The translations under genes were made by a program, and so were the position numbers. 64,000 bases of DNA from Amia ocellicauda. Taxonomy: Eukaryota. Shown here one piece after another: positions 1 through 64,000 of this stretch (positions are counted from its first letter, which is position 1; each line of letters opens with the position of its first letter). Location of the stretch: contig NC_089855.1 of assembly GCF_036373705.1 (NCBI RefSeq), positions 18,085,962 to 18,149,961 of the forward strand. Direction: 5' to 3'. The notes under the pieces are model-generated. The model was given only the letters and a program-made list of their open reading frames with translations. It was not told the DNA's origin and ran no database searches.

Positions 1-395
1 GGCCTATATGTGCTGATGTAGCTATCACTCGTGTAAATGTCTTGTGACTGTGAAGGTTTGTTTGAATTTCAAAGTGTCAGTTTACTTATGAACTCCCTGC
101 ACAGTGTGCCTCTTATAAGGGGTCTGAATGTTTCAGGATACACCTGAAATTGAAGGAGGAGTTCTCCAAATCGGACCCAGTGCTAATGGATTGGAAGGAG
201 AACATGCATTGTGCTATGCTGATCAATGGGGTCTGGGAGAGAGGAAGTATAATCACTACTTTCCCTGGAAATATAGCAGAGGTGATTTGTGTTTATTTCC
301 TGCTCTTTTACATATAAATTTCACATAAAGGGTAAGCTTCATGTGTGCTGTGGCCAATACTGGTCTGTGTTTAAATTAGTCTATTGTCTGTGCAG

Positions 396-508
396 GTAAA
401 GCTCTGTGATTTTGGAAACCATGTGCTCTTACCCTTCAACAACCTGAGACCTCTGCACCAGGACCTCATGGGGTCTCTGGCTTTAGAGTGCTGTCTGGGA
501 GACATCAG
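396..508 (+). CDS. rnf17: rnf17-like exon (Tudor core: [37 protein letters not shown])
   Basis: Acceptor tgtctgtgcag|GTAAAG, donor ATCAG|gtaatt. It ends in phase 2, which matches the next exon. Confidence 0.65.
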
Positions 509-3500
509 GTAATTATTATTTCAATCAAGTGTCAGAAACGAGGACTTTTCCTTAACAATATCCTTGTCCTAGAATACTGTTAACTTTTTTTTATTATTTT
601 GTGCTTTATTTTCTGATTTACTTTCATACGCTCCTAAAACCCCCCCAATGATATTAAGTGTTAAAGAGAATATGGGTGTTGGAATTTTTAATTTTCAAGG
701 AGAATTTCTTGATCATGAAACCTAGGTTGAATAAGTAGTTTCCTTAAATATGATTTGTAAAACATTTTACTTGAGCCTTATTTTATATCACTGTTTTTCG
801 TTGTTTATTGTTTCTCATTAATTCATGGATGTTTTGCATTTGAGCTTTTGCTGTGTATTTTCACTGGGAAACTGGATTTTCAGGGCCAGGTGCTTGTGAT
901 TTGTGATGTTTGTTTGCTAGTTGATTGCAGTGTTAGTGCTAAAGATCCTCTACCTCTTCCAACTGCTGTTTTGAGGACACTTTTTATAATTGCAGTAGGG
1001 GTAGAACTCCAGCTTCTACTGCTTCTTTGTTTTTTGTGTCTCTCCTGGGCTTTCAGTCCATCACTCTTTGTAGTGAGGAATTTGGGCTTGCTGCCCAGGC
1101 CTCCCCACACCTCATCTGGTCTTGTGCAAACACCTGGCGCTTCCCCCTGAGAGCTGTCACTGTGTCTATTGCAGGCCTGCGGGGGGCAGCAGCACTTGGA
1201 CGGCCACGGCATGCGACTTCATTTCATTCTACTTAACTGGAGCTATGGCGATCATGACTGTTAAGGTAACATTGTCCTAGCAAATATGGGGAAGGCAATG
1301 TTTTGGTCAACTTTCCTTCTCTCAGCCAGAAAATGGTGCAGTTCATGAAGAAAATGTTAAATTGCAGGAAACTAAAGTTTTTTTTGGAGATGTTGAATCT
1401 TTCTTTTTTTTTTTTAAACTCCAAGATGATCAGATCTGCAAGAAACTGAAAAGGCATCAGAAACTATTGTCCCTGTTTTGAAAAGATGCCTGGACTAAAC
1501 TGCCACCTCTCATACTGAATTACAAAACAAAACAATCTCTCCCTGTTAGGAAAATACATCTGTTCGGCCAGTACCAGTCGTCCTGTACTGTTCGAACAAT
1601 GCTGGCCAGGATGTCAGTGTTGCAGATTACCTTGTTGGTGAAGGATTGGCCTTGAAGGAAAGGAAGTAAGAAGAAAGTTCTAAATAAATAAATGTATACA
1701 CAAACTGCAGTTCTGCTGAAAACTAGTCTGAATAGTACAGCGAGTAAAAAAGTGTATATTTACTTTTGTTTATGTTACAGTCTGGCTAAAACAAAATTTG
1801 AAACTGGTGTACAGCTGGAGGACATCCCCACAGTGGAGGACTGCTCTTATGGTGAGGAGTCGGCCCCTATGCCTCTGTATTGCCCCCCTGCTGCGGCCCA
1901 CAGAACCTTTCCGAAGAGAGAGAGGAGCCAGCCCTACAGCCCCCCCGACCTCCCGCACTGTGGCCGAATGCAGGTGCTTGTCACCCACGTTGGGGATGAC
2001 GGGGTTATCCATGCCATGACCAGCCACGCAGGTCTGTGAAACACCTGTTCTCCTGACAGCATTTCTAAATAAATAAACTGCAACCTGCCCATTTAATATA
2101 TAGTACTGTGCAAAAGTTTTAGGCAGGTGTGAAAAAATACTGTTATGTAAGAATGCTTTAAAAAATAGACCTGTTAATAGATTATATTTAACTAAATGCA
2201 AAGTGAGAGAACAGAAGAATAATCCATATTTGGTGTGACCACCCTTTGCCTTCAAAACAGCATCAATTCTTCTAGGTACACTTGCACACAGTTTTTGAAG
2301 GAACTCGGCAGGTAGGTTGGCCCAAACATCTTGGAGAACTAACCACAATTCTTCTGTGGATTTAGGCAGCCTCAGTTGCTTCTCTCTCTTCATGTAATCC
2401 CAGACAGACTCAATGTTGAGATCAGGGCTCTGTGGAGCCATACCATCACTTCCAGGACTCCTTGTTCTTCTTTACGCTCAAGATGGTTTTTAATGACTGT
2501 CGCTGTATGTTTGAGGTCGTTGTCATGCTGCAGAATACATTTGTGGCCAATCGGATACCTCCCTGATGGTATTGCATGATGGGTAAGTATCTGCCTCTAC
2601 TTCACAGTATTGAGGAGACCATTCATTCTGACCACATCCCCAACTCCATTTGCAGAAGTGCAGCCCCAAACATGCAAGGAACCTCCACCATGCTTCACTG
2701 TTGCCAGCAGGCACTCATTCATGTACCGCTCTCCAGCCCCTCAAAGTTTGACTCATCTGTCCAGAGCAGCTGCTGCCATTTTTCTGCCGCCCAGTTCCTG
2801 TGTTTTCGTGCATAGTTGAGTCGCTTGGACTTGTTGCCACGTTGGAGGTATGGCTTTTTGGGCGCAAGTCTTCCATGAAGGCCACTTCTGACAAGACTTC
2901 TCTGGACAATACATGGGTGTACCAGGGTCCCACTGTTTTCTGCCAATTCTGAGCTGATGGCACTGCTGGACATCTTCCGATTGCGAAGGGAAGTAAGCAT
3001 GATGCATCTTTCATCTGCTGCAGTAAGTTTCCTTGGCTGACCACTGCGTCTACTGTCCGTTTTTTTGTGCTTCTACAACAGAGCTTGGACAGCACATCTG
3101 GAAACCCCTGTGTGCCTTGAAATGTCTGCCTGGGAGAGACCTTGCTGATGCAGTATAACTACCTTGTGTCTTGTTGCCGTGCTCAGTCTTGCCATGGTCT
3201 ATGACTTTTGACTGTAAACTGTCTTCAGCAACCTCACCTTGTTAGCTGAGTTTGGCTGTTCCTCACCCAGTTTTATTCCTCCTACACAGCTGTTTCTGTT
3301 TCAGTTAATGGTTGTGTTTCAACCTACATATTGAATTGATGATCATTAGCACCTGTTTGGTATAATTGTTTAATCAAACACTGACTATATGCCTACAAAA
3401 TCCCTGACTTTGTGCTAGTGTAACTAGAAGAATTGATGCTGTTCTGAAGGCAAAGGGTGGTCACACCAAATATGGATTTGATTTTTCTTCTGTTCACTCA

Positions 3501-3607
3501 CTTTGTATTTAGTTAATTGATAAATATAATCTATTAACATGTCTATTTTGAAAGCATTCTTACTTTACAGCATTTTTTCACACCTGCATAAAACTTTTGA
3601 ACAGTAC

Positions 3608-3639
<32 letters not shown>

Positions 3640-4857
3640 CACTCACCTAAAGGATTATTAGGAACACCTGTTCAATTTCTCATTAATGCAATTATCTAAC
3701 CAACCAATCACATGGCAGTTGCTTCAATGCATTTAGGGGTGTGGTCCTGGTCAAGACAATCTCCTGAACTCCACACTGAATGTCTGAATGGGAAAGAAAG
3801 GTGATTTAAGCAATTTTGAGCGTGGCATGGTTGTTGGTGCCAGACGGGCCGGTCTGAGTATTTCACAATCTGCTCAGTTACTGGGATTTTCACGCACAAC
3901 CATTTCTAGGGTTTACAAAGAATGGTGTGAAAAGGGAAAAACATCCAGTATGCGGCAGTCCTGTGGGCGAAAATGCCTTGTTGATGCTAGAGGTCAGAGG
4001 AGAATGTGCCGACTGATTCAAGCTGATAGAAGAGCAACTTTGACTGAAATAACCACTCGTTACAACCGAGGTATGCAGCAAAGCATTTGTGAAGCCACAA
4101 CACGTACAACCTTGAGGAGGATGGGCTACAACAGCAGAAGACCCCACCGGGTACCACTCATCTCCACTACAAATAGGACAAAGAGGCTACAATTTGCACA
4201 AGCTCACCAAAATTGGACAGTTGAAGACTGGAAAAATGTTGCCTGGTCTGATGAGTCTCGATTTCTGTTGAGACATTCAGATGGTAGAGTCAGAATTTGG
4301 CGTAAACAGAATGAGAACATGGATCCATCATGCCTTGTTACCACTGTGCAGGCTGGTGGTGGTGGTGTAATGGTGTGGGGGATGTTTTCTTGGCACACTT
4401 TAGGCCCCTTAGTGCCAATTGGGCATCGTTTAAATGCCACGGCCTACCTGAGCATTGTTTCTGACCATGTCCATCCCTTTATGACCACCATGTACCCATC
4501 CTCTGATGGCTACTTCCAGCAGGATAATGCACCATGTCACAAAGGTCCAATCATTTCAAATTGGTTTCTTGAACATGACAATGAGTTCACTGTACTAAAC
4601 TGGCCCCCACAGTCACCAGATCTCAACCCAATAGAGCATCTTTGGGATGTGGTGGAACAGGAGCTTCGTGCCCTGGATGTGCATCCCACAAATCTCCATC
4701 AACTGCAAGATGCTATCCTATCAATATGGGCCAACATTTCTAAAGAATGTTTTCAGCACCTTGTTGAATCAATGCCACGTAGAATTAAGGCAGTTCTGAA
4801 GGCGAAAGGGGGTCAAACACAGTATTAGTATGGTGTTCCTAATAATCCTTTAGGTGA

Positions 4858-4911
<54 letters not shown>

Positions 4912-7900
4912 CATACACACACTGATCAGCCATAACATTATGACCACTGACAGGTGAAGTGAATAACACTGATAATCTTATTATCATGGCATATGTCAGT
5001 GGGTGGGATCTATTAGGCAGCAAGTGAACATTTTGTCCTCAAAGTTGATGTGTTAGAAGCAGGAAAAATGGGCAAGCGTAAGGATCTGAGCGACTGACAA
5101 GGGCCAAATTGTGATGGCTAGACGACTGGGTCAGAGCATCTCCAAAACTGCAGCTCTTGTGGGGTGTTCCCAGTCTGCAGTGGTCAGTACCTATCAAAAG
5201 TGGTCCAAGGAAGGAAAAGCGGTGAACCGCCGACAGGGTCATGGGCGGCCAAGGCTCATTGATGCACGTGGGGAGCGAAGGCTGGCCCGTGGGGTCCGAT
5301 CCAACAGACGAGCTACTGTAGCTGAAAAAGTGAATGCTGGTTCTGATAGAAAGGTGTCAGAACACGCAGTGCATCGCAGTTTGTTGCGTATGGGGCTGCG
5401 TAGCCGCAGACCAGTCAGGGTGCCCATGCTGACCCCTGTCCACTGCCGAAAGCACCTACAATGGGCACGTGAGCATCAGAACTGGACCACGGAGCAATGG
5501 AAGAAGGTGGCCTGGTCTGATGAATCACGAGTTCAAGGTGTTGACTTGGCCTCAAAATTCCCTTAAAGACTTAAAGAATCTGCTACTAATGTCTTGGTGC
5601 CAGATACCACCACACACCATGACTCGACAGGTCTGGGCTGTTTTAGTGGCAAAAGGGGGACCTACACAATATTAGGCAGGTGGTCATAATGTTATGGCTG
5701 ATCGGTGTATATCTCTAGTGCAATTCTATAACATATAAAAACCCTTCCAATTTAGTTTTAATAATTGTTGAATAATATATTGTAAAATGTAGTTCTAAAA
5801 CTACACTCAGTTTAACATGGTCACCAACACCACTGCTGCTATTTTAGTTACCGAATGAATTTGTTGCACACGAACACTAGTTGTCTGAATCCAGGCACAC
5901 ATTGTACACACAGGGCTGTGAGCTCACCTGTAATTTCTTTTTTTCTTTTCTGAATGCAGAGCAGATATTTGAGACGCTTAAAACAGACCTCCAGCAGCAT
6001 ATTAAATCTCTTCCTCGCCAAAGGCCTTACAGCTGGGCGCTGGGCCACGGCTGTGCAGTGATGGGCTCTGACATGCTGTGGTACCGAGCAGAGGTGCTGG
6101 AGGTGATGGGTGGGAATGTGAAGGTTAGTGCTCACTCACCGTTACTAATGATCACCTGCACTGCAGTTTGATTTCCAGTTCCTGAAAGAAACACGTACAG
6201 GTCCCTAATATGCCAGCCTGTTGCTTGTTAGTTGGGACGGAGTATGATGCAGATGTTTTGTTAATGCTTATGCAGTTGGGAACATGTCACGACCTCAGTT
6301 GGTCGATGGGTCGAATGGCCTCCTTTCGTTTGTAGACTTTCAACTATAAAGAAATTGGGTTATTTTTTCTTTTGTACCTGTTTGGAGCAATGAAGTGGTT
6401 TACATTTCTCCGTGGGACAGGTGCGGTATGTGGATCAGGGGCTGATCGAGAACATCCCCATGTGCCACATCATCCCCACGGTCCTGTATAAGGAAGTGCC
6501 TCGGCTGTGCATTCCCTGTCAGCTCCATGGAGTTATACCTGTAAGTGCCAATGTCATAAGAGTATTTACTTTTAACTTTGCAGAACAAAAGAAAGAAACG
6601 AAGGGAGGGTAAGGGTGTTGAATGTTATAAGTGGAATTTCTGAGTAAATATCCGGGCTGAGAAAAAGGAATCCATTATGTTCTCGTCCAGGTGTCGGTCT
6701 TGGAAGCATATACTGTCTGAGTCACTGAGGCAAATGCTGGGCTCTCTGCTTTTCTCTACAGGGGACTTCATGTAGGATTGTGGCATTAAGATTCCCAGAG
6801 TTTTCTTGATGCTGTGTTCTCTCCACAGGTTGGCACAGTTTGGCAGACCGATGCAGTTGCTTTGCTAAAAGAGTTACTTCAGTGTCGATCTGTTGATATG
6901 CAGATCATGGTACAGTATCCTTATACAATACAGTATAGAAAGCATAAGGTGTTAAAGCATTTGTTCTGAGTGGATTTAGTTTGTAATGTGAAACAATGTA
7001 AATGCAGGAAGAAGTAGCTCAACCAGTGAAAACCTCTTCATGTAGATGCACCATTTGGCAGTTTCTTGGGAGAGCACACATGCATTACAGTACTGTTTAC
7101 TAATAAAAACATGATTACCATGTGAGCAGAGTTGTAGGCACTGTGTTGTCCCTACTTGTGTGTGTGAAAGGCATGCGAGTCTTTTCATGTGTGAAAGACT
7201 AGTCTGGGATGTATGAATGACACAGGTGTGTGTTTGGCGGCCTGTTGTAGGAGCTGCCCTCAGAGCCGCTTGGCAAGGTGACAGTCCAGATCCATTTTGA
7301 CGGGATGACTCTGAGTCGTATCATGGAGCACCATCGGCACGCCTCGCGGGACCCCTCTGTCAGCGTGCCTGAGGTACGGGACCGCAGCCAAACCTGCGCA
7401 CTGAGCCGATGTACTGTGCTGCTGGAGTCTCGGCATTGTATGACTGAAAGTATCTTGTCTTGCCAGGAAGCTCTAATGACTTCATCCAACAAAGAATTGG
7501 AGAACTGGGACTTAAACATCATGGTAATATATTTTTTATATATATACTAATGATAAAAAAAATATCCTCTACCAAATTCTTAACAAGGTGCTTTCTGTGC
7601 AGGGACTGACAGACGAAAGGCCGCTGCCGGGACTCTTCACTTATCCTCCATTCCCAGACACTGGAGAGCACTTTCCTGTCAGAATCAAACACATCCGCAC
7701 CCCTAACGAGGTACTGTCACCAGCTGAGAGAGCTGTTATGGTCTGAAGCTATTTTCAAACTTTCTGACCTCAAGCAGACCAGACCAATGTGAAACAAAAA
7801 AATCACTTCAGTCTTCTGGTAGTAACATGCCCAGCTTGACCATTTAGCTCACATTTCTTGTGAAACTGTCTTCATCTAACCCACTTGAGTATGTTTTTTG

Positions 7901-8417
7901 TGTTTTTTTCTTTCAGGATTGTAAGGTGTTTTCACTGTGACTAGGTTTGAGGATCTTGGATACAATAGATACATAATTCATGGAAAAAATATATTCACTG
8001 CATTTCTAGATTAGTATTGTTGATTTATTGACTGTTTAGAACAAGAATACTGCAACTTCTCTCATGTAATGGAAATGTGTATGACCTTGTAATTTTAGGT
8101 TCACTAACTGCTTCAGTAAGTGTAAGTTGTGATTTTAATTATAAATCAAACCCCCGTTTCCTCATTGAAAAACTACGCCTGAGGGGTGATTGGTTGTTTC
8201 TTCCACCAAACTAGATCGTCCTATGCCCTGCGGTGGAGTCGGCGAGTGTGGCAGACTCTGAGGGCCTGGACGCAGCTCTGAAGCGGGTCAACGAAGAAGT
8301 GCACAGCCTGCCGCTGCTCACCGATTTCTCCTCAGGTACAGGGACAGGACAGCTGTTGATGCGACTTGGGTTAGCAATACAAGTCAAAGAGGAGTTTGTA
8401 CTTTTGAAACTGGTCTG

Positions 8418-8455
<38 letters not shown>

Positions 8456-9676
8456 GAAATGCATTTAGAATCACCTACACAAAGCCCTTTTAATATAGAC
8501 ATTCACAGAACAGTGTTTATTTGTGCAATAAAAATGCCATTTAAAAATAACCCTGAGACACCAGTTTACAGATGCATAAAGTAAAGCTGTGTTGGGGAAA
8601 AGATTAATGAAGATGATGAGAGAGGATCAGCTTTCAAATTACACATTAATTTTCCAATCTCAATATCCATTTGGTTAAATAAGGAGTTTTACTTTCATGG
8701 GGAGTGTTCTGTGACACTATTGCTCTTTTATTCTTTATTCTCCTTCCAGAGGCCCCATGCTTGGCAAAATACAGTGATGGCAAATACTACAGAGCAAAGT
8801 TACTCAAGATTGAGAACTTCAATCCTGTTAAAGTCCTAGTGAGGCATGTTGACTACGGTTCAGATGACTCGTTGACCACAGACTGGTAAGGTGGCGTTGC
8901 TTTTCTGATTTTGCCAAATGTGATCTGGAAATGTTTCCTCTTAGATTATATAAATTTCAGAAATGCATATTCAACTATTTCTGTGTTAATCATTAATTTT
9001 TACACTTAAGTCAAGCTATAACCCTCACTCCGATACGTGGGAATGGGATAGAGAAAGGAAGTCCGTGGCATCGGTCACAAGATCTCCTAACTTGGTTTAC
9101 AGACGGAGGCTGAGTTCAGGGACATTTAATCTCGGAGCTAATCTAGACACAAGGGTGCAGGAGATTGGCCTGCTGTCTGCAGAGAAATACTCCCCACAGG
9201 GCAAGTCAAGCCCATGCCCCTGTGCCCGTCTACAGAGGGGAAGCACAGGACATCCATAGTTCTATTTATTTTGCAGCCTGCGTGAAATCCCTGTGGAGCT
9301 CCTGCAGTACCCGTGCCAAGGAATCGAAGTGAAAGTGGCCGGGATTAGGCCGCCTGAAGTTGATGATGAAGAACAGAGGTTGTCCTATAAACCGGAGTGG
9401 AGCTTAAAATCCATAATCGAGATGATGGATCTGCTGCATGGAAAACAGCTGACTGCATCTGTGCTGGTGAGGGTTTCAAAAATGCAAAGGCCAAGGGGTG
9501 GGGGGTGGGGGGTGGGGTAGGACGCCTTCATGGGTTCACTGTGTATAGAATTTAAAACTGAAAAAAACATTTTCCATTAGTCAACAGAACCCGAAATCAC
9601 AGCACATCTGTATGATGAAGACGAAATGCTGGTACTTTTGCCACTCGTGGACAAAGGTCTTGCTGATTTAATGTAG
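396..9676 (+). CDS. rnf17: 3' portion of a multi-Tudor-domain protein gene, most likely rnf17 (tdrd4). The gene start lies upstream of the window. 13 coding exons are listed individually.
   Basis: Repeated extended-Tudor signatures in spliced exons (G.C.A..DG.WYRA.V; VRYVDQG..E.IP; YRAKLL...[14 protein letters not shown]; LV.EGLA). The gene lies tail-to-tail with cenpj, as RNF17-CENPJ do in human 13q12. All junctions are phase-consistent. Confidence 0.7.
1175..1265 (+). CDS. rnf17: rnf17-like exon ([30 protein letters not shown])
   Basis: Acceptor tctattgcag|G, donor GTTAAG|gtaaca. The phase links exon 396-508 to exon 1550-1665. Confidence 0.55.
1550..1665 (+). CDS. rnf17: rnf17-like exon, Tudor C-terminal part (…[30 protein letters not shown])
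   Basis: Acceptor tctccctgttag|GAAAAT, donor AGGAA|gtaaga. It carries the V.VAD.LV.EGLA Tudor ending. Confidence 0.6.
1781..2031 (+). CDS. rnf17: rnf17-like exon (linker plus start of the next Tudor: …[26 protein letters not shown])
   Basis: Acceptor tttatgttacag|T, donor CACGCAG|gtctgt. It lies in the ORF 1692-2039 frame. Confidence 0.65.
2101..3609 (-). mobile_element. Degenerate Tc1/mariner (Tc1-like) DNA transposon A. The transposase is broken by frameshifts. Long terminal inverted repeats (about 200 bp) begin CAGTACTGT.CAAAAGTTTTA.GCAGGTGTGAAAAAAT.
   Basis: Minus-strand ORF fragments 1770-2441 (…[17 protein letters not shown]…[16 protein letters not shown]) and 2715-3095 (…WTDESNFE). 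A matching inverted repeat lies at 2101-2290 versus 3420-3609. The element sits in an intron of the rnf17-like gene. Confidence 0.8.
3609..3638. repeat. (GT)n(TA)n compound microsatellite between Tc1 elements A and B
   Basis: gtgtgtgtgtgtgtatatatatatatata read directly. Confidence 0.9.
3639..4861 (+). mobile_element. Compact Tc1-like DNA transposon B with an intact transposase ORF and about 30-bp perfect TIRs (ACACTCACCTAAAGGATTATTAGGAACACC)
   Basis: The TIR at 3639-3668 matches the reverse complement of 4832-4861. It encloses ORF 3788-4828. Confidence 0.85.
3788..4828 (+). CDS. Tc1-family DDE transposase, 346 aa, uninterrupted (HTH/paired-like N-terminus, DDE core with …DDE… QQDNAPCHK…[14 protein letters not shown])
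   Basis: Full-length ORF in the six-frame track. It shows canonical Tc1 motifs ([44 protein letters not shown]). Confidence 0.85.
   Translation: MGKKGDLSNFERGMVVGARRAGLSISQSAQLLGFSRTTISRVYKEWCEKGKTSSMRQSCGRKCLVDARGQRRMCRLIQADRRATLTEITTRYNRGMQQSICEATTRTTLRRMGYNSRRPHRVPLISTTNRTKRLQFAQAHQNWTVEDWKNVAWSDESRFLLRHSDGRVRIWRKQNENMDPSCLVTTVQAGGGGVMVWGMFSWHTLGPLVPIGHRLNATAYLSIVSDHVHPFMTTMYPSSDGYFQQDNAPCHKGPIISNWFLEHDNEFTVLNWPPQSPDLNPIEHLWDVVEQELRALDVHPTNLHQLQDAILSIWANISKECFQHLVESMPRRIKAVLKAKGGQTQY
4862..4912. repeat. (TG)n(TA)n microsatellite between Tc1 elements B and C
   Basis: tgtgtgtgtgtgtatatatata… read directly. Confidence 0.9.
4916..5708 (+). mobile_element. Internally deleted (non-autonomous) Tc1-like transposon C. 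TIR CAC(A/C)…GATCAGCCATAACATTATGACCAC. It is flanked by TA.
   Basis: ORF 5111-5566 encodes only the N-terminal HTH part of a Tc1 transposase (…[21 protein letters not shown]…WSDESR). It then jumps to the C-terminal tail (…KGGPTQY, 5469-5675). Terminal inverted repeats lie at 4916-4950 and 5675-5708. Confidence 0.8.
5960..6123 (+). CDS. rnf17: rnf17-like exon, Tudor domain (…[29 protein letters not shown])
   Basis: Acceptor tgaatgcag|AGCAG, donor GTGAAG|gttagt. The phase fits exon 1781-2031. Confidence 0.75.
6421..6540 (+). CDS. rnf17: rnf17-like exon, Tudor domain continuation ([40 protein letters not shown])
   Basis: Acceptor ccgtgggacag|GTG, donor ATACCT|gtaagt. It starts and ends in phase 0. 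Confidence 0.8.
6829..6909 (+). CDS. rnf17: rnf17-like exon ([27 protein letters not shown])
   Basis: Acceptor ttctctccacag|GTT, donor ATCATG|gtacag. Confidence 0.7.
7251..7373 (+). CDS. rnf17: rnf17-like exon ([41 protein letters not shown])
   Basis: Acceptor cctgttgtag|GAG, donor CCTGAG|gtacgg. Phase 0 at both ends. Confidence 0.6.
7603..7710 (+). CDS. rnf17: rnf17-like exon, start of the last Tudor ([36 protein letters not shown])
   Basis: Acceptor ctttctgtgcag|GG, donor AACGAG|gtactg. Confidence 0.7.
8215..8335 (+). CDS. rnf17: rnf17-like exon ([40 protein letters not shown])
   Basis: Acceptor ccaccaaactag|ATC, donor CTCAG|gtacag. Confidence 0.65.
8420..8453. repeat. poly(T) homopolymer of about 34 nt in an rnf17 intron
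   Basis: Read directly. Confidence 0.95.
8750..8885 (+). CDS. rnf17: rnf17-like exon, Tudor core ([45 protein letters not shown])
   Basis: Acceptor ctccttccag|AGG, donor GACTG|gtaagg. Confidence 0.8.
9277..9466 (+). CDS. rnf17: rnf17-like exon, Tudor continuation ([28 protein letters not shown]…[15 protein letters not shown])
   Basis: Acceptor tttattttgcag|CCTG, donor GTGCTG|gtgagg. Confidence 0.75.
9581..9676 (+). CDS. rnf17: rnf17-like terminal coding exon ([31 protein letters not shown])
   Basis: Acceptor ttttccattag|TCA. It is in frame to a TAG stop at 9674-9676. It carries the Tudor C-terminal LV..GLA motif. Confidence 0.55.
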   Translation, partial: STEPEITAHLYDEDEMLVLLPLVDKGLADLM

Positions 9677-10435
9677 AAGCGAAAAAGGTTTGCATTTAAT
9701 TTTATAAGTATAAAATAGATATCCTACACTTGAACTGATATGGGGAAAATACCTGTAATTGTTCCTAAGGATGAAAAAATGTTCCTTTGCATTTCTTTTC
9801 ACAGCATAATTCAGATTTTCCATCTGTAATACTTACATTATTGGTAAATGTCAGGCTAGAGCAATCATGATTTGAGAAGATGTATTTGCAGGATTTTAGC
9901 TTTTAAAATATTTTTAAACTCCTTCCCTTTTCAGATTGCAGCTGAGAGACCAAGAATATTTATTTTGGAACTTTGCAGGCACCAAGATATATTTAAGTTT
10001 ACCTGTTGTGATTTGTTTAGTTGTCTATAGTTCCTTCATAAGCACCTGCAGGCCACCCTCTTTGCCCTTATTGAAGTTCTTGGCAATGTTTATTGTTTTG
10101 GTTGTCTGTTATGATACTAAGTGTTCTTGTTTGTTCTGGGTTTCATGTTTATACAGGGGTGCTTAATTAATTTAGAATTTAGCCAAGAGTTTTCCAAATG
10201 GCTGAACTGTTCCAATGAATGTTTGTTTACAAGCATATCTGTGACTCTTTACCCTGCAAATAAATACATAAAAAATGTTTTAATATACATTATTTACATT
10301 TAATTTAACACTCCACTCAGTTTCACTGCATACAACACAAAGTTCCATGTGACATTTTCCCTGGTTAAAACACACACACTCTTGGAATCTGGACATGCAA
10401 GAAGTCCAATGGTTTGTGAAGTCTTGGTGTCCAGT

Positions 10436-10628
10436 CTAGCTCCTAGTGTCCATTACCACATTCCCATCCTTATCCTTGACCCGTACTCTGCCGGTGGTGT
10501 ATCTGGTTTCTTGCTGCCCATCGGCGAACACAGTCTTCACCGTCCCATCAGGGTACTCTCGCCTCTTGTACTCTGCTGTGTGCACTTCTCTCTGCCCATT
10601 GTTGAATTCAATGACTTTACTTCCATCT
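10436..10628 (-). CDS. cenpj: cenpj last coding exon (…[63 protein letters not shown])
   Basis: Acceptor (minus strand) gtaacacag|AGATGG. Stop TAG lies at 10436-10438. Confidence 0.85.
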
Positions 10629-13600
10629 CTGTGTTACATATGGAGAGGAGAGGGGTGGGGGGGTAATTATTCCTTTTCCTTTGTTAAAGAAAGATTAATT
10701 TTGCACCAGAGATTTTTTTAGTTCAGATATGTTAGTAATAACATTGCTTGCCTCCCATAATTGGCTGAATTAGTGCTTAATTACCAGGCTGTTTAACTTT
10801 ATTAATACTTTATAATACACACAGTTTAGGAGATACTCATATGTCATCTGGACAATGCTATAGGGCTCCACTTCCTAGGGTGGGGAGTAGTTTTTAGTAG
10901 TGTGGGAAATTATTTACCTAGATTGGAAACAACTGTTTGGGAAAGACTCACAGACCTTACACTATACACTTTCCAGGAAGCGATAAAGGCTGCAGTGACT
11001 TACAGCTTCACTCGTATTATAGATCCATCTGGGAAAATGCTTTCCTCCTGGCCGTCGGGGTACAGATTCTTAATGGTCTGATCTGGAAATATGATTTCTT
11101 TTCGGCCATCGGGGAAGTGCTTTTCTGTAAGGAGAAAAACATGACAACACATGAACTGGGTTCTTCTGAATTTAAAAAAAAAAAAAAATCTTTAGAAGAA
11201 ATGAGAGAGAGAAAAAAAAATCCTACCGATTTGGCTATTTGGAAATTGCAATACCTCCAGGCCATCTGGATAGGTGGTATGAGTTGTCTGAGCATCAGCA
11301 TAATAGTAAATCTGAACAAGAGAACATAACACTTGGTAAACATCTATTGCAACAAACAAATGCTTTGGAGTTGGGCAAAGTGATTGATTTATCAGATTCA
11401 ATCACATCACCACTGACTAACTAACAAGGAAAAGTGATATTTTATTGTGAAGGCTCAGCTTTCAGGATCGGTAAGTTGATCTGTTCTTTAAAAACATGCT
11501 GAATTTTGCATAAGTTATGCAATTTAATATAGGTGCAAAGTTATACTTCTTTATATATAACAATCTAAAATGACAAAGCTTATAGCCAGTGCTGAAAAAC
11601 TAGATAATCACCACCTGCTCAAATAAGTGGGGAAACTGGACATCCTAATTAAGGTACTCACCACTCTTTGATCTGCCATGATTTGTTTAACATCTCCATT
11701 AAAGAACGTAACCTTCACAGTCTTCCCATCCGCCAACACCTCTTTACGGGTCCCATTGGGGAAAACAATTAATCTGGATCCACTTCGTAACAGCCGTTCT
11801 ATCTGAAAAAGCACATCGTATAGATATTTTCTATCAATAACTTATTGGCTGTAGACTTAAAACCCATACTGGATACTAGACAGTCAAATCTCAAAGAACC
11901 ATTTAAGACCACTGTTCCTACCTTTCCATCTGGATGAGTGATTTCCTCCTGGATATCGACACTTTCCTTAACGTCACACATTGTCTGTAACAGCCCAGTC
12001 TGCAGCGTGCTCTGCAGAACAAATCATTCAAAGTCTGTTTCAAACTTTCCCATAATCAGATCGTAGAACAAAACGAATATACACTTTAAATAAACGCTAC
12101 ATCATTATGCTACCACATGAGAGAGCTAATCATTTGTGATGTTTAAGCCACCACCTTGTAGCCCTGAAAGCAGATCTGGAGACTTTGGGGATTACAATGC
12201 ATTAAAACAGGGATAAAATGATTGATGGATGTAAAAATAAGCGCTTGAGACATTACATTTACTTAAACTTCCCACTTACAGGAGGGACTGCAGAAGGAGA
12301 TTGTGGGCAGAGCATCATCCGCCTGGGCTCTGATAGCACCTGCTCTTCTGGAACAGATGTGTTGGATGGGACTAGGGTAGATCCCTTACTGTTGACTGTA
12401 ACAGACAAGTTACTTTTGTTTTTCTTCAACAAGTTAATTTTCCAGGACAAGATTTAAAAAATTGGTTAAACTTTCAATTTATGGTTAGTGAAATTACATG
12501 GATAGAGGCTGGCATACAATATTAAGCTATATTTAGTCTCTCAGTGAACTCTTTATGCTGTTCCATAATTAAGTGAATTCTGTGTTTAACCAGAGCAGTC
12601 ACTTTTACAGCTCCTTGATGAACGTCAGATGCCAAACAACTCTTCCAATACAATAGGACTAATTCAACTCTGTTACCTGTGAATCGAAGGTTAATAAAAA
12701 GACAAGCAGACGAGATGATATTTCTGCTTTACCTCTCACTGGGGGGCTGTTCTTCTGTGTTTGCTTTGTCACTGGAGGGCTACTCTTCACAGCACACAGA
12801 GGACTCTGAAAGAAGATGATTATATTTAACTGAACATAATAAGTAGTAGAATCATTCCAGAGAATAATTAATGAAGTAGAATCATTCCAGTTCTGAATAC
12901 AAATGTGTTATTCATACCCAACTTGGGGATTCTGAGATGGGGATTAAGTATATGTCCCCACTATGAAAGGACAGTGACCAGAGAAGCACACCTGTAGTTA
13001 CACTGGACTTACAAATGCCACTGCCCTTTCACAGCCCTGCAGTGGAGAATGCACTATAAACCAAAGAGGATGACTCACAGTGGACTTGGCTCTTTGAAGG
13101 CCATGTGTGCTGGCGTCTGCCTGGTTGGGCTTCCCAGACTCCGCTTCTGCCTGTCTCCATGCCTGCACACGCAGTCGCTCCAGCGCCCGCACCTCATCGC
13201 GCAGGGCACTGTTCTCTTTGCTCACGGTGTCCAGCTGCTGACGCAGACGGCTGTGGGTGCTGGCCCAGCGCGTCTCCCTGCGTTGCAGCTCCTCCTGCAG
13301 GGACGTCACCTGCTGCCTCAGCACCTGCAGCAGAAACACACTCACTAAGCCACATAGCACCACCACTTGAGATCCAAACAGGTCAAACAGAGGTGGACTG
13401 TACTAAAGGTAGTAAATTCACTGGCAGGGTCATGTAGCTTACAAACAAATTCTATTGGTTCAACTCCCTTCCACCCACCACCAGCTGCCCAATACCTCCA
13501 GACATGTATCATCATCACCTATTATACATCCAAATAACACACCTTCTTCACGCTGATGTACATTTAAAAAATGTTTCTTATTGTTACAAGCATCTGCCAG

Positions 13601-16600
13601 CAGGAGTCCGATGCCGAGATGAGGTCTCACCTGCATCTCCTCTCGCTCCTTCTTGTCCGGTATGGCCCTGGCGGCGGCAGCATATTTTTCAAATACTTTG
13701 CGCTCCTTCTGCAGCTTTTTCATCTCCTCTTTCTTCAGCTTCTCCAGGAGAGCGAGCTCCTCAGACTTCTTCCGTTCAGTCTCTGCTATCTCCTTCCTGC
13801 AATGAAGTCTTCTCTTTCAACAACAGTGGAAATTCTCCAGAGACACCCGTAGGTGTATGGCAAAATCAAGCGTAAAATTAACTTGCCCTACAAATCATAA
13901 AAGCACGCAATTTCAACCAAAGTATTGCATCAATTAAGTTAATACAAATGATTACATTTATGAGCATGTAATAATCAAATGGTGTTCTGCACACACAAAT
14001 TGTCATGTTTAGCCTCATACATTTGCAAATGATACATCAACAGCCTTTTGCCATACATCTAATTTAATAAAATTAGTTTTAAAAATAAAATGTCCTAATG
14101 GATTTCTCCAGGGCAAGCCTTCCTAATGACATTCACAACGGTCTTCATACCTCAGGGTCTCCAGTGCCTTCTCCCTCTCCTGCCGCAGAACTGCCAGCGC
14201 AGAGTTTTCTGCCCTGAAGCGCTCGATCTCCGTCTCCAACTCCACCAGCCTGTGCCTCAGCAACGTAGACTGGGGGTTGTTCCCTGAAAGATACATAGCA
14301 TTAGGATAGTAGTAAAGGGAATGGGCCGTGCCTTGTAAAAAGGCACATGGAATATAGAAAAGGACTGGGAGATGCATGGACAAGATTCAATGATATCCTA
14401 AAACAAATTACACGATTACATCTACCTGATGCTTGCTCAGCTGCTTTATTACTCGACGCAGTGTCCTGAGACGGAGCAGGTTTGGGTTTGGGCTTCAGGG
14501 ATGGGAATAGCTTGGCTATCAGATCTGAAGTTGGGGGAGGCTCTGAACCATCTCCTGATTTAGCCTCGGCTGTCTTCACCGCAGCCACCTTCCTCTTAAG
14601 CGCTCTGTCTGTCAGCGAGGTGCTTTTTTCGGTTGGGGAGACAGACTCACTATGGGCTACTTCCGGACATCTTGGAATATCTTCCACCTCCACGTTACCA
14701 GTGTCATTGAAGTCATTCCACGTGTCGTCATCGTCAAACACAAAGCCATTTGTGTTATTTGTCCCCTTGTCTCCAGTAGTGGTTAGACCATCAGTGCTCC
14801 CATAACCACACTCCCTGGCTGCAAAACTGTGCTTTATAGCACCATCTTGATAGGATGATCTGTCATATTGGAGTGCATTGGAGTCATAAAGACCACTGGG
14901 CCCTGCTTTCCCCTCCTGCAGGGTCTTTTCATCCTGCAGAGTATCATCCAGGTCCTCAGAGTCTAAATCGCTTTGCCACGAATGGTCACATACTGCATCC
15001 ATTGCACTGGATTCATCTCCTCTATCCTCTGGATCGTTATTCTGGTCCTTTAAATCCCACTCTGATTTTGCTGCCTGCTCAGCCTCCTCTTGCTTGAAGC
15101 CCCCAGTTTCTCGTGTAGTCTGGGAGCCAAGGGGACTCTGGCCAGCTTTGTTGCTGGTTTCTGGATTTTCCTTCAAAGGTTGTGGAGATTTAACAGGTGT
15201 AGAGGACAGCCTGTGCCCTCTGTGCTCCTGTTGGTCCATCTGCAGCACTTTTAGGACAAAGGAGGAGTTGCTAGAAAAGGAAATTTCATCAGCTGCCTGT
15301 TCCAGAAGCTCAAACTCATCGAGTTCTATGTTCTCCTTCTGTTTCTGCGTCTCCCACTTCTCGGATTTCCTCTGGAAAGACAGCTCAAAGGAATACTCCC
15401 GGTCTTTAGGAGGTATGTCTGTAGATAACTGCGGCAGTATACATTGACCTTTCTCCTCCAAACATGCCTGCTTTACAACAGTCTTTGCAGGCACAGCACA
15501 CACTGTTTGGGAAGCTTCTACTCTTATCCCTTGAATCTTCATGCCCACTGCTTCCTGGGATTTCGCAACCTGCCCCAGTGGTTTGCTCTGATTTTGAGGT
15601 CTGAAGTCTCTTGCAGGGTCTTGAGTCATGGTCTGCCCAATATGGTTGCCAAGAACCTTCAGCACCTGCCCCCCCCTGGTCAAGGACACGGGCTCTGGCC
15701 GGTTGAAAGGGCTCTTTAAATGCTCACAGTTGTTCTCTTTGTTCAAAATGGCAGTCTTGCGCTGGACTGGCTGTAGGGTGTTCTTTACTGTGTTCTTGGG
15801 CTCTTGCTGTTGGGCATTCTTCACAACATGCTTGGGCTGTGCCTTAGCATTGGTTTTAATGGGTTTCTTGACTGGAACAGCTTTCCCTTTAGTAAACCGG
15901 GAAAGACCTTCGCCACGCTTCAGGAAGGTTCTTTTAGGGTTGTCTTTTATTTCCTCGGTCGGAGCTGGGCCCTTTAAATATAAATATAAATAAAAACCCT
16001 TGAAAAATATTAGGGATGATAGCAGTACATCTTAATAAAGGGATATGAGAGGTCTGGAGATCTTAAAAGCAAGATCTCAAACTAGATTTACTTTCTCTTG
16101 CAGTAATAAATACCATGTAATGGTAATACAAGAAAACAACAGTTTTTCCCCCTTTATTTCTATGAATATCAGCCAGTACAATTACAGCACCAAACAAACC
16201 TTTCACAAAGTCCTAAAAATAGTTATCAAAAGCAGCCCTGTCTACTCTATTCCCACTAAGGAGTGCTTGCTGCTGCTGTAAAGGATCAGCTGAATGAAGC
16301 ATGAGCACAGACCTGCTGCTCCAGTTCAGTCGCTCGTAGCCTCTGCTCCTCCAGTCTCAGCTGTTCCTCCAGGAGCTCCTCAAACGTCTGCTTCCTGCCT
16401 CCAATCCCAGGCCTGATTGGCCTAGTCATTCACGCGTCAAGAACAAAAACATGGACACATTTAATAAGGATGGGGTCATTATAGTAGAAATATATACTAT
16501 GCATTATGAGTGCGATCACTTAAATATTATGGAGAAAAAAAAAAAAAAAAAAAAACTAAACAAGCAAGCCTCATTATAGCTTCAGCTCCATAGATAAATG

Positions 16601-18328
16601 CAGAAAGTGCCACTTGAAACTGAGAATATGAGCTTCTGAAATAGCACACAATGAAACACATAGCCCATGCCTTGAGAGCTTTGCTGGTTGTGAACTAACT
16701 TGTCCCCATTTGCGTACCTGTCCCCTGTCTGTAAGAGTTCTTCCTGTGAGGCATCATCTCCGTCTGGGCCCCGGAGGAGGGACTCTTGTGTCACACGGGG
16801 CTTCCTGGGCTGAGGTGTGTCTTCATAAATACTGCTTCTGTGCAGCTCTTCACTACTTGGACCTTCAGAAGAGAGGCTTTGTCCTGTTGAGGGAAGAACA
16901 TGTTATTTTGAAATATAAATGATCTTCCAGTAAAGTAATAATTGGAAATCATAAATGTCTGGTTTCACAGAGCTTGAGCAGCACGGGTCTAAAACTTCTC
17001 CATGTAAAATAACATTGAGTCCATGACTACTGCTAATTTGGGTCTCAAATCGTATTAAAATTGTATGTATATTTAGTCAAATTATATTTTCCTCAGATAG
17101 GTATCACAACAAAGCAATTACACTGGAAATGTTATACTTCTTCTACACCGGGTACCTCAAGAACATTCCTAACTAGATCATGTCAGGTATAAATCACTGA
17201 ATTATACTAAGAATAATATAGCCTACATGTATACTCTGAGCTGAATGTTTGTTTCCCAGGAGTTTTACCCATAGTTGCATTTGAATCTTCCTCTTCTTCG
17301 GTATCTGGATCACAGGGGCTCCCTAGTACACTGTTTCTCAACGTCCGGTCTGCTTTCTGCTCAGGGGATTCTGCCTGCAGCGCTAAGGAATACTGCTCCA
17401 CAGGGACTCTACAGTCAGTCACACTGGAATAAGTGTGTACATTTGGTAGTGAGAAAAGTCCCTTTGAAGCATCGTAGGCAGACATCTCTTCATTTTCAGC
17501 AGGCTCGGGCATCTTGGGGTCACCTGTATAACAAGAGAAATACAGTTGCTGGTAATGGCATAACTACCGATCCACTCAAATTATTAATTTTGAAACCTAC
17601 ATCCACAGTGTTACCTGTGAGGGCCTGCTGTGCAGACACCATGTGGAGCAGTCTCTGCTGCTCCTCCAGTAGCCGGTGGAGCTGCTGCATCTGGTGGAGC
17701 TTGAGTTGTTCCTGCTTCTGCTGCTGCCACTCCTTCAACTGAACACACAGAGCCACGGTTACAAAACCCGGGCCCTAACCCTCTTATTACACACAACTCA
17801 CAACCTGCTCTTGAAACAAACCCAAAATGTGCACAATACACTAGCAGCCTATCCAGAACTGGAATTTGTAATATTGGGCATAAAATATACAATTACTAGT
17901 TGTACCTGTTCAAGTTTCTGCATTAAGGGAAAGTCATGCCTCTGTCTAGTGTTGCCAGCCTCATCCATGCTGTCTAGCTCCCGGGACAGACCTTCAGAAG
18001 TTGCAGGTGATGAGATAGTGTTCAGTCCAGTGGGCTGGAGGGCTCTGATGTCAAACGAAGTGTCACCCTCCTGGTTTGAGGTGCCTTTAGCTGCAGCATC
18101 TGCCAGCAGAAGGGAGTCCACACTGAGGCAGCTACTGTTATTTGACGCAGGGAGTGGGACGAACTGGGTGGAGAAAGAATCATTGACATCCTCTGGCATC
18201 CAGGTGGCTTTCAAGGGGCTAACGAAGTCCAGTTGATGATTCAGTATTACCCCAGCCCGGGAACTGCATGGCATCCACTGAGCTAGAATGTTTGATTCTG
18301 ACTGCAACCCAGCTGAAGATGACATCAT
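10436..18328 (-). CDS. cenpj: Centromere protein J (CPAP/SAS-4 homologue), a complete CDS of 16 coding exons. The C-terminal G-box/TCP10 repeats are recognisable.
   Basis: Block-wise similarity to human CENPJ: N-terminus …QWM…SRAGVILN; a [13 protein letters not shown] exon; a large 1.5-kb central exon with [27 protein letters not shown] and FPSLKPKPK; coiled-coil exons ([30 protein letters not shown]); G-box repeats [22 protein letters not shown] and [32 protein letters not shown]. Confidence 0.9.
11004..11124 (-). CDS. cenpj: cenpj exon (G-box: [40 protein letters not shown])
   Basis: Acceptor ctccttacag|AAAAGC, donor GAAGCT|gtaagt. Confidence 0.8.
11227..11311 (-). CDS. cenpj: cenpj exon ([28 protein letters not shown])
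   Basis: Acceptor cttgttcag|ATTTAC, donor CAAATCG|gtagga. It matches human …[20 protein letters not shown]…. Confidence 0.8.
11662..11802 (-). CDS. cenpj: cenpj exon ([47 protein letters not shown])
   Basis: Acceptor tttttcag|ATAGAA, donor GAGTG|gtgagt. It carries the canonical G-box. Confidence 0.85.
11922..12011 (-). CDS. cenpj: cenpj exon ([30 protein letters not shown])
   Basis: Acceptor gttctgcag|AGCACG, donor GGAAAG|gtagga. Confidence 0.75.
12280..12395 (-). CDS. cenpj: cenpj exon (…[38 protein letters not shown])
   Basis: Acceptor ctgttacag|TCAAC, donor CCTCCT|gtaagt. Phase-consistent. Confidence 0.65.
12733..12805 (-). CDS. cenpj: cenpj exon ([24 protein letters not shown])
   Basis: Acceptor ttctttcag|AGTCC, donor GAGAG|gtaaag. 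Phase-consistent. Confidence 0.6.
13079..13324 (-). CDS. cenpj: cenpj coiled-coil exon ([63 protein letters not shown]…QRAKST)
   Basis: Acceptor tgctgcag|GTGCTG, donor TCCACT|gtgagt. It matches the human ETKWSSTHSRLR block. Confidence 0.85.
13631..13796 (-). CDS. cenpj: cenpj coiled-coil exon ([55 protein letters not shown])
   Basis: Acceptor cttcattgcag|GAAGG, donor ATGCAG|gtgaga. It is near-identical to the human [18 protein letters not shown] block. Confidence 0.85.
14151..14283 (-). CDS. cenpj: cenpj exon ([44 protein letters not shown])
   Basis: Acceptor tatctttcag|GGAAC, donor CCTGAG|gtatga. Confidence 0.85.
14426..15971 (-). CDS. cenpj: cenpj large central exon (about 515 codons; [26 protein letters not shown] … [27 protein letters not shown] … [10 protein letters not shown] … AEQAS)
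   Basis: It extends ORF 14301-15824 in the same frame. Acceptor tatttaaag|GGCCCAG, donor CATCAG|gtagat. Confidence 0.85.
16313..16421 (-). CDS. cenpj: cenpj exon ([36 protein letters not shown])
   Basis: Acceptor aatgactag|GCCAAT, donor GCAGCAG|gtctgt. It matches human [21 protein letters not shown]. Confidence 0.85.
16534..16554. repeat. poly(A) homopolymer of about 21 nt in a cenpj intron
   Basis: Read directly. Confidence 0.9.
16718..16883 (-). CDS. cenpj: cenpj exon ([54 protein letters not shown])
   Basis: Acceptor ccctcaacag|GAC, donor GGGGACAG|gtacgc. Confidence 0.7.
17269..17523 (-). CDS. cenpj: cenpj exon ([40 protein letters not shown]…[12 protein letters not shown])
   Basis: Acceptor tatacag|GTGACC, donor CTATGG|gtaaaa. 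Confidence 0.7.
17615..17738 (-). CDS. cenpj: cenpj exon ([41 protein letters not shown])
   Basis: Acceptor tgtgtgttcag|TTGAAG, donor CTCACAG|gtaaca. It matches human [27 protein letters not shown]. Confidence 0.85.
17906..18328 (-). CDS. cenpj: cenpj first coding exon. ATG at 18328 ([32 protein letters not shown]…[10 protein letters not shown]). The exon extends 7 nt further into the 5'UTR, to 18335.
   Basis: ORF 17849-18328. Donor GAACAG|gtacaa at 17905. The human N-terminus …LTQWM…SRAGVILN is conserved. Confidence 0.85.
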
Positions 18329-19058
18329 TTACTTTCTTCAGGGTATCTTGATGGCAGGGTGTATAGACATGCTAATAATTTCCTTCAATTACTGTGCTTC
18401 CTATCAAGACCTGGTGAATTCAAACACAGTTGAGTAACAATCACTAACAGATGCATATAACGACCAGTTTAAAGCAATTCCCCTCAATATATTTTACATG
18501 ATACCGTGCATTATATAGCTAGTGCTTATCTGTTTTAATACAAAACACTTATCACAACCCAAATCAATCCAAATCAATAATGTAATTCTATTAAATGTAC
18601 ACGTCAAAGTGCTTCAGTGACGTGGTGTAAAGAATATCGTATGCAAAATTATTATATCGGACATCGACAACATTGCATGGTTAACTAACAACAGGCAAAA
18701 ACTTTATTGCATTATTAGTGTATTTCATTTTCCAAGACAGAATAAATGTATTCTTACCAAGGCCTTAGGTTCAAAACGTTTTGTTATTTAGAAATTACCC
18801 TGACAGATTGCGTTGAAAGTGAGCATCCCCACTTTCTGCATAATACATTCGTTGCAATTAACAATATTTGAAGTACTTTACATAGCATATATAAGATTGT
18901 ATGTGTTGCCAATATTAATCAATGCATTTTGTTTTACTGTATAAAATACTACTACTATATCAACTGTAACTCCTACAACTAACTACATTATACCGCTGTG
19001 CAAATAATGCGTATTTGATATAATATATAGATTCCATTTGAACGTAAAGGTTTCTTAC

Positions 19059-19200
19059 CTAATATTTTCCAAAAGCTCAAGTACACACACATTGACAAAC
19101 TCCGCGCTCCCTTAGAAACAGACAATACATCTTTCCGAATATACCGCCATATAAAAACAATGCCCGCGAGAGAGCGGCAGTTCCCACCGGCGCTGTGGAT
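19059..19200 (-). other. cenpj: Putative non-coding first exon (5'UTR) of cenpj. The TSS is not determinable from sequence.
   Basis: A consensus donor (minus) TATTAG|gtaagaaacc lies at 19058-19053. It sits directly downstream of ZNF143/CCAAT/ETS promoter motifs. The coding exon at 18335 has an acceptor and no upstream in-frame ATG of its own. Confidence 0.45.
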
Positions 19201-19950
19201 TCTGGGAATTGTAGTAACAGCAGGCGACCATCTACGTTTGAAACATTAGGGAATTCTGATGCTGAACTACGTTTCCCATAATGCAGTTCTCGATGTACGT
19301 TAAAGGGACGAGGTGGTGACGTAATGTTAAAGGTCGCGTTGTGGTGCAGATTTACGCAGATCTGCGCTGCTCCGACAATGGGATTGGAGGATTTCTGCAG
19401 ATCTGCACAGAACTGTGGCAATCTGCGCTACAAGAACGCGAGCATACGCATTTTAAATAAATCTGCAGTGTTTGTTTACATTACACAAGGCGGGAGGAGG
19501 GCGCTAAAGTTACAGATGATAGCCGCTAACTTTGGGTCAAACACTGTTACCAATATCTGATGGTTCTTCTCAAAATGTAACTATGGACTCGACATTGTTA
19601 CAGTTAGGTAGTTGCTGCCTTTAAAATGTATATATATATATATATATACACTTTACTTAAAAACAAAACAAAACAAAACCAAAAAACTAGCGCGGAGCAA
19701 CTGAAGTTGGTACAAATGAGACGACTGCAAACATCCAAACCACACACAGCTCCTTGCACCAACGGTATAATTACATGAAACTTAGCGGGCGAGAGGAGGC
19801 TAAATACAGTTTCATTTTTAAAGGTTTATACTATCAGATGTCCACTAGATGGGAATATAGATCCCATTCTTCATAAACTGAGGGTGAAAAGCAGGCTTGC
19901 TATACCCGGAAGTGCGAGTCAGGCAGGACCGGGATTGGCATTTGCAGTTG
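19060..19950. promoter_or_regulatory. cenpj/parp4 head-to-head (bidirectional) promoter region
   Basis: There is an elevated-CpG interval of about 0.9 kb between the divergent first exons. ZNF143 SBS-like motifs lie on the minus strand at 19198-19219 (ACTACAATTCCCAGAATCC) and on the plus strand at 19265-19293 (ACTACGTTTCCCATAATGCAG). ETS/GABP CCGGAAGTG lies at 19905-19914. CCAAT (ATTGG) sites lie at 19381-19386 and 19933-19938. Confidence 0.6.
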
Positions 19951-20030
19951 TGTTTTCACTCGCCAGACCCCGACCAGCAGCCGCACTTCGAGCTGATCCC
20001 CCGGCACAGCTGACGTGGGAAACTACACAG
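19950..20030 (+). other. parp4: Putative non-coding exon 1 of parp4. The start is approximate.
   Basis: A strong donor ACACAG|gtacat ends at 20030. The ATG-containing exon 24380-24511 has an acceptor (aacttgcag|TTAATCATG). Confidence 0.45.
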
Positions 20031-23000
20031 GTACATATTTATTTCATCTAAACACTTCGATACACAAAAGCGATCGTTTATTCAGAAGTATTTGAACAGC
20101 TGATATAAGCGTCACAGACTGGGGGAGGGGTGCTGTGTGGACTTACTTGACAATAAATGAAAGTGCCTACATGTAACGCAACATGTTTGAAATGTTGAAA
20201 ATGGAGTGCGACATCAGACCAGTGACATTGCATTTATTTACACTCATTAGGTGGTTTATCTTGCAATGTAACCTATCTGTAAAGCTCATTTTGATTGGCG
20301 AGAAAAGAAGACACTAGTGAGAAACACCCAGTTGTCCCCTAAGGGCTTATCAGAATAAAAAGGCATAACTTCAGTTGTCAAATGGTGGGTTAAAACCAGG
20401 GAGCATGAAACACAAGTGCTGTTCTGACCTGGATCAAAGATTACCTCGACCAATAGACCAATATAACAATCACCTGATATGTTGTAATGCAATACATCTA
20501 ATTGTGTGTGGAAGGTTGACTAATATCCTGAAACCCAACTTGCTGGTAATGAAAAGGTGTGTTGAACCCAGGTAAAGAATTGAAGTCTTAACGCACAGAG
20601 GATAATGTATTTATTTAACATGCCAGCCCTGGGAGCTCTGACATGGAAGCTCTCCACCTGAGTCTCTCTGAACAGCAAGATATTTACAGCTTTCATACAA
20701 TGCATGCCATGTGGTTCAGTGGGCAGAGTCAGTCACAGGCTTCCAAGAAGTGGAAGGTCAAGTCTTGAGGTCAAGTTCCTGGCCTTTGTAATGTCCTTGG
20801 TTGTCTTCCTGGGGGAAGGTGTGGGATGTGGAAACCAGATGGCTTCCTTGGATATACTGGGAGAGGTCTAGTCCCAAGGGTCATCATAGCAACTGTTATT
20901 CAATAACCATGATGTGACTGCTCCAGCCTTAAGATAAGCCACAGCAATGCATGAAGCAAATGCTGGGAGGGACTTTTGCTGCGTCCACACTCGTAAAAAC
21001 AGCCTCACTAACATTTGTTTGCTTGACAATTAATACAATTGGCTCTGTTGACGTATTAGTATTTCAAACATGAGTGTAAAACATTATACAGCATATACAA
21101 AGCATTAATACGGGCTCTTCAGGTGCATAAGGGGATTATTAATGGTATAATATATTTTCTTATTTCATGTTGTTGCGGTCCTCCTGCCAATACTTGTTGT
21201 TATTATTATATACATATATGAAATTACATGTCGAGTCTCATGTCAGCCATACAATCACTGTCAGCAAATAAAATACAATCTACATTTTATATTTTATATG
21301 TTGCTATTTTATATTGTTTTTAAATCAATCGTACATGATCAAACATCAATATACCCAATGTATGTACAAATACAATTTGTACCTATCAACTGGACTCCTC
21401 CCTCCCTCCAGTCCCTGTGCAGTGGCAAACTGTTTAATAAACTAATTCAGGATAACTGAATCAAATTTAGGAAGATTCCTGCCCTAGTGTCCCCAGGTGG
21501 AAGGGGCCCCAACAGGTTTTCATTTACGATTCTCATGTGATGTCAGAGCACATTTCAAAACCACACCAAGGAACAGCCCGGGGGAAAGTAGGGGGTACTA
21601 ACAGGCCAAAATACATCGGATTGCTTGCATATTGGTTCACATCTTCGCATGCATACTGTATCAGTTTGTGTGTGTACTGAAACTATATTTAGCCTCCCCT
21701 CAAGTGGGCGGGGCAGGACTAAGACGGACAAAAGGAAATCAAGGCGGTAACAGCAGTGTGATTTAACTCATCTGAGCAAGACATTACAGATTACTTTTAA
21801 GTATTGATGGCTGTATTCAAAACACGTATTACACACCAACATTTCAATTGGTTTATTGTTCTCAAATTATCTGATTCTAGAGCAGGCGATGTGCAAAAGA
21901 ATGATTTATTTTTAATAAAGTTTGTGTATTGGATGAATACAATTCCATTAATTTTCTGAATCTCAAATAAGAGGGCTGTAAGCGAGGCTATATCTACCTG
22001 AATCATATTGTTTAGATTTATTTATCAATGTGTTTTTTCTAGTAATGTGTGTTCATACAGAGTTGTAGACTTAATCACATTACCAGTGAATGTTGAAATC
22101 ATTTAATCCATCACTTATTTTGCTCTAAAACACATGATTTTCTACACATCACATATTCATATATTATTATCACGATTTGTTTTATTATCAGATTTGATTT
22201 TCTGTTCATAATTATATGTCTAATAATTTTGTCTTCCCGATTATGATGTTTATATTGAATCCGATAGTTGCAACAGAGCTGTTTATTTCCTTTATGAAAG
22301 TATCGTTAATCTAATAAATAATATTATTTATTTCTAAACAGATTACCTTGTCCAGGGTGACTTACAATTAAATACAATTACAATATACAATAACTTTAGT
22401 GCTAGTAAGAGCAAGTGTCAGAGACAATTCCATTAAATACAGTACTACTGGTAATGAGTAATTAGACACCATACAATTCATTTTCCTGATAATAATAATA
22501 ATACATGTTATATTGTAATGCAATTATTGTTAATCTAATAATACAAAGCCAATATAATATTATTTGTTTAAATAGGTGTGTAAAATATTAGAATATTGGA
22601 CAAATAATTGATCACATTCAATATTGTTGAATTTCGGATATAGTCCAATTATTAAATGCAATTATTTATTTTATTAGGAGAGAAATGAGAATGAAATGCC
22701 AGATATTACTCTTATGGATTATTATAACTGGAATTTTTTTTTTGTATTCATTAGCTATGTTCAGTTTTTATTTTGAGACAACATATGCAAGGATTCTAAC
22801 TTGCTTAAATGCGAGCATCCAGAGTAAGAATGGGAGACGAGCTTTTCTCAGAGTGCAACTATGTAAAATGCAAATGTATCTTGTGAGCAGTGTGGGTCTG
22901 AATGAATGTCTATCTGGTCAACATTTAATTTGCTGAGATTTCTACTCTGATGAAGTAAAGTGTTTACATTTACTGTACTTTACATTTTGGAAAAGAGCTT

Positions 23001-23071
23001 TTTTACAGTTTTACAAATTTGATTAAAACTGTCTACATCTAACCCAGATGATAAACTGCATGACTGTGGCC

Positions 23072-23072
<1 letters not shown>

Positions 23073-23121
<49 letters not shown>

Positions 23122-23122
23122 T
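23073..23122. repeat. (TTA)n microsatellite
   Basis: Read directly. Confidence 0.9.
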
Positions 23123-23214
23123 ACCCTTAAAAGTTTCCTATCATTGACCTTGACCAGCTTGCCCTAAAAGGCTCCCTGCCTTAGCCTCAGTTTGGCCTTG
23201 TGGCTCCCGGCCTC

Positions 23215-23250
23215 GACCTTGGCCTTGGCCTTGGCCTTGGCCTTGGCCTT
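23215..23250. repeat. (GGCCTT)n hexanucleotide minisatellite
   Basis: ggccttggccttggccttggccttggcctt read directly. Confidence 0.9.
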
Positions 23251-24385
23251 TTGAGTCCCGGCCTTGAATCCAAGACTGTATTACTAAGTATTAATTTATG
23301 CGGAAACTATTTGTGATAGAGACTTGTGTTTTTTGTGCTGCATACCTGAGTTTCTGAAGAAAAGGAGGGTGTGGTTTGTTTAAACAGCATCTTTCCTGGG
23401 TTCTGCAATCCAATGTGCAACTGCAGAACATCGGCATGGTATTGTCCAGTAGAAAATACGTTACTGTGGTATATGCGCAGCCCTAAAGATCTTTGTTTTT
23501 TCACCAAATCACAGACTGTGACTCTGAGAATATCTAGCCGATCCAAAGGACCCTCTGAAAGCCCTGGAACTCGGCTGATAAGGCAGGTGTCAGGTTAAGC
23601 ACTGCTTCACGGTAGTAGTATGCATGTATACTATACTTATAAGGCAGTATTTGAGTGGAAAATGTGCATGATTAGGTTAGGGTTAGGTTGATTGGTTTCT
23701 CTAAACAACTGTCTAGTGCTTTTATATGGTCATTTATCACTGGTGTCCCAAATTCTGCCTGACTCACCCCACCTAAATAGGGCTTCCCCAGCTCCACATT
23801 TCCAATTTAACCCCTGGTATGCACACAAACTAAGATAGTATTCACACAAACCAATATAGTATTCAAGCTGCCCCATAGAAAAGACGAGTGGAAAGGGTGT
23901 ATGAAAGAAAAGGAAATGCGTTTTAAATGTTCACTGCTACATCTTGTCTGCACTGCTTGCTGGCTTGTTTTGTATGCGTGTGTGATTGTATGTATTAAAA
24001 AAAATAAGTAAACTTATTTAATTTTGTAATATAAGTTTTACAATTATTGAACATTATCTGTTTGACTACTGTCTCCCACCACACCTCTCACTATAATTGC
24101 CATCAAAAAGTGTCATAATCAATTAAAGGGGTCATACATGACCAAAAATGACTTGCATAGGCAGAAAAAGGCTATGTGGGACTAAAAAATTTCACAGGTG
24201 ACCAAAACATTTAATGATTTATGCAACCATAAAATATAATATGCAATAGGACTGGATTTAAATAAGAATTTTACATTTTATATATTATATTTTGGAAAAA
24301 CATAAATTTTAACACTTTGGCCTTTCTGTTCACTTATGTGAGGTCTTGACTACTTAACTTGACTTTACTTAACTTGCAGTTAATC

Positions 24386-24511
24386 ATGCCGGTGTTTGAG
24401 AACTGCCTTGTGGCTCTGGAGGTGAAGGACCTGCCCATCAAAGAAAAGAACAACTTAAAGAAATCGATAACCGCAAATGGAGGGAGCATTACTTATGTCA
24501 TCAATAAGAAG
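24386..24511 (+). CDS. parp4: parp4 first coding exon ([42 protein letters not shown]). The exon starts at 24380.
   Basis: Acceptor cttaacttgcag|TTAATC, ATG at 24386, donor AAGAAG|gtattc. Confidence 0.85.
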
Positions 24512-27500
24512 GTATTCAGTTTGTCCACTCCAATATATGATATATTGATTGGGATATTATATTACAAGATTGATTGGGAACTGTTTTAAAGTAATATTTT
24601 ATACAATATGCGATTTCAAAAATTATTTAATTGCCTGCATTTTGATTGTCCCTGTGTTGTTAAAGAGCTTTAATTCAGAAGTAAGCATGTCCATCCTAAA
24701 CACTGTTACTGTATTTTATTTGTCTATATCGAACTACATCTTCACTTTACATTATAGCACATTTCTACGTTTCTAATAGGTTCAGTCAGACTTGATCATT
24801 TTGTAGATTAACCTGTAAGGTAGCAGGCATCTATGTAAATGCAATGCTTCTGTTTTCATTATGCAAATTGTTAGCAAAAAACAGTTAGCCTTTTTGGTAT
24901 TCTCTTAGAACATTGTTCTCCTTGAGCCTTTGGCAAAAACCTGTACCACTGACCAGTATACAAAACGGATAAACTGCAACTAATTTGGAAATAGTCCAAA
25001 CACATTGTTAACACTTCTTGTCCTTGTGCTGTTTTGTCCTTGCACAGTGCACCTATGTTGTTGCGAGTAACATGGATACTGTGAGTTCAAATCGCCTGAC
25101 CAGTATCCGGAAGTTCCAGGTGCCTGTGGTGGGGATGGAGTATGTGTCTCAATGCCTGGAGAAAGGGAGACTTCTCAACACTGGGGATTACCCACCTGCT
25201 AAATCACAGAGACACAGCCCGCCTCCAGCCACAACACACTGGGGTACTGTATTTGTGGTGTGGGTCAGCACCCCAGCAGTCCCTTTATAAATCCAAGAGC
25301 TTGTCTTTCTAACCTTATCTTGGGTTGACTGTTTATTGCTCAAAGGGAAACACTGTAGCTGCACATCCTTATGATAAAATCAAACCCTTTTTTCAGCAGC
25401 CAGTATTGTATGAATAAAGTTTATATAACTGGTGCCTGTTTGTGTCTACTGTTCTCCTGCTGAAGTGGCACATTTCTAAACCAAATGTTTTGGGGGGTTG
25501 CTTGGGGCAGGACATGTGGAGGAACGCTCTGGAGAGAAGCCCAGAGGGCCGCCGGAGACTCCGCAGGAGGTGAAACTGGAGGAAAACGCAAAGGGGGGCA
25601 GCTCCCTTGGCCAGTTCAGGTGTGGTAGACTTCAGTCACAGCTCTTTTACATAAACTAGTAAAACAGATAGCTTCTCCTGTAGGGTTATACTTAGTTATT
25701 ATTGCATTTAGTTGTATGTGTAAAATCTTAAGTTTTAAGGTTAAGAGTAGAGCTAAAATGTGTGATTATTATTAAATGATATATCAGAAGCCTTTATCCA
25801 AACTGACATACTAGTTTTAAGAATTTCTACCGTACAGTAACCTACAATAATATGAGTGTAACATCACTATAAAATGTGTATGCATACTGCACCAAATAGA
25901 GTGAAGCTTTAAGAGAAGATTTGTGTATTTCCTGTTTTAGGATTTACAGAGAGAATGAGGCAGGGTTGCCAGCGTATCCTTCGGATTTCAAGGTGGCCAA
26001 ATATTTGGTTTTGAAGAAAGTAAGCTGGTCTTCATTTTCATTTCATTGTGTTGAACCCTATCAAATGCTATTAACAATGCGGTCAATCGTTTTATTGTAT
26101 TTTTCTTTTAATACTCTTAAATATATCCACCTTAACATGTCTGTGTAATTGTTTCCATAACATTACTTATTTTTAACATACTATATCATTGTTTTGATCC
26201 AATAAATAGGAAGTGTAATTTGTTTCTGTTTAGATGGGTTGTTGCCGTGTTTAGTCAAAATATTATCTAAAAACCTCCTCTACAGCCTCAGTGAAATGTT
26301 TGATCACTGCTAGTAAAAATTGTATTTGAAAAGGACACATTTGCAGAAGTTAAGTAATGTAATTTTTCTCCATGAATAATAGTGAAACAATACATCTTTA
26401 AGAGCATCTGGAGTAAGCTAGGCGATGTTTATTTCACATAACTATCTAAACTTTTCAGAACATTAGTTTCTGATTAGTGCTGTGCATTGCATCCAGCTGT
26501 ACCAGTGATGTCTCTGTGTCTCTCAGGCTGATGCTGTGGTTGTGGTGGAGCTGCACAGCTGTAAGGGAAACCCATCACTCCCCTTCCGTGTGACTCAACT
26601 CTGGAGGAGTCCTGCCGGTCAGGTCAGAGTTGCCTATTAAGTTGCCCTGAGTGGCTTTATATTGACTCCTCTTGAGAACTGAGCTCCAGCTAGCAGACAG
26701 TGAAATCGTGGGCTGGTCCAGCAGCCTCCATGCAAGCTTTCCTTCAGACTGACACCATTTTTGTCATTTTGATGTGCAATCTGTTGGGTGAGAAGCATGA
26801 TAAGATATCAATCTACTACACAAAAAGCTTTATGTATTATACCATTAAATGTACATTACTGGAACATCACAGTGCGGTTAATCAGATTAAAACAATGTCA
26901 CAATGGAATTAGCTTCCTGAATATTGCATTCCCTCTTCAGTTTGATGTGCTTCATTGAAGAATGTCAGATTTCAATTAATTTACACAGAAAGTGGAACTC
27001 CCTGCTTCAAGCCCTCAACCTTTCAATCACAGGCACCAAAGACCAAAAAAGAAATGATATTCACCTTGACTTCAGAAGACGCCATGATGGCCTACAGACT
27101 TGTTTTAAAGGAACTTAAGGACCAAGGCTTCAGTCCAATGAAGGAGCTGCCCTCAGATGTGAAACTCCTCGGGTCAGAGAAACTGGGAGAGGTAAGAGGA
27201 AGAGTGATTTAGGGATGAAGAGACTTGATTATAAACCTTTAGGAAATTAATGAGAGACTGTTTATGGCTGTGGAACAATTAATAATGTAAATTGGCTTTG
27301 ATTATTTTGAAAAGTGTGCACATACAAGTCATATAACGTTATCTGTTTAATATACCAATATTAATAATAATATTCTGATATTAAAGTCTTATTTGTTATA
27401 CTGTGAGTGAGTGAGAGAGAATTATTTGCATCTTCAGTCATTTTCATTTTAAAGCACTGGAAACCTTTTTGTCCACAGCTACAGAAGGGGTAGATAGTAA

Positions 27501-30500
27501 CTGGACTATGAAATGAGGTTTATGAACAGCATACACACTGTTTCTGACAATACATTCACTAAATTGCTGGTTGGTTGGAAGAGCAGACGTTGTACACTGA
27601 GAGCTGTGTGTTGAGAGTCAGTGAGGCTGTCGGTGTCCATGTGCGTGTTCAGTGTCCGTGTCACTGCATGTGTTTAGTGTCTGTGTCAGTGCGTTTGTGT
27701 TCAGTGGTGTTCTGTCATCACAGCTGCTCCTGGAGCAGAGCCTCAACAGCAGCACCATCTCCAAGGAAGTGGCTGTGTTTGTGGAGCTGCTCTGGACAGA
27801 GGCCCTCGGTCGACTTAGTAACCTGCTTCTCAACCCCATTTCCAGTGTCAGTTCTAATGATGTAAGCACCCAGTCAATTCAAGGGATTATTTAATTGACA
27901 CATTCTTTAGTAACAGCATGGCATCTTTGTGCATTGGATTGGTTTGCTCCTGTGTTGAGGTACAGGAATAACATTAGCTTGACCCTGTTGTTCATATGTT
28001 TGAAATGCAGTCAAGAAAACTGTTTATAAAAATGTGTGGTTAGCTGCACGAGATCCAACATGTTCATAACAAATGTTGCATAATGTCCAACGTAAACTTT
28101 TCAAAGGGCATACTGACACATTTTAACACATAAGCCTAATAACATTGAAACAGATTACAGAAAGCAACTGTCCATTCAAACATTCCTAGAGAAGAATTAA
28201 ATGCACTGCCCTGTGCTAATAGCATACAAGCTATTGGAATGAGTTAATGGTTCACACCAGTGGTGTTTGATTTCTTGCTGGTGGACATTTACTGCACTGT
28301 CATGTCGTTACCCCCCGGGTGTCTCCGGTGGCTGTGCAGGTGAGCCGGGCTGAAGGGATCTTGCAGCAGCTCCGGAAGGCTTTGAGCAACGGAGCAAACC
28401 AGGGGCAGTTGTTTGCCATCATGGCCGAGTTCTACAGAGTGCTGCCACACAAGAATATGGCAGACACTCTGATCACACCCAAGGTCGTCTCACAAAAAGA
28501 GGATCTCTGCCAGGTAGACTAGAATACTGGTTCATGGATGTGTTTTTCTTCTATTTCAAATAAAGGGAGAGTAGTGAGGCATGAAAATGAATGTTATTTA
28601 TTAAACATACTGGATGGGTAAAGTTGTATTTGCATGTTTTCTCTGTTTTAAACCTGAAACAAAACTCAATACACATCAATTCCAGAATAATGCTGAATAT
28701 GTTATAATATTGGAAGCTTAAAGTCTGCCTTATTTGAATAGGATAATATGGTGCAAGGACAATAACTGCGTGGTTTAAGTATGCTTTAAAGTGTCTTCTA
28801 TCCTCTGTTAGCTAATCAGAGACATTATCAATGTGAGCGAGGCCACACTCTGGAGTTCCACGCCCTCCTCTCTTGCTAAATACCGAGCCTTGAGGTGCAG
28901 CATTGAGCATGTAGATCCTGGCACTGCTGAGTTCTTCACTGTCAAGGAACTGGTAAAATATTGGTACTGCAGGTTTTCCTTATAAACTACATATGCAGAG
29001 GTTAAACAGTACAAAAATAAGAATAACAGTGAAAACTTAAATTTGTATGTGTTCATTAGATTAAAAGCATTCAAAAAAGTGTTCCTTTTAAGTAACAGGA
29101 ATGGTTATGTGTTTTAAGGGTTTTAGAGCTATTGTGGGTGTGCATACAATTTTTGGGGGCCTGGGCTCATGTTTGTACTGAGTCTGGCCGTGATAGTGCC
29201 ATGACACCTGTTGACTTCACTGTTGCCCTTTCCAACTTCAGTTCAGTGGAGATTCACAGAGTGCTGCGTGTGTGCAGAGTTCCCGAGCTCCTGGAATTTA
29301 AGAGGGAGCTGGGAAATGTGCGCCCCCTGCTCCATGCCTCCGCACCAAGCAACTTTGTGGGCATCCTGTCCAGGTGGGTGGACTCTGCTACTCAACTCCC
29401 AGTCACTCCACACCATTTTTTGGAGTATCTGCTAAAATAATGTGACATTCCAGCCAATTGAATATTTCAAGAACGAACTGCCTCATTAAAAGTATTTTCT
29501 TGTCATTAAATGTTGACATCTCTGCTTCGAAAGCTGAATGACAACCAGAAAAGATCCTTATACACACTCTGTCACATTCCTCTATGTGCTGGCTATCTTA
29601 TTTTTACAGGGGGCTGCTGCTGCCCAAAGTGGCTGTTGAGCAGCATGGGGTGAAGAGGACAGATCTTGGAAACCTTGGCAGTGGCATTTACTTCAGTGAC
29701 TCCATGAGGTCAGCAGCGGGCTCCGTAATCATCCCATCACCTGTCTTTCGGCTTCCATGAGAAACTTTCACATTTAAATGAACATAAAACAGGGGAAGGG
29801 GACATAAATCTAGTTTATAGATCTCATAATGTAAACATTTAGATGACATAATTTTTCTCTGAAGTATATTTTGTATCGGGCAGCAACACGCCTTTGCACT
29901 GACACCTCAGGGATGATATAGAGAATTAGAAAATGAAAGAGTAATTCAAATAAGCCAAGCACCACTTGACCAATACCATACTGTCCTAAAGATGATTAAT
30001 AGGAGTGTTGCTCATGGCAAATGCTTTGGCTTGACTCTTATGGGAGGCTTTGGTTATTGTCATAATGCAAATGTGTGTTGAGTACACTGTGTCAGAGAAT
30101 TTGAGCACACAATTCCCGCCGCCCCCCCCCGCCCCCTTGGTTTCCTCTTTTTTTGCAACAGGACCAGTATGTCGTATGCAAAGCCTACTGTCACGGACGG
30201 CACTCGTTTGCTGGTGGTGTGTGACGTGGCTCTGGGGGAATGCAGAGACCTCCGCAGCAGAGACCCCAGCTTGGTGTCGGCGCCCACAGGCTGCCATAGT
30301 GTGCATGGGGTGCGGCAGACCCCACAATTGTCCTCCGACTTCCAGGTCTGTGCACAGCCGTGCTGGGACACGCTGAGGATAATTCATTACCTAAGCGGCA
30401 TGATTACACTTGAGAAGGCTGGAATACTAGAAATATAGCCATTTTAGTATGTGGGTTTGTTGTTTTTTGTAAGACACTTAAGATGATTTAATGCACCCAA

Positions 30501-33500
30501 CCAGTTGTAAACATCATACAGCTATTCTATATTAATATATTCACATCTTTTTTGTGTATTTTGTTACAGGATGATGAATATGTGGTGTACAATACTAACC
30601 AGACTAAAATAAAGTATGTGGTCCAGTTCTCTGAGGACTATGAGGAAGTGAAGGCGTTTGAACCCACTGTGGACATTTCCACTGAGCTGTCCGAAGCTGT
30701 TCTGATAGACGACTCAGGTGAGTGACAGCATCAGCTGGGCTACTCACTGTGACTCCTGCTGTCTGAGGTTTCTGTGTGGACCTGTGTGCAGTGTTAGGCG
30801 TTAGCAACTCTGTGTTGTTTTCGCAGTGTCTGAGGCGGAGGCTGACTGCAGTGAGCTGTGCAAGAACCCGCTGGAGGGCATGATGGCAGGACTGCAGGAC
30901 AGTGCTGGGAAACTCCTCCCTCTGCAAAGAGTTCACGTCAAAGGCAGAGTGATAGACCTCCTGGCAGAGGTAGGGGAACCAAACCCAACCCCCTGCTGGA
31001 CTGCTTTGAATGACATATTTGCCAGTACAGTCTGAAATCTGTGCTCTTCGGTGCACATGCACAGAAATAATAACACCAAGCTTTTTTACATTTCCAGATC
31101 ATAATTTTTCAGACATACACGAATCACAGTACTGTTCCAATAGAGGCCAAGTACGTTTTCCCTCTGGATGAGTCAGCAGCTGTTTGCGGGTTTGAGGCAT
31201 TCATTAACGGGAAGCATTTGGTGGGAGAGGTAAAAATAAACATGCATCTTGGCACAAAGCCCAGCTTGGAAAAAATGTGAAACATTCCCCTTAACAATAT
31301 ATTTTCGCAGTAATTAGTTTATTGCTGTGGCAGACAGCATAGTCTGTAATGAGCTCCAGCCATAGTGTGGTCCAGGGCAAGGCTGCCAAACTGCCATGTG
31401 TGCTTTATGGTCTGTTTACTAGTTGTGTGCCATTTCTCTTTGGGAACCTTTTACAGTTTTGGCGTCTCCCCTCAGGTGAAAGAGAAAGAGCAAGCCCGGC
31501 GAGAGTACAGGCAAGCCATTGAGAAGGGCCATGGAGCATACCTAATGGACCAGGATGCACCTGTAGGTTTTACCCCACTATTTACCTGCCTCTCTACTTA
31601 TACAGCCATATATCTGTCTGTGTGTCAATATGTATCTTTGATTGAGAGAAGGATACATACTGATATAAAAACAAATATATACACACACAGGAATGTTTTT
31701 TGTTTCCTTATACCCTTAATTTTTAAGTTTACATTTGTTTTCACATTTGAAAAGGCAAAGAGTCAGGGCAAATTGACACTAGGCCTAGTGTTCAATGTAT
31801 TCAGTTTACTCAGTGTCCGAAAAAAGTTTTTTTATATGTTTCCCTTTTAATCTGAATCTACAGGATGTGTTTACAATTAGTGTTGGAAACCTCCCACCAA
31901 ACGCCACTGTGTTGATCAAAATCACATATGTGACGGAGCTGAGTGTCAGCGAAGGGGCCATCGTGTTCCGTCTGCCCGGCAGTGTGGCCCCGTGGCAGCA
32001 GAGCAGCGCACTGAACGAGAGAACTCAGGTCTGAGTCTCTGTATTGTCAAAAATGTGTTTCTTCTATGTAGTGTATAAAGTAAATACAGACAGAAAAAGA
32101 TAACCTGATCTGAATATATTGAAGGAAAAAAATGTTTATCTGGTAATGAGTCTGAGTCTATTTTCTGGGAGAATATTGATTTAAAAACTTCAGGTAGAAT
32201 TTGTATGTCATCAAGTTAGACATACTATTATAATGTATATCTGCAAGTATGGTAAGCTTAATTATTCTCAGAGAATATTCATGTCTGTGGCTTCTGCAGC
32301 CTGTGCTGAAGGATGGTCATTATTTATGTGTCACAATGACAATAATTGTAATCCTTGAAGGACCCTTTGCAAAAAACGTTTGTTTTTCTCTGCTCTGTAG
32401 GACACTGTGAACAAGGTTTGTGTGACTGACATGGAGACAGAGAGGTGGGTTGGGCCCAAAGTGTAAACAAAATAATTTTAGCCACTATTATAAAAAAAAA
32501 TATATATATATACAGAATAAAATTAAAAATGTATACAATTTTGCTTTTTCTCATTCAACTGTAAAACATATTTTCAGTATTCTAGTTTTATTTTTATTTT
32601 TTTATGAGGAATTACCACATCTCTTTGTTTATTGTGTTTAGGTAAATGTTTCTTCTCAGTGTTGTTTTATGACATTGGTTACTGCATTTCCTTAAATGTT
32701 TGTGAATATATATCAAATGCTTATGAAGAAGATATGTTGCACTAAAACGATCCAATGCTTTTGGTTTTTATTGTAGCATGAATTAAATGAACTGCTTTCA
32801 ATGCCAATAGCATTCGTTCTTCTGTGGGTATTCTGTGGTCATTAACTTCAGTCATGTTCCTGTTTATAATCCACAGGCGTTTTGACCTGGAGATGTCTGT
32901 CGAAATGCCTTATGAGATGACACACATTCGCTGCCCCACACACAATATTAAAATGAAGGTAATTGCCATCAGTGTCAAATCATGTTTTTGGCTATCTCTT
33001 TAGATGTTAAACCCTCACCAGATGTTTCATGAATATTGCTTAAAGAGGACGCAATGGGACAGTAGCAGTCTTCTTATGAACTAACATAGTTAAAAGTTTA
33101 AAACGAAAAACAACTATTAAAGAGTTAGATACACAGAGCTCCTCAGTATGGTTTCCTCACACAGTCTATGTGCTAATGATATATGTATTGGGATTTCCAG
33201 AGAACACAGTGCAAAGCAGTGATCAGCACTGTGAAGGGCGACTCTCTGGGGCCTGATGGCTTTCTTCTGTCTCTCACCTTATCCGAGATGCACCTGCCCA
33301 GAATGTGGGTGGAGAAACACCCAGATAAAGACAGTCAGGTAATCCAGAGATTCCACCTGTGATCCTTGGTATTGTAATTATGCGGTTTTATTGTCCTTCT
33401 TTCCTTCCAGTGTCAGTGCCTCATCTGTATTTCACTGTATACTGCATTTTCACATCCATTAGTGAGGAATACCTGGAAGTAGCTCCATTTCCATCCATTT

Positions 33501-36500
33501 CACAGTACACAGACTACTAAGAGGAGCTCTTGCTTTTCTCCCTATTGCTGTCTGCAGGCGTGCATGCTAGTGTTTTACCCGGCATTTGAGTCCAACACAG
33601 ACCCGGGTGAGGGGGAGGTTGTCATTCTCTTGGACACCTCCAATTCTATGAGGGGCGAGACCCTTCAGAATGCCCGGAGGATCGCCCTGCTGGCACTGAA
33701 GGCCCTCAACTGCAAGGTCAACATCCTCTTCTTTGGCACAGGTGGGTGCTGGCCAAAATAATTTGGACTTACACCTTTATTGGAAACACACAGTTGTGTC
33801 AAATCTTGTCAGTTCATCATTTTATTACATGCAGCGCCTTTTTATCAAGTCCTCAAATTGCTAGGAAATCACAATTGGAGTAAAGCATTGTGAGAAACAA
33901 GCAGTCAGTTCACTAATGATCAGAAGTATAAATCCAAACATCACAGTAGCATAATAGTTGTACAGTTAGGTCCATATATATTTGGACAGTGACACAATTG
34001 CCATCATTTTGGCTCTGTACGCCACCACAATGGATTTTAAAAGAAACAATCAAGATGTGTTTTCATCTTTAATTTTAGGGCAGTTACATCCAAATTGGGT
34101 GAACGGTGTAGGAATTACACCCATGTATATATGTGATCCCACCAATTTTAGGGGCTCAAAAGTAATTGGACAAACTAACATAATCATGAATTAAATTGTG
34201 AGTTTCAAATCCTTTGCAGTCGATGACTGCCTGAAGTCTGGAACCCATAGACATCACCAGATGCTGGGTTTCTTCCCTGGTGATGCTCTGCCAGGTCTGT
34301 ACTTCAGCTGTCTTTAGTTCCTGCTTGTTCTTGGGGCGTTTTGCCTTAGAAATCAAAACAAACCAATCAGAGAGATGGCAACAGCGTTAGGTGTGGCAAA
34401 ATCAACTATGTGGTACATTCTTAAAAAGAAAGAGAACGCACTGGTGAGCTCAGGAACACCAAAAGGCACAGAAGACCATGGAAAACAACTGTGGTGGATG
34501 ACAGAAGAATTATTTCCCTGGTGAAGAAAAACCCCTTCACAACAGTTGGCCAGATGAAGAACACCCTCCAGGAGGTAGGCATATCTGTGTCAAAGTCAAC
34601 AATCAAGAGAAGACTTCACCAGTGTAAATACAGAGGGTTTACCACAAGATGTAAACCATTGGTAAGCCCCAAAAACAGGAAGACCAGATTAGAGTTTGCT
34701 AAAAAAAACATTTGAAGAACCCTGTACAATTCTGGAACAACATCCTATGGACAGATGAGACAAAGATCAACCTGTACCAGAATGATGGGAAGAGAAGAAT
34801 ATGGAGAAGGGAAGGAACTGCTCATGATCCGAAGCATGTTATGGCATGGGCATGTATGGCTACCAAGGGAACTGGTTCGAAGCATACAGTGAAGGAAAAA
34901 AGTATTTGATCCCCTGCTGATTTTGTACATTTGTCCACTGAGAAAGAAATGATCAGTCTATAATTTTAATGGTAGGTGTATTTTAACAACAATAACAACA
35001 AAAAAATCCAGAAAAACACATTTCAAAAAAGTTATAAATTGATTTGCATGTTAATGAGTGAAATAAGTATTTGACCCCTTCGACTTAGTACTTGGTGGCA
35101 AAACCCTTGTTGGCAATCACAGAGGTCAGACGTTTCTTGTAGTTGGCCACCAGGTTTGCACACATCTCGGGAGGGATTTTGTCCCACTCTTCTTTGCAGA
35201 TCCTCTCCAAGTCATTAAGGTTTCGAGGCTGACGTTTGGCAACTCGAACCTTCAGCTCCCTCCACAGATTTTCTATGGGATTAAGGTCTGGAGACTGGCT
35301 AGGCCACTCCAGGACCTTAATGTGCTTCTTCTTGAGCCACTCCTTTGTTGCCTTGGCTGTGTGTTTTGGGTCATTGTCATGCTGGAATACCCATCCACGA
35401 CCCATTTTCAATGCCCTGGCTGAGGGAAGGAGGTTCTCACCCAAGATTTGACGGTACATGGCAAAACATCCATCGTCCCTTTGATGCGGTGCAGTTGTCC
35501 TGTCCCATTAGCAGAAAAACACCCCCAAAGCATAATGTTTCCACCTCCATGTTTGACGGTGGGGATGGTGTTCTTGGGGTCATTCCTCCTCCTCCAAACA
35601 CGGTGAGTTGAGTTGATGCCAAAGAGCTCGATTTTGGTCTCATCTGACCACAACACTTTCACCCAGTTCTTCTCTGAATCATTCAGATGTTCATTGACAA
35701 ACTTCAGACGGGCCTGTACATGTGCTTTCTTGAGCAGGGGGACCTTGCGGGCGCTGCAGGTTTCAGTCCTTCATGGCGTAGTGTGTTACCAATTGTTTTC
35801 TTGGTGACTGTGGTCCCAGCTGCCTTGAGATCATTAACAAGATCCTCCCGTGTAGTTCTGGGCTGATTCCTCACCGTTCTCATGATCATTGAAACTCCAC
35901 GAGGTGAGATCTTGCATGGAGCCCCAGACCGAGGGAGACTGACAGTTATTTTGTGTTTCTTCCATTTGCGAATAATCGCACCAACTGTTGTCACCTTCTC
36001 ACCAAGCTGCTTGGCGATGGTCTTGTAGCCCATTCCAGCCTTGTGTAGGTCTACAATCTTGTCCCTGACATCCTTGGACAGCTCTTTGGTCTTGGCCATG
36101 GTGGAGAGTTAGGAATCTGATTGATTGATTGCTTCTGTGGACAGGTGTCTTTTATACAGGTAACGAGCTGAGATTAGGAGCACTCCCTTTAAGAGAGTGC
36201 TCCTAATCTCAGCTCGTTACCTGTATAAAAGACACCTGGGAGCCAGAAATCTTGCTGATTGATAGGGAATCAAATACTTATTTCCCTCATTAACATGCAA
36301 ATCAATTTATAACTTTTTTGAAATGCATTTTTCAGGATTTTTTTGTTGTTATTCAGTCTCTCACTGTTAAAAATTAAAATTATAGACTGATCATTTCTTT
36401 GTCAGTGGGCAAACGTACAAAATCAGCAGGGGATCAAATACTTTTTTCCCTCACTGTACTGCGAAAGCAACCCAAGTCTTTTTTTAAGGTGAAGAAGTGG

Positions 36501-39500
36501 AATGCTCTGCAATGGCCAAGTCAATCACCTGACCTGAATCCAATTGAGCAGCATTTCACTTGCTGAAGGCAAAACTGAAGGCAAAACATTACTAGTTCCA
36601 AGAACAAGCAGGAACTAAAGACAGCTGCAGTACAGACCTGGCAGAGCATCACCAGGGAAGAAACCCAGCATCTGGTGATGTCTATGGGTTCCAGACTTCA
36701 GGCAGTCATTGACTGCAAAGGATTTGCAACCAAGTATTGAAACTCACAATTTAATTGATGATTATGTTAGTTTGTCCAGTTAAGTTACCTTTTAGGCCCT
36801 AAAATTGGGAGGACCACATATAAAAATTGGTGTAATTCCTACACCAATGGATGTAACTGCCCTCAAATTAAAGAGAAAATGTTCCTTTCAAATCCATTGT
36901 GGTGGCGTACAGAGCCAAAATGATGATAATTGTGTCACTGTCCAAATATTTATGGACCTAACTGTATTTGAATGCTTAAACATTTTGTTGATGTTTATTT
37001 ATAGGTTTTTGTGGTGGATCAACATTATTTATGATTGTCAAAGGCATTTATTTTTTGCAATCTAATATGTATTATGTATTACAGACTTTAAGGAATTGTT
37101 CCCCTGCTCAGAATACTCTACGTCTGTCTTTGAAAGTGCCAAGAACTTTATTATGGTAAGTATTGGACAACAGGATCAATCTGCTTTAAATTATATAGTG
37201 TCCTTAATGTATTTCTGACATGACTAGTCAATCACTGTTAACGGTGAATTGTATATAGTTTTACTTAACAGTGGGTTCTGCAAACTTGAAATGATCCCAA
37301 GTCCAAATAATCAATTGATTAATTTAATCAAATCTATGTGACTATAAAAACTATATGATATTTAATACATAATCAACCATAGTTTTATTCTGATATCAGA
37401 AGACCGTTTCATATTACACATTGGTTTTCTCACACCCAGTTGGTCATTCATTCTGCTCTTCTCACAGTCTGCACCACCAATGAAGGGCAGCACTGATCTA
37501 TGGAGGCCTCTGCGCAGTTTAAGCCTCCTAGCTCCATCTAAAGGCACCAGAAATCTCCTCCTGATTTCAGACGGCCATGTCCAGAACGAAGGCCTCACGC
37601 TGCGGCTCGCCCAGGAGAATGTTCAGCACACGAGGATCTTCACCTGTGGAGTCGGGTGAGTGTTCCTTCCCAGCTATGACTGGATCTTCCCAAGAGCACG
37701 TAGGAGGAGTTCAAGGTTTGGGGAATAGCTGGAGACTGTATACCCCGTTTTGCTTGGGCAGATCAAAATCAGGGCCAAGGGAAGCCCGTTTGTGCAATCG
37801 TTCTTGTGGTTTTCTTCTTTAACTTGGCAGCTCATCAGTCTGGTTACGTTAGTGAAAAGGTCTAATTTGGGGTACAGAGGTACAGAGATTTTCACCTGAT
37901 GCTGCAGATTTTTAAATTGGTCTTGAGTTCAGTAGCTTGATTCTGGTGTTCAGCTGATTGCCATTTTAAATATGTCTCTGTGTGATGCTCGTTTCTAATG
38001 GTCATATCTCTGTCTTTAGTTCCACAGCCAATCGACATATGTTAAGATCCCTGGCTCAGTCAGGAGGAGGTGCTTATGAGTTTTTTGACACAAAGATGAA
38101 ACACACTTGGGAAGAGAAGGTGAGGCTGTACAGGAGAGTTAAGTCCTGGGGGTTTGACGATTTAATTTAAAAGATGGATACAAATGCATTGAAAGTTGTA
38201 GTTTTCATTTGCAGCTCTTGTGACTGCTCTGACCTTATCCGCACGTTAACTGTAGATTGGGGCTGTAGGTGTGTACTGAGGCCCTGTGCTGTGAGCGCTT
38301 CTCTGCCTGTCCTGCCAGGTGCAGTCCCAGGTGCGACGGATGGCGTCCCCTGGCTGCAGCGCAGTGTCGGTGAAGTGGCAGCAGTTCCACCCTTCTGCCC
38401 CCCCACCCATCCAGGCCCCCTCACAGCTGCACTCACTCTTCAATGACTGCCGCCAGCTCGTGTATGGGTTTGTACCTCATTGCACCATGGTACGTTTTGG
38501 TTCCTTCCTCCACACAGCTGGGTTTGTCATGTTTTTTGTTGTATGAGGAAATCTGGCTTTTTTGTTTTGTTGTAAGTGTTTTTTTTTTTTGCTCTCCCTA
38601 AAGGCCACTCTGTTGGGCAAAGTGAGTGATCAGGAGATAGAAACGATGGTTTCCACCTCAGAGCTCCAGAAGACTAAAGGAACGGTAAGGCGGTCAACAG
38701 ATTTTTTTCAATATACAATCTGTGAAAAAAAATTAACTAATATAAAGATATTCAAATCTCTGTGAGAGTAACTGCAATGTTGTTGCTGCTGTTCTGAATC
38801 AAGACGTCAGTTAAGTCCATACGTTTTCTCAAATTGATGGCCTCTTTTTCCCCTCTGCAGGATTGTGAGTCTAGCTCCAGCCCATATGCTGTGCTTTGTA
38901 GACTGTCTTCACTTATGTATTGATGTATTGGTTTATATTATTGTTACCCAGTTGCTTCACAAGCTCACTGCCAGAGCTGTCATCCGAGATTATGAAGACG
39001 GAAGCCTCCACATGGATGAAACGGAGCATGAGGTGAATCTAATAAAATCTAATTGTTAGGGGATGGAGAGCTTACTGCATTTTTCACATTCTCTCTTTTT
39101 CTTTTCTTCATAAATATGTTTTGCAATAAGTAATCTGGTCTTCTCTGCTAATTTTGGTTGTTGTTTGTTTTAGGTGAAGAAATCCGAACTGAAGTCCTAC
39201 ATTGTCAGTCTGAGCAAGGAGTTTTCCATTGTGACACAGTACACAAGCTTCGTAGCCATCGAAGAAAGGGTAGGCATTAAGAAAGGTGTTTTAATGTCTA
39301 GGTTTATAAAATTATAGAGCTAGGTTCATGTTCAGTCAGGTATTCCTCTCATCTATTGTTTCTAATTGCTGAATCCAGCCCCCTTGAACCCCAAAACACA
39401 AACACAAACACACACACACACACACATACATGCACACTAACAAACATACGTGCACAAACACACGCACACATGAACACATAGATATACAAAAGGTAACATT

Positions 39501-41829
39501 CTCTTTTTCTCCCTATCTGGCTTTATTCATCACACATCAGCATGACATTGTCATGGTGGACATAGGACCTCCAGCTGTTTTTGGGAATAATTTTCTCTCC
39601 TTTACTATTTTCAGGCTGAAACGATCCATGAATTTCAAGTCACGGACGTAGAGAATCTGATGGCAAAGGAGGACGTTGATTTACTTCCTTATTTAGACTG
39701 GGACAGAGAGGAGGGGTCTGAGTCAGACATGATAGAGTACCCACTTCTATTACAAAAGATTAACAGAATGCAGATGATCAGTAAAGTTAGTATCCATGTA
39801 AATTAAACTATATTCATTCTTCTTACCATTGATAATTTGATTTGTAATCTTATGCTAAATTAACTGGGTACAGTATCCATCTTTCTCATACATGTACTGG
39901 GAACATAATACCCAAAGTGCTGGCTTTATAGCTTTTCAGATATATGCATATATGTTGTATACTCTTGGTTCATGTTGCTACTTGGAAGATCCCACACAGT
40001 TGAAATGCAGTATCTTTATCATGTTTTGTTGAGCGGGAAATATGTAAATAGTAGTGTATGAAAAAACATGTATTTTACAAGCATGTAACAAATGTCGTTT
40101 CTCGTTTCTAGGGATGCAATAGGGGCATCAACTCATATTCCGTAGACATGGCAGTGCCCCACATATCAAGAGCTACCAGTTCTGACCAACTGCCCTCACA
40201 TGGGAAGCCAAAGTTCAGTAGGTGTGACAGAGCTGCAGATGTCTCTTACTTACGCTTACACTCTGGGGTACCTCAACTTGGAGGGTTACCAACTTCCTCA
40301 GGGGGAAAGTTCCCCGCAGGCTCTGACCCACAGGAGAGTCATCCTCCTGCCTCAGTGCTATCCGTGGAGGAAGAATCCGATAGCCTTCAATCCGGTCTTG
40401 CAAGGTCACAAGGCATGTGGTTCTCGCAGACAGCTCCCATCCTCCCTGTGTATGGAGTGCCCCAATTATCCAAAAAAATTCTTCAACGAAGTGTATTTGG
40501 AGGTTTATCAGCACAGTCTAAAAACGTTATCACGAGTCCCCAGGGATTTTCTGCAAAAGCACAATCTTCAAATCTGTTTGGGGGTACAAATGAAGCAGTC
40601 TGTGGGGGTTTAACCCCCTCTCCTCCTCTTCCTTGCCTTCCTCCTTATACTCCTCCTCCTCCTCCTCCTCAACCCGCTGCCGAAATCAGCAGTTCAGAGT
40701 ACCGGGTATTCTGGCAGGAGGCCTGTAAAATGTCCGAGCAGAGACCCTGCAGCAGACCACTTCCTGATTCAGGCATTATCGTACCAAACATGGGTTATGC
40801 ATTATTGAAGAATGGAAGTATGAAGACTAAAAAAGTGCATCTTGGAAGGTGAGTTAATAATATAATTTTTCCCCTAGAAATCCATGATAACTTCTAGTAA
40901 GCAGTGAGATTGGGTGTGTGAATTCCCCTTTTCAATATGTCTGTATATCTGCTTTCTGATTATTTTTCCCCCTTTAATACTTCACACATAAATAATTATT
41001 GAATTTAATATACATATGCACACAGACACCTCCTCCAAATACATTTCATATTTCCTTTATATATAAGAGAAATTGTATTTAAAGCAACATGGGTCTATAC
41101 CATTACATACAGAAGCCATTCACCCCACTGTGAGAACAAGCAGGATTCAGAAGTGGATATAACACAATGGATCATATACAAGTTGTCCGATAAATACTGG
41201 ACAGATGCAGAGAATATGAGCTTCCTCTGTACCTGTGATTTGTTGACAATGAGAAGGAAAGGAGTCCGTCAAGTTGACACAAACTCTTCATGGCAGCTCT
41301 TGAATAAGTTCAAGACTTTGGACCTGAGTATAACCAAAATCATGTTTAAACGGCTTTGTTAAATCTAAGAAAACTGAAATAGATCAACAGTCAAAAGTTA
41401 TGTCTACCTTGGACAAGAATATTATGGAAGAAATCAAAAAAAGAGTGAAAATGAGGATAAATAAATCAAATTTTCTTCCAAATATGAACTTGAATCCCAG
41501 TATTGTCACTTTTGACAACTTGATTCATCGAGACATTATTCATTGATTAAGAAAAAAAAATCAGCATTCTGTTGTCTCCCGAAAATACATAAAGATCCAA
41601 TTAAACCCTGTATCTTGCTATCTAAACTCAAAATCCACTGATGCTGTCCCACTGTCTCAGCTTATTGTAGACTTTTTGGAGTTGTTTAACTTCTATTTTT
41701 TGATTAAAACAGACAAAGGGCACTGCTGTGGACGTCAACAGTGATTTACAATTTAAGTGTGAGCCTGATCACCCGGCATTTTAAGTCCATTGTTAACAAT
41801 GTTGTAGCGCCAGCAATTGTATAACTCAA

Positions 41830-41899
<70 letters not shown>

Positions 41900-43354
41900 T
41901 TGATTAAATGCCTTGTTTGCAGTGTGAAAATTAAGAACATAAGAAAATTTACAAATGAGAGGAGGCCATTTGACCCATCGTGCTTGTTTGGTGTCCATTA
42001 ATAACTAAGTGATCCAAGGATCCTATCCAGTCTGATTTTAAATGTTCCCAAATTTCCGCTTCAACCACATTGCTGGGGAGTTTGTTCAGATTGTGACAAC
42101 TCTCTGTGTAAAGAAGTGTCTCCTGTTTTCCATTTTGAATGCCTTGAAGCCCAATTTCCATTTGTGTCCCTGCAGATCTAGAAAAGGTTCACTGAATTGA
42201 TAACTTGTGGATGCGTATATTCTTTTCAGAAAGTTGAAGTTTTCAGCACATTTGAAATCTTTGGCAGCAGATGTGCTTGTGATACCCTGGGCCAAGCTGT
42301 TTTCTCTGCAGCACGAGGTAGGCTGTCTTAACTTAATGACAATGCCACAAAACTAGTAGTATTTTTTTTTTTATTATTATGTACTTTTACTGTTCCTGTT
42401 GCAAAGTAAAGAGTGGCCTGTAATAAGATGCATGTCTTATATTGAAAGCTATATTTCCTTCCTGGTGTAGGACGGTTACTGGGAGTGCACTGCAGAACTC
42501 GGGTCAATACTAGACATAGATGTGGATTATTTTGCCAATGTCTTCCTGAAAGAAAAGGGAATCCTCTCTCTAGGTAATTATCCTAATGTTCGATGATGCT
42601 CACACTGAGCATTTTTGCTGTGGTTTATCATTGTCAGAATGGTTCTCTCTAGTCTGGTTTCCTAAAGGAGGTGGGCACATCGTTGGCAGGCTCTGTGTAA
42701 ATGTGTTTTTCTCTTCAAAGGAATGAAGGCTCGAGAGACAATCCTGAAACTGATTGCTACCCTGCTGGTTCTCCAGCTTATCCGCTCCAAGGAAGAGGTT
42801 GAAGGAGTGCGGCTCAAGACACTCTTTAAGCTGGAGGAGATCCCGCCACAGGAAAAGTATGTTGTGTTGCGTCAGATCTTGGCTCTCTCTGTCACTCTCA
42901 AAGGCTTAGCCAGCAGTGCAAAACAACAAGGACACTTTTAAAAGAAACAAGCCTGGATACATAAACAACCAGACACATTTCTTCACATCCCATAAACTCC
43001 CATCTTCTACACAAATGGTAACATGTAATCATCTCACCATGAGCCTTACTGCGGGAGATGATTTATGATGTCGTAGGGTATACTGTTACAACAAACCCTA
43101 AAGAGTGCCACACGTCCACCCTCCTGTGTTCTTCCTACAGGTCAGAGCGCTGGGATGATGTGAAGATGGCGGTGGAGTGGGTCAAGGCCGCAGACAGACA
43201 GTACCCCTGTATCTACAGCCGGCTGGAGTTGGGTTGGGACTGGGAGTCAGTCACGCGCCAGCTGCTGCGCATCGACCCACCACAGGCCCACTCTCTCCTG
43301 AGGCCCGCATGTCTACCCTCCCTGAGCCTCAGGAATCCTGTCTTATTACAGTGA
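24386..43354 (+). CDS. parp4: Poly(ADP-ribose) polymerase 4 (vault PARP). A complete CDS of about 34 coding exons. The BRCT, PARP catalytic, VIT, vWA and C-terminal MVP-interacting regions are all recognisable.
   Basis: Exon-by-exon similarity to human PARP4: MPVFENC..EVKDLP; [14 protein letters not shown]; [11 protein letters not shown]; KYRALRC.IEHV; LGNVRPLLH; [18 protein letters not shown]; [15 protein letters not shown]; [13 protein letters not shown]; [31 protein letters not shown]; [12 protein letters not shown]; PRMWVEKHP; LLISDGH; STANRH; SVKWQQ; VIRDYEDG; [11 protein letters not shown]; [16 protein letters not shown]. Confidence 0.9.
25048..25243 (+). CDS. parp4: parp4 exon (BRCT: [50 protein letters not shown]…)
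   Basis: Acceptor gtccttgcacag|TGC, donor CACTGGG|gtactg. Phase-consistent with the next exon. Confidence 0.75.
25511..25619 (+). CDS. parp4: parp4 exon ([35 protein letters not shown])
   Basis: Acceptor gcttggggcag|GAC, donor GTTCAG|gtgtgg. The phase links 25243 to 25941. Confidence 0.65.
25941..26019 (+). CDS. parp4: parp4 exon ([26 protein letters not shown])
   Basis: Acceptor cctgttttag|G, donor AAGAAA|gtaagc. It matches human LPQDFEVAKYNTLEK. Confidence 0.8.
26527..26622 (+). CDS. parp4: parp4 exon ([32 protein letters not shown])
   Basis: Acceptor tgtgtctctcag|GCT, donor CGGTCAG|gtcaga. It matches human QEAVVVELQCS…. Confidence 0.7.
27033..27191 (+). CDS. parp4: parp4 exon ([53 protein letters not shown])
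   Basis: Acceptor tttcaatcacag|GCA, donor GGAGAG|gtaaga. Confidence 0.85.
27724..27861 (+). CDS. parp4: parp4 exon ([46 protein letters not shown])
   Basis: Acceptor tctgtcatcacag|CTG, donor AATGAT|gtaagc. It is near-identical in pattern to human LLLEEVMNSSTLSQEVSDLVEMIWAEALG. Confidence 0.85.
28340..28513 (+). CDS. parp4: parp4 exon ([58 protein letters not shown])
   Basis: Acceptor ggctgtgcag|GTG, donor CTGCCAG|gtagac. Confidence 0.85.
28812..28952 (+). CDS. parp4: parp4 exon ([47 protein letters not shown])
   Basis: Acceptor tcctctgttag|CTA, donor GAACTG|gtaaaa. Confidence 0.85.
29183..29373 (+). CDS. parp4: parp4 exon ([63 protein letters not shown])
   Basis: Acceptor gtttgtactgag|TCT, donor GTCCAG|gtgggt. 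Confidence 0.75.
29611..29709 (+). CDS. parp4: parp4 exon, PARP catalytic ([33 protein letters not shown])
   Basis: Acceptor atttttacag|G, donor CATGAG|gtcagc. Confidence 0.85.
30162..30345 (+). CDS. parp4: parp4 exon, PARP catalytic ([61 protein letters not shown])
   Basis: Acceptor ttttgcaacag|G, donor TTCCAG|gtctgt. Confidence 0.85.
30570..30717 (+). CDS. parp4: parp4 exon ([49 protein letters not shown])
   Basis: Acceptor ttttgttacag|GAT, donor GACTCAG|gtgagt. Confidence 0.85.
30827..30969 (+). CDS. parp4: parp4 exon, start of VIT domain (…[27 protein letters not shown])
   Basis: Acceptor gttttcgcag|TG, donor GCAGAG|gtaggg. Confidence 0.8.
31098..31229 (+). CDS. parp4: parp4 exon, VIT ([44 protein letters not shown])
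   Basis: Acceptor tacatttccag|ATC, donor GGAGAG|gtaaaa. Confidence 0.85.
31476..31562 (+). CDS. parp4: parp4 exon ([29 protein letters not shown])
   Basis: Acceptor tctcccctcag|GTG, donor GCACCT|gtaggt. Confidence 0.85.
31864..32028 (+). CDS. parp4: parp4 exon ([55 protein letters not shown])
   Basis: Acceptor ctgaatctacag|GAT, donor ACTCAG|gtctga. Confidence 0.85.
32401..32444 (+). CDS. parp4: parp4 small exon ([14 protein letters not shown])
   Basis: Acceptor ctgctctgtag|GAC, donor GAGAG|gtgggt. Confidence 0.7.
32877..32958 (+). CDS. parp4: parp4 exon ([27 protein letters not shown])
   Basis: Acceptor tataatccacag|G, donor ATGAAG|gtaatt. Confidence 0.8.
33201..33338 (+). CDS. parp4: parp4 exon ([46 protein letters not shown])
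   Basis: Acceptor ggatttccag|AGA, donor AGTCAG|gtaatc. Confidence 0.85.
33558..33741 (+). CDS. parp4: parp4 exon, vWA domain start ([10 protein letters not shown]…[41 protein letters not shown])
   Basis: Acceptor ctgtctgcag|GCG, donor GGCACAG|gtgggt. Confidence 0.85.
33963..36964 (+). mobile_element. Tc1-like DNA transposon D (host element, about 1.43 kb of its own sequence) in a parp4 intron. It is split by the nested element E. The flanking TA target duplication is visible.
   Basis: Ends TACAGTTAGGTCCATATATATTTGGACAGTGACACAATTG… at 33961 and …TGGACCTAACTGTA at 36966. Transposase fragments lie on the plus strand (34491-34909 N-terminal; 36470-36740 …QSPDLNPIE…KGFATKY). Confidence 0.8.
34887..36456 (-). 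mobile_element. Tc1-like DNA transposon E (classic fish Tc1 family; transposase [53 protein letters not shown]…). It is nested inside element D. The transposase is frameshifted. TA target-site duplication is present.
   Basis: TIRs (TA)CAGTGAGGGAAAAAAGTATTTGATCCCCTGCTGATTTTGTAC lie at both ends (34887… and …36456). Minus-strand ORF pieces are 35704-36099, 35408-35662 and 35085-35459. Confidence 0.85.
37085..37155 (+). CDS. parp4: parp4 exon ([24 protein letters not shown])
   Basis: Acceptor atgtattacag|AC, donor TTATG|gtaagt. Confidence 0.8.
37468..37655 (+). CDS. parp4: parp4 exon, vWA ([62 protein letters not shown])
   Basis: Acceptor ctcttctcacag|TCT, donor GTCGG|gtgagt. Confidence 0.85.
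38019..38118 (+). CDS. parp4: parp4 exon ([34 protein letters not shown])
   Basis: Acceptor ctgtctttag|T, donor GAGAAG|gtgagg. Confidence 0.85.
38319..38489 (+). CDS. parp4: parp4 exon ([57 protein letters not shown])
   Basis: Acceptor gtcctgccag|GTG, donor ACCATG|gtacgt. Confidence 0.85.
38604..38684 (+). CDS. parp4: parp4 exon ([27 protein letters not shown])
   Basis: Acceptor ctctccctaaag|GCC, donor GGAACG|gtaagg. Confidence 0.8.
38952..39032 (+). CDS. parp4: parp4 exon ([27 protein letters not shown])
   Basis: Acceptor attgttacccag|TTG, donor CATGAG|gtgaat. Confidence 0.8.
39174..39269 (+). CDS. parp4: parp4 exon ([32 protein letters not shown])
   Basis: Acceptor tgtttgttttag|GTG, donor GAAAGG|gtaggc. 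Confidence 0.8.
39395..39425. repeat. (CA)n microsatellite
   Basis: Read directly. Confidence 0.85.
39615..39797 (+). CDS. parp4: parp4 exon ([61 protein letters not shown])
   Basis: Acceptor ctattttcag|GCT. The donor ATCCAT|gtaaat was chosen because it is the only phase-compatible donor for the next exon. It matches human ELIAKEDVDFLPY. Confidence 0.65.
40112..40848 (+). CDS. parp4: parp4 large low-complexity exon ([26 protein letters not shown]… [47 protein letters not shown]… KKVHLG)
   Basis: Acceptor ctcgtttctag|GGA (stop immediately upstream in frame). The ORF 40148-40852 frame and the consensus donor GGAAG|gtgagt at 40849 support it. It corresponds to the proline/serine-rich region of human PARP4. 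Confidence 0.7.
41151..41327 (+). CDS. parp4: Probable parp4 exon (…[57 protein letters not shown]…). Its boundaries and phase are unresolved.
   Basis: ORF 41153-41362. Pattern similarity to human CFLQIKCDTKDDSIPCFLELKEEDEIVCTQHWQDAVPWTELLSL. The splice phases do not close with the neighbouring exons (see findings). Confidence 0.4.
41830..41895. repeat. (TA)n microsatellite
   Basis: Read directly. Confidence 0.9.
42471..42573 (+). CDS. parp4: parp4 exon, MVP-interaction region ([34 protein letters not shown])
   Basis: Acceptor cttcctggtgtag|GAC, donor CTCTAG|gtaatt. It matches human DGFWKLTPELGLILNLNTNGLHSFLKQKGIQSLG. Confidence 0.8.
42721..42856 (+). CDS. parp4: parp4 exon ([45 protein letters not shown])
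   Basis: Acceptor ttctcttcaaag|GA, donor GAAAA|gtatgt. It matches human GVKGRECLLDLIATMLVLQFIRTRLEKEG. Confidence 0.8.
43141..43354 (+). CDS. parp4: parp4 last coding exon ([71 protein letters not shown])
   Basis: Acceptor gttcttcctacag|G. Stop TGA lies at 43352-43354. It matches human …EGQYPSICPRLELGNDWDSATKQLL…. Confidence 0.85.
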
Positions 43355-44794
43355 AATCTACCCAGCTTGGCAACACAGTGCCAGCTCACATTTGGCATGT
43401 GGCAGTGGTGTCAAAACTATCTGTACTGCCCTAAAAGTCAAGTCGTATATATTATATCCATAAATGTTAACATATCATGCTTAAAAAGAAAAAAGCACAT
43501 AGTCTCTGTTGCTTAACATTACTCAAAGATCTCATTACTCATGTTTCATATTCGCCAAGGGAGATTCTCCTCCATGTGTACTGCAGGAGGTAGGTCATGG
43601 TCTACAGGTACAAAACCACATTGCACTTTTAAGGTCTTTAGGTCTTTCAAGAGCCTGAACTGTAAGTTAATTACTGTCATGACATTAAATTGAAGATATG
43701 TTACAACTGGAAGTGGACAGTGAATATGTCCACTGGTTGGCTTCAGTGTAATCACTGGTCCGAGTGTGAAGCTGGTGATGGGCTCTTGTGATTGACAATG
43801 CATGGCATCACCTTTTTATTATAATCATTGAAAAGACCGCTTGAGAACTTTTTGAAAGAATTAACTGCACAATTAATCAAAACTAAAATGTTTACCTCTC
43901 TTTTTAAATGGAAAATTAATGGGTTTTGCATTTGACATGATGATTTACCTGCTTTAATCTTTTTAAAATGTTTAGCTGTGTAGGTGCTATTATAACTTTT
44001 TAGACATTTTAGCTGAGCCTATATTGCCTTAAACCATAATGTATTGGCTGTTTTGAATTTCTAAAAGCTTTTTAATAAATCTTGTATGCCTAGTTATTGT
44101 TTTTTCTTTGAGTTTTTTTTTATTTAATTTAATTAAAAATATACTGTACTAAAATTAAAATAATTAACTTATAATAATAATAATAAAAACAACTTAGACT
44201 TCATGAGTTATGTTGAGCAAAGCTTAGCTTTAATATTCAGGTGTATTTCAGAGGAAGGGCCTTGTAGCCTTGCCATGTATAGCATATTTGGAAGAAATTG
44301 GGTGGTACTCGAAATTGTTAAATCCCTAAATTCAATCATTCAGTGTGTGCCCCCTAGTGGATATAAGGGGATGCGCAAAAACACAATTATCTCCGCAGTA
44401 AACAGTGACCTGGTTTTACATTTTGCTTTTATCAACTGTCACCACTAATAATTTTAGTGACGCAATCTATTGATCTGTAGAGTTTGATCATGCAGTGGTG
44501 CTTTTGGGCAGTACATATTCATGAGAAGCATACAAGAAAGCAAAAGGATTTTGCTGTACCTGTATTTAAATGTTAGTTTCGGTTAATGCTATCATTACAT
44601 TAACGACGTATGACTATAAATATGATTTAAATAGATTGAATGTATTTTTAATTGAAGACTATGTACTAACGAACACATGATCTTCACACTGGTGGCGGTA
44701 GGTGTTTTTTCTATAATAAATTAAATGTTTACAACAGAATAGCGATGGACAGAATACACCTAATGCTGCTGTGTTGTATGAGCCCCTAGTCAAA

Positions 44795-45900
44795 TAGGAT
44801 TTTATTTTCCCATTATAATCCTACAGGATTATGAGAATATATCACTGATACTATCAGAATCCTGTCAGACTTAATGGATATGTGAAGGATACTTTTAGAT
44901 CCTATTGGATTATTGTCAATCCTGGGAGATGTGTTTGATGTGTGCTGTGTAATGTCACAGGGACGCGGCACCAGTAACTGCCCTGTCAGTTCTCGCCTCA
45001 TTTCAACAGCTGGCGGTTGACTGGCCTGGCATCTCACCGGACTTCACTCGGCAAACGGGTAACTTACAGACAATGGCAGCACTACACATGTTTGTATAAA
45101 CCCTGCTGGCTTTTGTTCCAACCGGGCTCTTAATTCACCGGTATATTGCTTTGTTGTTTCAATTAAATGCATAAAAGCCGGAGGCACTGACGTGTGAAAA
45201 GGTCGAGGTTGGTGTGACCTGGCAGTAGGCGCTGTGTCTGTGGTAGCAGGTGATATGATCGCATTGGTCTGATTTACAGCTATTACGGATTCAATGAAGC
45301 CATTAAGGGCGGCGGGCAGGGACTCCAGTCTGATCCGCCGGTATAGCTGACACTGACGGATCTATTTTGTCAGCAGGCGTCGTGAGGTTGGTTTAACCCG
45401 AGCCTGCCGGCTTAATGGTAGCAGAGTTAGCTGACTTTTTACCTCAGCTGTTCTTGCTGCCAGACGCAACTGTAGCAAGTTATCGTGAACCGTTTCATTG
45501 CTGAAAATAACTTGCATGTTCGCTACAAACTAATCCTGAAACGTAATTGAAAGCCCTTGCGATTGAGTTTGGTGAGGCAAAGGTGAGGGCTGCACAAACC
45601 GCGAAGTAACAGTAAGACACGATGCACACGACCTATTAACTTGTTACAAATCACACGACAAAAATACCGTTACTTACAGTGAAAAAGGTTTATTTTCGTT
45701 AAATGTTACACCCTTCTCCCGTCGAATAGTTACACTATGTTGCATATTACTATATACATGTATGTCGTTTTCCAATGGGTTTTCTCCATAACTATCCTCT
45801 AAGAATTTCCAATAGAAATCCTATAGGATTGGTTCCAGATCATGATATAAATTCCAATAGGATTCTTATAAGATTGAAATCCTATACTAGGACAGGTTGT
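44795..45900. repeat. Unclassified structure. Two clusters of the palindromic motif ATCCT(N2-4)AGGAT (44795-44935 and 45815-45900) flank a CpG-rich ORF-less core. It could be a foldback or non-autonomous DNA element, or a regulatory block.
   Basis: Motifs read directly: caaatAGGATTtt, ATCCTacAGGATT, cagAATCCTgtc, agATCCTATTGGATtatt, caATCCTggg / gaaATCCTatAGGATTgg, ccaatAGGATTctt, gaaATCCTatac. Confidence 0.35.
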
Positions 45901-46079
45901 CTAGTTATATGAAACCGTAATAGAGTAGTGTAAATTAAATTCTGCCTCTGCCCTGGTCAGTGTCAGTGATAATATCTCGTACTTTGAAATGAGTAAATGA
46001 GTAAATGAGTGAACTCTTTCAAATTGGTCTTGATATGCACGCCACCCTAATGCAAGCCCATTCAAGACAGTGTGAGGTG

Positions 46080-46473
46080 AGTGACACTGGCATTGGCGGA
46101 TCCAAGGGGATCGGTGCGATTCTGCAGATCTGCGCAGAACTGCGGGAATCTGCGCTACAAAGTGTGAGCACGGCGCGGGCATCCGGGGCTGCAGGCGACT
46201 ACAGCTGGAGATCATGTGATTGGTGTAAACTAAACTGCAGCGACTGTACTATTCTCCCTGGGATTGGTCGCCTGAGCGGTCTGTCAATACAACCTTTGAT
46301 CCCATTGGTGAACGTAGCGTCCTACACGCCCCGCCCTCCCAGACGGTCGCCCCGCCCCCCGAGACGAGAGGCAGCGCCTGCTCAGACGGCGAGGCCTGGG
46401 CTGTGGCGCAGACGTGCAGTCACCGCACAAGTTTGGTTTCGTAAGAAAGAAAAAAAAGCAAATATCAACAGAG
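46080..46473 (+). promoter_or_regulatory. mphosph8: mphosph8 CpG-island promoter / 5'UTR region
   Basis: Three inverted CCAAT boxes (ATTGG at 46217-46222, 46262-46267 and 46304-46309). GC boxes CCCCGCCC at 46328-46335 and 46349-46360. High CpG density immediately upstream of the ATG at 46474. Confidence 0.6.
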
Positions 46474-46584
46474 ATGGCGGACAAGGCTGCCGGGGCCGAG
46501 CGGTCGGAGCACGGCGACAGTGAGCAGGATGAGGAGGATGTGTTCGAGGTGGAGCAGATTATTGATGAGAGGCAAGACGAGGAG
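46474..46584 (+). CDS. mphosph8: mphosph8 first coding exon (MADKAAGAERSEHGDSEQDEEDVFEVEQIIDERQDEE)
   Basis: ATG at 46474, donor GAGGAG|gtgagc. Confidence 0.85.
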
Positions 46585-49500
46585 GTGAGCGGCTCGGCGG
46601 GGGCTGGGGCTGGGGCATACGAGCGCTTGTTGCTGCTGGGGACCTGAGGCTCCTGCAGCTGAACCCGGGACGACGGCGAGCGAAAGGCCGAGGCCCACTG
46701 AGCGGCCAGCCTGTTTACATACACAGCAGCTCTCTCTTCCGACTTCGTCACTCCTTTCCCGGGGGACATGAACGCCCCGCTCCGGTGTCTGTTTGTTTAG
46801 CCACTCGTCCCTGTGTTTTCTGCTCCAGTCGAGTTTGCACTGCAGGTTCTGCACAGGGTCATTCAGGGTTCACATGTTATCCCGAGGCTCAGCCTAGATC
46901 TGTGTGTGTGTGTGTGTGTGTGTGTGTATTCTGGTTTAACATGCATCGATAAAACTGACGTTCATTTGATAATGGTATTTGTTAGGACAGTTTGTCGCTT
47001 TATGTCTATATCGCTTAGGTAGAAGATGCTTGCTATCGCTTCATGTGCTCTTATATTTGTATAGGGAATTTGATCAGAAGTTTGTTTACATAACCGGCAC
47101 TGTTTTTGGTAATGTCATATTTTAAAGGTCACAGTTTTCTTCAGCTTAATAGTTTAAAAACTTGCACCACAGAAATACCCAGGGGCAGTAATGACATGTC
47201 AATCTGACATTTGTTTTTTAATGTAGTGGATATCTGCATATTTCAATTGATCAGTTTTGATTATTTTTTGCACATTGAGAGAGTTATTTATTTTGTTGGC
47301 CAAAGTTATTAATTATATTTTTAGTTTACAAAGAAAATGCTTGCAACCTGCACAATTCGTTTACTATGCATAATATGCATTTAATGTTTAATATTCATAA
47401 TTTGGCTATTGACTGAAGCATAGTATACCGCTACTATAGGCTATTGGTTGAACGGTCATCTTTCACTCATAACACCGTATTATTATTATTATTATTATTT
47501 TGAAGAAACACTATACCCATTCAGAAAGAAAATACATGGTGAGCTCTGTAAAAAATTGAGACCACTTAATATTGATTTCTGAACTTGGAGTGGTCTCTTA
47601 ATTTTTTCCAGAGCTGTATATAAACATTTATAGTATTAGACAGGATGGTTTCTTTTACATGTTCTCTTCTACAGTTTTTCATGAGAACACTGAGAGAACA
47701 GTATCTATATTAAACCAATATTGTATACTGGGTGCATGGACAACTGTCCTGTCTGGAATTAAGGCGATGCTTTGAAAACCATGCAAAGGAGTCCCGGTTA
47801 CAGCTGCACATGTCTATGAGGCAGTAATAATGTTCGATTTACAGCTCAACACCCTATCTGCTCCCGATCCGGTTCTCTGGCTGTGTCTGCTAGCCTGCTG
47901 CACCTGTTGCATGGCTGTATGTGCTCCCAGGAGTCTCCTGCTTCTGTGGCAGGTCGTCGAGGGAAGCCCTGTTCTTTGTGTCTGCAATTTAATCAGTCCC
48001 CCTGGAAAACCTTTGCCCAAGTCGCGCCAGGGTGGCTCTTCAGAGTTCAGCACCTCGGCACAACATTATACAGCATTATTTATAGTGGGACGCCCCCTCT
48101 CTCTTTATGCTGAGGCACACTCACAGTTGCACGCGTTTTTTGTTTTGCCTTTATAAAATGGCCGGGCTTATCGAATCATTCTTTAATTGTTGCACTTGGC
48201 AGGAATGTGAAATCTGTGTGTGCCAACAGGGATAGAACTGACTCTTTGGATAGTCTGTTTAATACATTAGGCTAAAGGCTTTGTACTTTTGGTGTCCCGT
48301 AAAGTGTCTTGGTCCACAGTACTTAATTCAGTGATGTTAATGCAAGCACAATTGTATATAGTTTCTGAAAGCCCTGAGATAGACGTTCAGGAGGGATGTG
48401 ATGGAGTGAACCCCTATCCAATAAAACTACACTAATCGTTGCTGGTTTAGTGTGATTCGGTGTGTTAAGAGAACACATTTAAAAAATGTTATTAATGGTA
48501 GTAATTTGTTGTTTAAAAAAAAGTGGAAAAAATATATAAAAAAGGGGCGTGGTTGCTATTAATAAATCACTTATGAACTTACCTGTTGTGGAGGGAAAGG
48601 GGGAGCTGGTCTGAATTTGTTGGGGTTGGGGTGTGGGTGGCCATGTTGGTGAAGGAAGGGTAAGGTGGTTACAGAGGCCAGGAGAGAATTGCAATATATG
48701 CTTGGCCATTAACATATTTATTGTATTAAGGTAGGCACTCTTAATTCTCTGGCCACAAGGGAAGGGTTCAGGTGGTTGTAGGAAAAGGGTGTGTGCAATA
48801 ATGTTTTGCTTTATTTTCTTTGTACTAATGTTGGTTTGTTTTTCTTCATGGTATTGGATATAACAACTGATGTTATTTATTTATATCATGAGGGTGTGTT
48901 ATGTACTGTTATGTACTTTCAGATATTGATATATTTATATTTTATTAATGGTCTGTTCTGGCGGGTGGACTTCTAGACCTTGGGTGATAAAGAGGGAGTG
49001 TGACTGCTAGGGGGTCAGTTGGGAGGTTGGGTTCCTACAAGGAGGTGGTCAGTATAGAGCTCTGCCTTTGAGCACATTGTTCCTGATTAACCAGGGTAGC
49101 TCTGGTTTTCCTGCTCTCAGTAGTTTTTGTTTTCTCTTGGGAAGGAATAGGTTTGTTAAAATCATTCGGTTTGTCTTTTTTGAAGATAGTAAACTGAATT
49201 AAAATAGTTTTTTTGATAACTGTCTATCTGGTCCTACGTGTTCCCAGCATTATAACACCTGACCCTGGGTCCGCAACAAGGGACTTGAAGACCCGACTAC
49301 CTTCACTGTAGTTCTGTTCCCTGATCCTGTAATATTGGGCATGGAGGGTCATTCTCGGGAAGTGTGGGTGGTCAGTTAACTGGCAGTGACCCATTTTGTT
49401 AGTTGAAGTCTTTGGTGTTATTCTCTCTCAGAGGTTTTTGTAACAGGGCTTGTTTTGTTTGTTTGCTGGTTATGGTGACACCACACCCAGATGTTTTTGT

Positions 49501-52500
49501 ATTTATTGCGTATCTGCCAAGTCTGGGCCTTTCGGCATTGGGGCTTTGATGCTTTCAAGGGCTGTGCAGCTTTAAGGTGTGCCTGTGATGGCAGTTTGAT
49601 TTCAAGCTCTAAATGTATGCTACGCTACTGAGTCTGCAATAAAATTCGGTTATCCTTAGCTTGTGGCTGAGCTTCCCCATTTATCTGTAATTAGCACAAT
49701 TAGATTCAGTGAATTGGTAGTGCTGTTGTGGTAAATCACGCCTCTCACTCCCTCCGTGCGGCAGATGGCTGCAGAGTCTTTGACAGAACCTCTGTTTTTC
49801 AACATGTTACAGTAGGGGGGAAGGGCTGTTGTTCACTACAGGGGCCACCGGAGTAGCCAGTCCTAGTGCAGGGCTCCTGATCTCTGCTCATTTACTGGAA
49901 AGCCCAGATGCTTGTCCTGGCTGCGACAAGGATGGGTCTGTGGCTGTGCTGCAGCCAGGGAGTCGGGCACAGTGCCATTCCCGGGCATTCACAGTTCAGC
50001 TGTCTGTGAGTGTGCTGGGCCTCAGGACTTTCTGGCGCTTGTGTAGTCATATCTGCGGAGTAGTGGAAACCCACGTAAACAACGGGGGGGGGGGGGTTGT
50101 GGGGCCTGGGAGGGGTTTCTAGTGAAGCAGTCACTGATACTACAGCTCAAGCCTGTTTGATGTGTTTGTGTTTATTTCTGGAACTTGTGTTTAAAATTAG
50201 AACATGTCTGCTTTCTTTACACTTTTTAAGAATACATATTTTAGAGTAATATTATCTCAAAGCAATCTTTCCCAGTCATTCTGTTATTCAGGTCAGAGTA
50301 CTGGGGTGCGTGGTAAGCAGGTTGGGGGGGTTGTTGTGCCAGGGGTATATGGGTGCCAGTGAGGGCGTTGCTTTCCACAGGGTGGGGTAGATGTGGAGGG
50401 GACTGCAGTGGCACGTTTCTTAGCAACAGACTTGCTAGTTCCTTGCATGCACTCGAGTGTTATATTTCACTGTGATCAATCTGACTGAGCTATTCAGATT
50501 TCTGTGTTTCATGAAAATGTCATTAGTTTTGAGAATGTCATTGACATTCATAAATCAATGGATGCTGATGTTTTTTTTTTATTGTGGTATTTTAAATTGA
50601 ATATTTTTAAGATGTACACAACCATTTGTGGTAGTATTGTACTTTACATATCTGTAACATTAAAAAAAAAAAAAAATGGCAATGAGAAGCAGGGTGCAAG
50701 GAGGGATTACCCTACAAATACTAGAAATCCGCTAATGGCTGAGTAAGATTAATACACAAAGAAGAACCTTGAGAGGCAATAACTGTGCCCAGGACACAGG
50801 CACATAGAATAGAAGAGCAAGCACTGTCCAACCTGCACCCTAGTCCAGCTGTTGGAGACTGATGAAGGGAACAGAGAGATGACACATTGCAAGCCTTTTG
50901 TTTTCAATTATATAGATATGAAATTATATATATATTTTTTTATTGTCCAACATGAATCTAATTGCATCCTTCAAGAAAATAAGTGACAAAGATAGTTATA
51001 AAAATTCAAGTATGCAAATCATATAGTTAATATATGGGATCTTTGTTCTCTCTAAACAGAAAGATTTGTTATTTCTACAAATAGGCTAAATATGTATATA
51101 TGAATGCCAAAAATGCCATATAACAATCTTGGTACCTGTGAAGTACAGTAAACAAAACCAGCTGGCAATGTAAAGCAGTCCAAAGAATAAATATAATGGA
51201 AAAGTATTATTTTGCTCTCTCCAACAATGTATTATTCACTACAAGAGTGAAAATGTATCTCCACACAATGGTCTTCCCTTTTTCAACCATATGCAAAATA
51301 ATTTATTTTTAACTGCCTAATGTTTATTTGCATTTTATGTTTATTTTTCTACCTTTACGTTTACATTGTCAGCAGTGTTTGTTTTTGTGCTTTACATAGG
51401 GGTATAAAACCGATACCCCTGGATAAATAAGGACAGCATTGAAATGGATTTGAACCCCAACAGATAGTCTATTAGAAATTCGGGTAAGGGGTGCTGCTTT
51501 AGCCTGCTAATCAGCCTGCAGTCCTGACTTGTCTGTGTTTGTTTGTGACAGGGGAGGATCTCCTACAGGGTGCGGTGGAAGGGCTACACCTCCGAGGACG
51601 ACACATGGGAGCCAGAAGCTCACCTGGCAGACTGTAAGGAGGTGCTGCATGCATTCAGGAGGAAACAGAGCGAGAGCAAAGCAAAGAAGGAGAGTGTGGT
51701 AAGGAGGAGTTCTTTAGTAACAGCCCCTTATACAGGGTCATGAAGGAGATCCGAGACTGGTGAGCTCATGTGCCCCACCATGCTAGCAGGTGAGATGTGC
51801 AGTACAGTTGCTGGTGCCAGTCCCAGTTGTGTCAATCTGTGCTTCGGGCTATTGAGTGTTGGTGAACATGAGAGGAGAAGATGGGCTACACAGGCTCTGA
51901 GAACTGACTGCTTGAAATGGAAGCCCACTAGGTCGAAAGGCCAGATCACACGAGGCAAAGTGGTCAGCAGCTGTGTTTGAGGATCTGCAGTGTTGTGTTG
52001 ATCTGATTGGCATGCTGTTTGTTCTCTCTGTCAATGTTGGTGTAAACCTGCACATTGAATACTCTTTGCCCTCTCTAAGGATTAGTATCCTAGAATGGAG
52101 CAGATTGGTTGACTTTCAAGTGAGAGGGAGTGCAAGACGTGGTGTAGTGTAGAGGCAGTCGAGCATTATATAGTGAAGCAGCATCACAGATGAGAAGAGT
52201 ATGTGTAAGCAGAGACTATGCAGGACACTAGCTGATCTGTGAGATTTGCAGAGGTGGCAGGTCAGCCATGGCACCAAGGTTTGAGAGTTTCCCTCCACTT
52301 ACGGTAAGGTGCACCTCTAGTGTGCGGACTCAAATTGGAGCCATCAGCTAGCAAGAAGCGTGTTTTAAAAACTTATTTCAATCATTGTTATTCTAATGCT
52401 CTTAAATCTTGGAAAATGCAGGTGGAAGGTGCACAGGCAATAGGCTGTAGTGCAGTGCAGGCGGGTCAGCAGGATTTGGCACCTGAGGTCAGTAATGGAG

Positions 52501-55500
52501 CTGATGAGAAGCAGGGGGCAGTGGCAGCCAATGCCGCTCAGAAGGACACACCACAGAAGGTAAGAGATGCGATCTGAGTCTAGGGAGATGCCCATGCTTC
52601 TGTTAGACAGATAGGAGTTGCACTGTGGTTATGGTCTTTTGTTGACAAGAGGAAGTTGTAGAGAGATTGTGATGATATGCTTCTAACAATGTTGGGAATA
52701 TTATTTTCTGGTAGTTCCCCCCCACTTTCTTCTAAAAATGCCTTCCTATCGTGGTGAGAAACTATGTGTTGTTCTAAGGGTAGTCAATGCATATGTTGCA
52801 ATGAGTTGGAATCTGCTCCATTCTAATTTAGTTTTCTATAGGTAATTTCTGTAGGGAATTTTCTCATAGAAGACAAGCTGACATTGAAAGGACTGTCTAG
52901 AATGGGACAGATTGTGGCATAGCTGTGTTCTGCAATACACTGTCTTGATTGTCCTCAAGCTGTGTGTCTGTAATCAAATTGTACATTTTGATGCATACAC
53001 TGAAAATGATGGATCTTAACAGATGTTCCTAAAAATATTTTCTGTTTATTAGAAAGGTAACTCATGCATAACTTCCTTTGACTAAAAGTTAAAAAAGAAA
53101 GAAGCAGAGCTCTTCTACTGAGAAGATGATTGGTAGCAGTGATAACCTTTGTCACTGATTAGCTTTTTGTTTAAAAATGTATTTTAATACATAAATAACA
53201 TTATTTAATGCATCAATAACACTGCTTTTTCATTTTATTTTAAATAGAAGTTGCCAATGAAGAGTGACCTGTTTGATGCCGATTCAGAGAGTGATGGTGA
53301 AAAGAAAGAATCGTCTCCCAAGAAGAAGAAAAAGAAGAAGTCTAAGGAGACGGAACAACCAGACAGTCGGAAGAAAGACAAGAGGGAGAAGAAGAACAAA
53401 GCTGAGAAGGTGACAGAGTCTGAAAGGACTGAAACCGAGGAGGCTGACAGTGAGCCCATAGCCTCTGTGCCTTTCAATGAGAAACCGTGGAAGACCAAGA
53501 AGAGAGCGGTAGGACCTGAGGAAGAGTCGAAGGCCATCAAGAGGCAAAAAAAGGAGGAGTCCAAAGCTAGTGGAAAACACAGAAAGGATTTCATTGAGGG
53601 CAAGAAAAAGCAGAAGGCCCCAAAGGAACACAGAAGTGAGGTGGAGAAGCAGATGGATTCCACAGAGGATTCCCTGCAGGAGGAGTTGATTGAAGCTCAG
53701 TCTGACCTTGCCAACATGGCAGTGGAGGACGCAGTCAGTGAGAGCCCGGGTCTTTTAACCAGCTCCCCCGAGAAGACACCTGTACACAAGCCAATGGACT
53801 CAACGTCCTGGTCGGAACAGCAGAGCTCCCCTGATGTGAAGGCCAAGCAGAAAAAAAATAAGGGGCAGCAGCTGGGTGAGAATAAGCTGAAGCTTCAGGG
53901 TATCAAGGACTTCATTCAGGAGAGGAAGAGTGTGAAGCCCGAGACCCTGCTGCAGAAGAAGGAGAGCCCTCAGGCGAAGCTCAAGAACTTACTGATGGCC
54001 AACAAACCAACTGACATGATGGCCAAAGCACACAAAGCCTCCAAGACCGCAACGGACGATGAGCCAGGCTTCCTCTCCTCCGACTCCAACGAGGGCAGTT
54101 GCTCTGTCAAGAGGAAAAGCAAAAGCAAAGCTCGTGAGCCTTCCCCCAGAACCCTCCCCAGGGGCAAGCAGGAGGATGCCAAGCTGGAACCGAATCCAGG
54201 TTTGGGAGGCAGTGCGAAAGGCAAGGACTCCTCCACAAAGAACGATGAGGCGGAGAAGGAACAGCCCATGTCCTCCAATTTGTTTGAGAAGTTTCTGCTG
54301 ACCTGCGAGGCCAAGGACAGGATGCCGCGGAGACAGAGCAGCCACATGCCTGTCCCAGGTTTGGAAGAGAAAGCGGACCAAATGAAGATTACTCCCCCGA
54401 AGGTTTTTAGTTTAACTTGACTTTCTATTTTTGATTTATGTATTTGACACTTTACACACTGAACATCCATCAAAGATATAAGCCCTGTGAATAATATTGA
54501 AATGGAGGGTTATAAAACCTGCCGCAGTTCCTATTGACTGCCTTTACAGTAGATGCATCAGATTCACTTTTCAGTCAGGATTGAGTCTTGCTTATAAAAT
54601 CCCTCTGCCTTTTTATTTCGATTTTTAGATTTGGGCAACATTTTAGATGGTGAAGATGCAGCAGTTTCAGTGTCATGGTTGAATTGCTCAGGCTAGAATT
54701 GACCCTGCAATGGTTTTGCAACTGGAGAAACCTGGCATGAAAAGAACAATAAACATTACACCAGAAAAGTGTGTGTAAATGATCTGTTCTAGGGTATACA
54801 TATTTACAAATTGCATCTAAGTACAGCAAGAAACCTCATTCACCTTAACTCTCATGATTATTAAATTAATATAGGACCATCAAAGTAATAGTCTGCTTTT
54901 TCTATTATAATCTCTTAAAGGGTAACTAATTATTTAGACCGTGTCTAACTGGTTGTATTGTTTGTTACCGATACCGTAGAAAGGTATTTAGTGGATGCCT
55001 AGAGCACAGGGCGAGCCTCACAGTCTGTGTTTGCATGTAGCCCACAGCCAAGGCTGAGAAGAAAACAAAACCTGCGAGAGAGACTCCCGTTCAGAGGCCA
55101 GAGCCAGACAAGGTGGAGAAGGCCCGAAAAGATCCAAGGATTCCCGAGGGTGAGTGGCAGTCTGTCAAGCATAAAAGTGCCGAGTGCAGAAAATGTAGGC
55201 AATTATTAGTGTGCTCTAGACCTGGGCTTCTCACTCATTCTCTTCAAAAGCTTTGCCTAGGTATGTTTTGGTTTTGCTTGGATCTCCCCCATGGGTAGAT
55301 TTACATTGACCATCTGGAATTAGAGATCAACTCTGTCTTTATCATCATCCTAACGCCGGCTGCATTGAAGAGAGATGGAGCATGATGGGTAGGATGGTAA
55401 ACTTTGTTGTGAAACTTTTGCAGGGAAGTGATGTGAATGTGAGGTGAATCCCTACAGGTCACCATGTGTAACCCCCTTTTTAACGGTGGCTGTGTGGCGA

Positions 55501-57571
55501 TTTGTTCCCAGCTGCAGTTGCCACCGCCCCTGTTGCTGTGCGAGACAGCTTTGAGGTGGTACAGAGTCCGTCTTCAGAGACAGAGGAGAGGCCGGAGGCA
55601 GAGAAGAAAGACAAGAAGGATGATGCCCACGAGAAGGAGAGGCTGGAGGAGGTGCGGGAGCGACGGGACGATTTCAGGGAAAGGAGAGAGAAGTGGGAGG
55701 AGCTGAGAGAGCGGTTGGAGAGGAAGACGGAGGTGATGTCTCCAGAGCCAGGGGATGAGGGGACGGGAAGGTGGAGCTCTGGCGCTGTCAAGGACAGGAG
55801 GAGGAGGCGGGAGGACAGTGAGCCGCGCCTGTACATCGCCTGTGACGACAACCACGAAGCGCGGGACCCTCTGAGTCTCGCTGACAAGACCTCTGGTAAT
55901 GCAGACCTCACTGTCAAACACTTCTCTTTGATCCGGTTAATCCCAGCCCTGTAGTTAAAGTGATCTGAGGAGTACATATTTGAGTGGGATTGTCACCATG
56001 TTTGCCAATTTGCTTCCTGTGTGACATGATACTCTGAGGAAGAACGCAGTTGCGGTGGATGATGATGCTTGGAAAAATGCTGACTGCATTTAAAGCTATT
56101 TAATTACAAAAGGTTTATCAAAAAGTAACCAAGTTTATTTTTTCTTGCAGAAAGGGCAAAGCCGGTCCTCAATCTAGGTGTGGACCTTAAACTAGACTGG
56201 ATGACCCTGGAAGACTTCCAAAAGCACCTGAATGGAGAAGATGACATTCTCACTGCTACGACTATATCATCCAGTGAGCACAGCCCCTCTCTGCAATCCA
56301 CAAGCCACACACCCCTCTGAGCATCACAGCACACGATCATATAGAATAGCTGGACTCTGCCATTCAGTTTCACCAAACTCTGTATGATATGATCTGCATT
56401 GTGCAGCCTGTGTTTGGGGAAAAGCCTCACGATTGACTGACTGTAATTAAAATATCTGCTGGACTATGAGCTTCTGCTCCAGCTGAACTCTGAAGCTTGG
56501 ATTGATTACTGGGCAGAGGGTGTGTTGTGAAAATTAAGATATACAGTTGAGCATATGAAAAATATAAACCAGCAAAGAAAAAACACACAATCAATCAAAA
56601 ACAACCCCGACCCATTCCCTGGCTCCCCTCCCTACACATGTGTTCATGGACATAGATTTGAACTAGAGGAGGAACATTTAACTTTCTTTTTTTGGTTGGT
56701 CTTTAAGGTGAACTTCGAGAGTCGGTGAAAAGTGGAGACTACTTGACTGTAAAGCTCGCCCTGAACTCGAAGGAGGACTATAATTTGGATCAGGAGGTCC
56801 TTTTTTGTTTTCATTAATTAAATTAAATGACTAACACAAACTGCATCATGTTAGGATTTTAATTAGGTTTCATAAAAATAATGGTCTGGATTAATAACAT
56901 CTTGACATTATTTTTTTAGCTGAAATGTAAATATGAATAAGTACATAGAATATACCTTGAGTAATGCATAGGTATTTTTTTTAATCATAGTGTTAAGTGT
57001 CAGCAGAGAGATGTGTGTGTGTCAGTAGAGAGGCTCTGGCCTGATTTGTGCCACTCTCTGCAGGACTCCAGTGGGATGTCCCTGGCGATGCTGGCCGCCG
57101 CGGGGGGGCAGGATGACATCCTGAGGCTGCTCATAAAGAAGGGAGTGAAGGTGAATGCCCGGCAGAAGGCTGGTAACACCGCACTCATGCACGCCGCAGA
57201 TAAGGTAATCTAGTCCCGTCTCAGCCTGTCCCGGTGTACGCAGGTGTGTCTGTGGAGCCCTCCTCCCACCCCGCCAGCGTGGGTCTCCTTGCTTGTTCCC
57301 TTTGAGGCCATGTACGTCTTGAAGACACGCTCCGGCCACAACTACCATCAGATAGTTGCTGGGAGCTGTATACAATGACTGATTTAAAAACCTGACACAA
57401 TCATCACTATGCATTAGTAGCTTTTGTTTGAAGTCAACAAATCAATGTTCTCTGTAACGGCTGTTCCAGAAAGTGCTACATATACAGATTGAAAGGTAAC
57501 TTGCTGTATCTTACAAAGTAATTTTGACTGTTTAGTTTGAACACATGCCTTGCAGAAAGAATGATTGAAGT

Positions 57572-57602
<31 letters not shown>

Positions 57603-59869
57603 CAACAACATTGTTAATAATTTCAGCTTTAACGGCATGTTCTGTAGCCTTTTGTACTGTGAAGTTTAAATCTCAAACCTTTTTGCAAACCTAGGTTACA
57701 GATACTGCTGTGAAGCATATTGAAATGAACCACGGCATTAATTAACGGGATCTGTTTTAAGCAAGTTCTCACGTCTTCTGATTTGCAATAGAACTTCTTG
57801 ACGACTGTGGCCATCCTCCTGGAAGCTGGTGCTTATGTCAACGCCCAGCAGAACAGCGGAGAGACTGCTTTAATGAAGGTGGAGTAAAGAGTCTTAATGG
57901 CTGGATTGTTCTGTTGAAAAACTACTCTTTCTCTGATTCTATTGCTAATTGATTGGCCTCTGCAATTGTCCACTTGAGATCAAAGTGTAATCAGTGATGA
58001 CCCCTTTTCCACACCAGACCACGTGATCACGGCTCCTTTAGAGTCCAAGACTGCTAACCGCTGTGCAGCACCAATAAAAGCTAGCGTATCAGAACCGACT
58101 CTGATATCAGGGTATGACCCATAATCAGGTTTTTGTTTAAGCAAATAACATACAAATAGTTATGACCAAATGACACTATTCCTGGTCTGACACGCTAACT
58201 AAATAAAGGTGGGAGTTTGTGCCTGTAGTTGTTTAACTCTAATTTACCTTGATGACGACAAAGGCTCACTTGAGTGAGGGCACTCTGCCTGCCATTGATG
58301 GATTTTCAACTTGACGTTTAAACATCTATTACTAATAGGCACTGAAAATCAACAAACATATTCCCAGGCTCTTAACTAGAGAAAATGGGTGTGTTATCAC
58401 GCATGTATATAGAGTACTGCTTGTGTGAATGAGAAATTCCAGTACGACTCCAGACTCTTCTGGACATAAATAAAAGTATTGCGTCATGTGCAGCTGAGGG
58501 CGAGCTTGTGAAACCGGTTTTATTTCAGGCATGCAAAAAAGGGAACGCCGATATAGTGAGGCTGCTCTTGGAATACGGTGCCGACTGCAACATCCTGTCC
58601 AAACACCAGAACAGTGCCCAGCACTATGCCAAGCTCCACAACAGCGTGCAGGTGTATGATCTCATCAAGGCACACATGGACACGTGAGGGGCTTGTGTTC
58701 TTTTCTTTTGATTGAGGAAGATGATGTTCAATATTATTATTTTAATCTAGTAGAGAAAGTGATACACACACAATGAATGCCCAGTTTAGTGTCCTTACCC
58801 TGCTCTTGGAAAAGCAAGAACACTGCCGATAGTCATGGAGATTGTGTTGTGTGACGGCAGGCTGTCGAGTGTGGCGGAGGACACGATCCGGGATTACTTT
58901 GAGACCCGCCTGGTCCTGCTGGAGCCCGTGTTTCCACTGGCCTGTCACAGACTGTGCGAGGGGCCGGACTTTGCACGGGAATTCACCTACAAACCGCCAC
59001 ACAACCCAACTGAGGGTAAGCAAGGGGTGCATTTAATTGAACTGTAAGGCCTACTTGTGGAAAAACAGTTCCATGGTGCATCAAGATGGAGGTAGTGCAG
59101 TCAGGGGGAGTGTTAGACAGCTGAAGTGAGTGCTCTCTGCATTGCAGGCTCTGGGATTCTCCTCTTCATCTTTCACGCCAACTTCTTCGGTGGCAATGAG
59201 ATCACGGCGCGGCTCTGCGGGCCCTGCAGTGTGCAGGCGGTGGTGCTCAACGACAAGTTCCAGCTGCCTGTGTTCCTGGTGAGGATGGCTCTCTTACAAT
59301 TCATTATGACTTCTGTGCATAACTTGATCTTATTTTTGTTTGTTTGAAATCAGTCTTCAAAGTGTAGGATATGCACTGGATTAAAGGAAGGGAAAAGACC
59401 TCATGGTTTTTAAGTATCCATACTTTGCATACTACTAATTGTCATTCTTTCTTTCGATTGTTTTCCAGGACAGCCATTTCATTTACTCCTTCAGCCCTGT
59501 GCAAGGACTGAACAAACTCTTCATCAGATTGGCAGAAGCCCCAACGGCTAAGGTAACAAACAAGCCGTTAATAAAGTTGAATAAGCATGGCATGTTTTAA
59601 ACCTAATCCTATAATGCACGGTTCCCTGCCCATTTTGCATTATTTTTTTCTATTCAAATGTGAATCACCATTTCATTGTGACAGGTGACTGAGCTGGGGT
59701 GTGTGTTGTTGTAGGTGAGATGTGCTGGGGAGTAATTCACAGAGTTTGGATGTGATAATGTATTCTGTATTCGTAAACTTAATAATTGAAAAGAAAAAAG
59801 GCAAACTCTTATTGTCTTCCTTTGCAGGTGAAGCTATTAATTTGTGCGTATAGAGTCCAGCTACAGTGA
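46474..59869 (+). CDS. mphosph8: M-phase phosphoprotein 8 (MPP8). Complete CDS of about 15 exons. N-terminal chromodomain, a K/E/S-rich disordered middle and C-terminal ankyrin repeats.
   Basis: Chromodomain DVFEVEQIIDER…GRISYRVRWKGYTSEDDTWEPEAHLADCKEVLHAF matches human MPP8 EDVFEVEKILDMK…VLYKVRWKGYTSDDDTWEPEIHLEDCKEVL. The C-terminal region also matches (LKLDWMTLEDFQKHLNGED; GDYLTVKLALNSKEDYNLDQE; DSSGMSLAMLAAAGGQDDILRLLIKKG; CHRLCEGPDF; SGILLFIFHANF…CGPCSVQAVVLNDKFQLPVFL; VKLLICAYRVQLQ*). Confidence 0.9.
46900..46927. repeat. (TG)n microsatellite
   Basis: Read directly. Confidence 0.9.
51552..51698 (+). CDS. mphosph8: mphosph8 chromodomain exon (GRISYRVRWKGYTSEDDTWEPEAHLADCKEVLHAFRRKQSESKAKKESV)
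   Basis: Acceptor gtttgtgacag|GGG, donor AGTGTG|gtaagg. Confidence 0.9.
52422..52559 (+). CDS. mphosph8: Candidate additional in-frame mphosph8 exon (VEGAQAIGCSAVQAGQQDLAPEVSNGADEKQGAVAANAAQKDTPQK). It may be lineage-specific or alternative.
   Basis: Acceptor aaatgcag|GTG, donor CAGAAG|gtaaga. It is 46 codons long and keeps phase 0 between exons 51552-51698 and 53248-. It has no counterpart in the human protein as I recall it. Confidence 0.45.
53248..54402 (+). CDS. mphosph8: mphosph8 large K/E/S-rich exon ([34 protein letters not shown]…). The 3' boundary is uncertain.
   Basis: Acceptor ttttaaatag|AAG. The ORF 53251-54420 frame supports it, and human …FEANSDSDQQSETKEDTSPKKKKKKL is matched. 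The donor was placed at the phase-0 CCGAAG|gtttt (weak). An earlier phase-0 donor cannot be excluded. Confidence 0.6.
55041..55149 (+). CDS. mphosph8: mphosph8 exon (PTAKAEKKTKPARETPVQRPEPDKVEKARKDPRIPE)
   Basis: Acceptor tttgcatgtag|CCC, donor CCGAGG|gtgagt. The frame was chosen for K/E-rich composition and for phase closure with the next exon. Confidence 0.55.
55512..55895 (+). CDS. mphosph8: mphosph8 exon (…ETEERPEAEKKDKKDDAHEKERLEEVRERRDDFRERREKWEELRERLERK…RLYIACDDNHEARDPLSLADKTS)
   Basis: Acceptor tttgttcccag|CT, donor CCTCTG|gtaatg. The end matches human TWAYIAAEGDQEVLDSV. Confidence 0.7.
56151..56273 (+). CDS. mphosph8: mphosph8 exon (ERAKPVLNLGVDLKLDWMTLEDFQKHLNGEDDILTATTISS)
   Basis: Acceptor tttcttgcag|AA, donor CATCCA|gtgagc. 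Confidence 0.85.
56708..56796 (+). CDS. mphosph8: mphosph8 exon (SELRESVKSGDYLTVKLALNSKEDYNLDQE)
   Basis: Acceptor ggtctttaag|GT, donor CAGGAG|gtcctt. Confidence 0.85.
57064..57204 (+). CDS. mphosph8: mphosph8 ankyrin-repeat exon (DSSGMSLAMLAAAGGQDDILRLLIKKGVKVNARQKAGNTALMHAADK)
   Basis: Acceptor cactctctgcag|GAC, donor GATAAG|gtaatc. Confidence 0.9.
57577..57602. repeat. poly(A) homopolymer of about 26 nt in an mphosph8 intron
   Basis: Read directly. Confidence 0.95.
57792..57878 (+). CDS. mphosph8: mphosph8 ankyrin exon (NFLTTVAILLEAGAYVNAQQNSGETALMK)
   Basis: Acceptor gatttgcaatag|AAC, donor ATGAAG|gtggag. Confidence 0.9.
58529..58683 (+). CDS. mphosph8: mphosph8 ankyrin exon (ACKKGNADIVRLLLEYGADCNILSKHQNSAQHYAKLHNSVQVYDLIKAHMD)
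   Basis: Acceptor ttttatttcag|GCA, donor GGACAC|gtgagg. Confidence 0.85.
58861..59015 (+). CDS. mphosph8: mphosph8 exon (TLSSVAEDTIRDYFETRLVLLEPVFPLACHRLCEGPDFAREFTYKPPHNPTE)
   Basis: Acceptor gtgtgacggcag|G, donor ACTGAGG|gtaagc. Confidence 0.9.
59148..59278 (+). CDS. mphosph8: mphosph8 exon (GSGILLFIFHANFFGGNEITARLCGPCSVQAVVLNDKFQLPVFL)
   Basis: Acceptor ctctgcattgcag|GC, donor TTCCTG|gtgagg. Confidence 0.9.
59469..59552 (+). CDS. mphosph8: mphosph8 exon (DSHFIYSFSPVQGLNKLFIRLAEAPTAK)
   Basis: Acceptor gattgttttccag|GAC, donor GCTAAG|gtaaca. Confidence 0.9.
59828..59869 (+). CDS. mphosph8: mphosph8 last coding exon (VKLLICAYRVQLQ*)
   Basis: Acceptor cttcctttgcag|GTG. Stop TGA lies at 59867-59869. 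Confidence 0.9.
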   Translation: MKLLICAYRVQLQ

Positions 59870-62800
59870 AGCGTAAACCGCGGAGGACATGCCCAAACCC
59901 AGAATGCTGGACAGGCCAGGCCCCACAGTTCTCCAAAGACAACACCTACCTATGAAATAAAGCAACTCTGATGAGGGGGGGAGGTGGCTCAAGTTGTGGC
60001 TTCTTGCACAGTTACATACTTTTTAAGATCTAATTCATAAGCTGTAGTATGTTTTAGGACTGGTGTACACAGCCTCCCCGTTTTAAAGCCTGTTATATCT
60101 TTTATACGTATGGTTTTGTTACAAGGATCCTTTGTGTTCTGCTTAATCTGTCTGTACGCTCGCTGTAAAGTGACTGGAATGATCCTGGTGAGGGGAGGGT
60201 GGGAAATGCTGCAACAATAAACCCACATGTGCTGGTTGATCTGTCAGAGATGCCGTTTCTGGACCAAGCTTGTGATCCACTCCAGGCCATTTTACTAAAA
60301 CGATTTGTGAAAAAATACATTGCTGGTCAAACTCTGGAACTTGTTTGCCTTTTTTGGGTGTTTGCTCTAAATTATTTATTTTTGCTTAAATGGTTGTACA
60401 GCAGTTTCTTCCGCATTCAGTGACCTCAGACAGTGGATTAACATCTGTAATTGTTCTGACAACAGTCATAGTTATGGAGACCAACTGGTAAAAGCTTGGT
60501 GAATGAAACTGAATTGGAAGAGTACGATCTTCTCGGGCCGTGCAATCTAGGAGCCAGCGTACCTGCTGTGGTGTTCAGCTCTGTCCCAGGGCCGCAATCA
60601 GCTGGGTTTGATCGGTCTCCATAAATCCTTCACTCCTATCAACTTGAGGGGCAAAAGTTATTGTTCCAGTTAAGCAAAGACTTAGTAGAATTTACCATTG
60701 AATGAAAAGGAGAAGGGTAACCCTGTAGTTACTGAGGATGGACAGAGTGATTTTCCAGCAGTTTTTTTTTTGTTTTTTTTAATGAAAAGAATCCTGTTCC
60801 AAAGGGCTGAAAAGAGAAATAAAATCTATATGTATGGTCATTGGGATATACCATTAAATCTTTTCTGTATCCTGCAACGTGTCACTTGTCTGTTATACCA
60901 CGTTTGAAGCTCAGTTATGCATTCTGTAGTAATTTATGTATGGTCTGAATGAGCTTGTGTTGATGATCGCAATCATATTGTTTCATGAAAAGATGTTGCT
61001 TTTTTCACCAAAGACTTTAAGCTTGTGTAAGGCATGTAGGGTGTCTTCAAATATGCAGTTTAATGTCCATCTGGGCTTTGTGTATTCTGTTACATAGAGA
61101 TCACTTCCATGTATTTTTCTGTTTTGGAGTCTTTATCAGAGATATTTGCATTTTCAAGTAATCAAGGTGACAACCCAAAAACTACTTGGCAGACATTTTA
61201 ATCAATATAGTTTGAATAACTAAAAGAATGACAGATTAATTGGCCATTGAAGACTACATTTTCCAAAACAATCTCCTTAACTGAAACCTTTTGCACAGAA
61301 GGTCACCTATCAGTTATTTATGCTTAAGACCGTTTTCAGTCTAAGCACCCTGTTGCTCCAGGTCTCATTTGTTTGTGCAGTGTTGGCGCCCCATCACTTA
61401 CTAATGGCAGCGTCATTTGAACAGTCAGATATAAAAGGGTTCAGATGAGGCTTTCTCAGACTTCTCATTTCACCTAAAGGTGTATAGATTTAAATAAGAA
61501 TATAACTAAACAAAAATCTTGCAGAAATGTGATGGGTCCAGTAAAGCCATATATCTCAAGGTAATGGTTTATTTACAGGTCTGTTTAAGAAACCTAAAAT
61601 GTAATCTTTTTAAACCTGCTGCTCAATGTGTGGTGGTGAGTTAACTACATATTTTTGCAGTTAGCTGGTCAGTGCCTTTTTATCTAGAGGAGTGAAAGAA
61701 GCCTAACATACTGGTGTCTGTTAAGCATTCAACTGTGATTAGTGTTCAACACTACACTGGGAAGCAGGAAGCCAAAGGATTCCTTTAAGGTGATGCCTAA
61801 ATAAATCCCACAGATCACAAATTAGGCTTGATAAAGTGCGATTAATGTTTTGGGGAAGTTTTTTTTTTAATATGATTAATTTAATTTAGTGCTTTGGAGC
61901 AGAGCTTTGCAACCCTGTTCCACAGTCTTCTGTATTCTGTTAATCATTCTGTTATTCAGAATCACTGAACAAAGAAAGAAAGAACAAAACCATGTGGGTG
62001 AGCCAGTGAAGACCTTTAAGTGTGAAACCATGTGGAATGAAAACTGTCTGATACAGGGACATCCAGGGCTGAACCTCCCTGTGTTACACTATGACACTGT
62101 GTGCTTGTTGAACACCTTTATGGTTACAAACTAGATTGCACTTAATGAACTGATACAATCATTGGAAATTCTCCATCTCCCCCCCTCCCCTCCATTGGAG
62201 TTGGTGTACATATAGATAGAAGCCAGGAAGGGAATTGAGAGAAAATAAGTAATGGGGATTTTGTATTTCAAGGAAGAACAACACAATCAAGACAATCATG
62301 ATCCCATGAGACCAATTTTCCCAATTAATTACCACAATTTAGGTAAATATTTTGCACAAAATCTTAATTTTCTCATCTCCCTTGCTGGGCCCTGTATATA
62401 TGTTCGAACTGGTTAATCTTTGCTTTTGATATCTTTGCAAATGACTGTAAATCTAGATGTATTTAACATATTTAGTTCTGATTATATACATATAAAGCTA
62501 TTACTGACCATGTAGAATTGTCAATTGTAATTTTTTGCATTAAAATATATTGCATTATAATTTATTTTTCTGTAACAATTCCAACAGATAACATCTGAGT
62601 TCTTTACTAGACAAAGTATTTATCTCCTATACTGATCCTGCAGCGCTCCACTACTGATAAGCAGCTGACAGTGACCTCACATCATATATAAACCACAGTG
62701 TTGCTTCAACTGGACCCCAGCCGCCCACTGCACATCCAATAAGGGCAGCAGTTCAAAAAAACATCAAATTGAATTCTTAGAAGGAATACACAAGACAGGT

Positions 62801-64000
62801 TTGCACTTTTGGGATTTTATTGATTAAACACTAATTTAAACAACATGCAGAAGTATATTATTCTTACAGCTGGTTTCACAGATCTCAGTTACACTAGTCA
62901 TGGAATATCTTACCTAAAATAACAATTGGTATTCCAAGACTATTGCTAATATTGTCATGCTAATTATTAGCATATTGAAAATATGAATACTTACTTAAGA
63001 AGAGGTGTTCTGAAATGGACAAGGCTTCCTGGCTTGATATGCAACAGTTGCAGTAATTTGTTTGATGTGCTCATAAACTTACATGCATAACTATGTATGA
63101 GTATTTAAATAACCTTAATTTAGGCCCAGCTACAAATTGTAATCTACAATTTAGAATGGCTAGAATTTACTGGAACATTATTTTCTGTAATTGAATCAGA
63201 TTTTAATTGATTTTAATTTATAGAGTACAAGATTGTGATACCTGTTTGTACAGCATGTCATTTTCAACCAATGTAAATGTCTTAACTCATGTAGGTATTA
63301 CAGAGGAAAACAAGACACTAAGTGACACTAAATCCACCAGACAATCGACTAAAATACTTTAATGGCCAGACTTTGTTTGCTTTATGATTTAAAGCAAAAC
63401 AAATACGGGCGATATTTATCAATGCTACGCACTCAGAGCAAACAGTTGTCCACAGAACACCCTTTTATCCAAGGCGCTGGCAAGACAAACTGCAGTAAAT
63501 ACCTGGGGATGCCACCCTTCTGTTACGCAGGGCAGCAATGCTGGTCTGCTGGACTGCCACCCCTCCTGCAGCAGTATCTGGATCAGGGAGTCCCAGCACT
63601 AGTGTCAGTTGGTCAGTGCAGCACAAGTCCTTGGTACAGTGAGCTTAAGACCCGAGTTTCATTAAAATACTGCCTCTGACATGTTATCATTAACAGAAAG
63701 AGACCGTAGTCCCTGCAGAAGAATATACATGTTAAGGGCAGAAGATACAGAAGATCATTCACAGAGCACCACTGATCATACATAGCACAGTCCATTGAAC
63801 CCCGCTGAAAGTGTGTTTAGAAGTGCGCGTGTATTGATCTCTGCAACAGCAACCTCATCATTAGGACACCACCATACAGAAACTGCTTCCAGGGAAGGGC
63901 CACCTGTAATAAACGTACCTGTAGTGCCTGCTAAGACCACAGCATCGTCTCTCCCCACCTTTAACACCATCAACACAGGAGAGTTCTCTGCAAACAGAAG

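Follow-up and report, generated by a model that had tools for sequence, protein, structure and literature searches.

The Tc1-like transposon at positions 3640-4860 of the window, by which the whole analysed stretch of 64 kb of bowfin DNA is meant, is very probably an intact copy of the Incomer family that is located inside an RNF17-like gene, in one of its introns, was acquired horizontally and belongs to a family with recent mobility in bowfin, the copy in the window being somewhat older. In the proposed course of events, Incomer would have entered the bowfin lineage by horizontal transfer; the family would have transposed there recently, leaving a sister copy free of private changes at position 22387 in only one of two assemblies; and the window copy would be a somewhat older insertion, marked by seven private substitutions with four amino acid changes and by the loss of its right-hand TA.

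Earlier publications already cover the Incomer family, how it is built and how it has spread horizontally in fishes and frogs, and the general view of Tc1/mariner transposons is left unchanged. What is added here is a new host order for a known family, namely the Amiiformes (slowly evolving "living fossils"), which are absent from the Incomer table of the 2019 catalogue (PMC6875036), together with a comparison of the locus in two assemblies that directly shows an insertion recent enough to be polymorphic. In the literature that was searched, no description of Incomer in bowfin was found.

Anatomy and family placement of the element

From CACTC to GAGTG the element measures 1221 bp (window 3640-4860). 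The features of the element, of its immediate surroundings and of a second target site in the window are the following:

2101-3609, minus strand: left neighbour, an older, frameshifted Tc1-like element (terminal inverted repeats, TIRs; tblastn pieces in different frames)
3610-3639, no strand: left flanking compound microsatellite (TG)7(TA)8, read from the sequence; its last TA (3638-3639) is the left target-site duplication
3640-3668, plus strand: left TIR, 29 bp, CACTC terminus; exact match, the same as in the published Incomer consensus
3669-3787, plus strand: 5′ untranslated leader from the TIR to the start codon; private substitution at 3774, changes at 3700 and 3785 common to both bowfin copies
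3788-4828, plus strand: transposase ORF, 346 aa and stop codon; HTH_23 at aa 11-47, HTH_Tnp_Tc3_2 at aa 70-142, DDE_3 at aa 151-295
4250-4252, plus strand: codon of catalytic D155 (WSDES), from the SB100X alignment and direct count
4523-4525, plus strand: codon of catalytic D246 (QQDNAPCH), from the SB100X alignment and direct count
4634-4636, plus strand: codon of catalytic E283 (NPIEHLW), 36 residues after D246
4832-4860, minus strand: right TIR, 29 bp, beginning 3 bp past the stop codon
4861-4915, no strand: right flank (TG)6(TA)~22, with TG as first dinucleotide where a TA duplication is expected
4920-5707, plus strand: right neighbour, an internally deleted Tc1-like element with CACTG-type TIRs and an N-terminal ORF 46% identical to the Incomer transposase
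22386-22387, no strand: empty TA target site, at which assembly GCA_016984155.1 carries a second, intact Incomer insertion bordered by TA left and right

Across the 64 kb of the window, exact copies of the TIR (CACTCACCTAAAGGATTATTAGGAACACC) number two (plus strand, 3640-3668; minus strand, 4832-4860), with a chance expectation of 0, and the two repeats match at 29 of 29 bp with CACTC at both termini. The initial annotation had described perfect TIRs of 30 bp. Their identity stands, and 30 bp do literally pair, but the repeat proper is 29 bp long counted from CACTC, because other copies of the element end in CACTC...GAGTG next to TA, so that the thirtieth pair, formed by A at 3639 with T at 4861, belongs to the flanking DNA. 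The target-site duplication of the window copy is imperfect, with TA on the left and TG on the right; the sister copy described below and the copy on an unrelated contig (L001) carry TA on both sides. The TG could have arisen by one A-to-G change or by slippage of the microsatellite. One gar Incomer copy with a TG flank is also listed in the published Table S1 (PMC6875036). The pattern of (TG)n followed by (TA)n is present on both sides of the element (3610-3639 and 4861-4915), and the end of the left neighbour (…CAGTACTG) likewise runs directly into (TG)n.

The transposase ORF starts 148 bp from the left end of the element and continues for 346 codons without a stop, and Pfam assigned to it a homeodomain-like helix-turn-helix (HTH), a Tc3-type transposase HTH and a DDE_3 endonuclease domain, which bears out the uninterrupted reading frame at 3788-4828 reported earlier. 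The sole solved structure matched by sequence was the catalytic domain of Sleeping Beauty SB100X (5cr4, E=4.7e-43), and the motifs of the ORF, including NPIEHLW, align with the Sleeping Beauty motifs that carry its DDE residues. In this alignment and by direct count D155, D246 and E283 were all present, in agreement with the earlier statement that the catalytic motifs are intact. The spacing by direct count was D-90-D-36-E, and the SB100X alignment contains a gap of two residues on the Sleeping Beauty side between the second D and the E (34 + 2 = 36). The triad is therefore DD36E and not the DD34E of Tc1 and Sleeping Beauty; an alignment with such transposases to confirm the D-D-E spacing had been proposed in the initial annotation. 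The AlphaFold2 model, computed from a shallow alignment, had a pLDDT below 50 over residues 143-280 and is unreliable over the catalytic core.

By analogy with the family and with Sleeping Beauty, the paired HTH N-terminus of the transposase would bind the 29-bp TIRs, while the RNase-H-like domain with D155, D246 and E283 would excise the element and insert it at a TA, which would thereby be duplicated; TA-rich runs would be the usual landing sites. The left flanks of the five Incomer copies examined read TATATA in four cases and TATACA in one, and the readable right flanks start with TATAT, which fits a preference for TA-rich targets such as is known for Sleeping Beauty.

Incomer (IC) has been described as a family of elements of about 1.2 kb with one ORF of about 346 aa, a DD36E triad, TIRs of 22-32 bp and TA duplication (Sang et al. 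2019, Mob DNA 10:45, PMC6875036); the termini in its Table S1 are CACTC and intact fish copies measure 1169-1229 bp (PMC6875036). The window element agrees with this description in its DD36E triad, its 346-aa ORF with two HTH domains and a DDE domain, its size of 1221 bp, its 29-bp TIRs with CACTC termini and its sequence, while of the TA duplication it shows the left copy. With a D-to-E spacer of 36 residues, it departs from DD34E/Tc1 in the strict sense, for which 34 residues are characteristic. Closest to it among known systems is the Incomer subfamily with the TIR TACACTCACC(T/A)AAAGGATTATTAGGAACACC, which is found in Carassius auratus, Micropterus floridanus and Xenopus tropicalis, and the Table S1 consensus starts with TACACTCACCTAAAGGATTATTAGGAACACCTGTTCAATTTC in goldfish and Florida bass, with a near-identical one in X. 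tropicalis (PMC6875036). Compared with the printed goldfish consensus TMIC01Ccaau, the window sequence showed 99.0% identity with 4 mismatches over the first 399 bp, and the published length of 1225 bp counts two TA pairs (1221 + 4).

At the protein level, the transposase reached 98% identity with a carp entry, which belongs to a cluster of 155 sequences, 95-96% with Paramormyrops entries and altogether 95-98% with copies from carp, Paramormyrops, Polypterus (bichir) and Esox (pike). The same 90% clusters also contain bichir, pike, Leuciscus, Cirrhinus and Xenopus entries, and identity to the 26 family-level homologues of a 27-sequence alignment ranged from 54 to 98%. Judged by its near-identity to the published IC consensus sequences, the window element is an intact Incomer copy. 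It differs from the 2019 catalogue in seven nucleotide changes peculiar to the bowfin copies and, in the window copy, in seven further private changes and the TG right flank.

With this placement, two statements of the initial annotation lose their ground. The element had been called unusually small for an autonomous Tc1, but about 1.2 kb, 346 aa and TIRs of 22-32 bp are the norm in Incomer. Likewise, intact autonomous elements had been considered uncommon in vertebrate assemblies, but 33 fish species are recorded as having intact IC copies, and the genomes of Esox, Paramormyrops and Austrofundulus contain hundreds of them each (PMC6875036).

Within the superfamily, the DD34E/Tc1 elements (Tc1, Sleeping Beauty, Frog Prince, Passport and ZB) share with the window element the domain order of a paired HTH followed by a DDE RNase-H-like domain and, as their common superfamily suggests, the TA target and the cut-and-paste mechanism. 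They differ by a spacer of 34 instead of 36 residues and a length of about 1.6 kb instead of about 1.2 kb. Sleeping Beauty in addition has IR/DR ends of roughly 200 bp, compared with short TIRs of 29 bp in the window element. Traveler (DD35E) and Intruder (DD38E) resemble Incomer in being recent Tc1 offshoots that are patchily distributed among ray-finned fishes and frogs, show high identity across species and have been attributed to horizontal transfer, but their DDE spacing is 35 or 38 instead of 36, and Intruder, at 1.5-1.7 kb, has been tested in cells.

The exact cross-species consensus protein is encoded on 46 public contigs. When the window transposase was looked up exactly, neither the protein collection nor the contigs contained a match, and the protein collection contained none for the sister-copy transposase. 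When metagenomes were scanned with the TIR, one contig only was retrieved. On the JGI metagenome contig Ga0565165_005289925 (L001, 1-300), an intact Incomer copy flanked by TA at either end adjoins about 180 bp of GC-rich, coding-looking sequence, which may reflect chimeric assembly or the presence of fish DNA in the sample. A protein that bears the label of a Vibrio parahaemolyticus transposase (76% identity) is probably a similar contamination.

Host locus and probable horizontal acquisition

Tudor-domain exons were located on the plus strand at about 150-512, 1880-2039 and 5950-6130, and a Tudor gene was called at the same place in L005, the matching locus of bowfin assembly GCA_016984155.1. 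Because these exons flank the block formed by the element and its two dead neighbours (2101-5707), the block is placed within one predicted intron of the RNF17-like gene, which it fills, with the element in sense orientation. The multi-Tudor RNF17-like gene (1-2040 and 5950-9520, plus strand) is convergent with CENPJ (10436-15824, minus strand), an arrangement also known from human. The large CENPJ exon corresponds to a 507-aa ORF at 14301-15824 on the minus strand and is 99% identical to CENPJ of Amia calva (1238 aa).

The position in a microsatellite between two dead Tc1 copies, as given in the initial annotation, was found again, with (TG)7(TA)8 on the left, (TG)6(TA)~22 on the right, and a frameshifted and a deleted neighbour. 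Both neighbours are more decayed than the IC copy, so that its younger age relative to them also stands. The TIR of the right neighbour (CACTGATCAGCCATAACATTATGACCAC), whose DDE region is deleted, resembles the CACTG-ended Incomer cluster of bats, Nanorana and Amphilophus in the 2019 Table S1 (PMC6875036). Further degenerate Tc1-like copies at window 34350-36750 match bichir repeats at only 65-80%. Among them lies a 131-aa N-terminal ORF (35704-36099, minus strand) that resembles Sleeping Beauty.

The DNA of the window copy was 97.3-98.6% identical to bichir copies (L003, L004) and to two short contigs. On one of these short contigs (L002) the IC copy adjoins another Tc1-like element, presumably of cyprinid type. 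In a comparison of the window with 80 kb of bichir DNA, good matches (97%) were confined to the IC copies, the other repeats reaching 65-80%, by which bichir was set aside as the host. For the large CENPJ exon, by comparison, protein identity was 46-48% to sturgeon and 50% to alligator gar. With 99% for Amia, this also led to the rejection of spotted gar, a host considered on account of the gar copy with a TG flank. Vertical descent cannot give such a contrast between IC DNA that is 97-99% identical to that of distantly related fishes and host proteins at about 50% identity to other non-teleost fishes, and for this reason IC very probably reached the bowfin lineage by horizontal transfer. Multiple horizontal transfers of IC have been inferred before (PMC6875036), and in a 2025 survey bowfin is named among the species that often take part in horizontal transfer of transposons.

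Age and decay of the window copy

L005 aligns to window positions 874-27000 with an identity of 99.3-99.8% and 0.33% mismatches overall, by which the window is evidently derived from a bowfin assembly or haplotype different from GCA_016984155.1. At L005 4719-5939 a second intact IC copy was identified, with an intact 346-aa ORF and perfect TA duplications. Diverged or truncated relatives alone, which had been named as the finding that would speak against a mobile element, are thus not what the genome contains; a second near-identical, intact copy exists.

Both bowfin copies examined, the window copy and this sister copy, were compared with the copy from the unrelated contig L001. Seven lineage-specific nucleotide changes are common to the two bowfin copies and lead to R138Q, A253G and K271N. 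Another seven substitutions, at 3774, 4007, 4118, 4179, 4548, 4659 and 4750, are private to the window copy, and at all seven of these sites the sister copy has the outside, cross-species sequence. The sister copy thus looks like the founder sequence in bowfin, from which the window copy is removed by 0.57% divergence. One private change lies in the leader, two are synonymous and four are nonsynonymous (G74C, K131T, R254P, R291Q), a nonsynonymous share close to the neutral expectation of 73%. After about 12 random substitutions, an ORF of such composition would stay open 57% of the time; the open frame therefore reflects youth and not selection. From these comparisons the window copy appears to be a slightly decayed member of the family, somewhat older than the sister copy.

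It is rather unlikely that the window copy is itself autonomous and active now, mobilised by its own transposase. In its favour, the ORF, the catalytic triad and the 29-bp TIRs are undamaged, the family is polymorphic between bowfin assemblies, none of the four private amino acid changes falls in an invariant or at least 90% conserved column of the 27-sequence family alignment, and the Esox sequence aligned in the 2019 supplement likewise has a proline at residue 254 (PMC6875036). Against this, three of the four changes are non-conservative: K131T removes a basic residue at a mostly basic position, R254P lies eight residues past the catalytic D246, and R291Q alters a mostly conserved arginine. 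The neutral proportions of the seven private substitutions contain nothing that points to maintained function, and the open frame is a matter of youth. Moreover, the right TA flank has been lost, and in L005 the sequences that border the window copy enclose 1263 N, compared with 1259 bp in the window; the similar length only suggests that the window copy is also present there, at a locus whose other N runs are badly sized.

The proposal that the element is autonomous, still mobile and a candidate for a transposon tool is thus upheld for the intact ORF, DDE residues and TIRs and for the polymorphism of the family, and weakened for this copy by its four private amino acid changes. Because of these changes, the sister copy or the cross-species consensus would be the better candidate for an active transposase. 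With its intact ends, the window copy should nevertheless be movable by the working transposase of another copy.

Polymorphic insertion and candidate active transposases

The junctions of the sister copy in L005 read ...ACAATTACAATA-TA-CACTCACC...GGTGAGTG-TA-CAATAACTTTAG. In the window, positions 22375-22399 read ...ACAATTACAATA-TA-CAATAACTTTAG, the empty site continuing with CAATAAC. Removal of the element and of one TA from L005 restores the window sequence exactly. Therefore, the insertion is polymorphic and the site in the window an unoccupied target, as opposed to the footprint left by an excision. This presence/absence difference between two bowfin assemblies is good evidence that the Incomer family has moved recently in bowfin, as a polymorphic insertion implies recent transposition. 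The insertion polymorphism which the initial annotation had proposed to look for was accordingly found at the level of the family, with the site at 22386-22387 filled in GCA_016984155.1 and empty in the window.

It is very improbable that the family is extinct in bowfin and that the difference at 22387 arose in assembly, from a misplaced repeat or a collapsed haplotype. GCA_016984155.1 is indeed gapped at this locus, with N runs in L005 at 1499-1709, 4030, 19903-20337 and 23857-25119, and the gap sizes are unreliable (435 N compared with 4 bp beside a poly-T at window 8420-8453, 211 N compared with 42 bp, and 1 N compared with 49 bp). However, TA is duplicated precisely at the filled site, which misplaced repeats do not bring about, and reversal of the insertion yields the window sequence to the base; a collapsed heterozygous haplotype would still amount to polymorphism. 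Scarcely credible, finally, is a domesticated, transposase-derived gene with a function for the host, to which the open reading frame and the sense orientation inside a host gene would lend themselves, but which is contradicted by two perfect TIRs, a multi-copy and polymorphic family, near-identical copies in unrelated species, the neutral substitution pattern and an intronic position without sign of splicing into the host gene.

Recent movement of a horizontally acquired Incomer family thus being the preferred reading, it is possible, although we lean against it, that Incomer is transposing in bowfin today and that a naturally active vertebrate DD36E transposase is encoded by the sister copy with its founder-like sequence (L005 4719-5939) or by the consensus. 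The literature search found no transposition test of any IC transposase; for Sleeping Beauty, Passport and ZB, transposition has been shown experimentally. If the possibility were realised, this would be the first Incomer member proven to work and, with 1.2 kb and 29-bp ends, would rank among the most compact Tc1-type tools. Bowfin is accordingly a place to seek a naturally active DD36E transposase, and the sister copy or the consensus would be the sequence of choice. The practical gain would be incremental, because several natural or reconstructed Tc1-type tools (Sleeping Beauty, Passport, ZB) are already available.

The sister copy is located about 4 kb upstream of CENPJ and 17.5 kb from the window copy, and the closeness of the two copies could be due to local hopping or to chance.

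Follow-up and report, generated by a model that had tools for sequence, protein, structure and literature searches.

The genes cenpj (minus strand) and parp4 (plus strand) are divergent neighbors in the 64-kb window considered here, i.e., the whole stretch of Amia ocellicauda DNA that was analyzed, and the question raised by this arrangement is whether a single promoter region serves both. The first is a centriole-duplication and proliferation gene, and a microcephaly gene in humans, and PARP4 is the vault poly(ADP-ribose) polymerase. On the evidence presented below, the interval 19060–20030 is probably a shared promoter region of the two genes, with a core at 19144–19290. The coordinates of the features discussed are collected in Table 1.

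Table 1. Features of the cenpj–parp4 interval and flanking coding exons, in window coordinates.
Feature	Position	Strand	Description
cenpj exon 2 (first coding exon)	17906–18410	−	ATG 18328–18326; acceptor AG 18412–18411; donor after 17906
CpG-retaining patch 1	19000–19500		Observed/expected 1.1–1.4; holds the conserved core
Putative non-coding cenpj exon 1	19059–19175	−	Donor TAG/GTAAGA at 19059; CpG observed/expected 1.2–1.4
YY1-type core ATGGCGG	19144–19150	−	65 bp from the ACTAC end of the minus-strand SBS2; short motif by itself not above chance
SBS2-type site facing cenpj (predicted)	19191–19215	−	ACTACAATTCCCAGAATCCACAGCG; ACTACA extension + 18-bp Staf/ZNF143 binding site
SBS2-type site facing parp4 (predicted)	19266–19290	+	ACTACGTTTCCCATAATGCAGTTCT
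CRE/ATF-like octamer	19317–19324	+	TGACGTAA; not in bird islands
CpG-retaining patch 2	19900–20100		Observed/expected ~1.0; around the proposed parp4 exon 1
ETS/GABP-type site	19906–19914	+	CCGGAAGTG; only copy in window, 0.14 expected
ATTGG (inverted CCAAT)	19934–19938	+	5-mer expected by chance; not conserved in birds
Putative non-coding parp4 exon 1	19940–20030	+	Donor CAG/GTACAT after 20030; 5' end guessed
parp4 exon 2 (first coding exon)	24380–24511	+	Acceptor ...cttgcag at 24379; ATG 24386

Gene Identities and Orientation

Two minus-strand exons of cenpj were recognized, 18328 to 17906 and 15824 to 14301. The latter, of 507 codons, matched proteins named CENPJ in the protein-database search, with the top match in Acipenser at 46% identity, and the open reading frame from 18328 is the CENPJ N-terminus, matched by tblastn in sturgeon, grebe, and emu. 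On the plus strand, approximately 25 exon matches extend from 24386 to ~43300 (43279) in PARP4 order, and the approximate spliced parp4 sequence matched proteins named PARP4, the top one being from Megalops (tarpon) with 63% identity. Together with the best value of 46% for the fast-evolving exons of cenpj and mphosph8, this suggests a ray-finned fish that is either a non-teleost or an early branch. The divergent orientation that had been proposed for the two genes is therefore borne out by the named CENPJ and PARP4 matches, together with the tblastn matches of the N-terminal exon.

Neither an RNA gene nor any other coding signal was found between cenpj and parp4. Both ATG exons start at splice acceptors, ...caccag/G at 18411/18410 (minus) for cenpj and ...cttgcag/TTAATCATG at 24379/24380 (plus) for parp4, so that a non-coding exon must precede it in each gene. 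The parp4 ATG exon of paddlefish likewise has an acceptor a few nucleotides ahead of its ATG.

The Paired SBS2 Motifs

The motif ACTACNNTTCCCANNATNC, with at most one mismatch allowed, matches exactly twice in the 64 kb, at 19197–19215 (−) and 19266–19284 (+). The chance expectation is 0.04 per 64 kb, and two matches were obtained in 0 of 100 shuffles. The exact sequences are ACTACAATTCCCAGAATCC at 19197–19215 on the minus strand and ACTACGTTTCCCATAATGC(AG) at 19266–19284/86 on the plus strand, and the ACTACA ends of the two sites face each other, 50–51 bp apart. The reference SBS2 is ACTACAATTCCCATTATGCACCGCG (Ngondo-Mbongo et al., 2013; PMC3627581), and the rule for the Staf/ZNF143 binding site (SBS) is 18 bp with CCCR at positions 3–6 and C at position 12 (Anno et al., 2011; PMC3082894). 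Both sites, minus-strand TTCCCAGAATCCACAGCG and plus-strand TTCCCATAATGCAGTTCT, follow this rule, with CCCA at positions 3–6 and C at position 12. Directly 5' of the SBS, the ACTACAN element is exact on the minus strand (ACTACAA) and has one mismatch on the plus strand (ACTACGT). The motif scan thus confirms the paired, opposite-strand ZNF143 motifs of the earlier note, whose coordinates were 1–7 nt off, and the pair is a real regulatory candidate.

The Staf binding site is something that the interval has in common with snRNA / Pol III type-3 promoters. Staf/ZNF143 was first defined on such genes, and bidirectional pairs of a protein-coding and a non-coding RNA gene exist (PMC3082894), which might suggest that a small-RNA gene (of snRNA, 7SK, vault RNA, or tRNA-Sec type) is hidden here, with the SBS pair as its distal element. 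This is very improbable, however, as no Rfam family was found at gathering threshold in the window, the matches with E ≤ 1 in 18400–20600 were noise only, and a tRNA scan found none. The interval also differs from those promoters in lacking a PSE/TATA arrangement as well as a small-RNA gene. A small-RNA gene between cenpj and parp4 was accordingly rejected on the Rfam and tRNA scans.

Conservation of the Module in Birds

The same motifs occur between the same two genes in birds. In grebe, PARP4 and CENPJ lie head to head on contig VXAO01001669.1 (locus L004; CENPJ N-terminal exon 2760–2674 (−), PARP4 ATG 10001 (+)), and the only two SBS2-type matches in 42 kb, at 4453–4471 (−) and 4524–4542 (+), are located in the middle of the intergenic CpG island. 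The emu genes are also head to head (locus L008; CENPJ exon 4856–4770 (−), PARP4 ATG 10001 (+)), with SBS2 at 6768–6786 (−) and 6838–6856 (+), again in an intergenic CpG island. A YY1-type core (CCGCCAT on the plus strand) is found on the cenpj side in the window, grebe, and emu, and its distance to the ACTAC end is 65, 65, and 64 bp, respectively, with 51, 53, and 52 bp from one ACTAC end to the other.

The minus-strand SBS2 of the window aligns without gaps to ACTACAACTCCCAGCATGCCCGGCG in grebe and to the emu site. The blocks of the three-way alignment are the YY1 core, the minus-strand SBS2 including its GCG tail, the plus-strand SBS2, and then a short CGTT.A.GGG. Over the 72 bp from YY1 to the minus-strand SBS2, fish and grebe are identical at 40 of 72 positions in a gapless alignment, compared with 18.6 ± 3.7 for all other registers of this stretch in the grebe island, the highest value being precisely that of the orthologous register. 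BLAST of the window's intergene and intron 1 against all fetched loci found no non-coding similarity; as far as these alignments go, only the motifs and their spacing are conserved.

As the bird module has matching order, orientation, and spacing, chance or independent gain is not credible. The sequence comparison indicates that the module of YY1, minus-strand SBS2, and plus-strand SBS2 descends from the ancestor that ray-finned fishes share with birds, and the promoter cassette would be roughly as old as the bony vertebrates. Being common to fish and birds, the module points to an old, inherited shared promoter and not to a novelty of the lineage. The fish–bird conservation of the SBS2 pair argues for function, but not for any particular binding factor.

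SBS2 sites may descend from MLT1J retrotransposons (PMC3627581), and in the frog Dendropsophus (locus L006, 3630–3695) two SBS2-like motifs, each followed by CTGGAC, form an inverted repeat far from the promoter CpG island. Such observations would fit a reading in which the motifs are chance or transposable-element matches with no promoter role, yet for the pair in the window this can hardly be entertained. Two matches 51 bp apart stand against an expectation of 0.04, the window holds no further copies, and position, order, orientation, and spacing are kept in two birds, so that a chance or repeat origin of the SBS2 pair is effectively refuted by the bird conservation. A weighted consensus scan of 346 kb, comprising the window and the comparison loci, gave matches at the window, grebe, and emu pairs and the one frog pair only. 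The two frog motifs point towards each other as an inverted repeat, 12 kb upstream of the parp4 ATG exon and outside the CpG island there; they probably belong to a repeat that carries the motif, and the pair was not accepted as an orthologue.

It may also be suggested, tentatively and as something possible rather than probable, that YY1, 65 bp, minus-strand SBS2, 51–53 bp, and plus-strand SBS2 make up a geometry-constrained unit kept almost to the base pair since ray-finned fishes and birds had their last ancestor in common. If true, the fixed spacing would imply a defined multiprotein assembly setting both starts, e.g., two ZNF143 or THAP11–HCFC1 complexes plus YY1, and not a loose cluster of sites. 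Lineages in which the genes are separated (several teleosts, sturgeon, and presumably human) would then be natural experiments on split promoter halves.

CpG Content, First Exons, and Start Sites

CpG retention is the signature of an unmethylated promoter. The CpG observed/expected ratio is 0.37 over the whole window, and the cenpj–parp4 interval is one of two regions that keep their CpGs, the other being 46000–46800, at the start of mphosph8. The composition of the interval is thus CpG-island-like, with a GC content of only 0.41–0.49, which is usual for fish. Within the interval, CpG content dips at 19500–19900 between the two patches listed in Table 1, and the sequence from 20100 onward holds no further CpG-rich stretch before the parp4 ATG exon is reached.

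With a simple donor matrix, the cenpj donor at 19059 scored 8.8 bits, the top value between 18420 and 19260 on the minus strand, and as a prediction the cenpj exon 1 ending there is well supported. The position of the YY1 core would place the cenpj TSS at ~19125–19190. On the plus strand, the donor at 20030 scored 5.7 bits, second to 20384 with 8.3 bits, other donors at 19312/19315 and 19607 being weak (3.9–5.1 bits), and the parp4 exon 1 of Table 1 is one of several candidates. Both of the GT donors that had been claimed, at 19059 (−) and 20030 (+), are thus present, but the latter is the second best on its strand. The two non-coding first exons, and hence the two TSSs, are predicted positions; as the candidate donors are 971 bp apart, the TSSs would be ~750–850 bp apart. 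The description of this promoter in the earlier note as "compact" is doubtful, because the conserved core is 620–750 bp from the proposed parp4 exon 1.

An ETS site and an ATTGG had also been placed near the parp4 side. Both are there, and CCGGAAGTG is unique in the window, but ATTGG carries no statistical weight (further ATTGG/CCAAT occur at 19383 and 19550) and neither element is kept in birds; the search for a counterpart of the ETS site found none in the bird islands or in paddlefish. A TATAAA string is present at 19150, and "TATA-less" is therefore not a clear-cut criterion for this promoter.

The ~620 bp between the core and the ETS site, with the CpG dip lying in between, would agree with two adjacent independent promoters, in which the core drives cenpj only, plus an unstable upstream antisense RNA, and the ETS patch at 19900–20030 drives parp4, the genes being neighbors with no common elements to co-regulate them. 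The YY1 element is on the cenpj side only. In addition, no cenpj exon and no SBS2 motif was found within 10 kb upstream of the parp4 ATG in tarpon (L002), paddlefish (L003), or killifish (L007; a TMEM50-like gene lies upstream of parp4 here), and parp4 therefore does not need the module in all fishes. However, the plus-oriented SBS2 and the spacing are conserved from fish to birds, which makes use of the core by cenpj alone hard to explain. The bird CpG island is unbroken from the core towards PARP4, and a single SBS is intrinsically bidirectional (PMC3082894). Two independent promoters are considered unlikely here.

The bird CpG islands begin immediately at the plus-strand SBS2, and the CGTT.A.GGG block just past this site is kept from fish to birds, both of which would fit a shared promoter with the parp4 TSS adjoining the plus-strand SBS2 (~19300–19400). 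The exon at ~19950–20030 would then be wrong, alternative, or the 3' part of a long exon, and alternative plus-strand donors do exist at 19312/19315, 19607, and 20384. All of these except 20384 are weak, however, and CpG patch 2 together with the window's sole CCGGAAGTG fits a start near 19920–19960; a different parp4 first exon of this kind is considered unlikely. The reading preferred is that of a promoter region shared by cenpj and parp4 and extending over 19060–20030.

Several repeats were observed in the same region. Between the conserved core and the proposed parp4 exon 1, the sequence at ~19560–19700 is AT-rich and includes (TA)n and (AAAAC)n microsatellites, and 19470–19890 may have been inserted, in this lineage, into a promoter that was formerly more compact. 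A direct repeat (19489–19515 / 19786–19812) was dropped as weak on alignment. An element of ~60 bp at 19376–19433 is ~85% identical to 46103–46160 (E = 4e-12 within the window), with one copy in the cenpj–parp4 promoter region and the other in the mphosph8 promoter CpG island. Its sequence, ...GATT(T)CTGCAGATCTGC(A/G)CAGAACTG(T/C)GG(C/G)AATCTGCGCTACAA..., contains an GCAGATCTGC palindrome and repeated ATCTGCGC units. Either a short repeat associated with promoters or a regulatory module common to both could account for it.

Proposed Mechanism and Closest Known Promoters

The functional heart of the shared promoter would be the ~150-bp module at 19144–19290, consisting of the YY1-type element, an SBS2 towards cenpj, and an SBS2 towards parp4. 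By analogy with human SBS bidirectional promoters, ZNF143 (or its paralogue ZNF76) would bind both SBS2 sites and stimulate initiation both ways, with THAP11/HCFC1 competing for the ACTACA extension. Located just downstream, the YY1 element may help to place the cenpj start within the range given above, and a non-coding cenpj exon 1 of ~70–130 nt, ending at 19059, would be spliced to exon 2. The start of parp4 would either adjoin the plus-strand SBS2 or lie ~650 bp further on, in CpG patch 2 near the GABP-type site; in the second case, exon 1 would end at 20030 and the first intron would be 4.35 kb. Factor binding at the SBS2 and YY1 sites is suggested by analogy with promoters of known occupancy, and co-regulation of cenpj and parp4 by the general behavior of bidirectional pairs.

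The elements of this model have been described previously in other promoters. SBS are over-represented in bidirectional promoters, with 93% of those tested bound by ZNF143, and an SBS alone or an SBS-containing fragment suffices to drive transcription both ways (Anno et al., 2011; PMC3082894). At SBS2, binding of ZNF143 and binding of THAP11 exclude each other (PMC3627581). Initiation is the step at which ZNF143 acts, and there can be interplay between it and YY1 sites close by (bioRxiv 10.1101/2024.05.13.594008).

The closest known systems are the human Staf/ZNF143 bidirectional promoters, such as that of TMEM186–PMM2, or the BUB1B fragment with two SBS and two ACTACA motifs (Anno et al., 2011; PMC3082894). 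The interval resembles them in its head-to-head coding genes, CpG-rich intergene, one to two SBS with ACTACA, and an arrangement kept among orthologues, and differs in that cenpj–parp4 is known here from sequence and its presumed TSS distance is near the 1-kb limit of the definition. Both sites also resemble the SBS2 / THAP11(Ronin)–HCFC1 motif ACTACAATTCCCA... (Ngondo-Mbongo et al., 2013; PMC3627581), having ACTAC(A/G)N, TTCCCA, and NAAT(G/C)C with the right spacing. The minus-strand site fits the 3' GCG tail as well, whereas the plus-strand site departs from the motif at ACTACA position 6, where it has G for A, and in its 3' tail, which fits poorly.

The ZNF143/THAP11, GABP, and YY1 motifs form three classes at HCFC1-bound, active CpG-island promoters (Michaud et al., 2013; PMC3668359). 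The interval holds motifs of all three classes, namely the two SBS2, the YY1 core, and CCGGAAGTG, and cenpj is of the target kind described. Of these motifs, birds have kept the SBS2 pair and the YY1 core, which by itself is not above chance, whereas the GABP-type site is specific to the window sequence.

No published description of cenpj–parp4 as a ZNF143 bidirectional pair, and no published link of CENPJ or PARP4 to ZNF143, was found. The cenpj–parp4 promoter fits into a well-described class, that of the ZNF143-type promoters, as a typical case of ancient conservation, and as such would link a centriole-duplication gene with the vault poly(ADP-ribose) polymerase through a ZNF143-type bidirectional promoter. 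The conserved ~150-bp fragment suits reporter work on paired SBS2 and YY1 in divergent initiation, although its value in this respect is modest.

Gene Order in Other Vertebrates

The order in the window is a Tudor-domain gene at 5881–6171 (+) (Pfam Tudor; probably rnf17), cenpj (−), parp4 (+), and mphosph8 (+). The human order is taken here to be PARP4, ATP12A, RNF17, CENPJ. Goat chromosome 12 has the order ATP12A, RNF17, CENPJ, PARP4, MPHOSPH8, PSPC1 (PMC11874128). In the whale locus, PARP4 is followed by MPHOSPH8 on one strand, and the locus stops short of the promoter. Because the grebe, emu, goat, whale, and window orders agree, the head-to-head arrangement is ancestral and widespread, and the human order, as assumed above, would be derived. 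The suggestion in the earlier note that the head-to-head pair is special to this lineage fails, since birds have it too and goat has the same gene order. The synteny is corrected in this way (head-to-head pair ancestral, human rearranged). No new question of promoter biology is opened by the cenpj–parp4 promoter.

In tarpon, paddlefish, killifish, and one sturgeon copy, the two genes either are no longer head to head or lie too far apart for the range covered. In the last of these (Acipenser sinensis, L001), mphosph8 exon 1 is head to head with cenpj with no parp4 in between (1796–1885 (−) and 8891–9037 (+)), a state that may have arisen when, following the genome duplication in sturgeons, one of the duplicates lost parp4. 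This intergene includes 3.3 kb of N (4114–7432), upstream of the N-terminal exon, and the locus is therefore uninformative on the cenpj promoter.

The next gene after parp4 in the window is mphosph8, which spans 46476–58687 (+). Its chromodomain exons match the M-phase phosphoprotein 8 (MPP8) chromodomain in the PDB (E = 5e-20), and these are accompanied by ankyrin exons and a Lys-rich exon of 389 codons (53251–54420), the large exon matching named fish MPHOSPH8 with a best identity of 46%, in sturgeon. No CpG island in the window is as strong as that of the mphosph8 promoter (46000–46800), and a YY1-like AGATGGCGG overlaps the mphosph8 ATG at 46476. The window also contains Tc1/mariner copies at 3788–4828 (+), 35085–36099 (−), 1770–2441, and 5111–5566, one of which has an intact transposase ORF of 346 aa (HTH_Tnp_Tc3_2 + DDE_3), and a broken Sleeping-Beauty-like copy is present inside a parp4 intron.

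Follow-up and report, generated by a model that had tools for sequence, protein, structure and literature searches.

A stretch of 64,000 nucleotides of Amia ocellicauda DNA (the window) had been described from its letters alone as carrying one palindromic module of about 45 bp in two promoters 27 kb apart, and the question that this locus raises is how the module came to be in both places and whether it acts there as a control element. Protein searches upheld the gene names given in that preliminary description, with cenpj on the - strand and parp4 and mphosph8 on the + strand (mphosph8 also by tblastx). The parp4 matches carry PARP, BRCT and VIT domains, and the best protein relatives are from sturgeon, at about 46% identity. 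Sustained CpG-rich regions occur in the window only at 19.0-19.4 kb and 46.0-46.8 kb, and every copy of the module falls in one of these two promoter regions, that of cenpj/parp4 (site A) or that of mphosph8 (site B). The module thus lies in the setting of a CpG-island promoter, a CpG-rich region next to first exons.

The two direct copies, A+ (TTCTGCAGATCTGCACAGAACTGTGGCAATCTGCGCTACAA) and B+ (TTCTGCAGATCTGCGCAGAACTGCGGGAATCTGCGCTACAA), were delimited by direct reading and alignment. They are identical at 38 of 41 positions (93%) and both lie on the + strand. The two sites had been recognized correctly, whereas their extents are corrected here to those in Table 1 (copy B+ had been started at 46129). 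A search with the first 23 bases of the module (TTCTGCAGATCTGCRCAGAACTG), allowing up to three mismatches, matched A+ and B+ alone in the 64 kb, with 0 matches expected from shuffles, so the shared module is real. BLAST aligned 19376-19433 with 46103-46160 at 84.5% identity over 58 nt (E = 6.5e-12), and the binomial probability of at least 38 matches in 41, taken over every position pair in the window, is about 2.5e-10. The 8-mer ATCTGCGC occurs four times in 64 kb, every time within sites A and B, and the palindrome GCAGATCTGC is present three times in the window, perfect once in each of the three copies of the module, against 0.04 occurrences expected. No further pair of sequences in the 64-kb window approached the similarity of A+ and B+. 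A chance origin of the copies is rejected on the 23-mer scan, the BLAST alignment, the binomial probability and the excess of GCAGATCTGC; the copies share descent, as 93% identity over 41 nt far exceeds that of independent sites of one factor.

Table 1. Positions of the module copies, their flanks and neighbouring promoter motifs in the window.
Feature	Position	Strand	Description
Copy A+	19393-19433	+	TTCT / GCAGATCTGC / ACAGAACTGT / GGCAATCTGC / GCTACAA; nhmmer E = 2e-12
Copy B+	46120-46160	+	TTCT / GCAGATCTGC / GCAGAACTGC / GGGAATCTGC / GCTACAA
Copy A- (partial, inverted)	19339-19372	-	module positions 8-41; GAGCAGCGCAGATCTGCGTAAATCTGCACCACAA; nhmmer E = 0.002
Possible degenerate fourth half-copy	46400-46421	-	ACTGCACGTCTGCGCCACAG; inverted-repeat search
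Composite imperfect palindrome, ~110 nt	19330-19443	.	A- and A+ around a CCAAT-box spacer
Left flank	19376-19392	+	weak homology to 46103-46119, 11/17 identical (BLAST)
ATTGG (CCAAT box on - strand)	19383-19387		inside left flank of A+
Right flank	19434-19449	+	weak homology to 46161-46175 with a 1-nt indel; GAGCA common to both
SBS motif (ZNF143/THAP11-type)	19197-19215	-	ACTACAATTCCCAGAATCC, 1 mismatch; toward cenpj; outside module
SBS-type motif	19266-19284	+	ACTACGTTTCCCATAATGC, 1 mismatch; toward parp4; 55-150 nt upstream of module copies

Beyond the core, MAFFT extended a weak similarity between the two sites to about 85 nt. This includes the downstream GAGCA, which had been reported for both sites and is indeed collinear, with a 1-nt indel; within the same right flank, the CGCG of site A aligns with TGTG of site B. 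The upstream ATTGG.GGA, likewise reported as shared, is present at both sites but is not collinear, as 1 nt separates its end from the module in A and 19 nt in B, and the alignment sets ATTGG of A opposite ATCGG of B. The core differs at 3 of 41 positions and the alignable flanks at 15 of 33 (Fisher p = 2e-4), which fits constraint on the core, although this contrast vanishes if the copied unit was only about 41 nt long and the similarity of the flanks is fortuitous.

Using a profile of A+ and B+, we detected a third copy, partial and inverted, beside A+ at site A. This copy, A-, was also found by the inverted-repeat search and by BLAST, and it is identical to B+ at 27 of 34 positions and to A+ at 25 of 34. 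A further duplication of part of the core had been placed at 19345-19365. There is a repeat at that place, but it is the larger inverted copy of the module and not a mere duplicate of GCAGATCTGCGC. By coordinates and gene strands, A- is oriented toward cenpj, A+ toward parp4 and B+ toward mphosph8. The profile found no further copy of the module in the remaining ~60 kb of the window. The degenerate half-copy listed in Table 1 is not significant and is absent from the nhmmer profile output; if it were counted, it would break the pattern of one oriented copy per gene.

The three copies also suggest a direction of change. Two of the three differences between A+ and B+ are changes of CpG to CpA or TpG in A+, whereas B+ retains all three CpGs and is the closest copy to both A+ and A-. 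A- has lost a different CpG than A+, and since these losses are at separate positions, B+ looks nearest to the ancestral sequence.

Together, A- and A+ make site A a composite palindrome, whose arms (19339-19372 and 19400-19433) are 74% complementary and separated by a 27-nt spacer. Folded as DNA, the site reaches -29.1 kcal/mol (z = -4.9), a value equalled by none of 200 shuffles. Such a structure could mean that the module represents part of a dispersed repeat family, for example a MITE or another short non-autonomous element. Site A would then be an almost complete palindromic copy of some 110 bp and site B a solo half, any promoter location would be due to insertion preference or to chance, and no function would be required. 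A dispersed repeat had been offered as an alternative in the preliminary description, and it gains from the palindromic form of site A, with inverted arms of at least 34 nt and a strong fold, from the shortness of the unit and from its restriction to one lineage, as the module is absent from the orthologous promoters of other lineages. The window is also rich in transposons and includes an intact Tc1-type transposase ORF. However, terminal inverted repeats are found at site A only, site B being without a second arm, and direct reading revealed no target-site duplication at the ends of the site A arms; TTAA stands on both sides of these arms, but at unequal distances of 2 and ~11 nt. The other ~60 kb, transposon-rich parts included, hold no copy, so that all three copies in the window are in CpG-rich promoter regions, and divergence is very uneven between core and flanks. 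Rfam covariance models applied to the whole window at the gathering score gave 0 matches, and no tRNA-like gene was found in it. An origin as a dispersed repeat is a serious rival, if somewhat less probable than the reading favoured below.

Internally, the module repeats the palindrome GCAGATCTGC as a 10-bp unit three times in tandem and closes with GCYACAA. Tandem Repeats Finder reported a period of 10 with 3.2 copies at 46124-46155, and the repeat search placed site A in the same 10-nt register as site B. Two overlapping perfect palindromes had been claimed for the core. GCAGATCTGC is perfect at both sites, as claimed, whereas TCTGCGCAGA is found in B only and site A reads TCTGCACAGA. Over the three copies, the nested dyad is retained in 93% of cells, with a single two-sided change, from G-C to A-T. 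This compensatory-looking change is not significant, as 158 of 500 shuffles equal it, and two CpG decays alone would yield it about one time in four. Dyad symmetry and 10-bp phasing fit a dimeric binder.

The same nested dyad might instead form a hairpin that is transcribed with the first, 5' untranslated exons of parp4 and mphosph8 and acts as RNA, or else a DNA cruciform. Nested stems are predicted in both direct copies (z ~ -2.5), all three of the differences between A+ and B+ keep or extend the pairing, one of them as the G-C to A-T change, and the SBS-type motif on the + strand could put the parp4 start upstream of the module. The stems are short, however (4 and 6 bp), the outer one is only partly retained in A-, the covariation among three sequences is not significant, and Rfam gave no match. 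In addition, A- would be read in the direction of cenpj, but its position some 170-220 nt upstream of the probable cenpj start would leave it outside the cenpj mRNA. We consider a functional hairpin very improbable.

A protein-coding origin was assessed from the reading frames, as a small coding exon or an upstream ORF encoding a peptide with ...FCRSAQNCGNLRYK... In the frame from 19393, the three differences of the core, as well as the one that follows downstream, occupy third codon positions and are synonymous. In B, the same frame is without an ATG, stays open for about 27 codons and stops one codon past the shared peptide; the flank differences, at codon positions one and two, alter the encoded residue, A- differs at many residues, and simple CpG decay accounts for two of the "synonymous" changes. 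Given the lack of an ATG in B and the immediate stop, the synonymous pattern is judged a coincidence, and a coding function is scarcely credible.

The position of the copies relative to the genes was examined at both sites. The mphosph8 ATG is at 46475, and B+ ends 315 nt upstream of it. On the other side of the locus, the cenpj ATG exon begins at 18328, and a non-coding exon 1 of cenpj appears to end at ~19052 with an AG/GTAAGA donor. For parp4, the exon with the ATG (24386) lies 5 kb away from site A, directly behind a 3' splice acceptor; because of this acceptor, the first exon of parp4 should lie further upstream, plausibly in the CpG-rich region at 19.3-19.6 kb. The designation of site A as a joint cenpj/parp4 promoter thus stands on the cenpj side, while on the parp4 side, with the ATG exon 5 kb off, it is a plausible assignment. 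Two SBS motifs outside the module (Table 1) are divergent and ~50 nt apart, and from their sequence they likely represent the core of a bidirectional cenpj/parp4 promoter. The distances from the copies to the likely transcription starts differ among cenpj, parp4 and mphosph8. A TATA-like sequence, TTTAAATAAA, is located at 19451-19460, 18 nt downstream of A+; its use would put the parp4 start at ~19485 and A+ at about -50 to -95.

We compared the module and the gene order with nine loci from other fish, comprising sturgeon L001 and L003 (mphosph8), paddlefish parp4 (L002), the teleost contigs L004-L007, and the parp4 loci L008 and L009. The module is absent from all nine, every species being distant, and perfect GCAGATCTGC was found 0 times in their 184 kb. 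The preliminary description had held that absence from the orthologous promoters would count against the element, and this expectation was borne out in part, as the module is missing from the cenpj and mphosph8 promoters of teleost L005, from sturgeon L001 and L003, and from the region upstream of paddlefish parp4. Since the compared species are all distant, what the absence shows is confinement to a lineage and not that the module has no function. The cenpj core promoter, in contrast, is kept in L005, where positions 262-288 match 19145-19171 of the window over 27 nt at 89% (CGCCAT.T.AAAACAA.GCCCGCGAGA), beside an SBS that L005 carries as well. Promoter orthology is therefore detectable at that distance, and the module is not among the conserved parts. 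In sturgeon L001, a run of N at ~4050-7200 lies exactly in the intergenic region between mphosph8 and cenpj, so part of the sturgeon cenpj promoter may have escaped the comparison. Two degenerate patterns of the module gave 0 matches in contigs of metagenomes and prokaryote genomes, as did the first pattern in viral contigs, results that are uninformative about fish.

The order of the genes differs among these loci. In the window, the divergent cenpj and mphosph8 have parp4 between them. In teleost L005, 8 kb separate the cenpj core promoter from exon 1 of mphosph8 in a head-to-head arrangement, and tblastx found no convincing parp4 exon in this interval. Sturgeon L001 has mphosph8 exon 1 and the cenpj N-terminal exon apparently head to head as well, on a scale of 7-8 kb, and paddlefish parp4 (L002) has no cenpj within 10 kb upstream. 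The parp4 loci of electric eel and Gambusia and Pfam scans of the ORFs of L004 and L005 yielded no polarity for the gene order. These arrangements, and the fact that A+ and B+ are direct repeats at either end of the interval that runs from site A, on its parp4 side, to the promoter of mphosph8, would agree with the two copies being a rearrangement scar that flanks the 26.7-kb parp4 segment, has no regulatory role, and records the arrival of parp4, or a past duplication, between cenpj and mphosph8. Teleosts, as well as sturgeons and paddlefish, have whole-genome duplications in their ancestry, so reciprocal gene loss explains the gene order equally well as an insertion of parp4, and the N gap of sturgeon L001 falls in the key interval. 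Moreover, a neutral scar that predates such lineages should not keep 93% identity, and the third, inverted copy requires a separate event. A scar is improbable on these grounds.

We also asked which known motif the module could be. The ZNF143/THAP11 SBS (ACTACAnnTCCCAnnATGCA...) is, like the module, a long oriented motif of CpG-island promoters, and the module ends in CTACAA and contains GGGAAT. Yet CTACAA and GGGAA are in the wrong order and orientation, and the module is palindromic and 10-bp periodic whereas the SBS is neither. A search for ACTACAnnTCCCAnnATGC(A..GCG) with up to three mismatches found only the two SBS motifs of Table 1, neither of them in the module, and this identity is rejected. 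The TCTCGCGAGA palindrome of vertebrate CpG-island promoters has been reported as a BANP/ZBTB33 site. It resembles the module in being a perfect 10-bp CpG palindrome of such promoters, and B+ has the same TCT...AGA arms in TCTGCGCAGA. The centre in the module is GCGC, however, and not CGCG; the arms are intact solely in B, with A+ altered as described above and A- without the left arm; and the palindrome that is kept in all three copies, GCAGATCTGC, is without CpG. The TCTCGCGAGA element was rejected accordingly. An E-box (CANNTG) does not fit, as the module core CAGATCTG reads CAG-AT-CTG and is two bases too long. NRF1, E2F/CDE-CHR, the CENP-B box, the Kaiso site TCCTGCNA, MRE, THAP1, EBF, RBPJ, GFI1 and REST half-sites gave no clean fit in all three copies; these comparisons were made by reading the sequence and serve as leads only.

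When the palindromes were searched for in the literature, only primers, vectors and the TraR operator came up. The match to primers is explained by TGCAGATCTGCACA (19396-19409), which makes adjacent PstI and BglII sites. Contamination with a cloning vector is unlikely in spite of these sites, as the copies differ by CpG decay and lie inside unrelated native promoters. The same 14 bases of A+ are the central ones of the tra box, ATGTGCAGATCTGCACAT, the operator of Agrobacterium TraR. The likeness is informative in that a helix-turn-helix dimer can read the palindrome found in A+, but TraR acts on a bacterial quorum-sensing operator, and the match is a coincidence of short palindromes with no relation to a fish promoter. 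For the bacterial tra box of TraR, PMC11399107 cites structure PDB 1L3L and quotes only the part GCAGATCTGCACATC.

Tentatively, we favour the reading of the module as a lineage-specific promoter segment that was copied locally and has been kept as a clustered putative site for a dimeric DNA-binding factor. According to this proposal, a piece of promoter DNA would have been copied locally rather than spread through the genome, giving rise to three copies, each of which came to lie upstream of, and facing, one of cenpj, parp4 and mphosph8. Its core, the GCAGATCTGC array with GCYACAA, would have been retained as a clustered site for a dimeric sequence-specific protein, and sites one helical turn apart would place the dimers on one face of the DNA. 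The factor would act in CpG-island promoters, with a presumed effect on transcription. A site for a dimeric factor best fits the restriction to promoters, the presence of a single intact palindrome in every copy, the helical spacing of the units and the stronger conservation of the core than of the flanks. Several points speak against it. The copies have lost different CpGs of the core, so single positions are not indispensable; the contrast between core and flanks depends on the length of the copied unit, as noted above; no known factor or motif matches, and the module is absent from the promoters of the other fish that were fetched; and the distances to the likely transcription starts differ, while spread is assumed to have been local only. 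The cis-regulatory element with a dimeric binding site that had been suggested in the preliminary description therefore draws support from common descent, the dyad, the 10-bp phasing and the location in CpG promoters, but finds none in known motifs or in conservation at orthologous promoters.

A more specific and quite unlikely version is that the GCAGATCTGC array is the site of a new, lineage-restricted dimeric protein, such as a domesticated transposase or some other factor of the helix-turn-helix kind, which co-regulates cenpj, parp4 and mphosph8 as genes related to cell division. The sequence adds one more case to a familiar category, that of the low-copy promoter-associated repeat or cis-module. 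Should it be functional, it would provide a clean small example of neighbouring vertebrate genes sharing a control element through local copying of a promoter, and its defined array of 10-bp palindromes could be used as bait for the factor. Should it be a repeat fragment or a rearrangement scar, it would be ordinary, and its main use would be as a marker of how the order cenpj-parp4-mphosph8 arose.

Other features of the window were recorded during this analysis. The proximal promoter of mphosph8 contains ATTGG (CCAAT) boxes at 46219, 46263 and 46304, spaced by 41-44 bp, and these are followed at 46327-46366 by a 21-bp tandem duplication of a GC box, CGCCCCGCCC..CAGACGG. The intact transposase ORF at 3788-4828 (+) encodes 346 amino acids of the Tc1/mariner type with HTH_Tnp_Tc3_2 and DDE_3 domains, which suggests a recently active element; a search of the public collection gave no record of the exact 346-aa protein. 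Other Tc1-like fragments were recognized by eye at 1770-2441 (no Pfam match) and 5111-5566. A Sleeping-Beauty-like Tc1 transposase, split in two ORFs with HTH_SB and DDE_3 domains, is located at 35085-36099 (-) inside the span of parp4, between its coding segments at ~33.6 kb and 37.6 kb.

Follow-up and report, generated by a model that had tools for sequence, protein, structure and literature searches.

Immediately upstream of mphosph8, positions 44785-45892 of the 64-kb stretch of DNA analysed here (the window) form one discrete unit of ~1.1 kb, in which two arrays of a palindromic motif enclose a CpG-rich, non-coding core. The unit is real and single, and its architecture, with symmetric motif arrays bracketing the core and the whole behaving as one unit, is statistically sound. 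Its leading interpretation, to which we give slightly less than an even chance, is a non-autonomous cut-and-paste (class II) DNA transposon or an immobile relic of one; within that reading we infer mobility, protein binding, superfamily and the cause of CpG retention.

Gene context of the unit

The window has a vertebrate, fish-like composition (GC 0.417, CpG o/e 0.37), and searches for plasmid or phage contamination gave no match. The earlier note on this DNA had named the downstream gene as mphosph8 and placed the block 0.6-1.7 kb upstream of it. Both statements hold: fish MPHOSPH8 proteins used as tblastn queries place the gene on the + strand (Table 1), and 44795-45900 lies 574-1679 bp upstream of the ATG. 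The nearest protein to the large mphosph8 exon, that of Acipenser sinensis, is only 46% identical. The upstream neighbour is a + strand gene with a VIT-domain exon at 31365-31850, and the unit is located in the 2.3-kb spacer between the inferred 3' end of that gene and the mphosph8 core promoter.

Table 1. Positions of the unit, its parts, mphosph8 and transposase ORFs in the 64-kb window
Feature	Position	Strand	Remarks
Left terminus candidate CCTAGT	44785-44790		Inverted partner of ACTAGG; holds CTAG/TA, possibly a 2-4 bp target-site duplication instead
Left AT-rich array	44788-44935		Copies/half-sites at 44788, 44817, 44858, 44886, 44898, 44918
Outermost left motif copy ATAGGATTT	44794-44802	+	Perfect reverse complement of 45877-45885
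CpG-rich core	44950-45800		~850 bp; without detectable coding or RNA-family signal
Right AT-rich array	45770-45886		Copies at 45770 (TTCCAATGGG), 45794, 45817 (perfect 14-mer), 45851, 45862, 45878
Outermost right motif copy AAATCCTAT	45877-45885	-	Reverse complement of ATAGGATTT
Right terminus candidate ACTAGG	45886-45891		Inverted partner of CCTAGT
mphosph8 exon 1 CDS	46474-46584	+	Start codon 46474-46476, donor 46585, read from sequence
mphosph8 exon 1, tblastn match	~46486-46581	+	Fish MPHOSPH8 proteins
mphosph8 chromodomain exon	51549-51700	+	tblastn, fish MPHOSPH8 proteins
mphosph8 large exon	53250-54400	+	tblastn, fish MPHOSPH8 proteins
mphosph8 further exons	up to ~59550	+	tblastn, fish MPHOSPH8 proteins
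Tc1/mariner-type transposase ORFs	3788-4828, 5111-5566, 35085-36099, 1770-2441	+, +, -, -	One intact, 346 aa; all CpG o/e 0.26-0.56

Several other features of the window were recorded. Between the unit and the mphosph8 core promoter there is a microsatellite, (AAATGAGT)x3, at 45987-46010, and a (GT)n run follows just after mphosph8 exon 1, at ~46902-46931. A second CpG-rich block occupies 18400-20200; it is AT-rich (GC 0.32-0.45) with o/e ~0.95-1.1, and it carries ACTACAATTCCCAGAA-like motifs, which we take to be of ZNF143/Staf type. This block probably serves as a bidirectional promoter, with a minus-strand gene (large exon 14301-15824) on one side and the + strand VIT-domain gene on the other. 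A 58-bp block occurs in the same orientation and at 84% identity in the mphosph8 promoter region (46103-46160) and in this sole other CpG-rich promoter-like block (19376-19433); with its core GATTCTGCAGATCTGCGCAGAACTGCGGGAATCTGCGCTACAA and a period of ~10 bp (GCAGAATCTGC), it may be a common promoter motif module or a small repeat.

Two arrays of a palindromic motif

The repeated motif is a palindrome of 11-14 bp whose full form is AATCCTATAGGATT; 15 half-sites aligned in one orientation give the half-site consensus RAATCCTAT. At up to two mismatches the 14-mer AATCCTATAGGATT has four matches in 64 kb (44817, 44898, 45817 and 45851), all within the unit, where 0.24 were expected, and none of 100 shuffles reached four. 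At three mismatches the unit holds two additional copies, at 44788 and 45862.

Three palindromes had been quoted from this DNA before, and all exist, at 45818 (ATCCTATAGGAT), 44818 (ATCCTACAGGAT) and 44899 (ATCCTATTGGAT). The accompanying count of at least 12 AATCCT/AGGATT copies stands for the pentamer ATCCT/AGGAT only, which occurs 13 times in 44780-45910, but exact hexamers number 10 (AATCCT 6, AGGATT 4). Concentration of the motif in two clusters was also claimed correctly: the densest 150-bp bins for ATCCT/AGGAT in the whole window all fall there, at seven (from 44776) and five per bin, versus 0.31 expected per 150 bp. The extents given for the clusters need one correction, in that the right one begins slightly earlier than 45815, with TTCCAATGGG at 45770 and ATCCT at 45794.

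Both clusters are devoid of CpG (0 in each), and GC in the left array is 0.34. Autocorrelation at lag 11 reaches z = 2.9 in the left array and z = 3.3 in the right, where TRF also reports period 11 at 45846-45875; because of this periodicity and the period-11 array, the two look like degenerate runs of an 11-bp quasi-palindrome. Within each array a unit of 17-28 nt recurs in inverted as well as direct orientation (D1, D2, I3, I4, I9 and I20). A string search of the literature for the motif returned primer or chance matches only. The ZNF410 motif CATCCCATAATA showed no enrichment in the arrays, and TAATCC is present in only 4 of the 15 half-sites.

A CpG-rich core without coding or RNA-gene signal

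The unusual CpG density noted between the clusters is borne out by measurement: 44950-45800 contains 40 CpG, with o/e 0.88 versus 0.37 for the window and GC 0.46. Only three blocks of the window come near o/e 0.9: the core itself at 0.88, the core promoter of mphosph8 (46100-46800) at 0.89 and the promoter-like block at 18.8-20.1 kb at 0.95. Recognisable transposons of the window, including a Tc1 element with the intact 346-aa ORF, have o/e 0.26-0.56, and exons 0.31-0.39. Since only the core and the two promoter blocks reach ~0.9, the core appears, on the indirect evidence of CpG retention, to bear the signature of germline-unmethylated DNA.

A CpG-island identity, as the earlier note had proposed, fits in part. 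The o/e of 0.88 is promoter-like, but GC is 0.46 and a CpG-poor gap of 300 bp (45800-46100) lies between the core and the true mphosph8 promoter island at 46100-46800. Judged by the Gardiner-Garden thresholds (at least 200 bp, GC at least 0.5, o/e at least 0.6), 45001-45400 is borderline (GC 0.50, o/e 0.81) and the whole core falls below the GC threshold. In 400-bp windows, o/e stays at 0.6 or above almost unbroken from 44400 to 47000.

The interior also lacks a long ORF, as previously stated: read from start to stop, the largest ORF has 74 aa, and the minus strand holds the longest stretch free of stops, at 105 codons. When all stop-free pieces of at least 28 aa were concatenated over the six frames, no match at E <= 10 was found among 5.8 billion proteins, and the core had no Pfam match. 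The 105-aa piece, compared with 1.84 billion representatives, gave weak matches only, inflated by its internal repeats. Rfam searches for RNA genes, at E <= 1 locally and at the gathering threshold window-wide, returned nothing relevant, and no tRNA was found. A candidate internal tandem duplication of ~190 bp in the core scored 37, versus 26.5 +/- 4.9 for shuffles (maximum 41), and was rejected as not significant.

Ends of the unit and possible target site

The outermost motif copies mirror each other perfectly as inverted 9-mers, and on the outer side of each stands one member of the inverted pair CCTAGT/ACTAGG. Among flank pairs of 12 nt drawn at random from the window, 1.3% have an inverted 6-mer in common (P ~0.013). 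Read together, CCTAGT[CAA]ATAGGATTT and the right end in reverse complement, CCTAGTATAGGATTT, match over 15 nt with a 3-nt indel. A gapped alignment of ~50 nt between the left end and the reverse-complemented right end scores 24 (shuffles 17.0 +/- 2.7, maximum 29). The arrays aligned in direct orientation score 25, as good as the inverted alignment, because the motif is palindromic. The foldback structure that had been suggested for this DNA is not supported by these data: the arms align over ~50 nt only, with gaps, and the arrays, folded as single strands, reach z = -1.64 and +0.16 relative to shuffles.

When end pairs were scanned exhaustively, none combined a convincing terminal repeat with a 5-10 bp duplication at the motif ends, and the strong inverted-repeat pairs all lacked an unambiguous duplication of 2-10 bp. 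The only shared bases are the palindromic CTAG (or TA, CTA, TAG). Because CTAG is palindromic, these bases allow two readings: they may belong to a terminal inverted repeat, or they may be a target-site duplication of 2-4 bp (TA, CTA/TAG, CTAG); by chance, a direct 4-mer is common to such flanks in 25% of random flank pairs. As the letters stand, taking the unit out at either CTAG or TA leaves the palindrome CCTAGG restored.

An alternative boundary, a 23-nt inverted repeat at 44830-44852 and 45959-45981 (18/23 identical, core TATCACTGA(T/C)ACT, direct AATAT flanks), was judged coincidental; it is placed asymmetrically to the arrays, and by our own estimate ~0.2-0.5 such pairs are expected by chance. 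The 8-mer CCCCTAGT has only two copies in 64 kb. The second of these, at 44351-44358, lies 432 bp upstream of the left terminus and is followed by GGATATAAGGGGAT; extended similarity to the unit's ends was not found, and this copy could be a degenerate extra terminus or a coincidence.

Two superfamilies were considered and rejected from the ends. For hAT, there is no 8-bp duplication and the termini do not read YARNG; the sole CAGGG...CCCTG pair (44958/45955) is situated away from the arrays, and its flanks match over 4 bp. For piggyBac, with expected CCC...GGG termini, TTAA is absent from both ends, the left reading GAGC followed by CCCTAGT and the right CTAGGA followed by CAGG. Assignment to a TA-type (pogo/Tc1-like MITE) or an IS5/PIF-Harbinger-like group is possible.

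Copies and related sequences elsewhere

BLASTN at word size 7-8 found no second copy of the unit within the 64-kb window. The orthologous sturgeon locus aligned at exon 1 only, with nothing upstream, a non-conservation that is not decisive because the species is too distant. Scanning metagenomes with the double-unit pattern yielded four loci: two are chance singletons, and two (L003 and L004) carry motif arrays, neither with a classifiable protein.

L003 is an orphan, unrelated, eukaryote-like metagenome contig (ENA ERZ778028 NODE-6969, 1-4915) with dense degenerate arrays of the same 11-bp quasi-palindrome. Its flank at 60-905 contains degenerate arrays of ATCCTATAGGATT-like palindromes, together with a 297-bp tandem duplication. 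Each of three apparent short introns, inferred between ORFs, holds a perfect tandem array of the 11-mer ATTCCCATAGG. Positions 45775-45830 of the window match L003 300-356 at 75% over 60 nt. Arrays of such an 11-bp quasi-palindrome thus occur elsewhere as repetitive DNA. The L003 ORFs have no Pfam domain and no homolog except themselves, so the contig is of no help in classifying the unit.

Interpretation of the unit

Subterminal repeated motifs are a feature of many, though not all, class II families, and the unit carries them. As a transposon, it would end in T[CAA]ATAGGATTT ... AAATCCTATA, set within CCTAGT ... ACTAGG, and each end would comprise 100-150 bp of AT-rich subterminal DNA dense in direct and inverted AATCCTATAGGATT sites spaced by roughly a helical turn. 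If the family were active, a transposase or an accessory DNA-binding protein provided in trans would occupy these sites; such binding would bring the two ends together and lead to excision, and the 850-bp interior would be a non-coding passenger. Its CpGs would have been kept either through a recent insertion or through location in a germline-hypomethylated, promoter-proximal domain.

What speaks for a transposon is that the motif is highly enriched and confined to two arrays ~1 kb apart, to which are added the inverted and direct internal copies, the inverted ends, the terminal alignment, the restorable CCTAGG and the lack of sturgeon conservation. Subterminal binding motifs in Ac/Ds, Hermes and Emigrant are a precedent, and degenerate arrays of the same 11-mer occur as repetitive DNA in L003. 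The earlier proposal of a transposon with subterminal repeats gains from the inverted outermost copies and the inverted CCTAGT/ACTAGG outside them, but it lacks a convincing target-site duplication and a second copy in 64 kb. The candidate terminal repeat, short and with an indel, also counts against it, as does the equally good direct alignment of the two arrays, and no transposase partner or related ORF was found among 5.8 billion proteins. An o/e of 0.88 suits a transposon only on condition that it inserted very recently or sits within a hypomethylated promoter-proximal domain; as this value equals those of two promoters, an unmethylated host element fits it at least as well.

Such a host element is the next reading in rank, and we consider it possible, though rather unlikely. 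Here mphosph8 would possess, in the core, a non-methylated island of orphan or distal kind that acts as an alternative promoter, as an enhancer or as the origin of a divergent non-coding transcript, and the arrays would be homotypic docking sites for a dimeric factor that recognises AATCCTATAGGATT and sets the activity or boundaries of the island. It is favoured by the agreement of the core (o/e 0.88) with the mphosph8 core promoter (0.89) and the 18.8-20.1 kb block (0.95), against 0.26-0.56 for transposons and exons, by the commonness of low-GC non-methylated islands in cold-blooded vertebrates (PMC3583005, PMC5161304), by the absence of the motif from the rest of the 64 kb and by the ZNF410-CHD4 precedent, in which two homotypic clusters serve one chromatin-regulator gene. 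However, the very distant sturgeon locus shows no conservation, no known factor is tied to the motif (that of ZNF410 is not enriched, with TAATCC in 4/15 half-sites), the inverted CCTAGT/ACTAGG outside the arrays is left without a role, and the CpG-poor gap at 45800-46100 intervenes before the real promoter. The two readings are not fully exclusive, as a transposon co-opted into the promoter domain would satisfy both.

Less probable again is an account with no single element at all, in which the core would be the upstream shoulder of a ~2 kb promoter-proximal hypomethylated domain and the arrays functionless, decayed micro- or minisatellites produced by slippage of an 11-mer. The lag-11 periodicity of both arrays, the TRF period of 11 at 45846-45875 and the perfect tandem of the near-identical 11-mer ATTCCCATAGG in L003 are all in its favour, as are the almost unbroken o/e of at least 0.6 over 44400-47000 and the similar size (~1.8 kb) and AT-richness of the CpG-rich block at the other promoter. 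Yet it requires the same rare 11-mer to have expanded twice, 1 kb apart, and nowhere else in 64 kb, an unlikely coincidence, and it leaves the inverted outermost copies and the inverted hexamer unexplained. At the foot of the ranking, on a level with each other, are two very improbable readings. One, largely refuted, is a decayed minus-strand coding sequence at 45823-44816, either a pseudogene or a degraded transposase gene: one frame has 9 stops in 369 codons versus 19-29 in the other five (P ~0.02 in Markov-1 simulations), but no homolog at E <= 10 and no Pfam match emerged, the 105-aa piece has only weak, repeat-inflated matches, and the open frame continues through the motif arrays. The other is a Helitron-type, rolling-circle non-autonomous element at 44790-45890, with 5'-TC, 3'-CTAG and a hairpin before the 3' end, which would account for the absent target-site duplication. 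TC at 44790, CTAG at 45887-45890 and an 8-bp stem directly before CTAG (ATAGGATT/AATCCTAT, 45857-45885) agree with it, whereas the host flanks are G and G instead of the canonical A and T, and the hairpin is AT-rich, built from the motif and folds no better than shuffles (z = +0.16). To our knowledge, symmetric motif arrays at both ends are not a feature of Helitrons, and we count this against the assignment as well.

Significance

The product of mphosph8 is a HUSH-complex reader that silences transposons. If the unit is an ordinary non-autonomous transposon, it matters for repeat annotation only, as an unclassified family whose subterminal site, a 14-bp palindrome, is unusual. If it is truly single-copy and conserved, arrays around an unmethylated island would point to a dedicated regulatory input to HUSH; alternatively, the unit could exemplify co-option of a transposon at the promoter of a transposon-silencing gene. 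By analogy with ZNF410-CHD4, the arrays might be docking platforms for a dimeric factor that controls or insulates an orphan non-methylated island, in a one-factor, one-gene circuit that possibly arose from a co-opted transposon; we consider this improbable. In the co-option variant, former transposase-binding sites would have turned into regulatory sites.

Comparison with known systems

Repeated subterminal binding motifs are documented in Ac/Ds (PMC3260210), in the hAT element Hermes (PMC10368747) and in the pogo-like MITE Emigrant/Lemi1 (PMC1636448). Like Emigrant, Ac/Ds and Hermes, the unit has short, though here only putative, terminal inverted repeats, next to which 100-250 bp of subterminal DNA are AT-rich and bear many direct and inverted motif copies, and it shares with those MITEs and transposons an unrelated non-coding interior and a size of ~1 kb. 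As in pogo/Tc1-type MITEs, the TA dinucleotide is present at both ends. Unlike hAT elements, the unit is without an 8-bp target-site duplication and CAG/TAG-type termini. It differs from Emigrant, Ac/Ds and Hermes in that its motif is a 14-bp palindrome, where theirs is an asymmetric repeat of 5-6 bp, and in having no family copy in the 64-kb window and no partner transposase found.

The Harbinger system employs an accessory Myb-like protein that binds subterminal sites, and its usual duplication is TWA. Harbinger elements occur across ray-finned fishes and generally have a 3-bp duplication, with terminal inverted repeats usually of 25-50 bp (PMC9179366). The unit resembles PIF/Harbinger (Tourist-like) elements in that its removal restores the palindromic CCTAGG and a 3-bp CTA/TAG duplication can be read. 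Unlike them, it has a terminal match of only ~15 nt with an indel, TWA is not seen, and there is no transposase or Myb ORF.

On the regulatory side, ZNF410-CHD4 offers two homotypic motif clusters dedicated to one chromatin-regulator gene (10.1101/2020.08.31.274324; 10.1101/2024.02.24.581901). The unit likewise places two dense clusters of one motif beside a single chromatin-regulator gene, the motif being otherwise rare (here, in 64 kb); its motif is a different one, with CATCCCATAATA not enriched, and the distant sturgeon locus shows no conservation of the clusters. In cold-blooded vertebrates, non-methylated islands are often of low GC and missed by CpG-island predictors (PMC3583005, PMC5161304). 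The core is like them in combining a promoter-like o/e with modest GC near a transcription start site and, taken as a whole, in missing the classical thresholds, and unlike them in being set off from the core promoter island by a CpG-poor gap of 300 bp.
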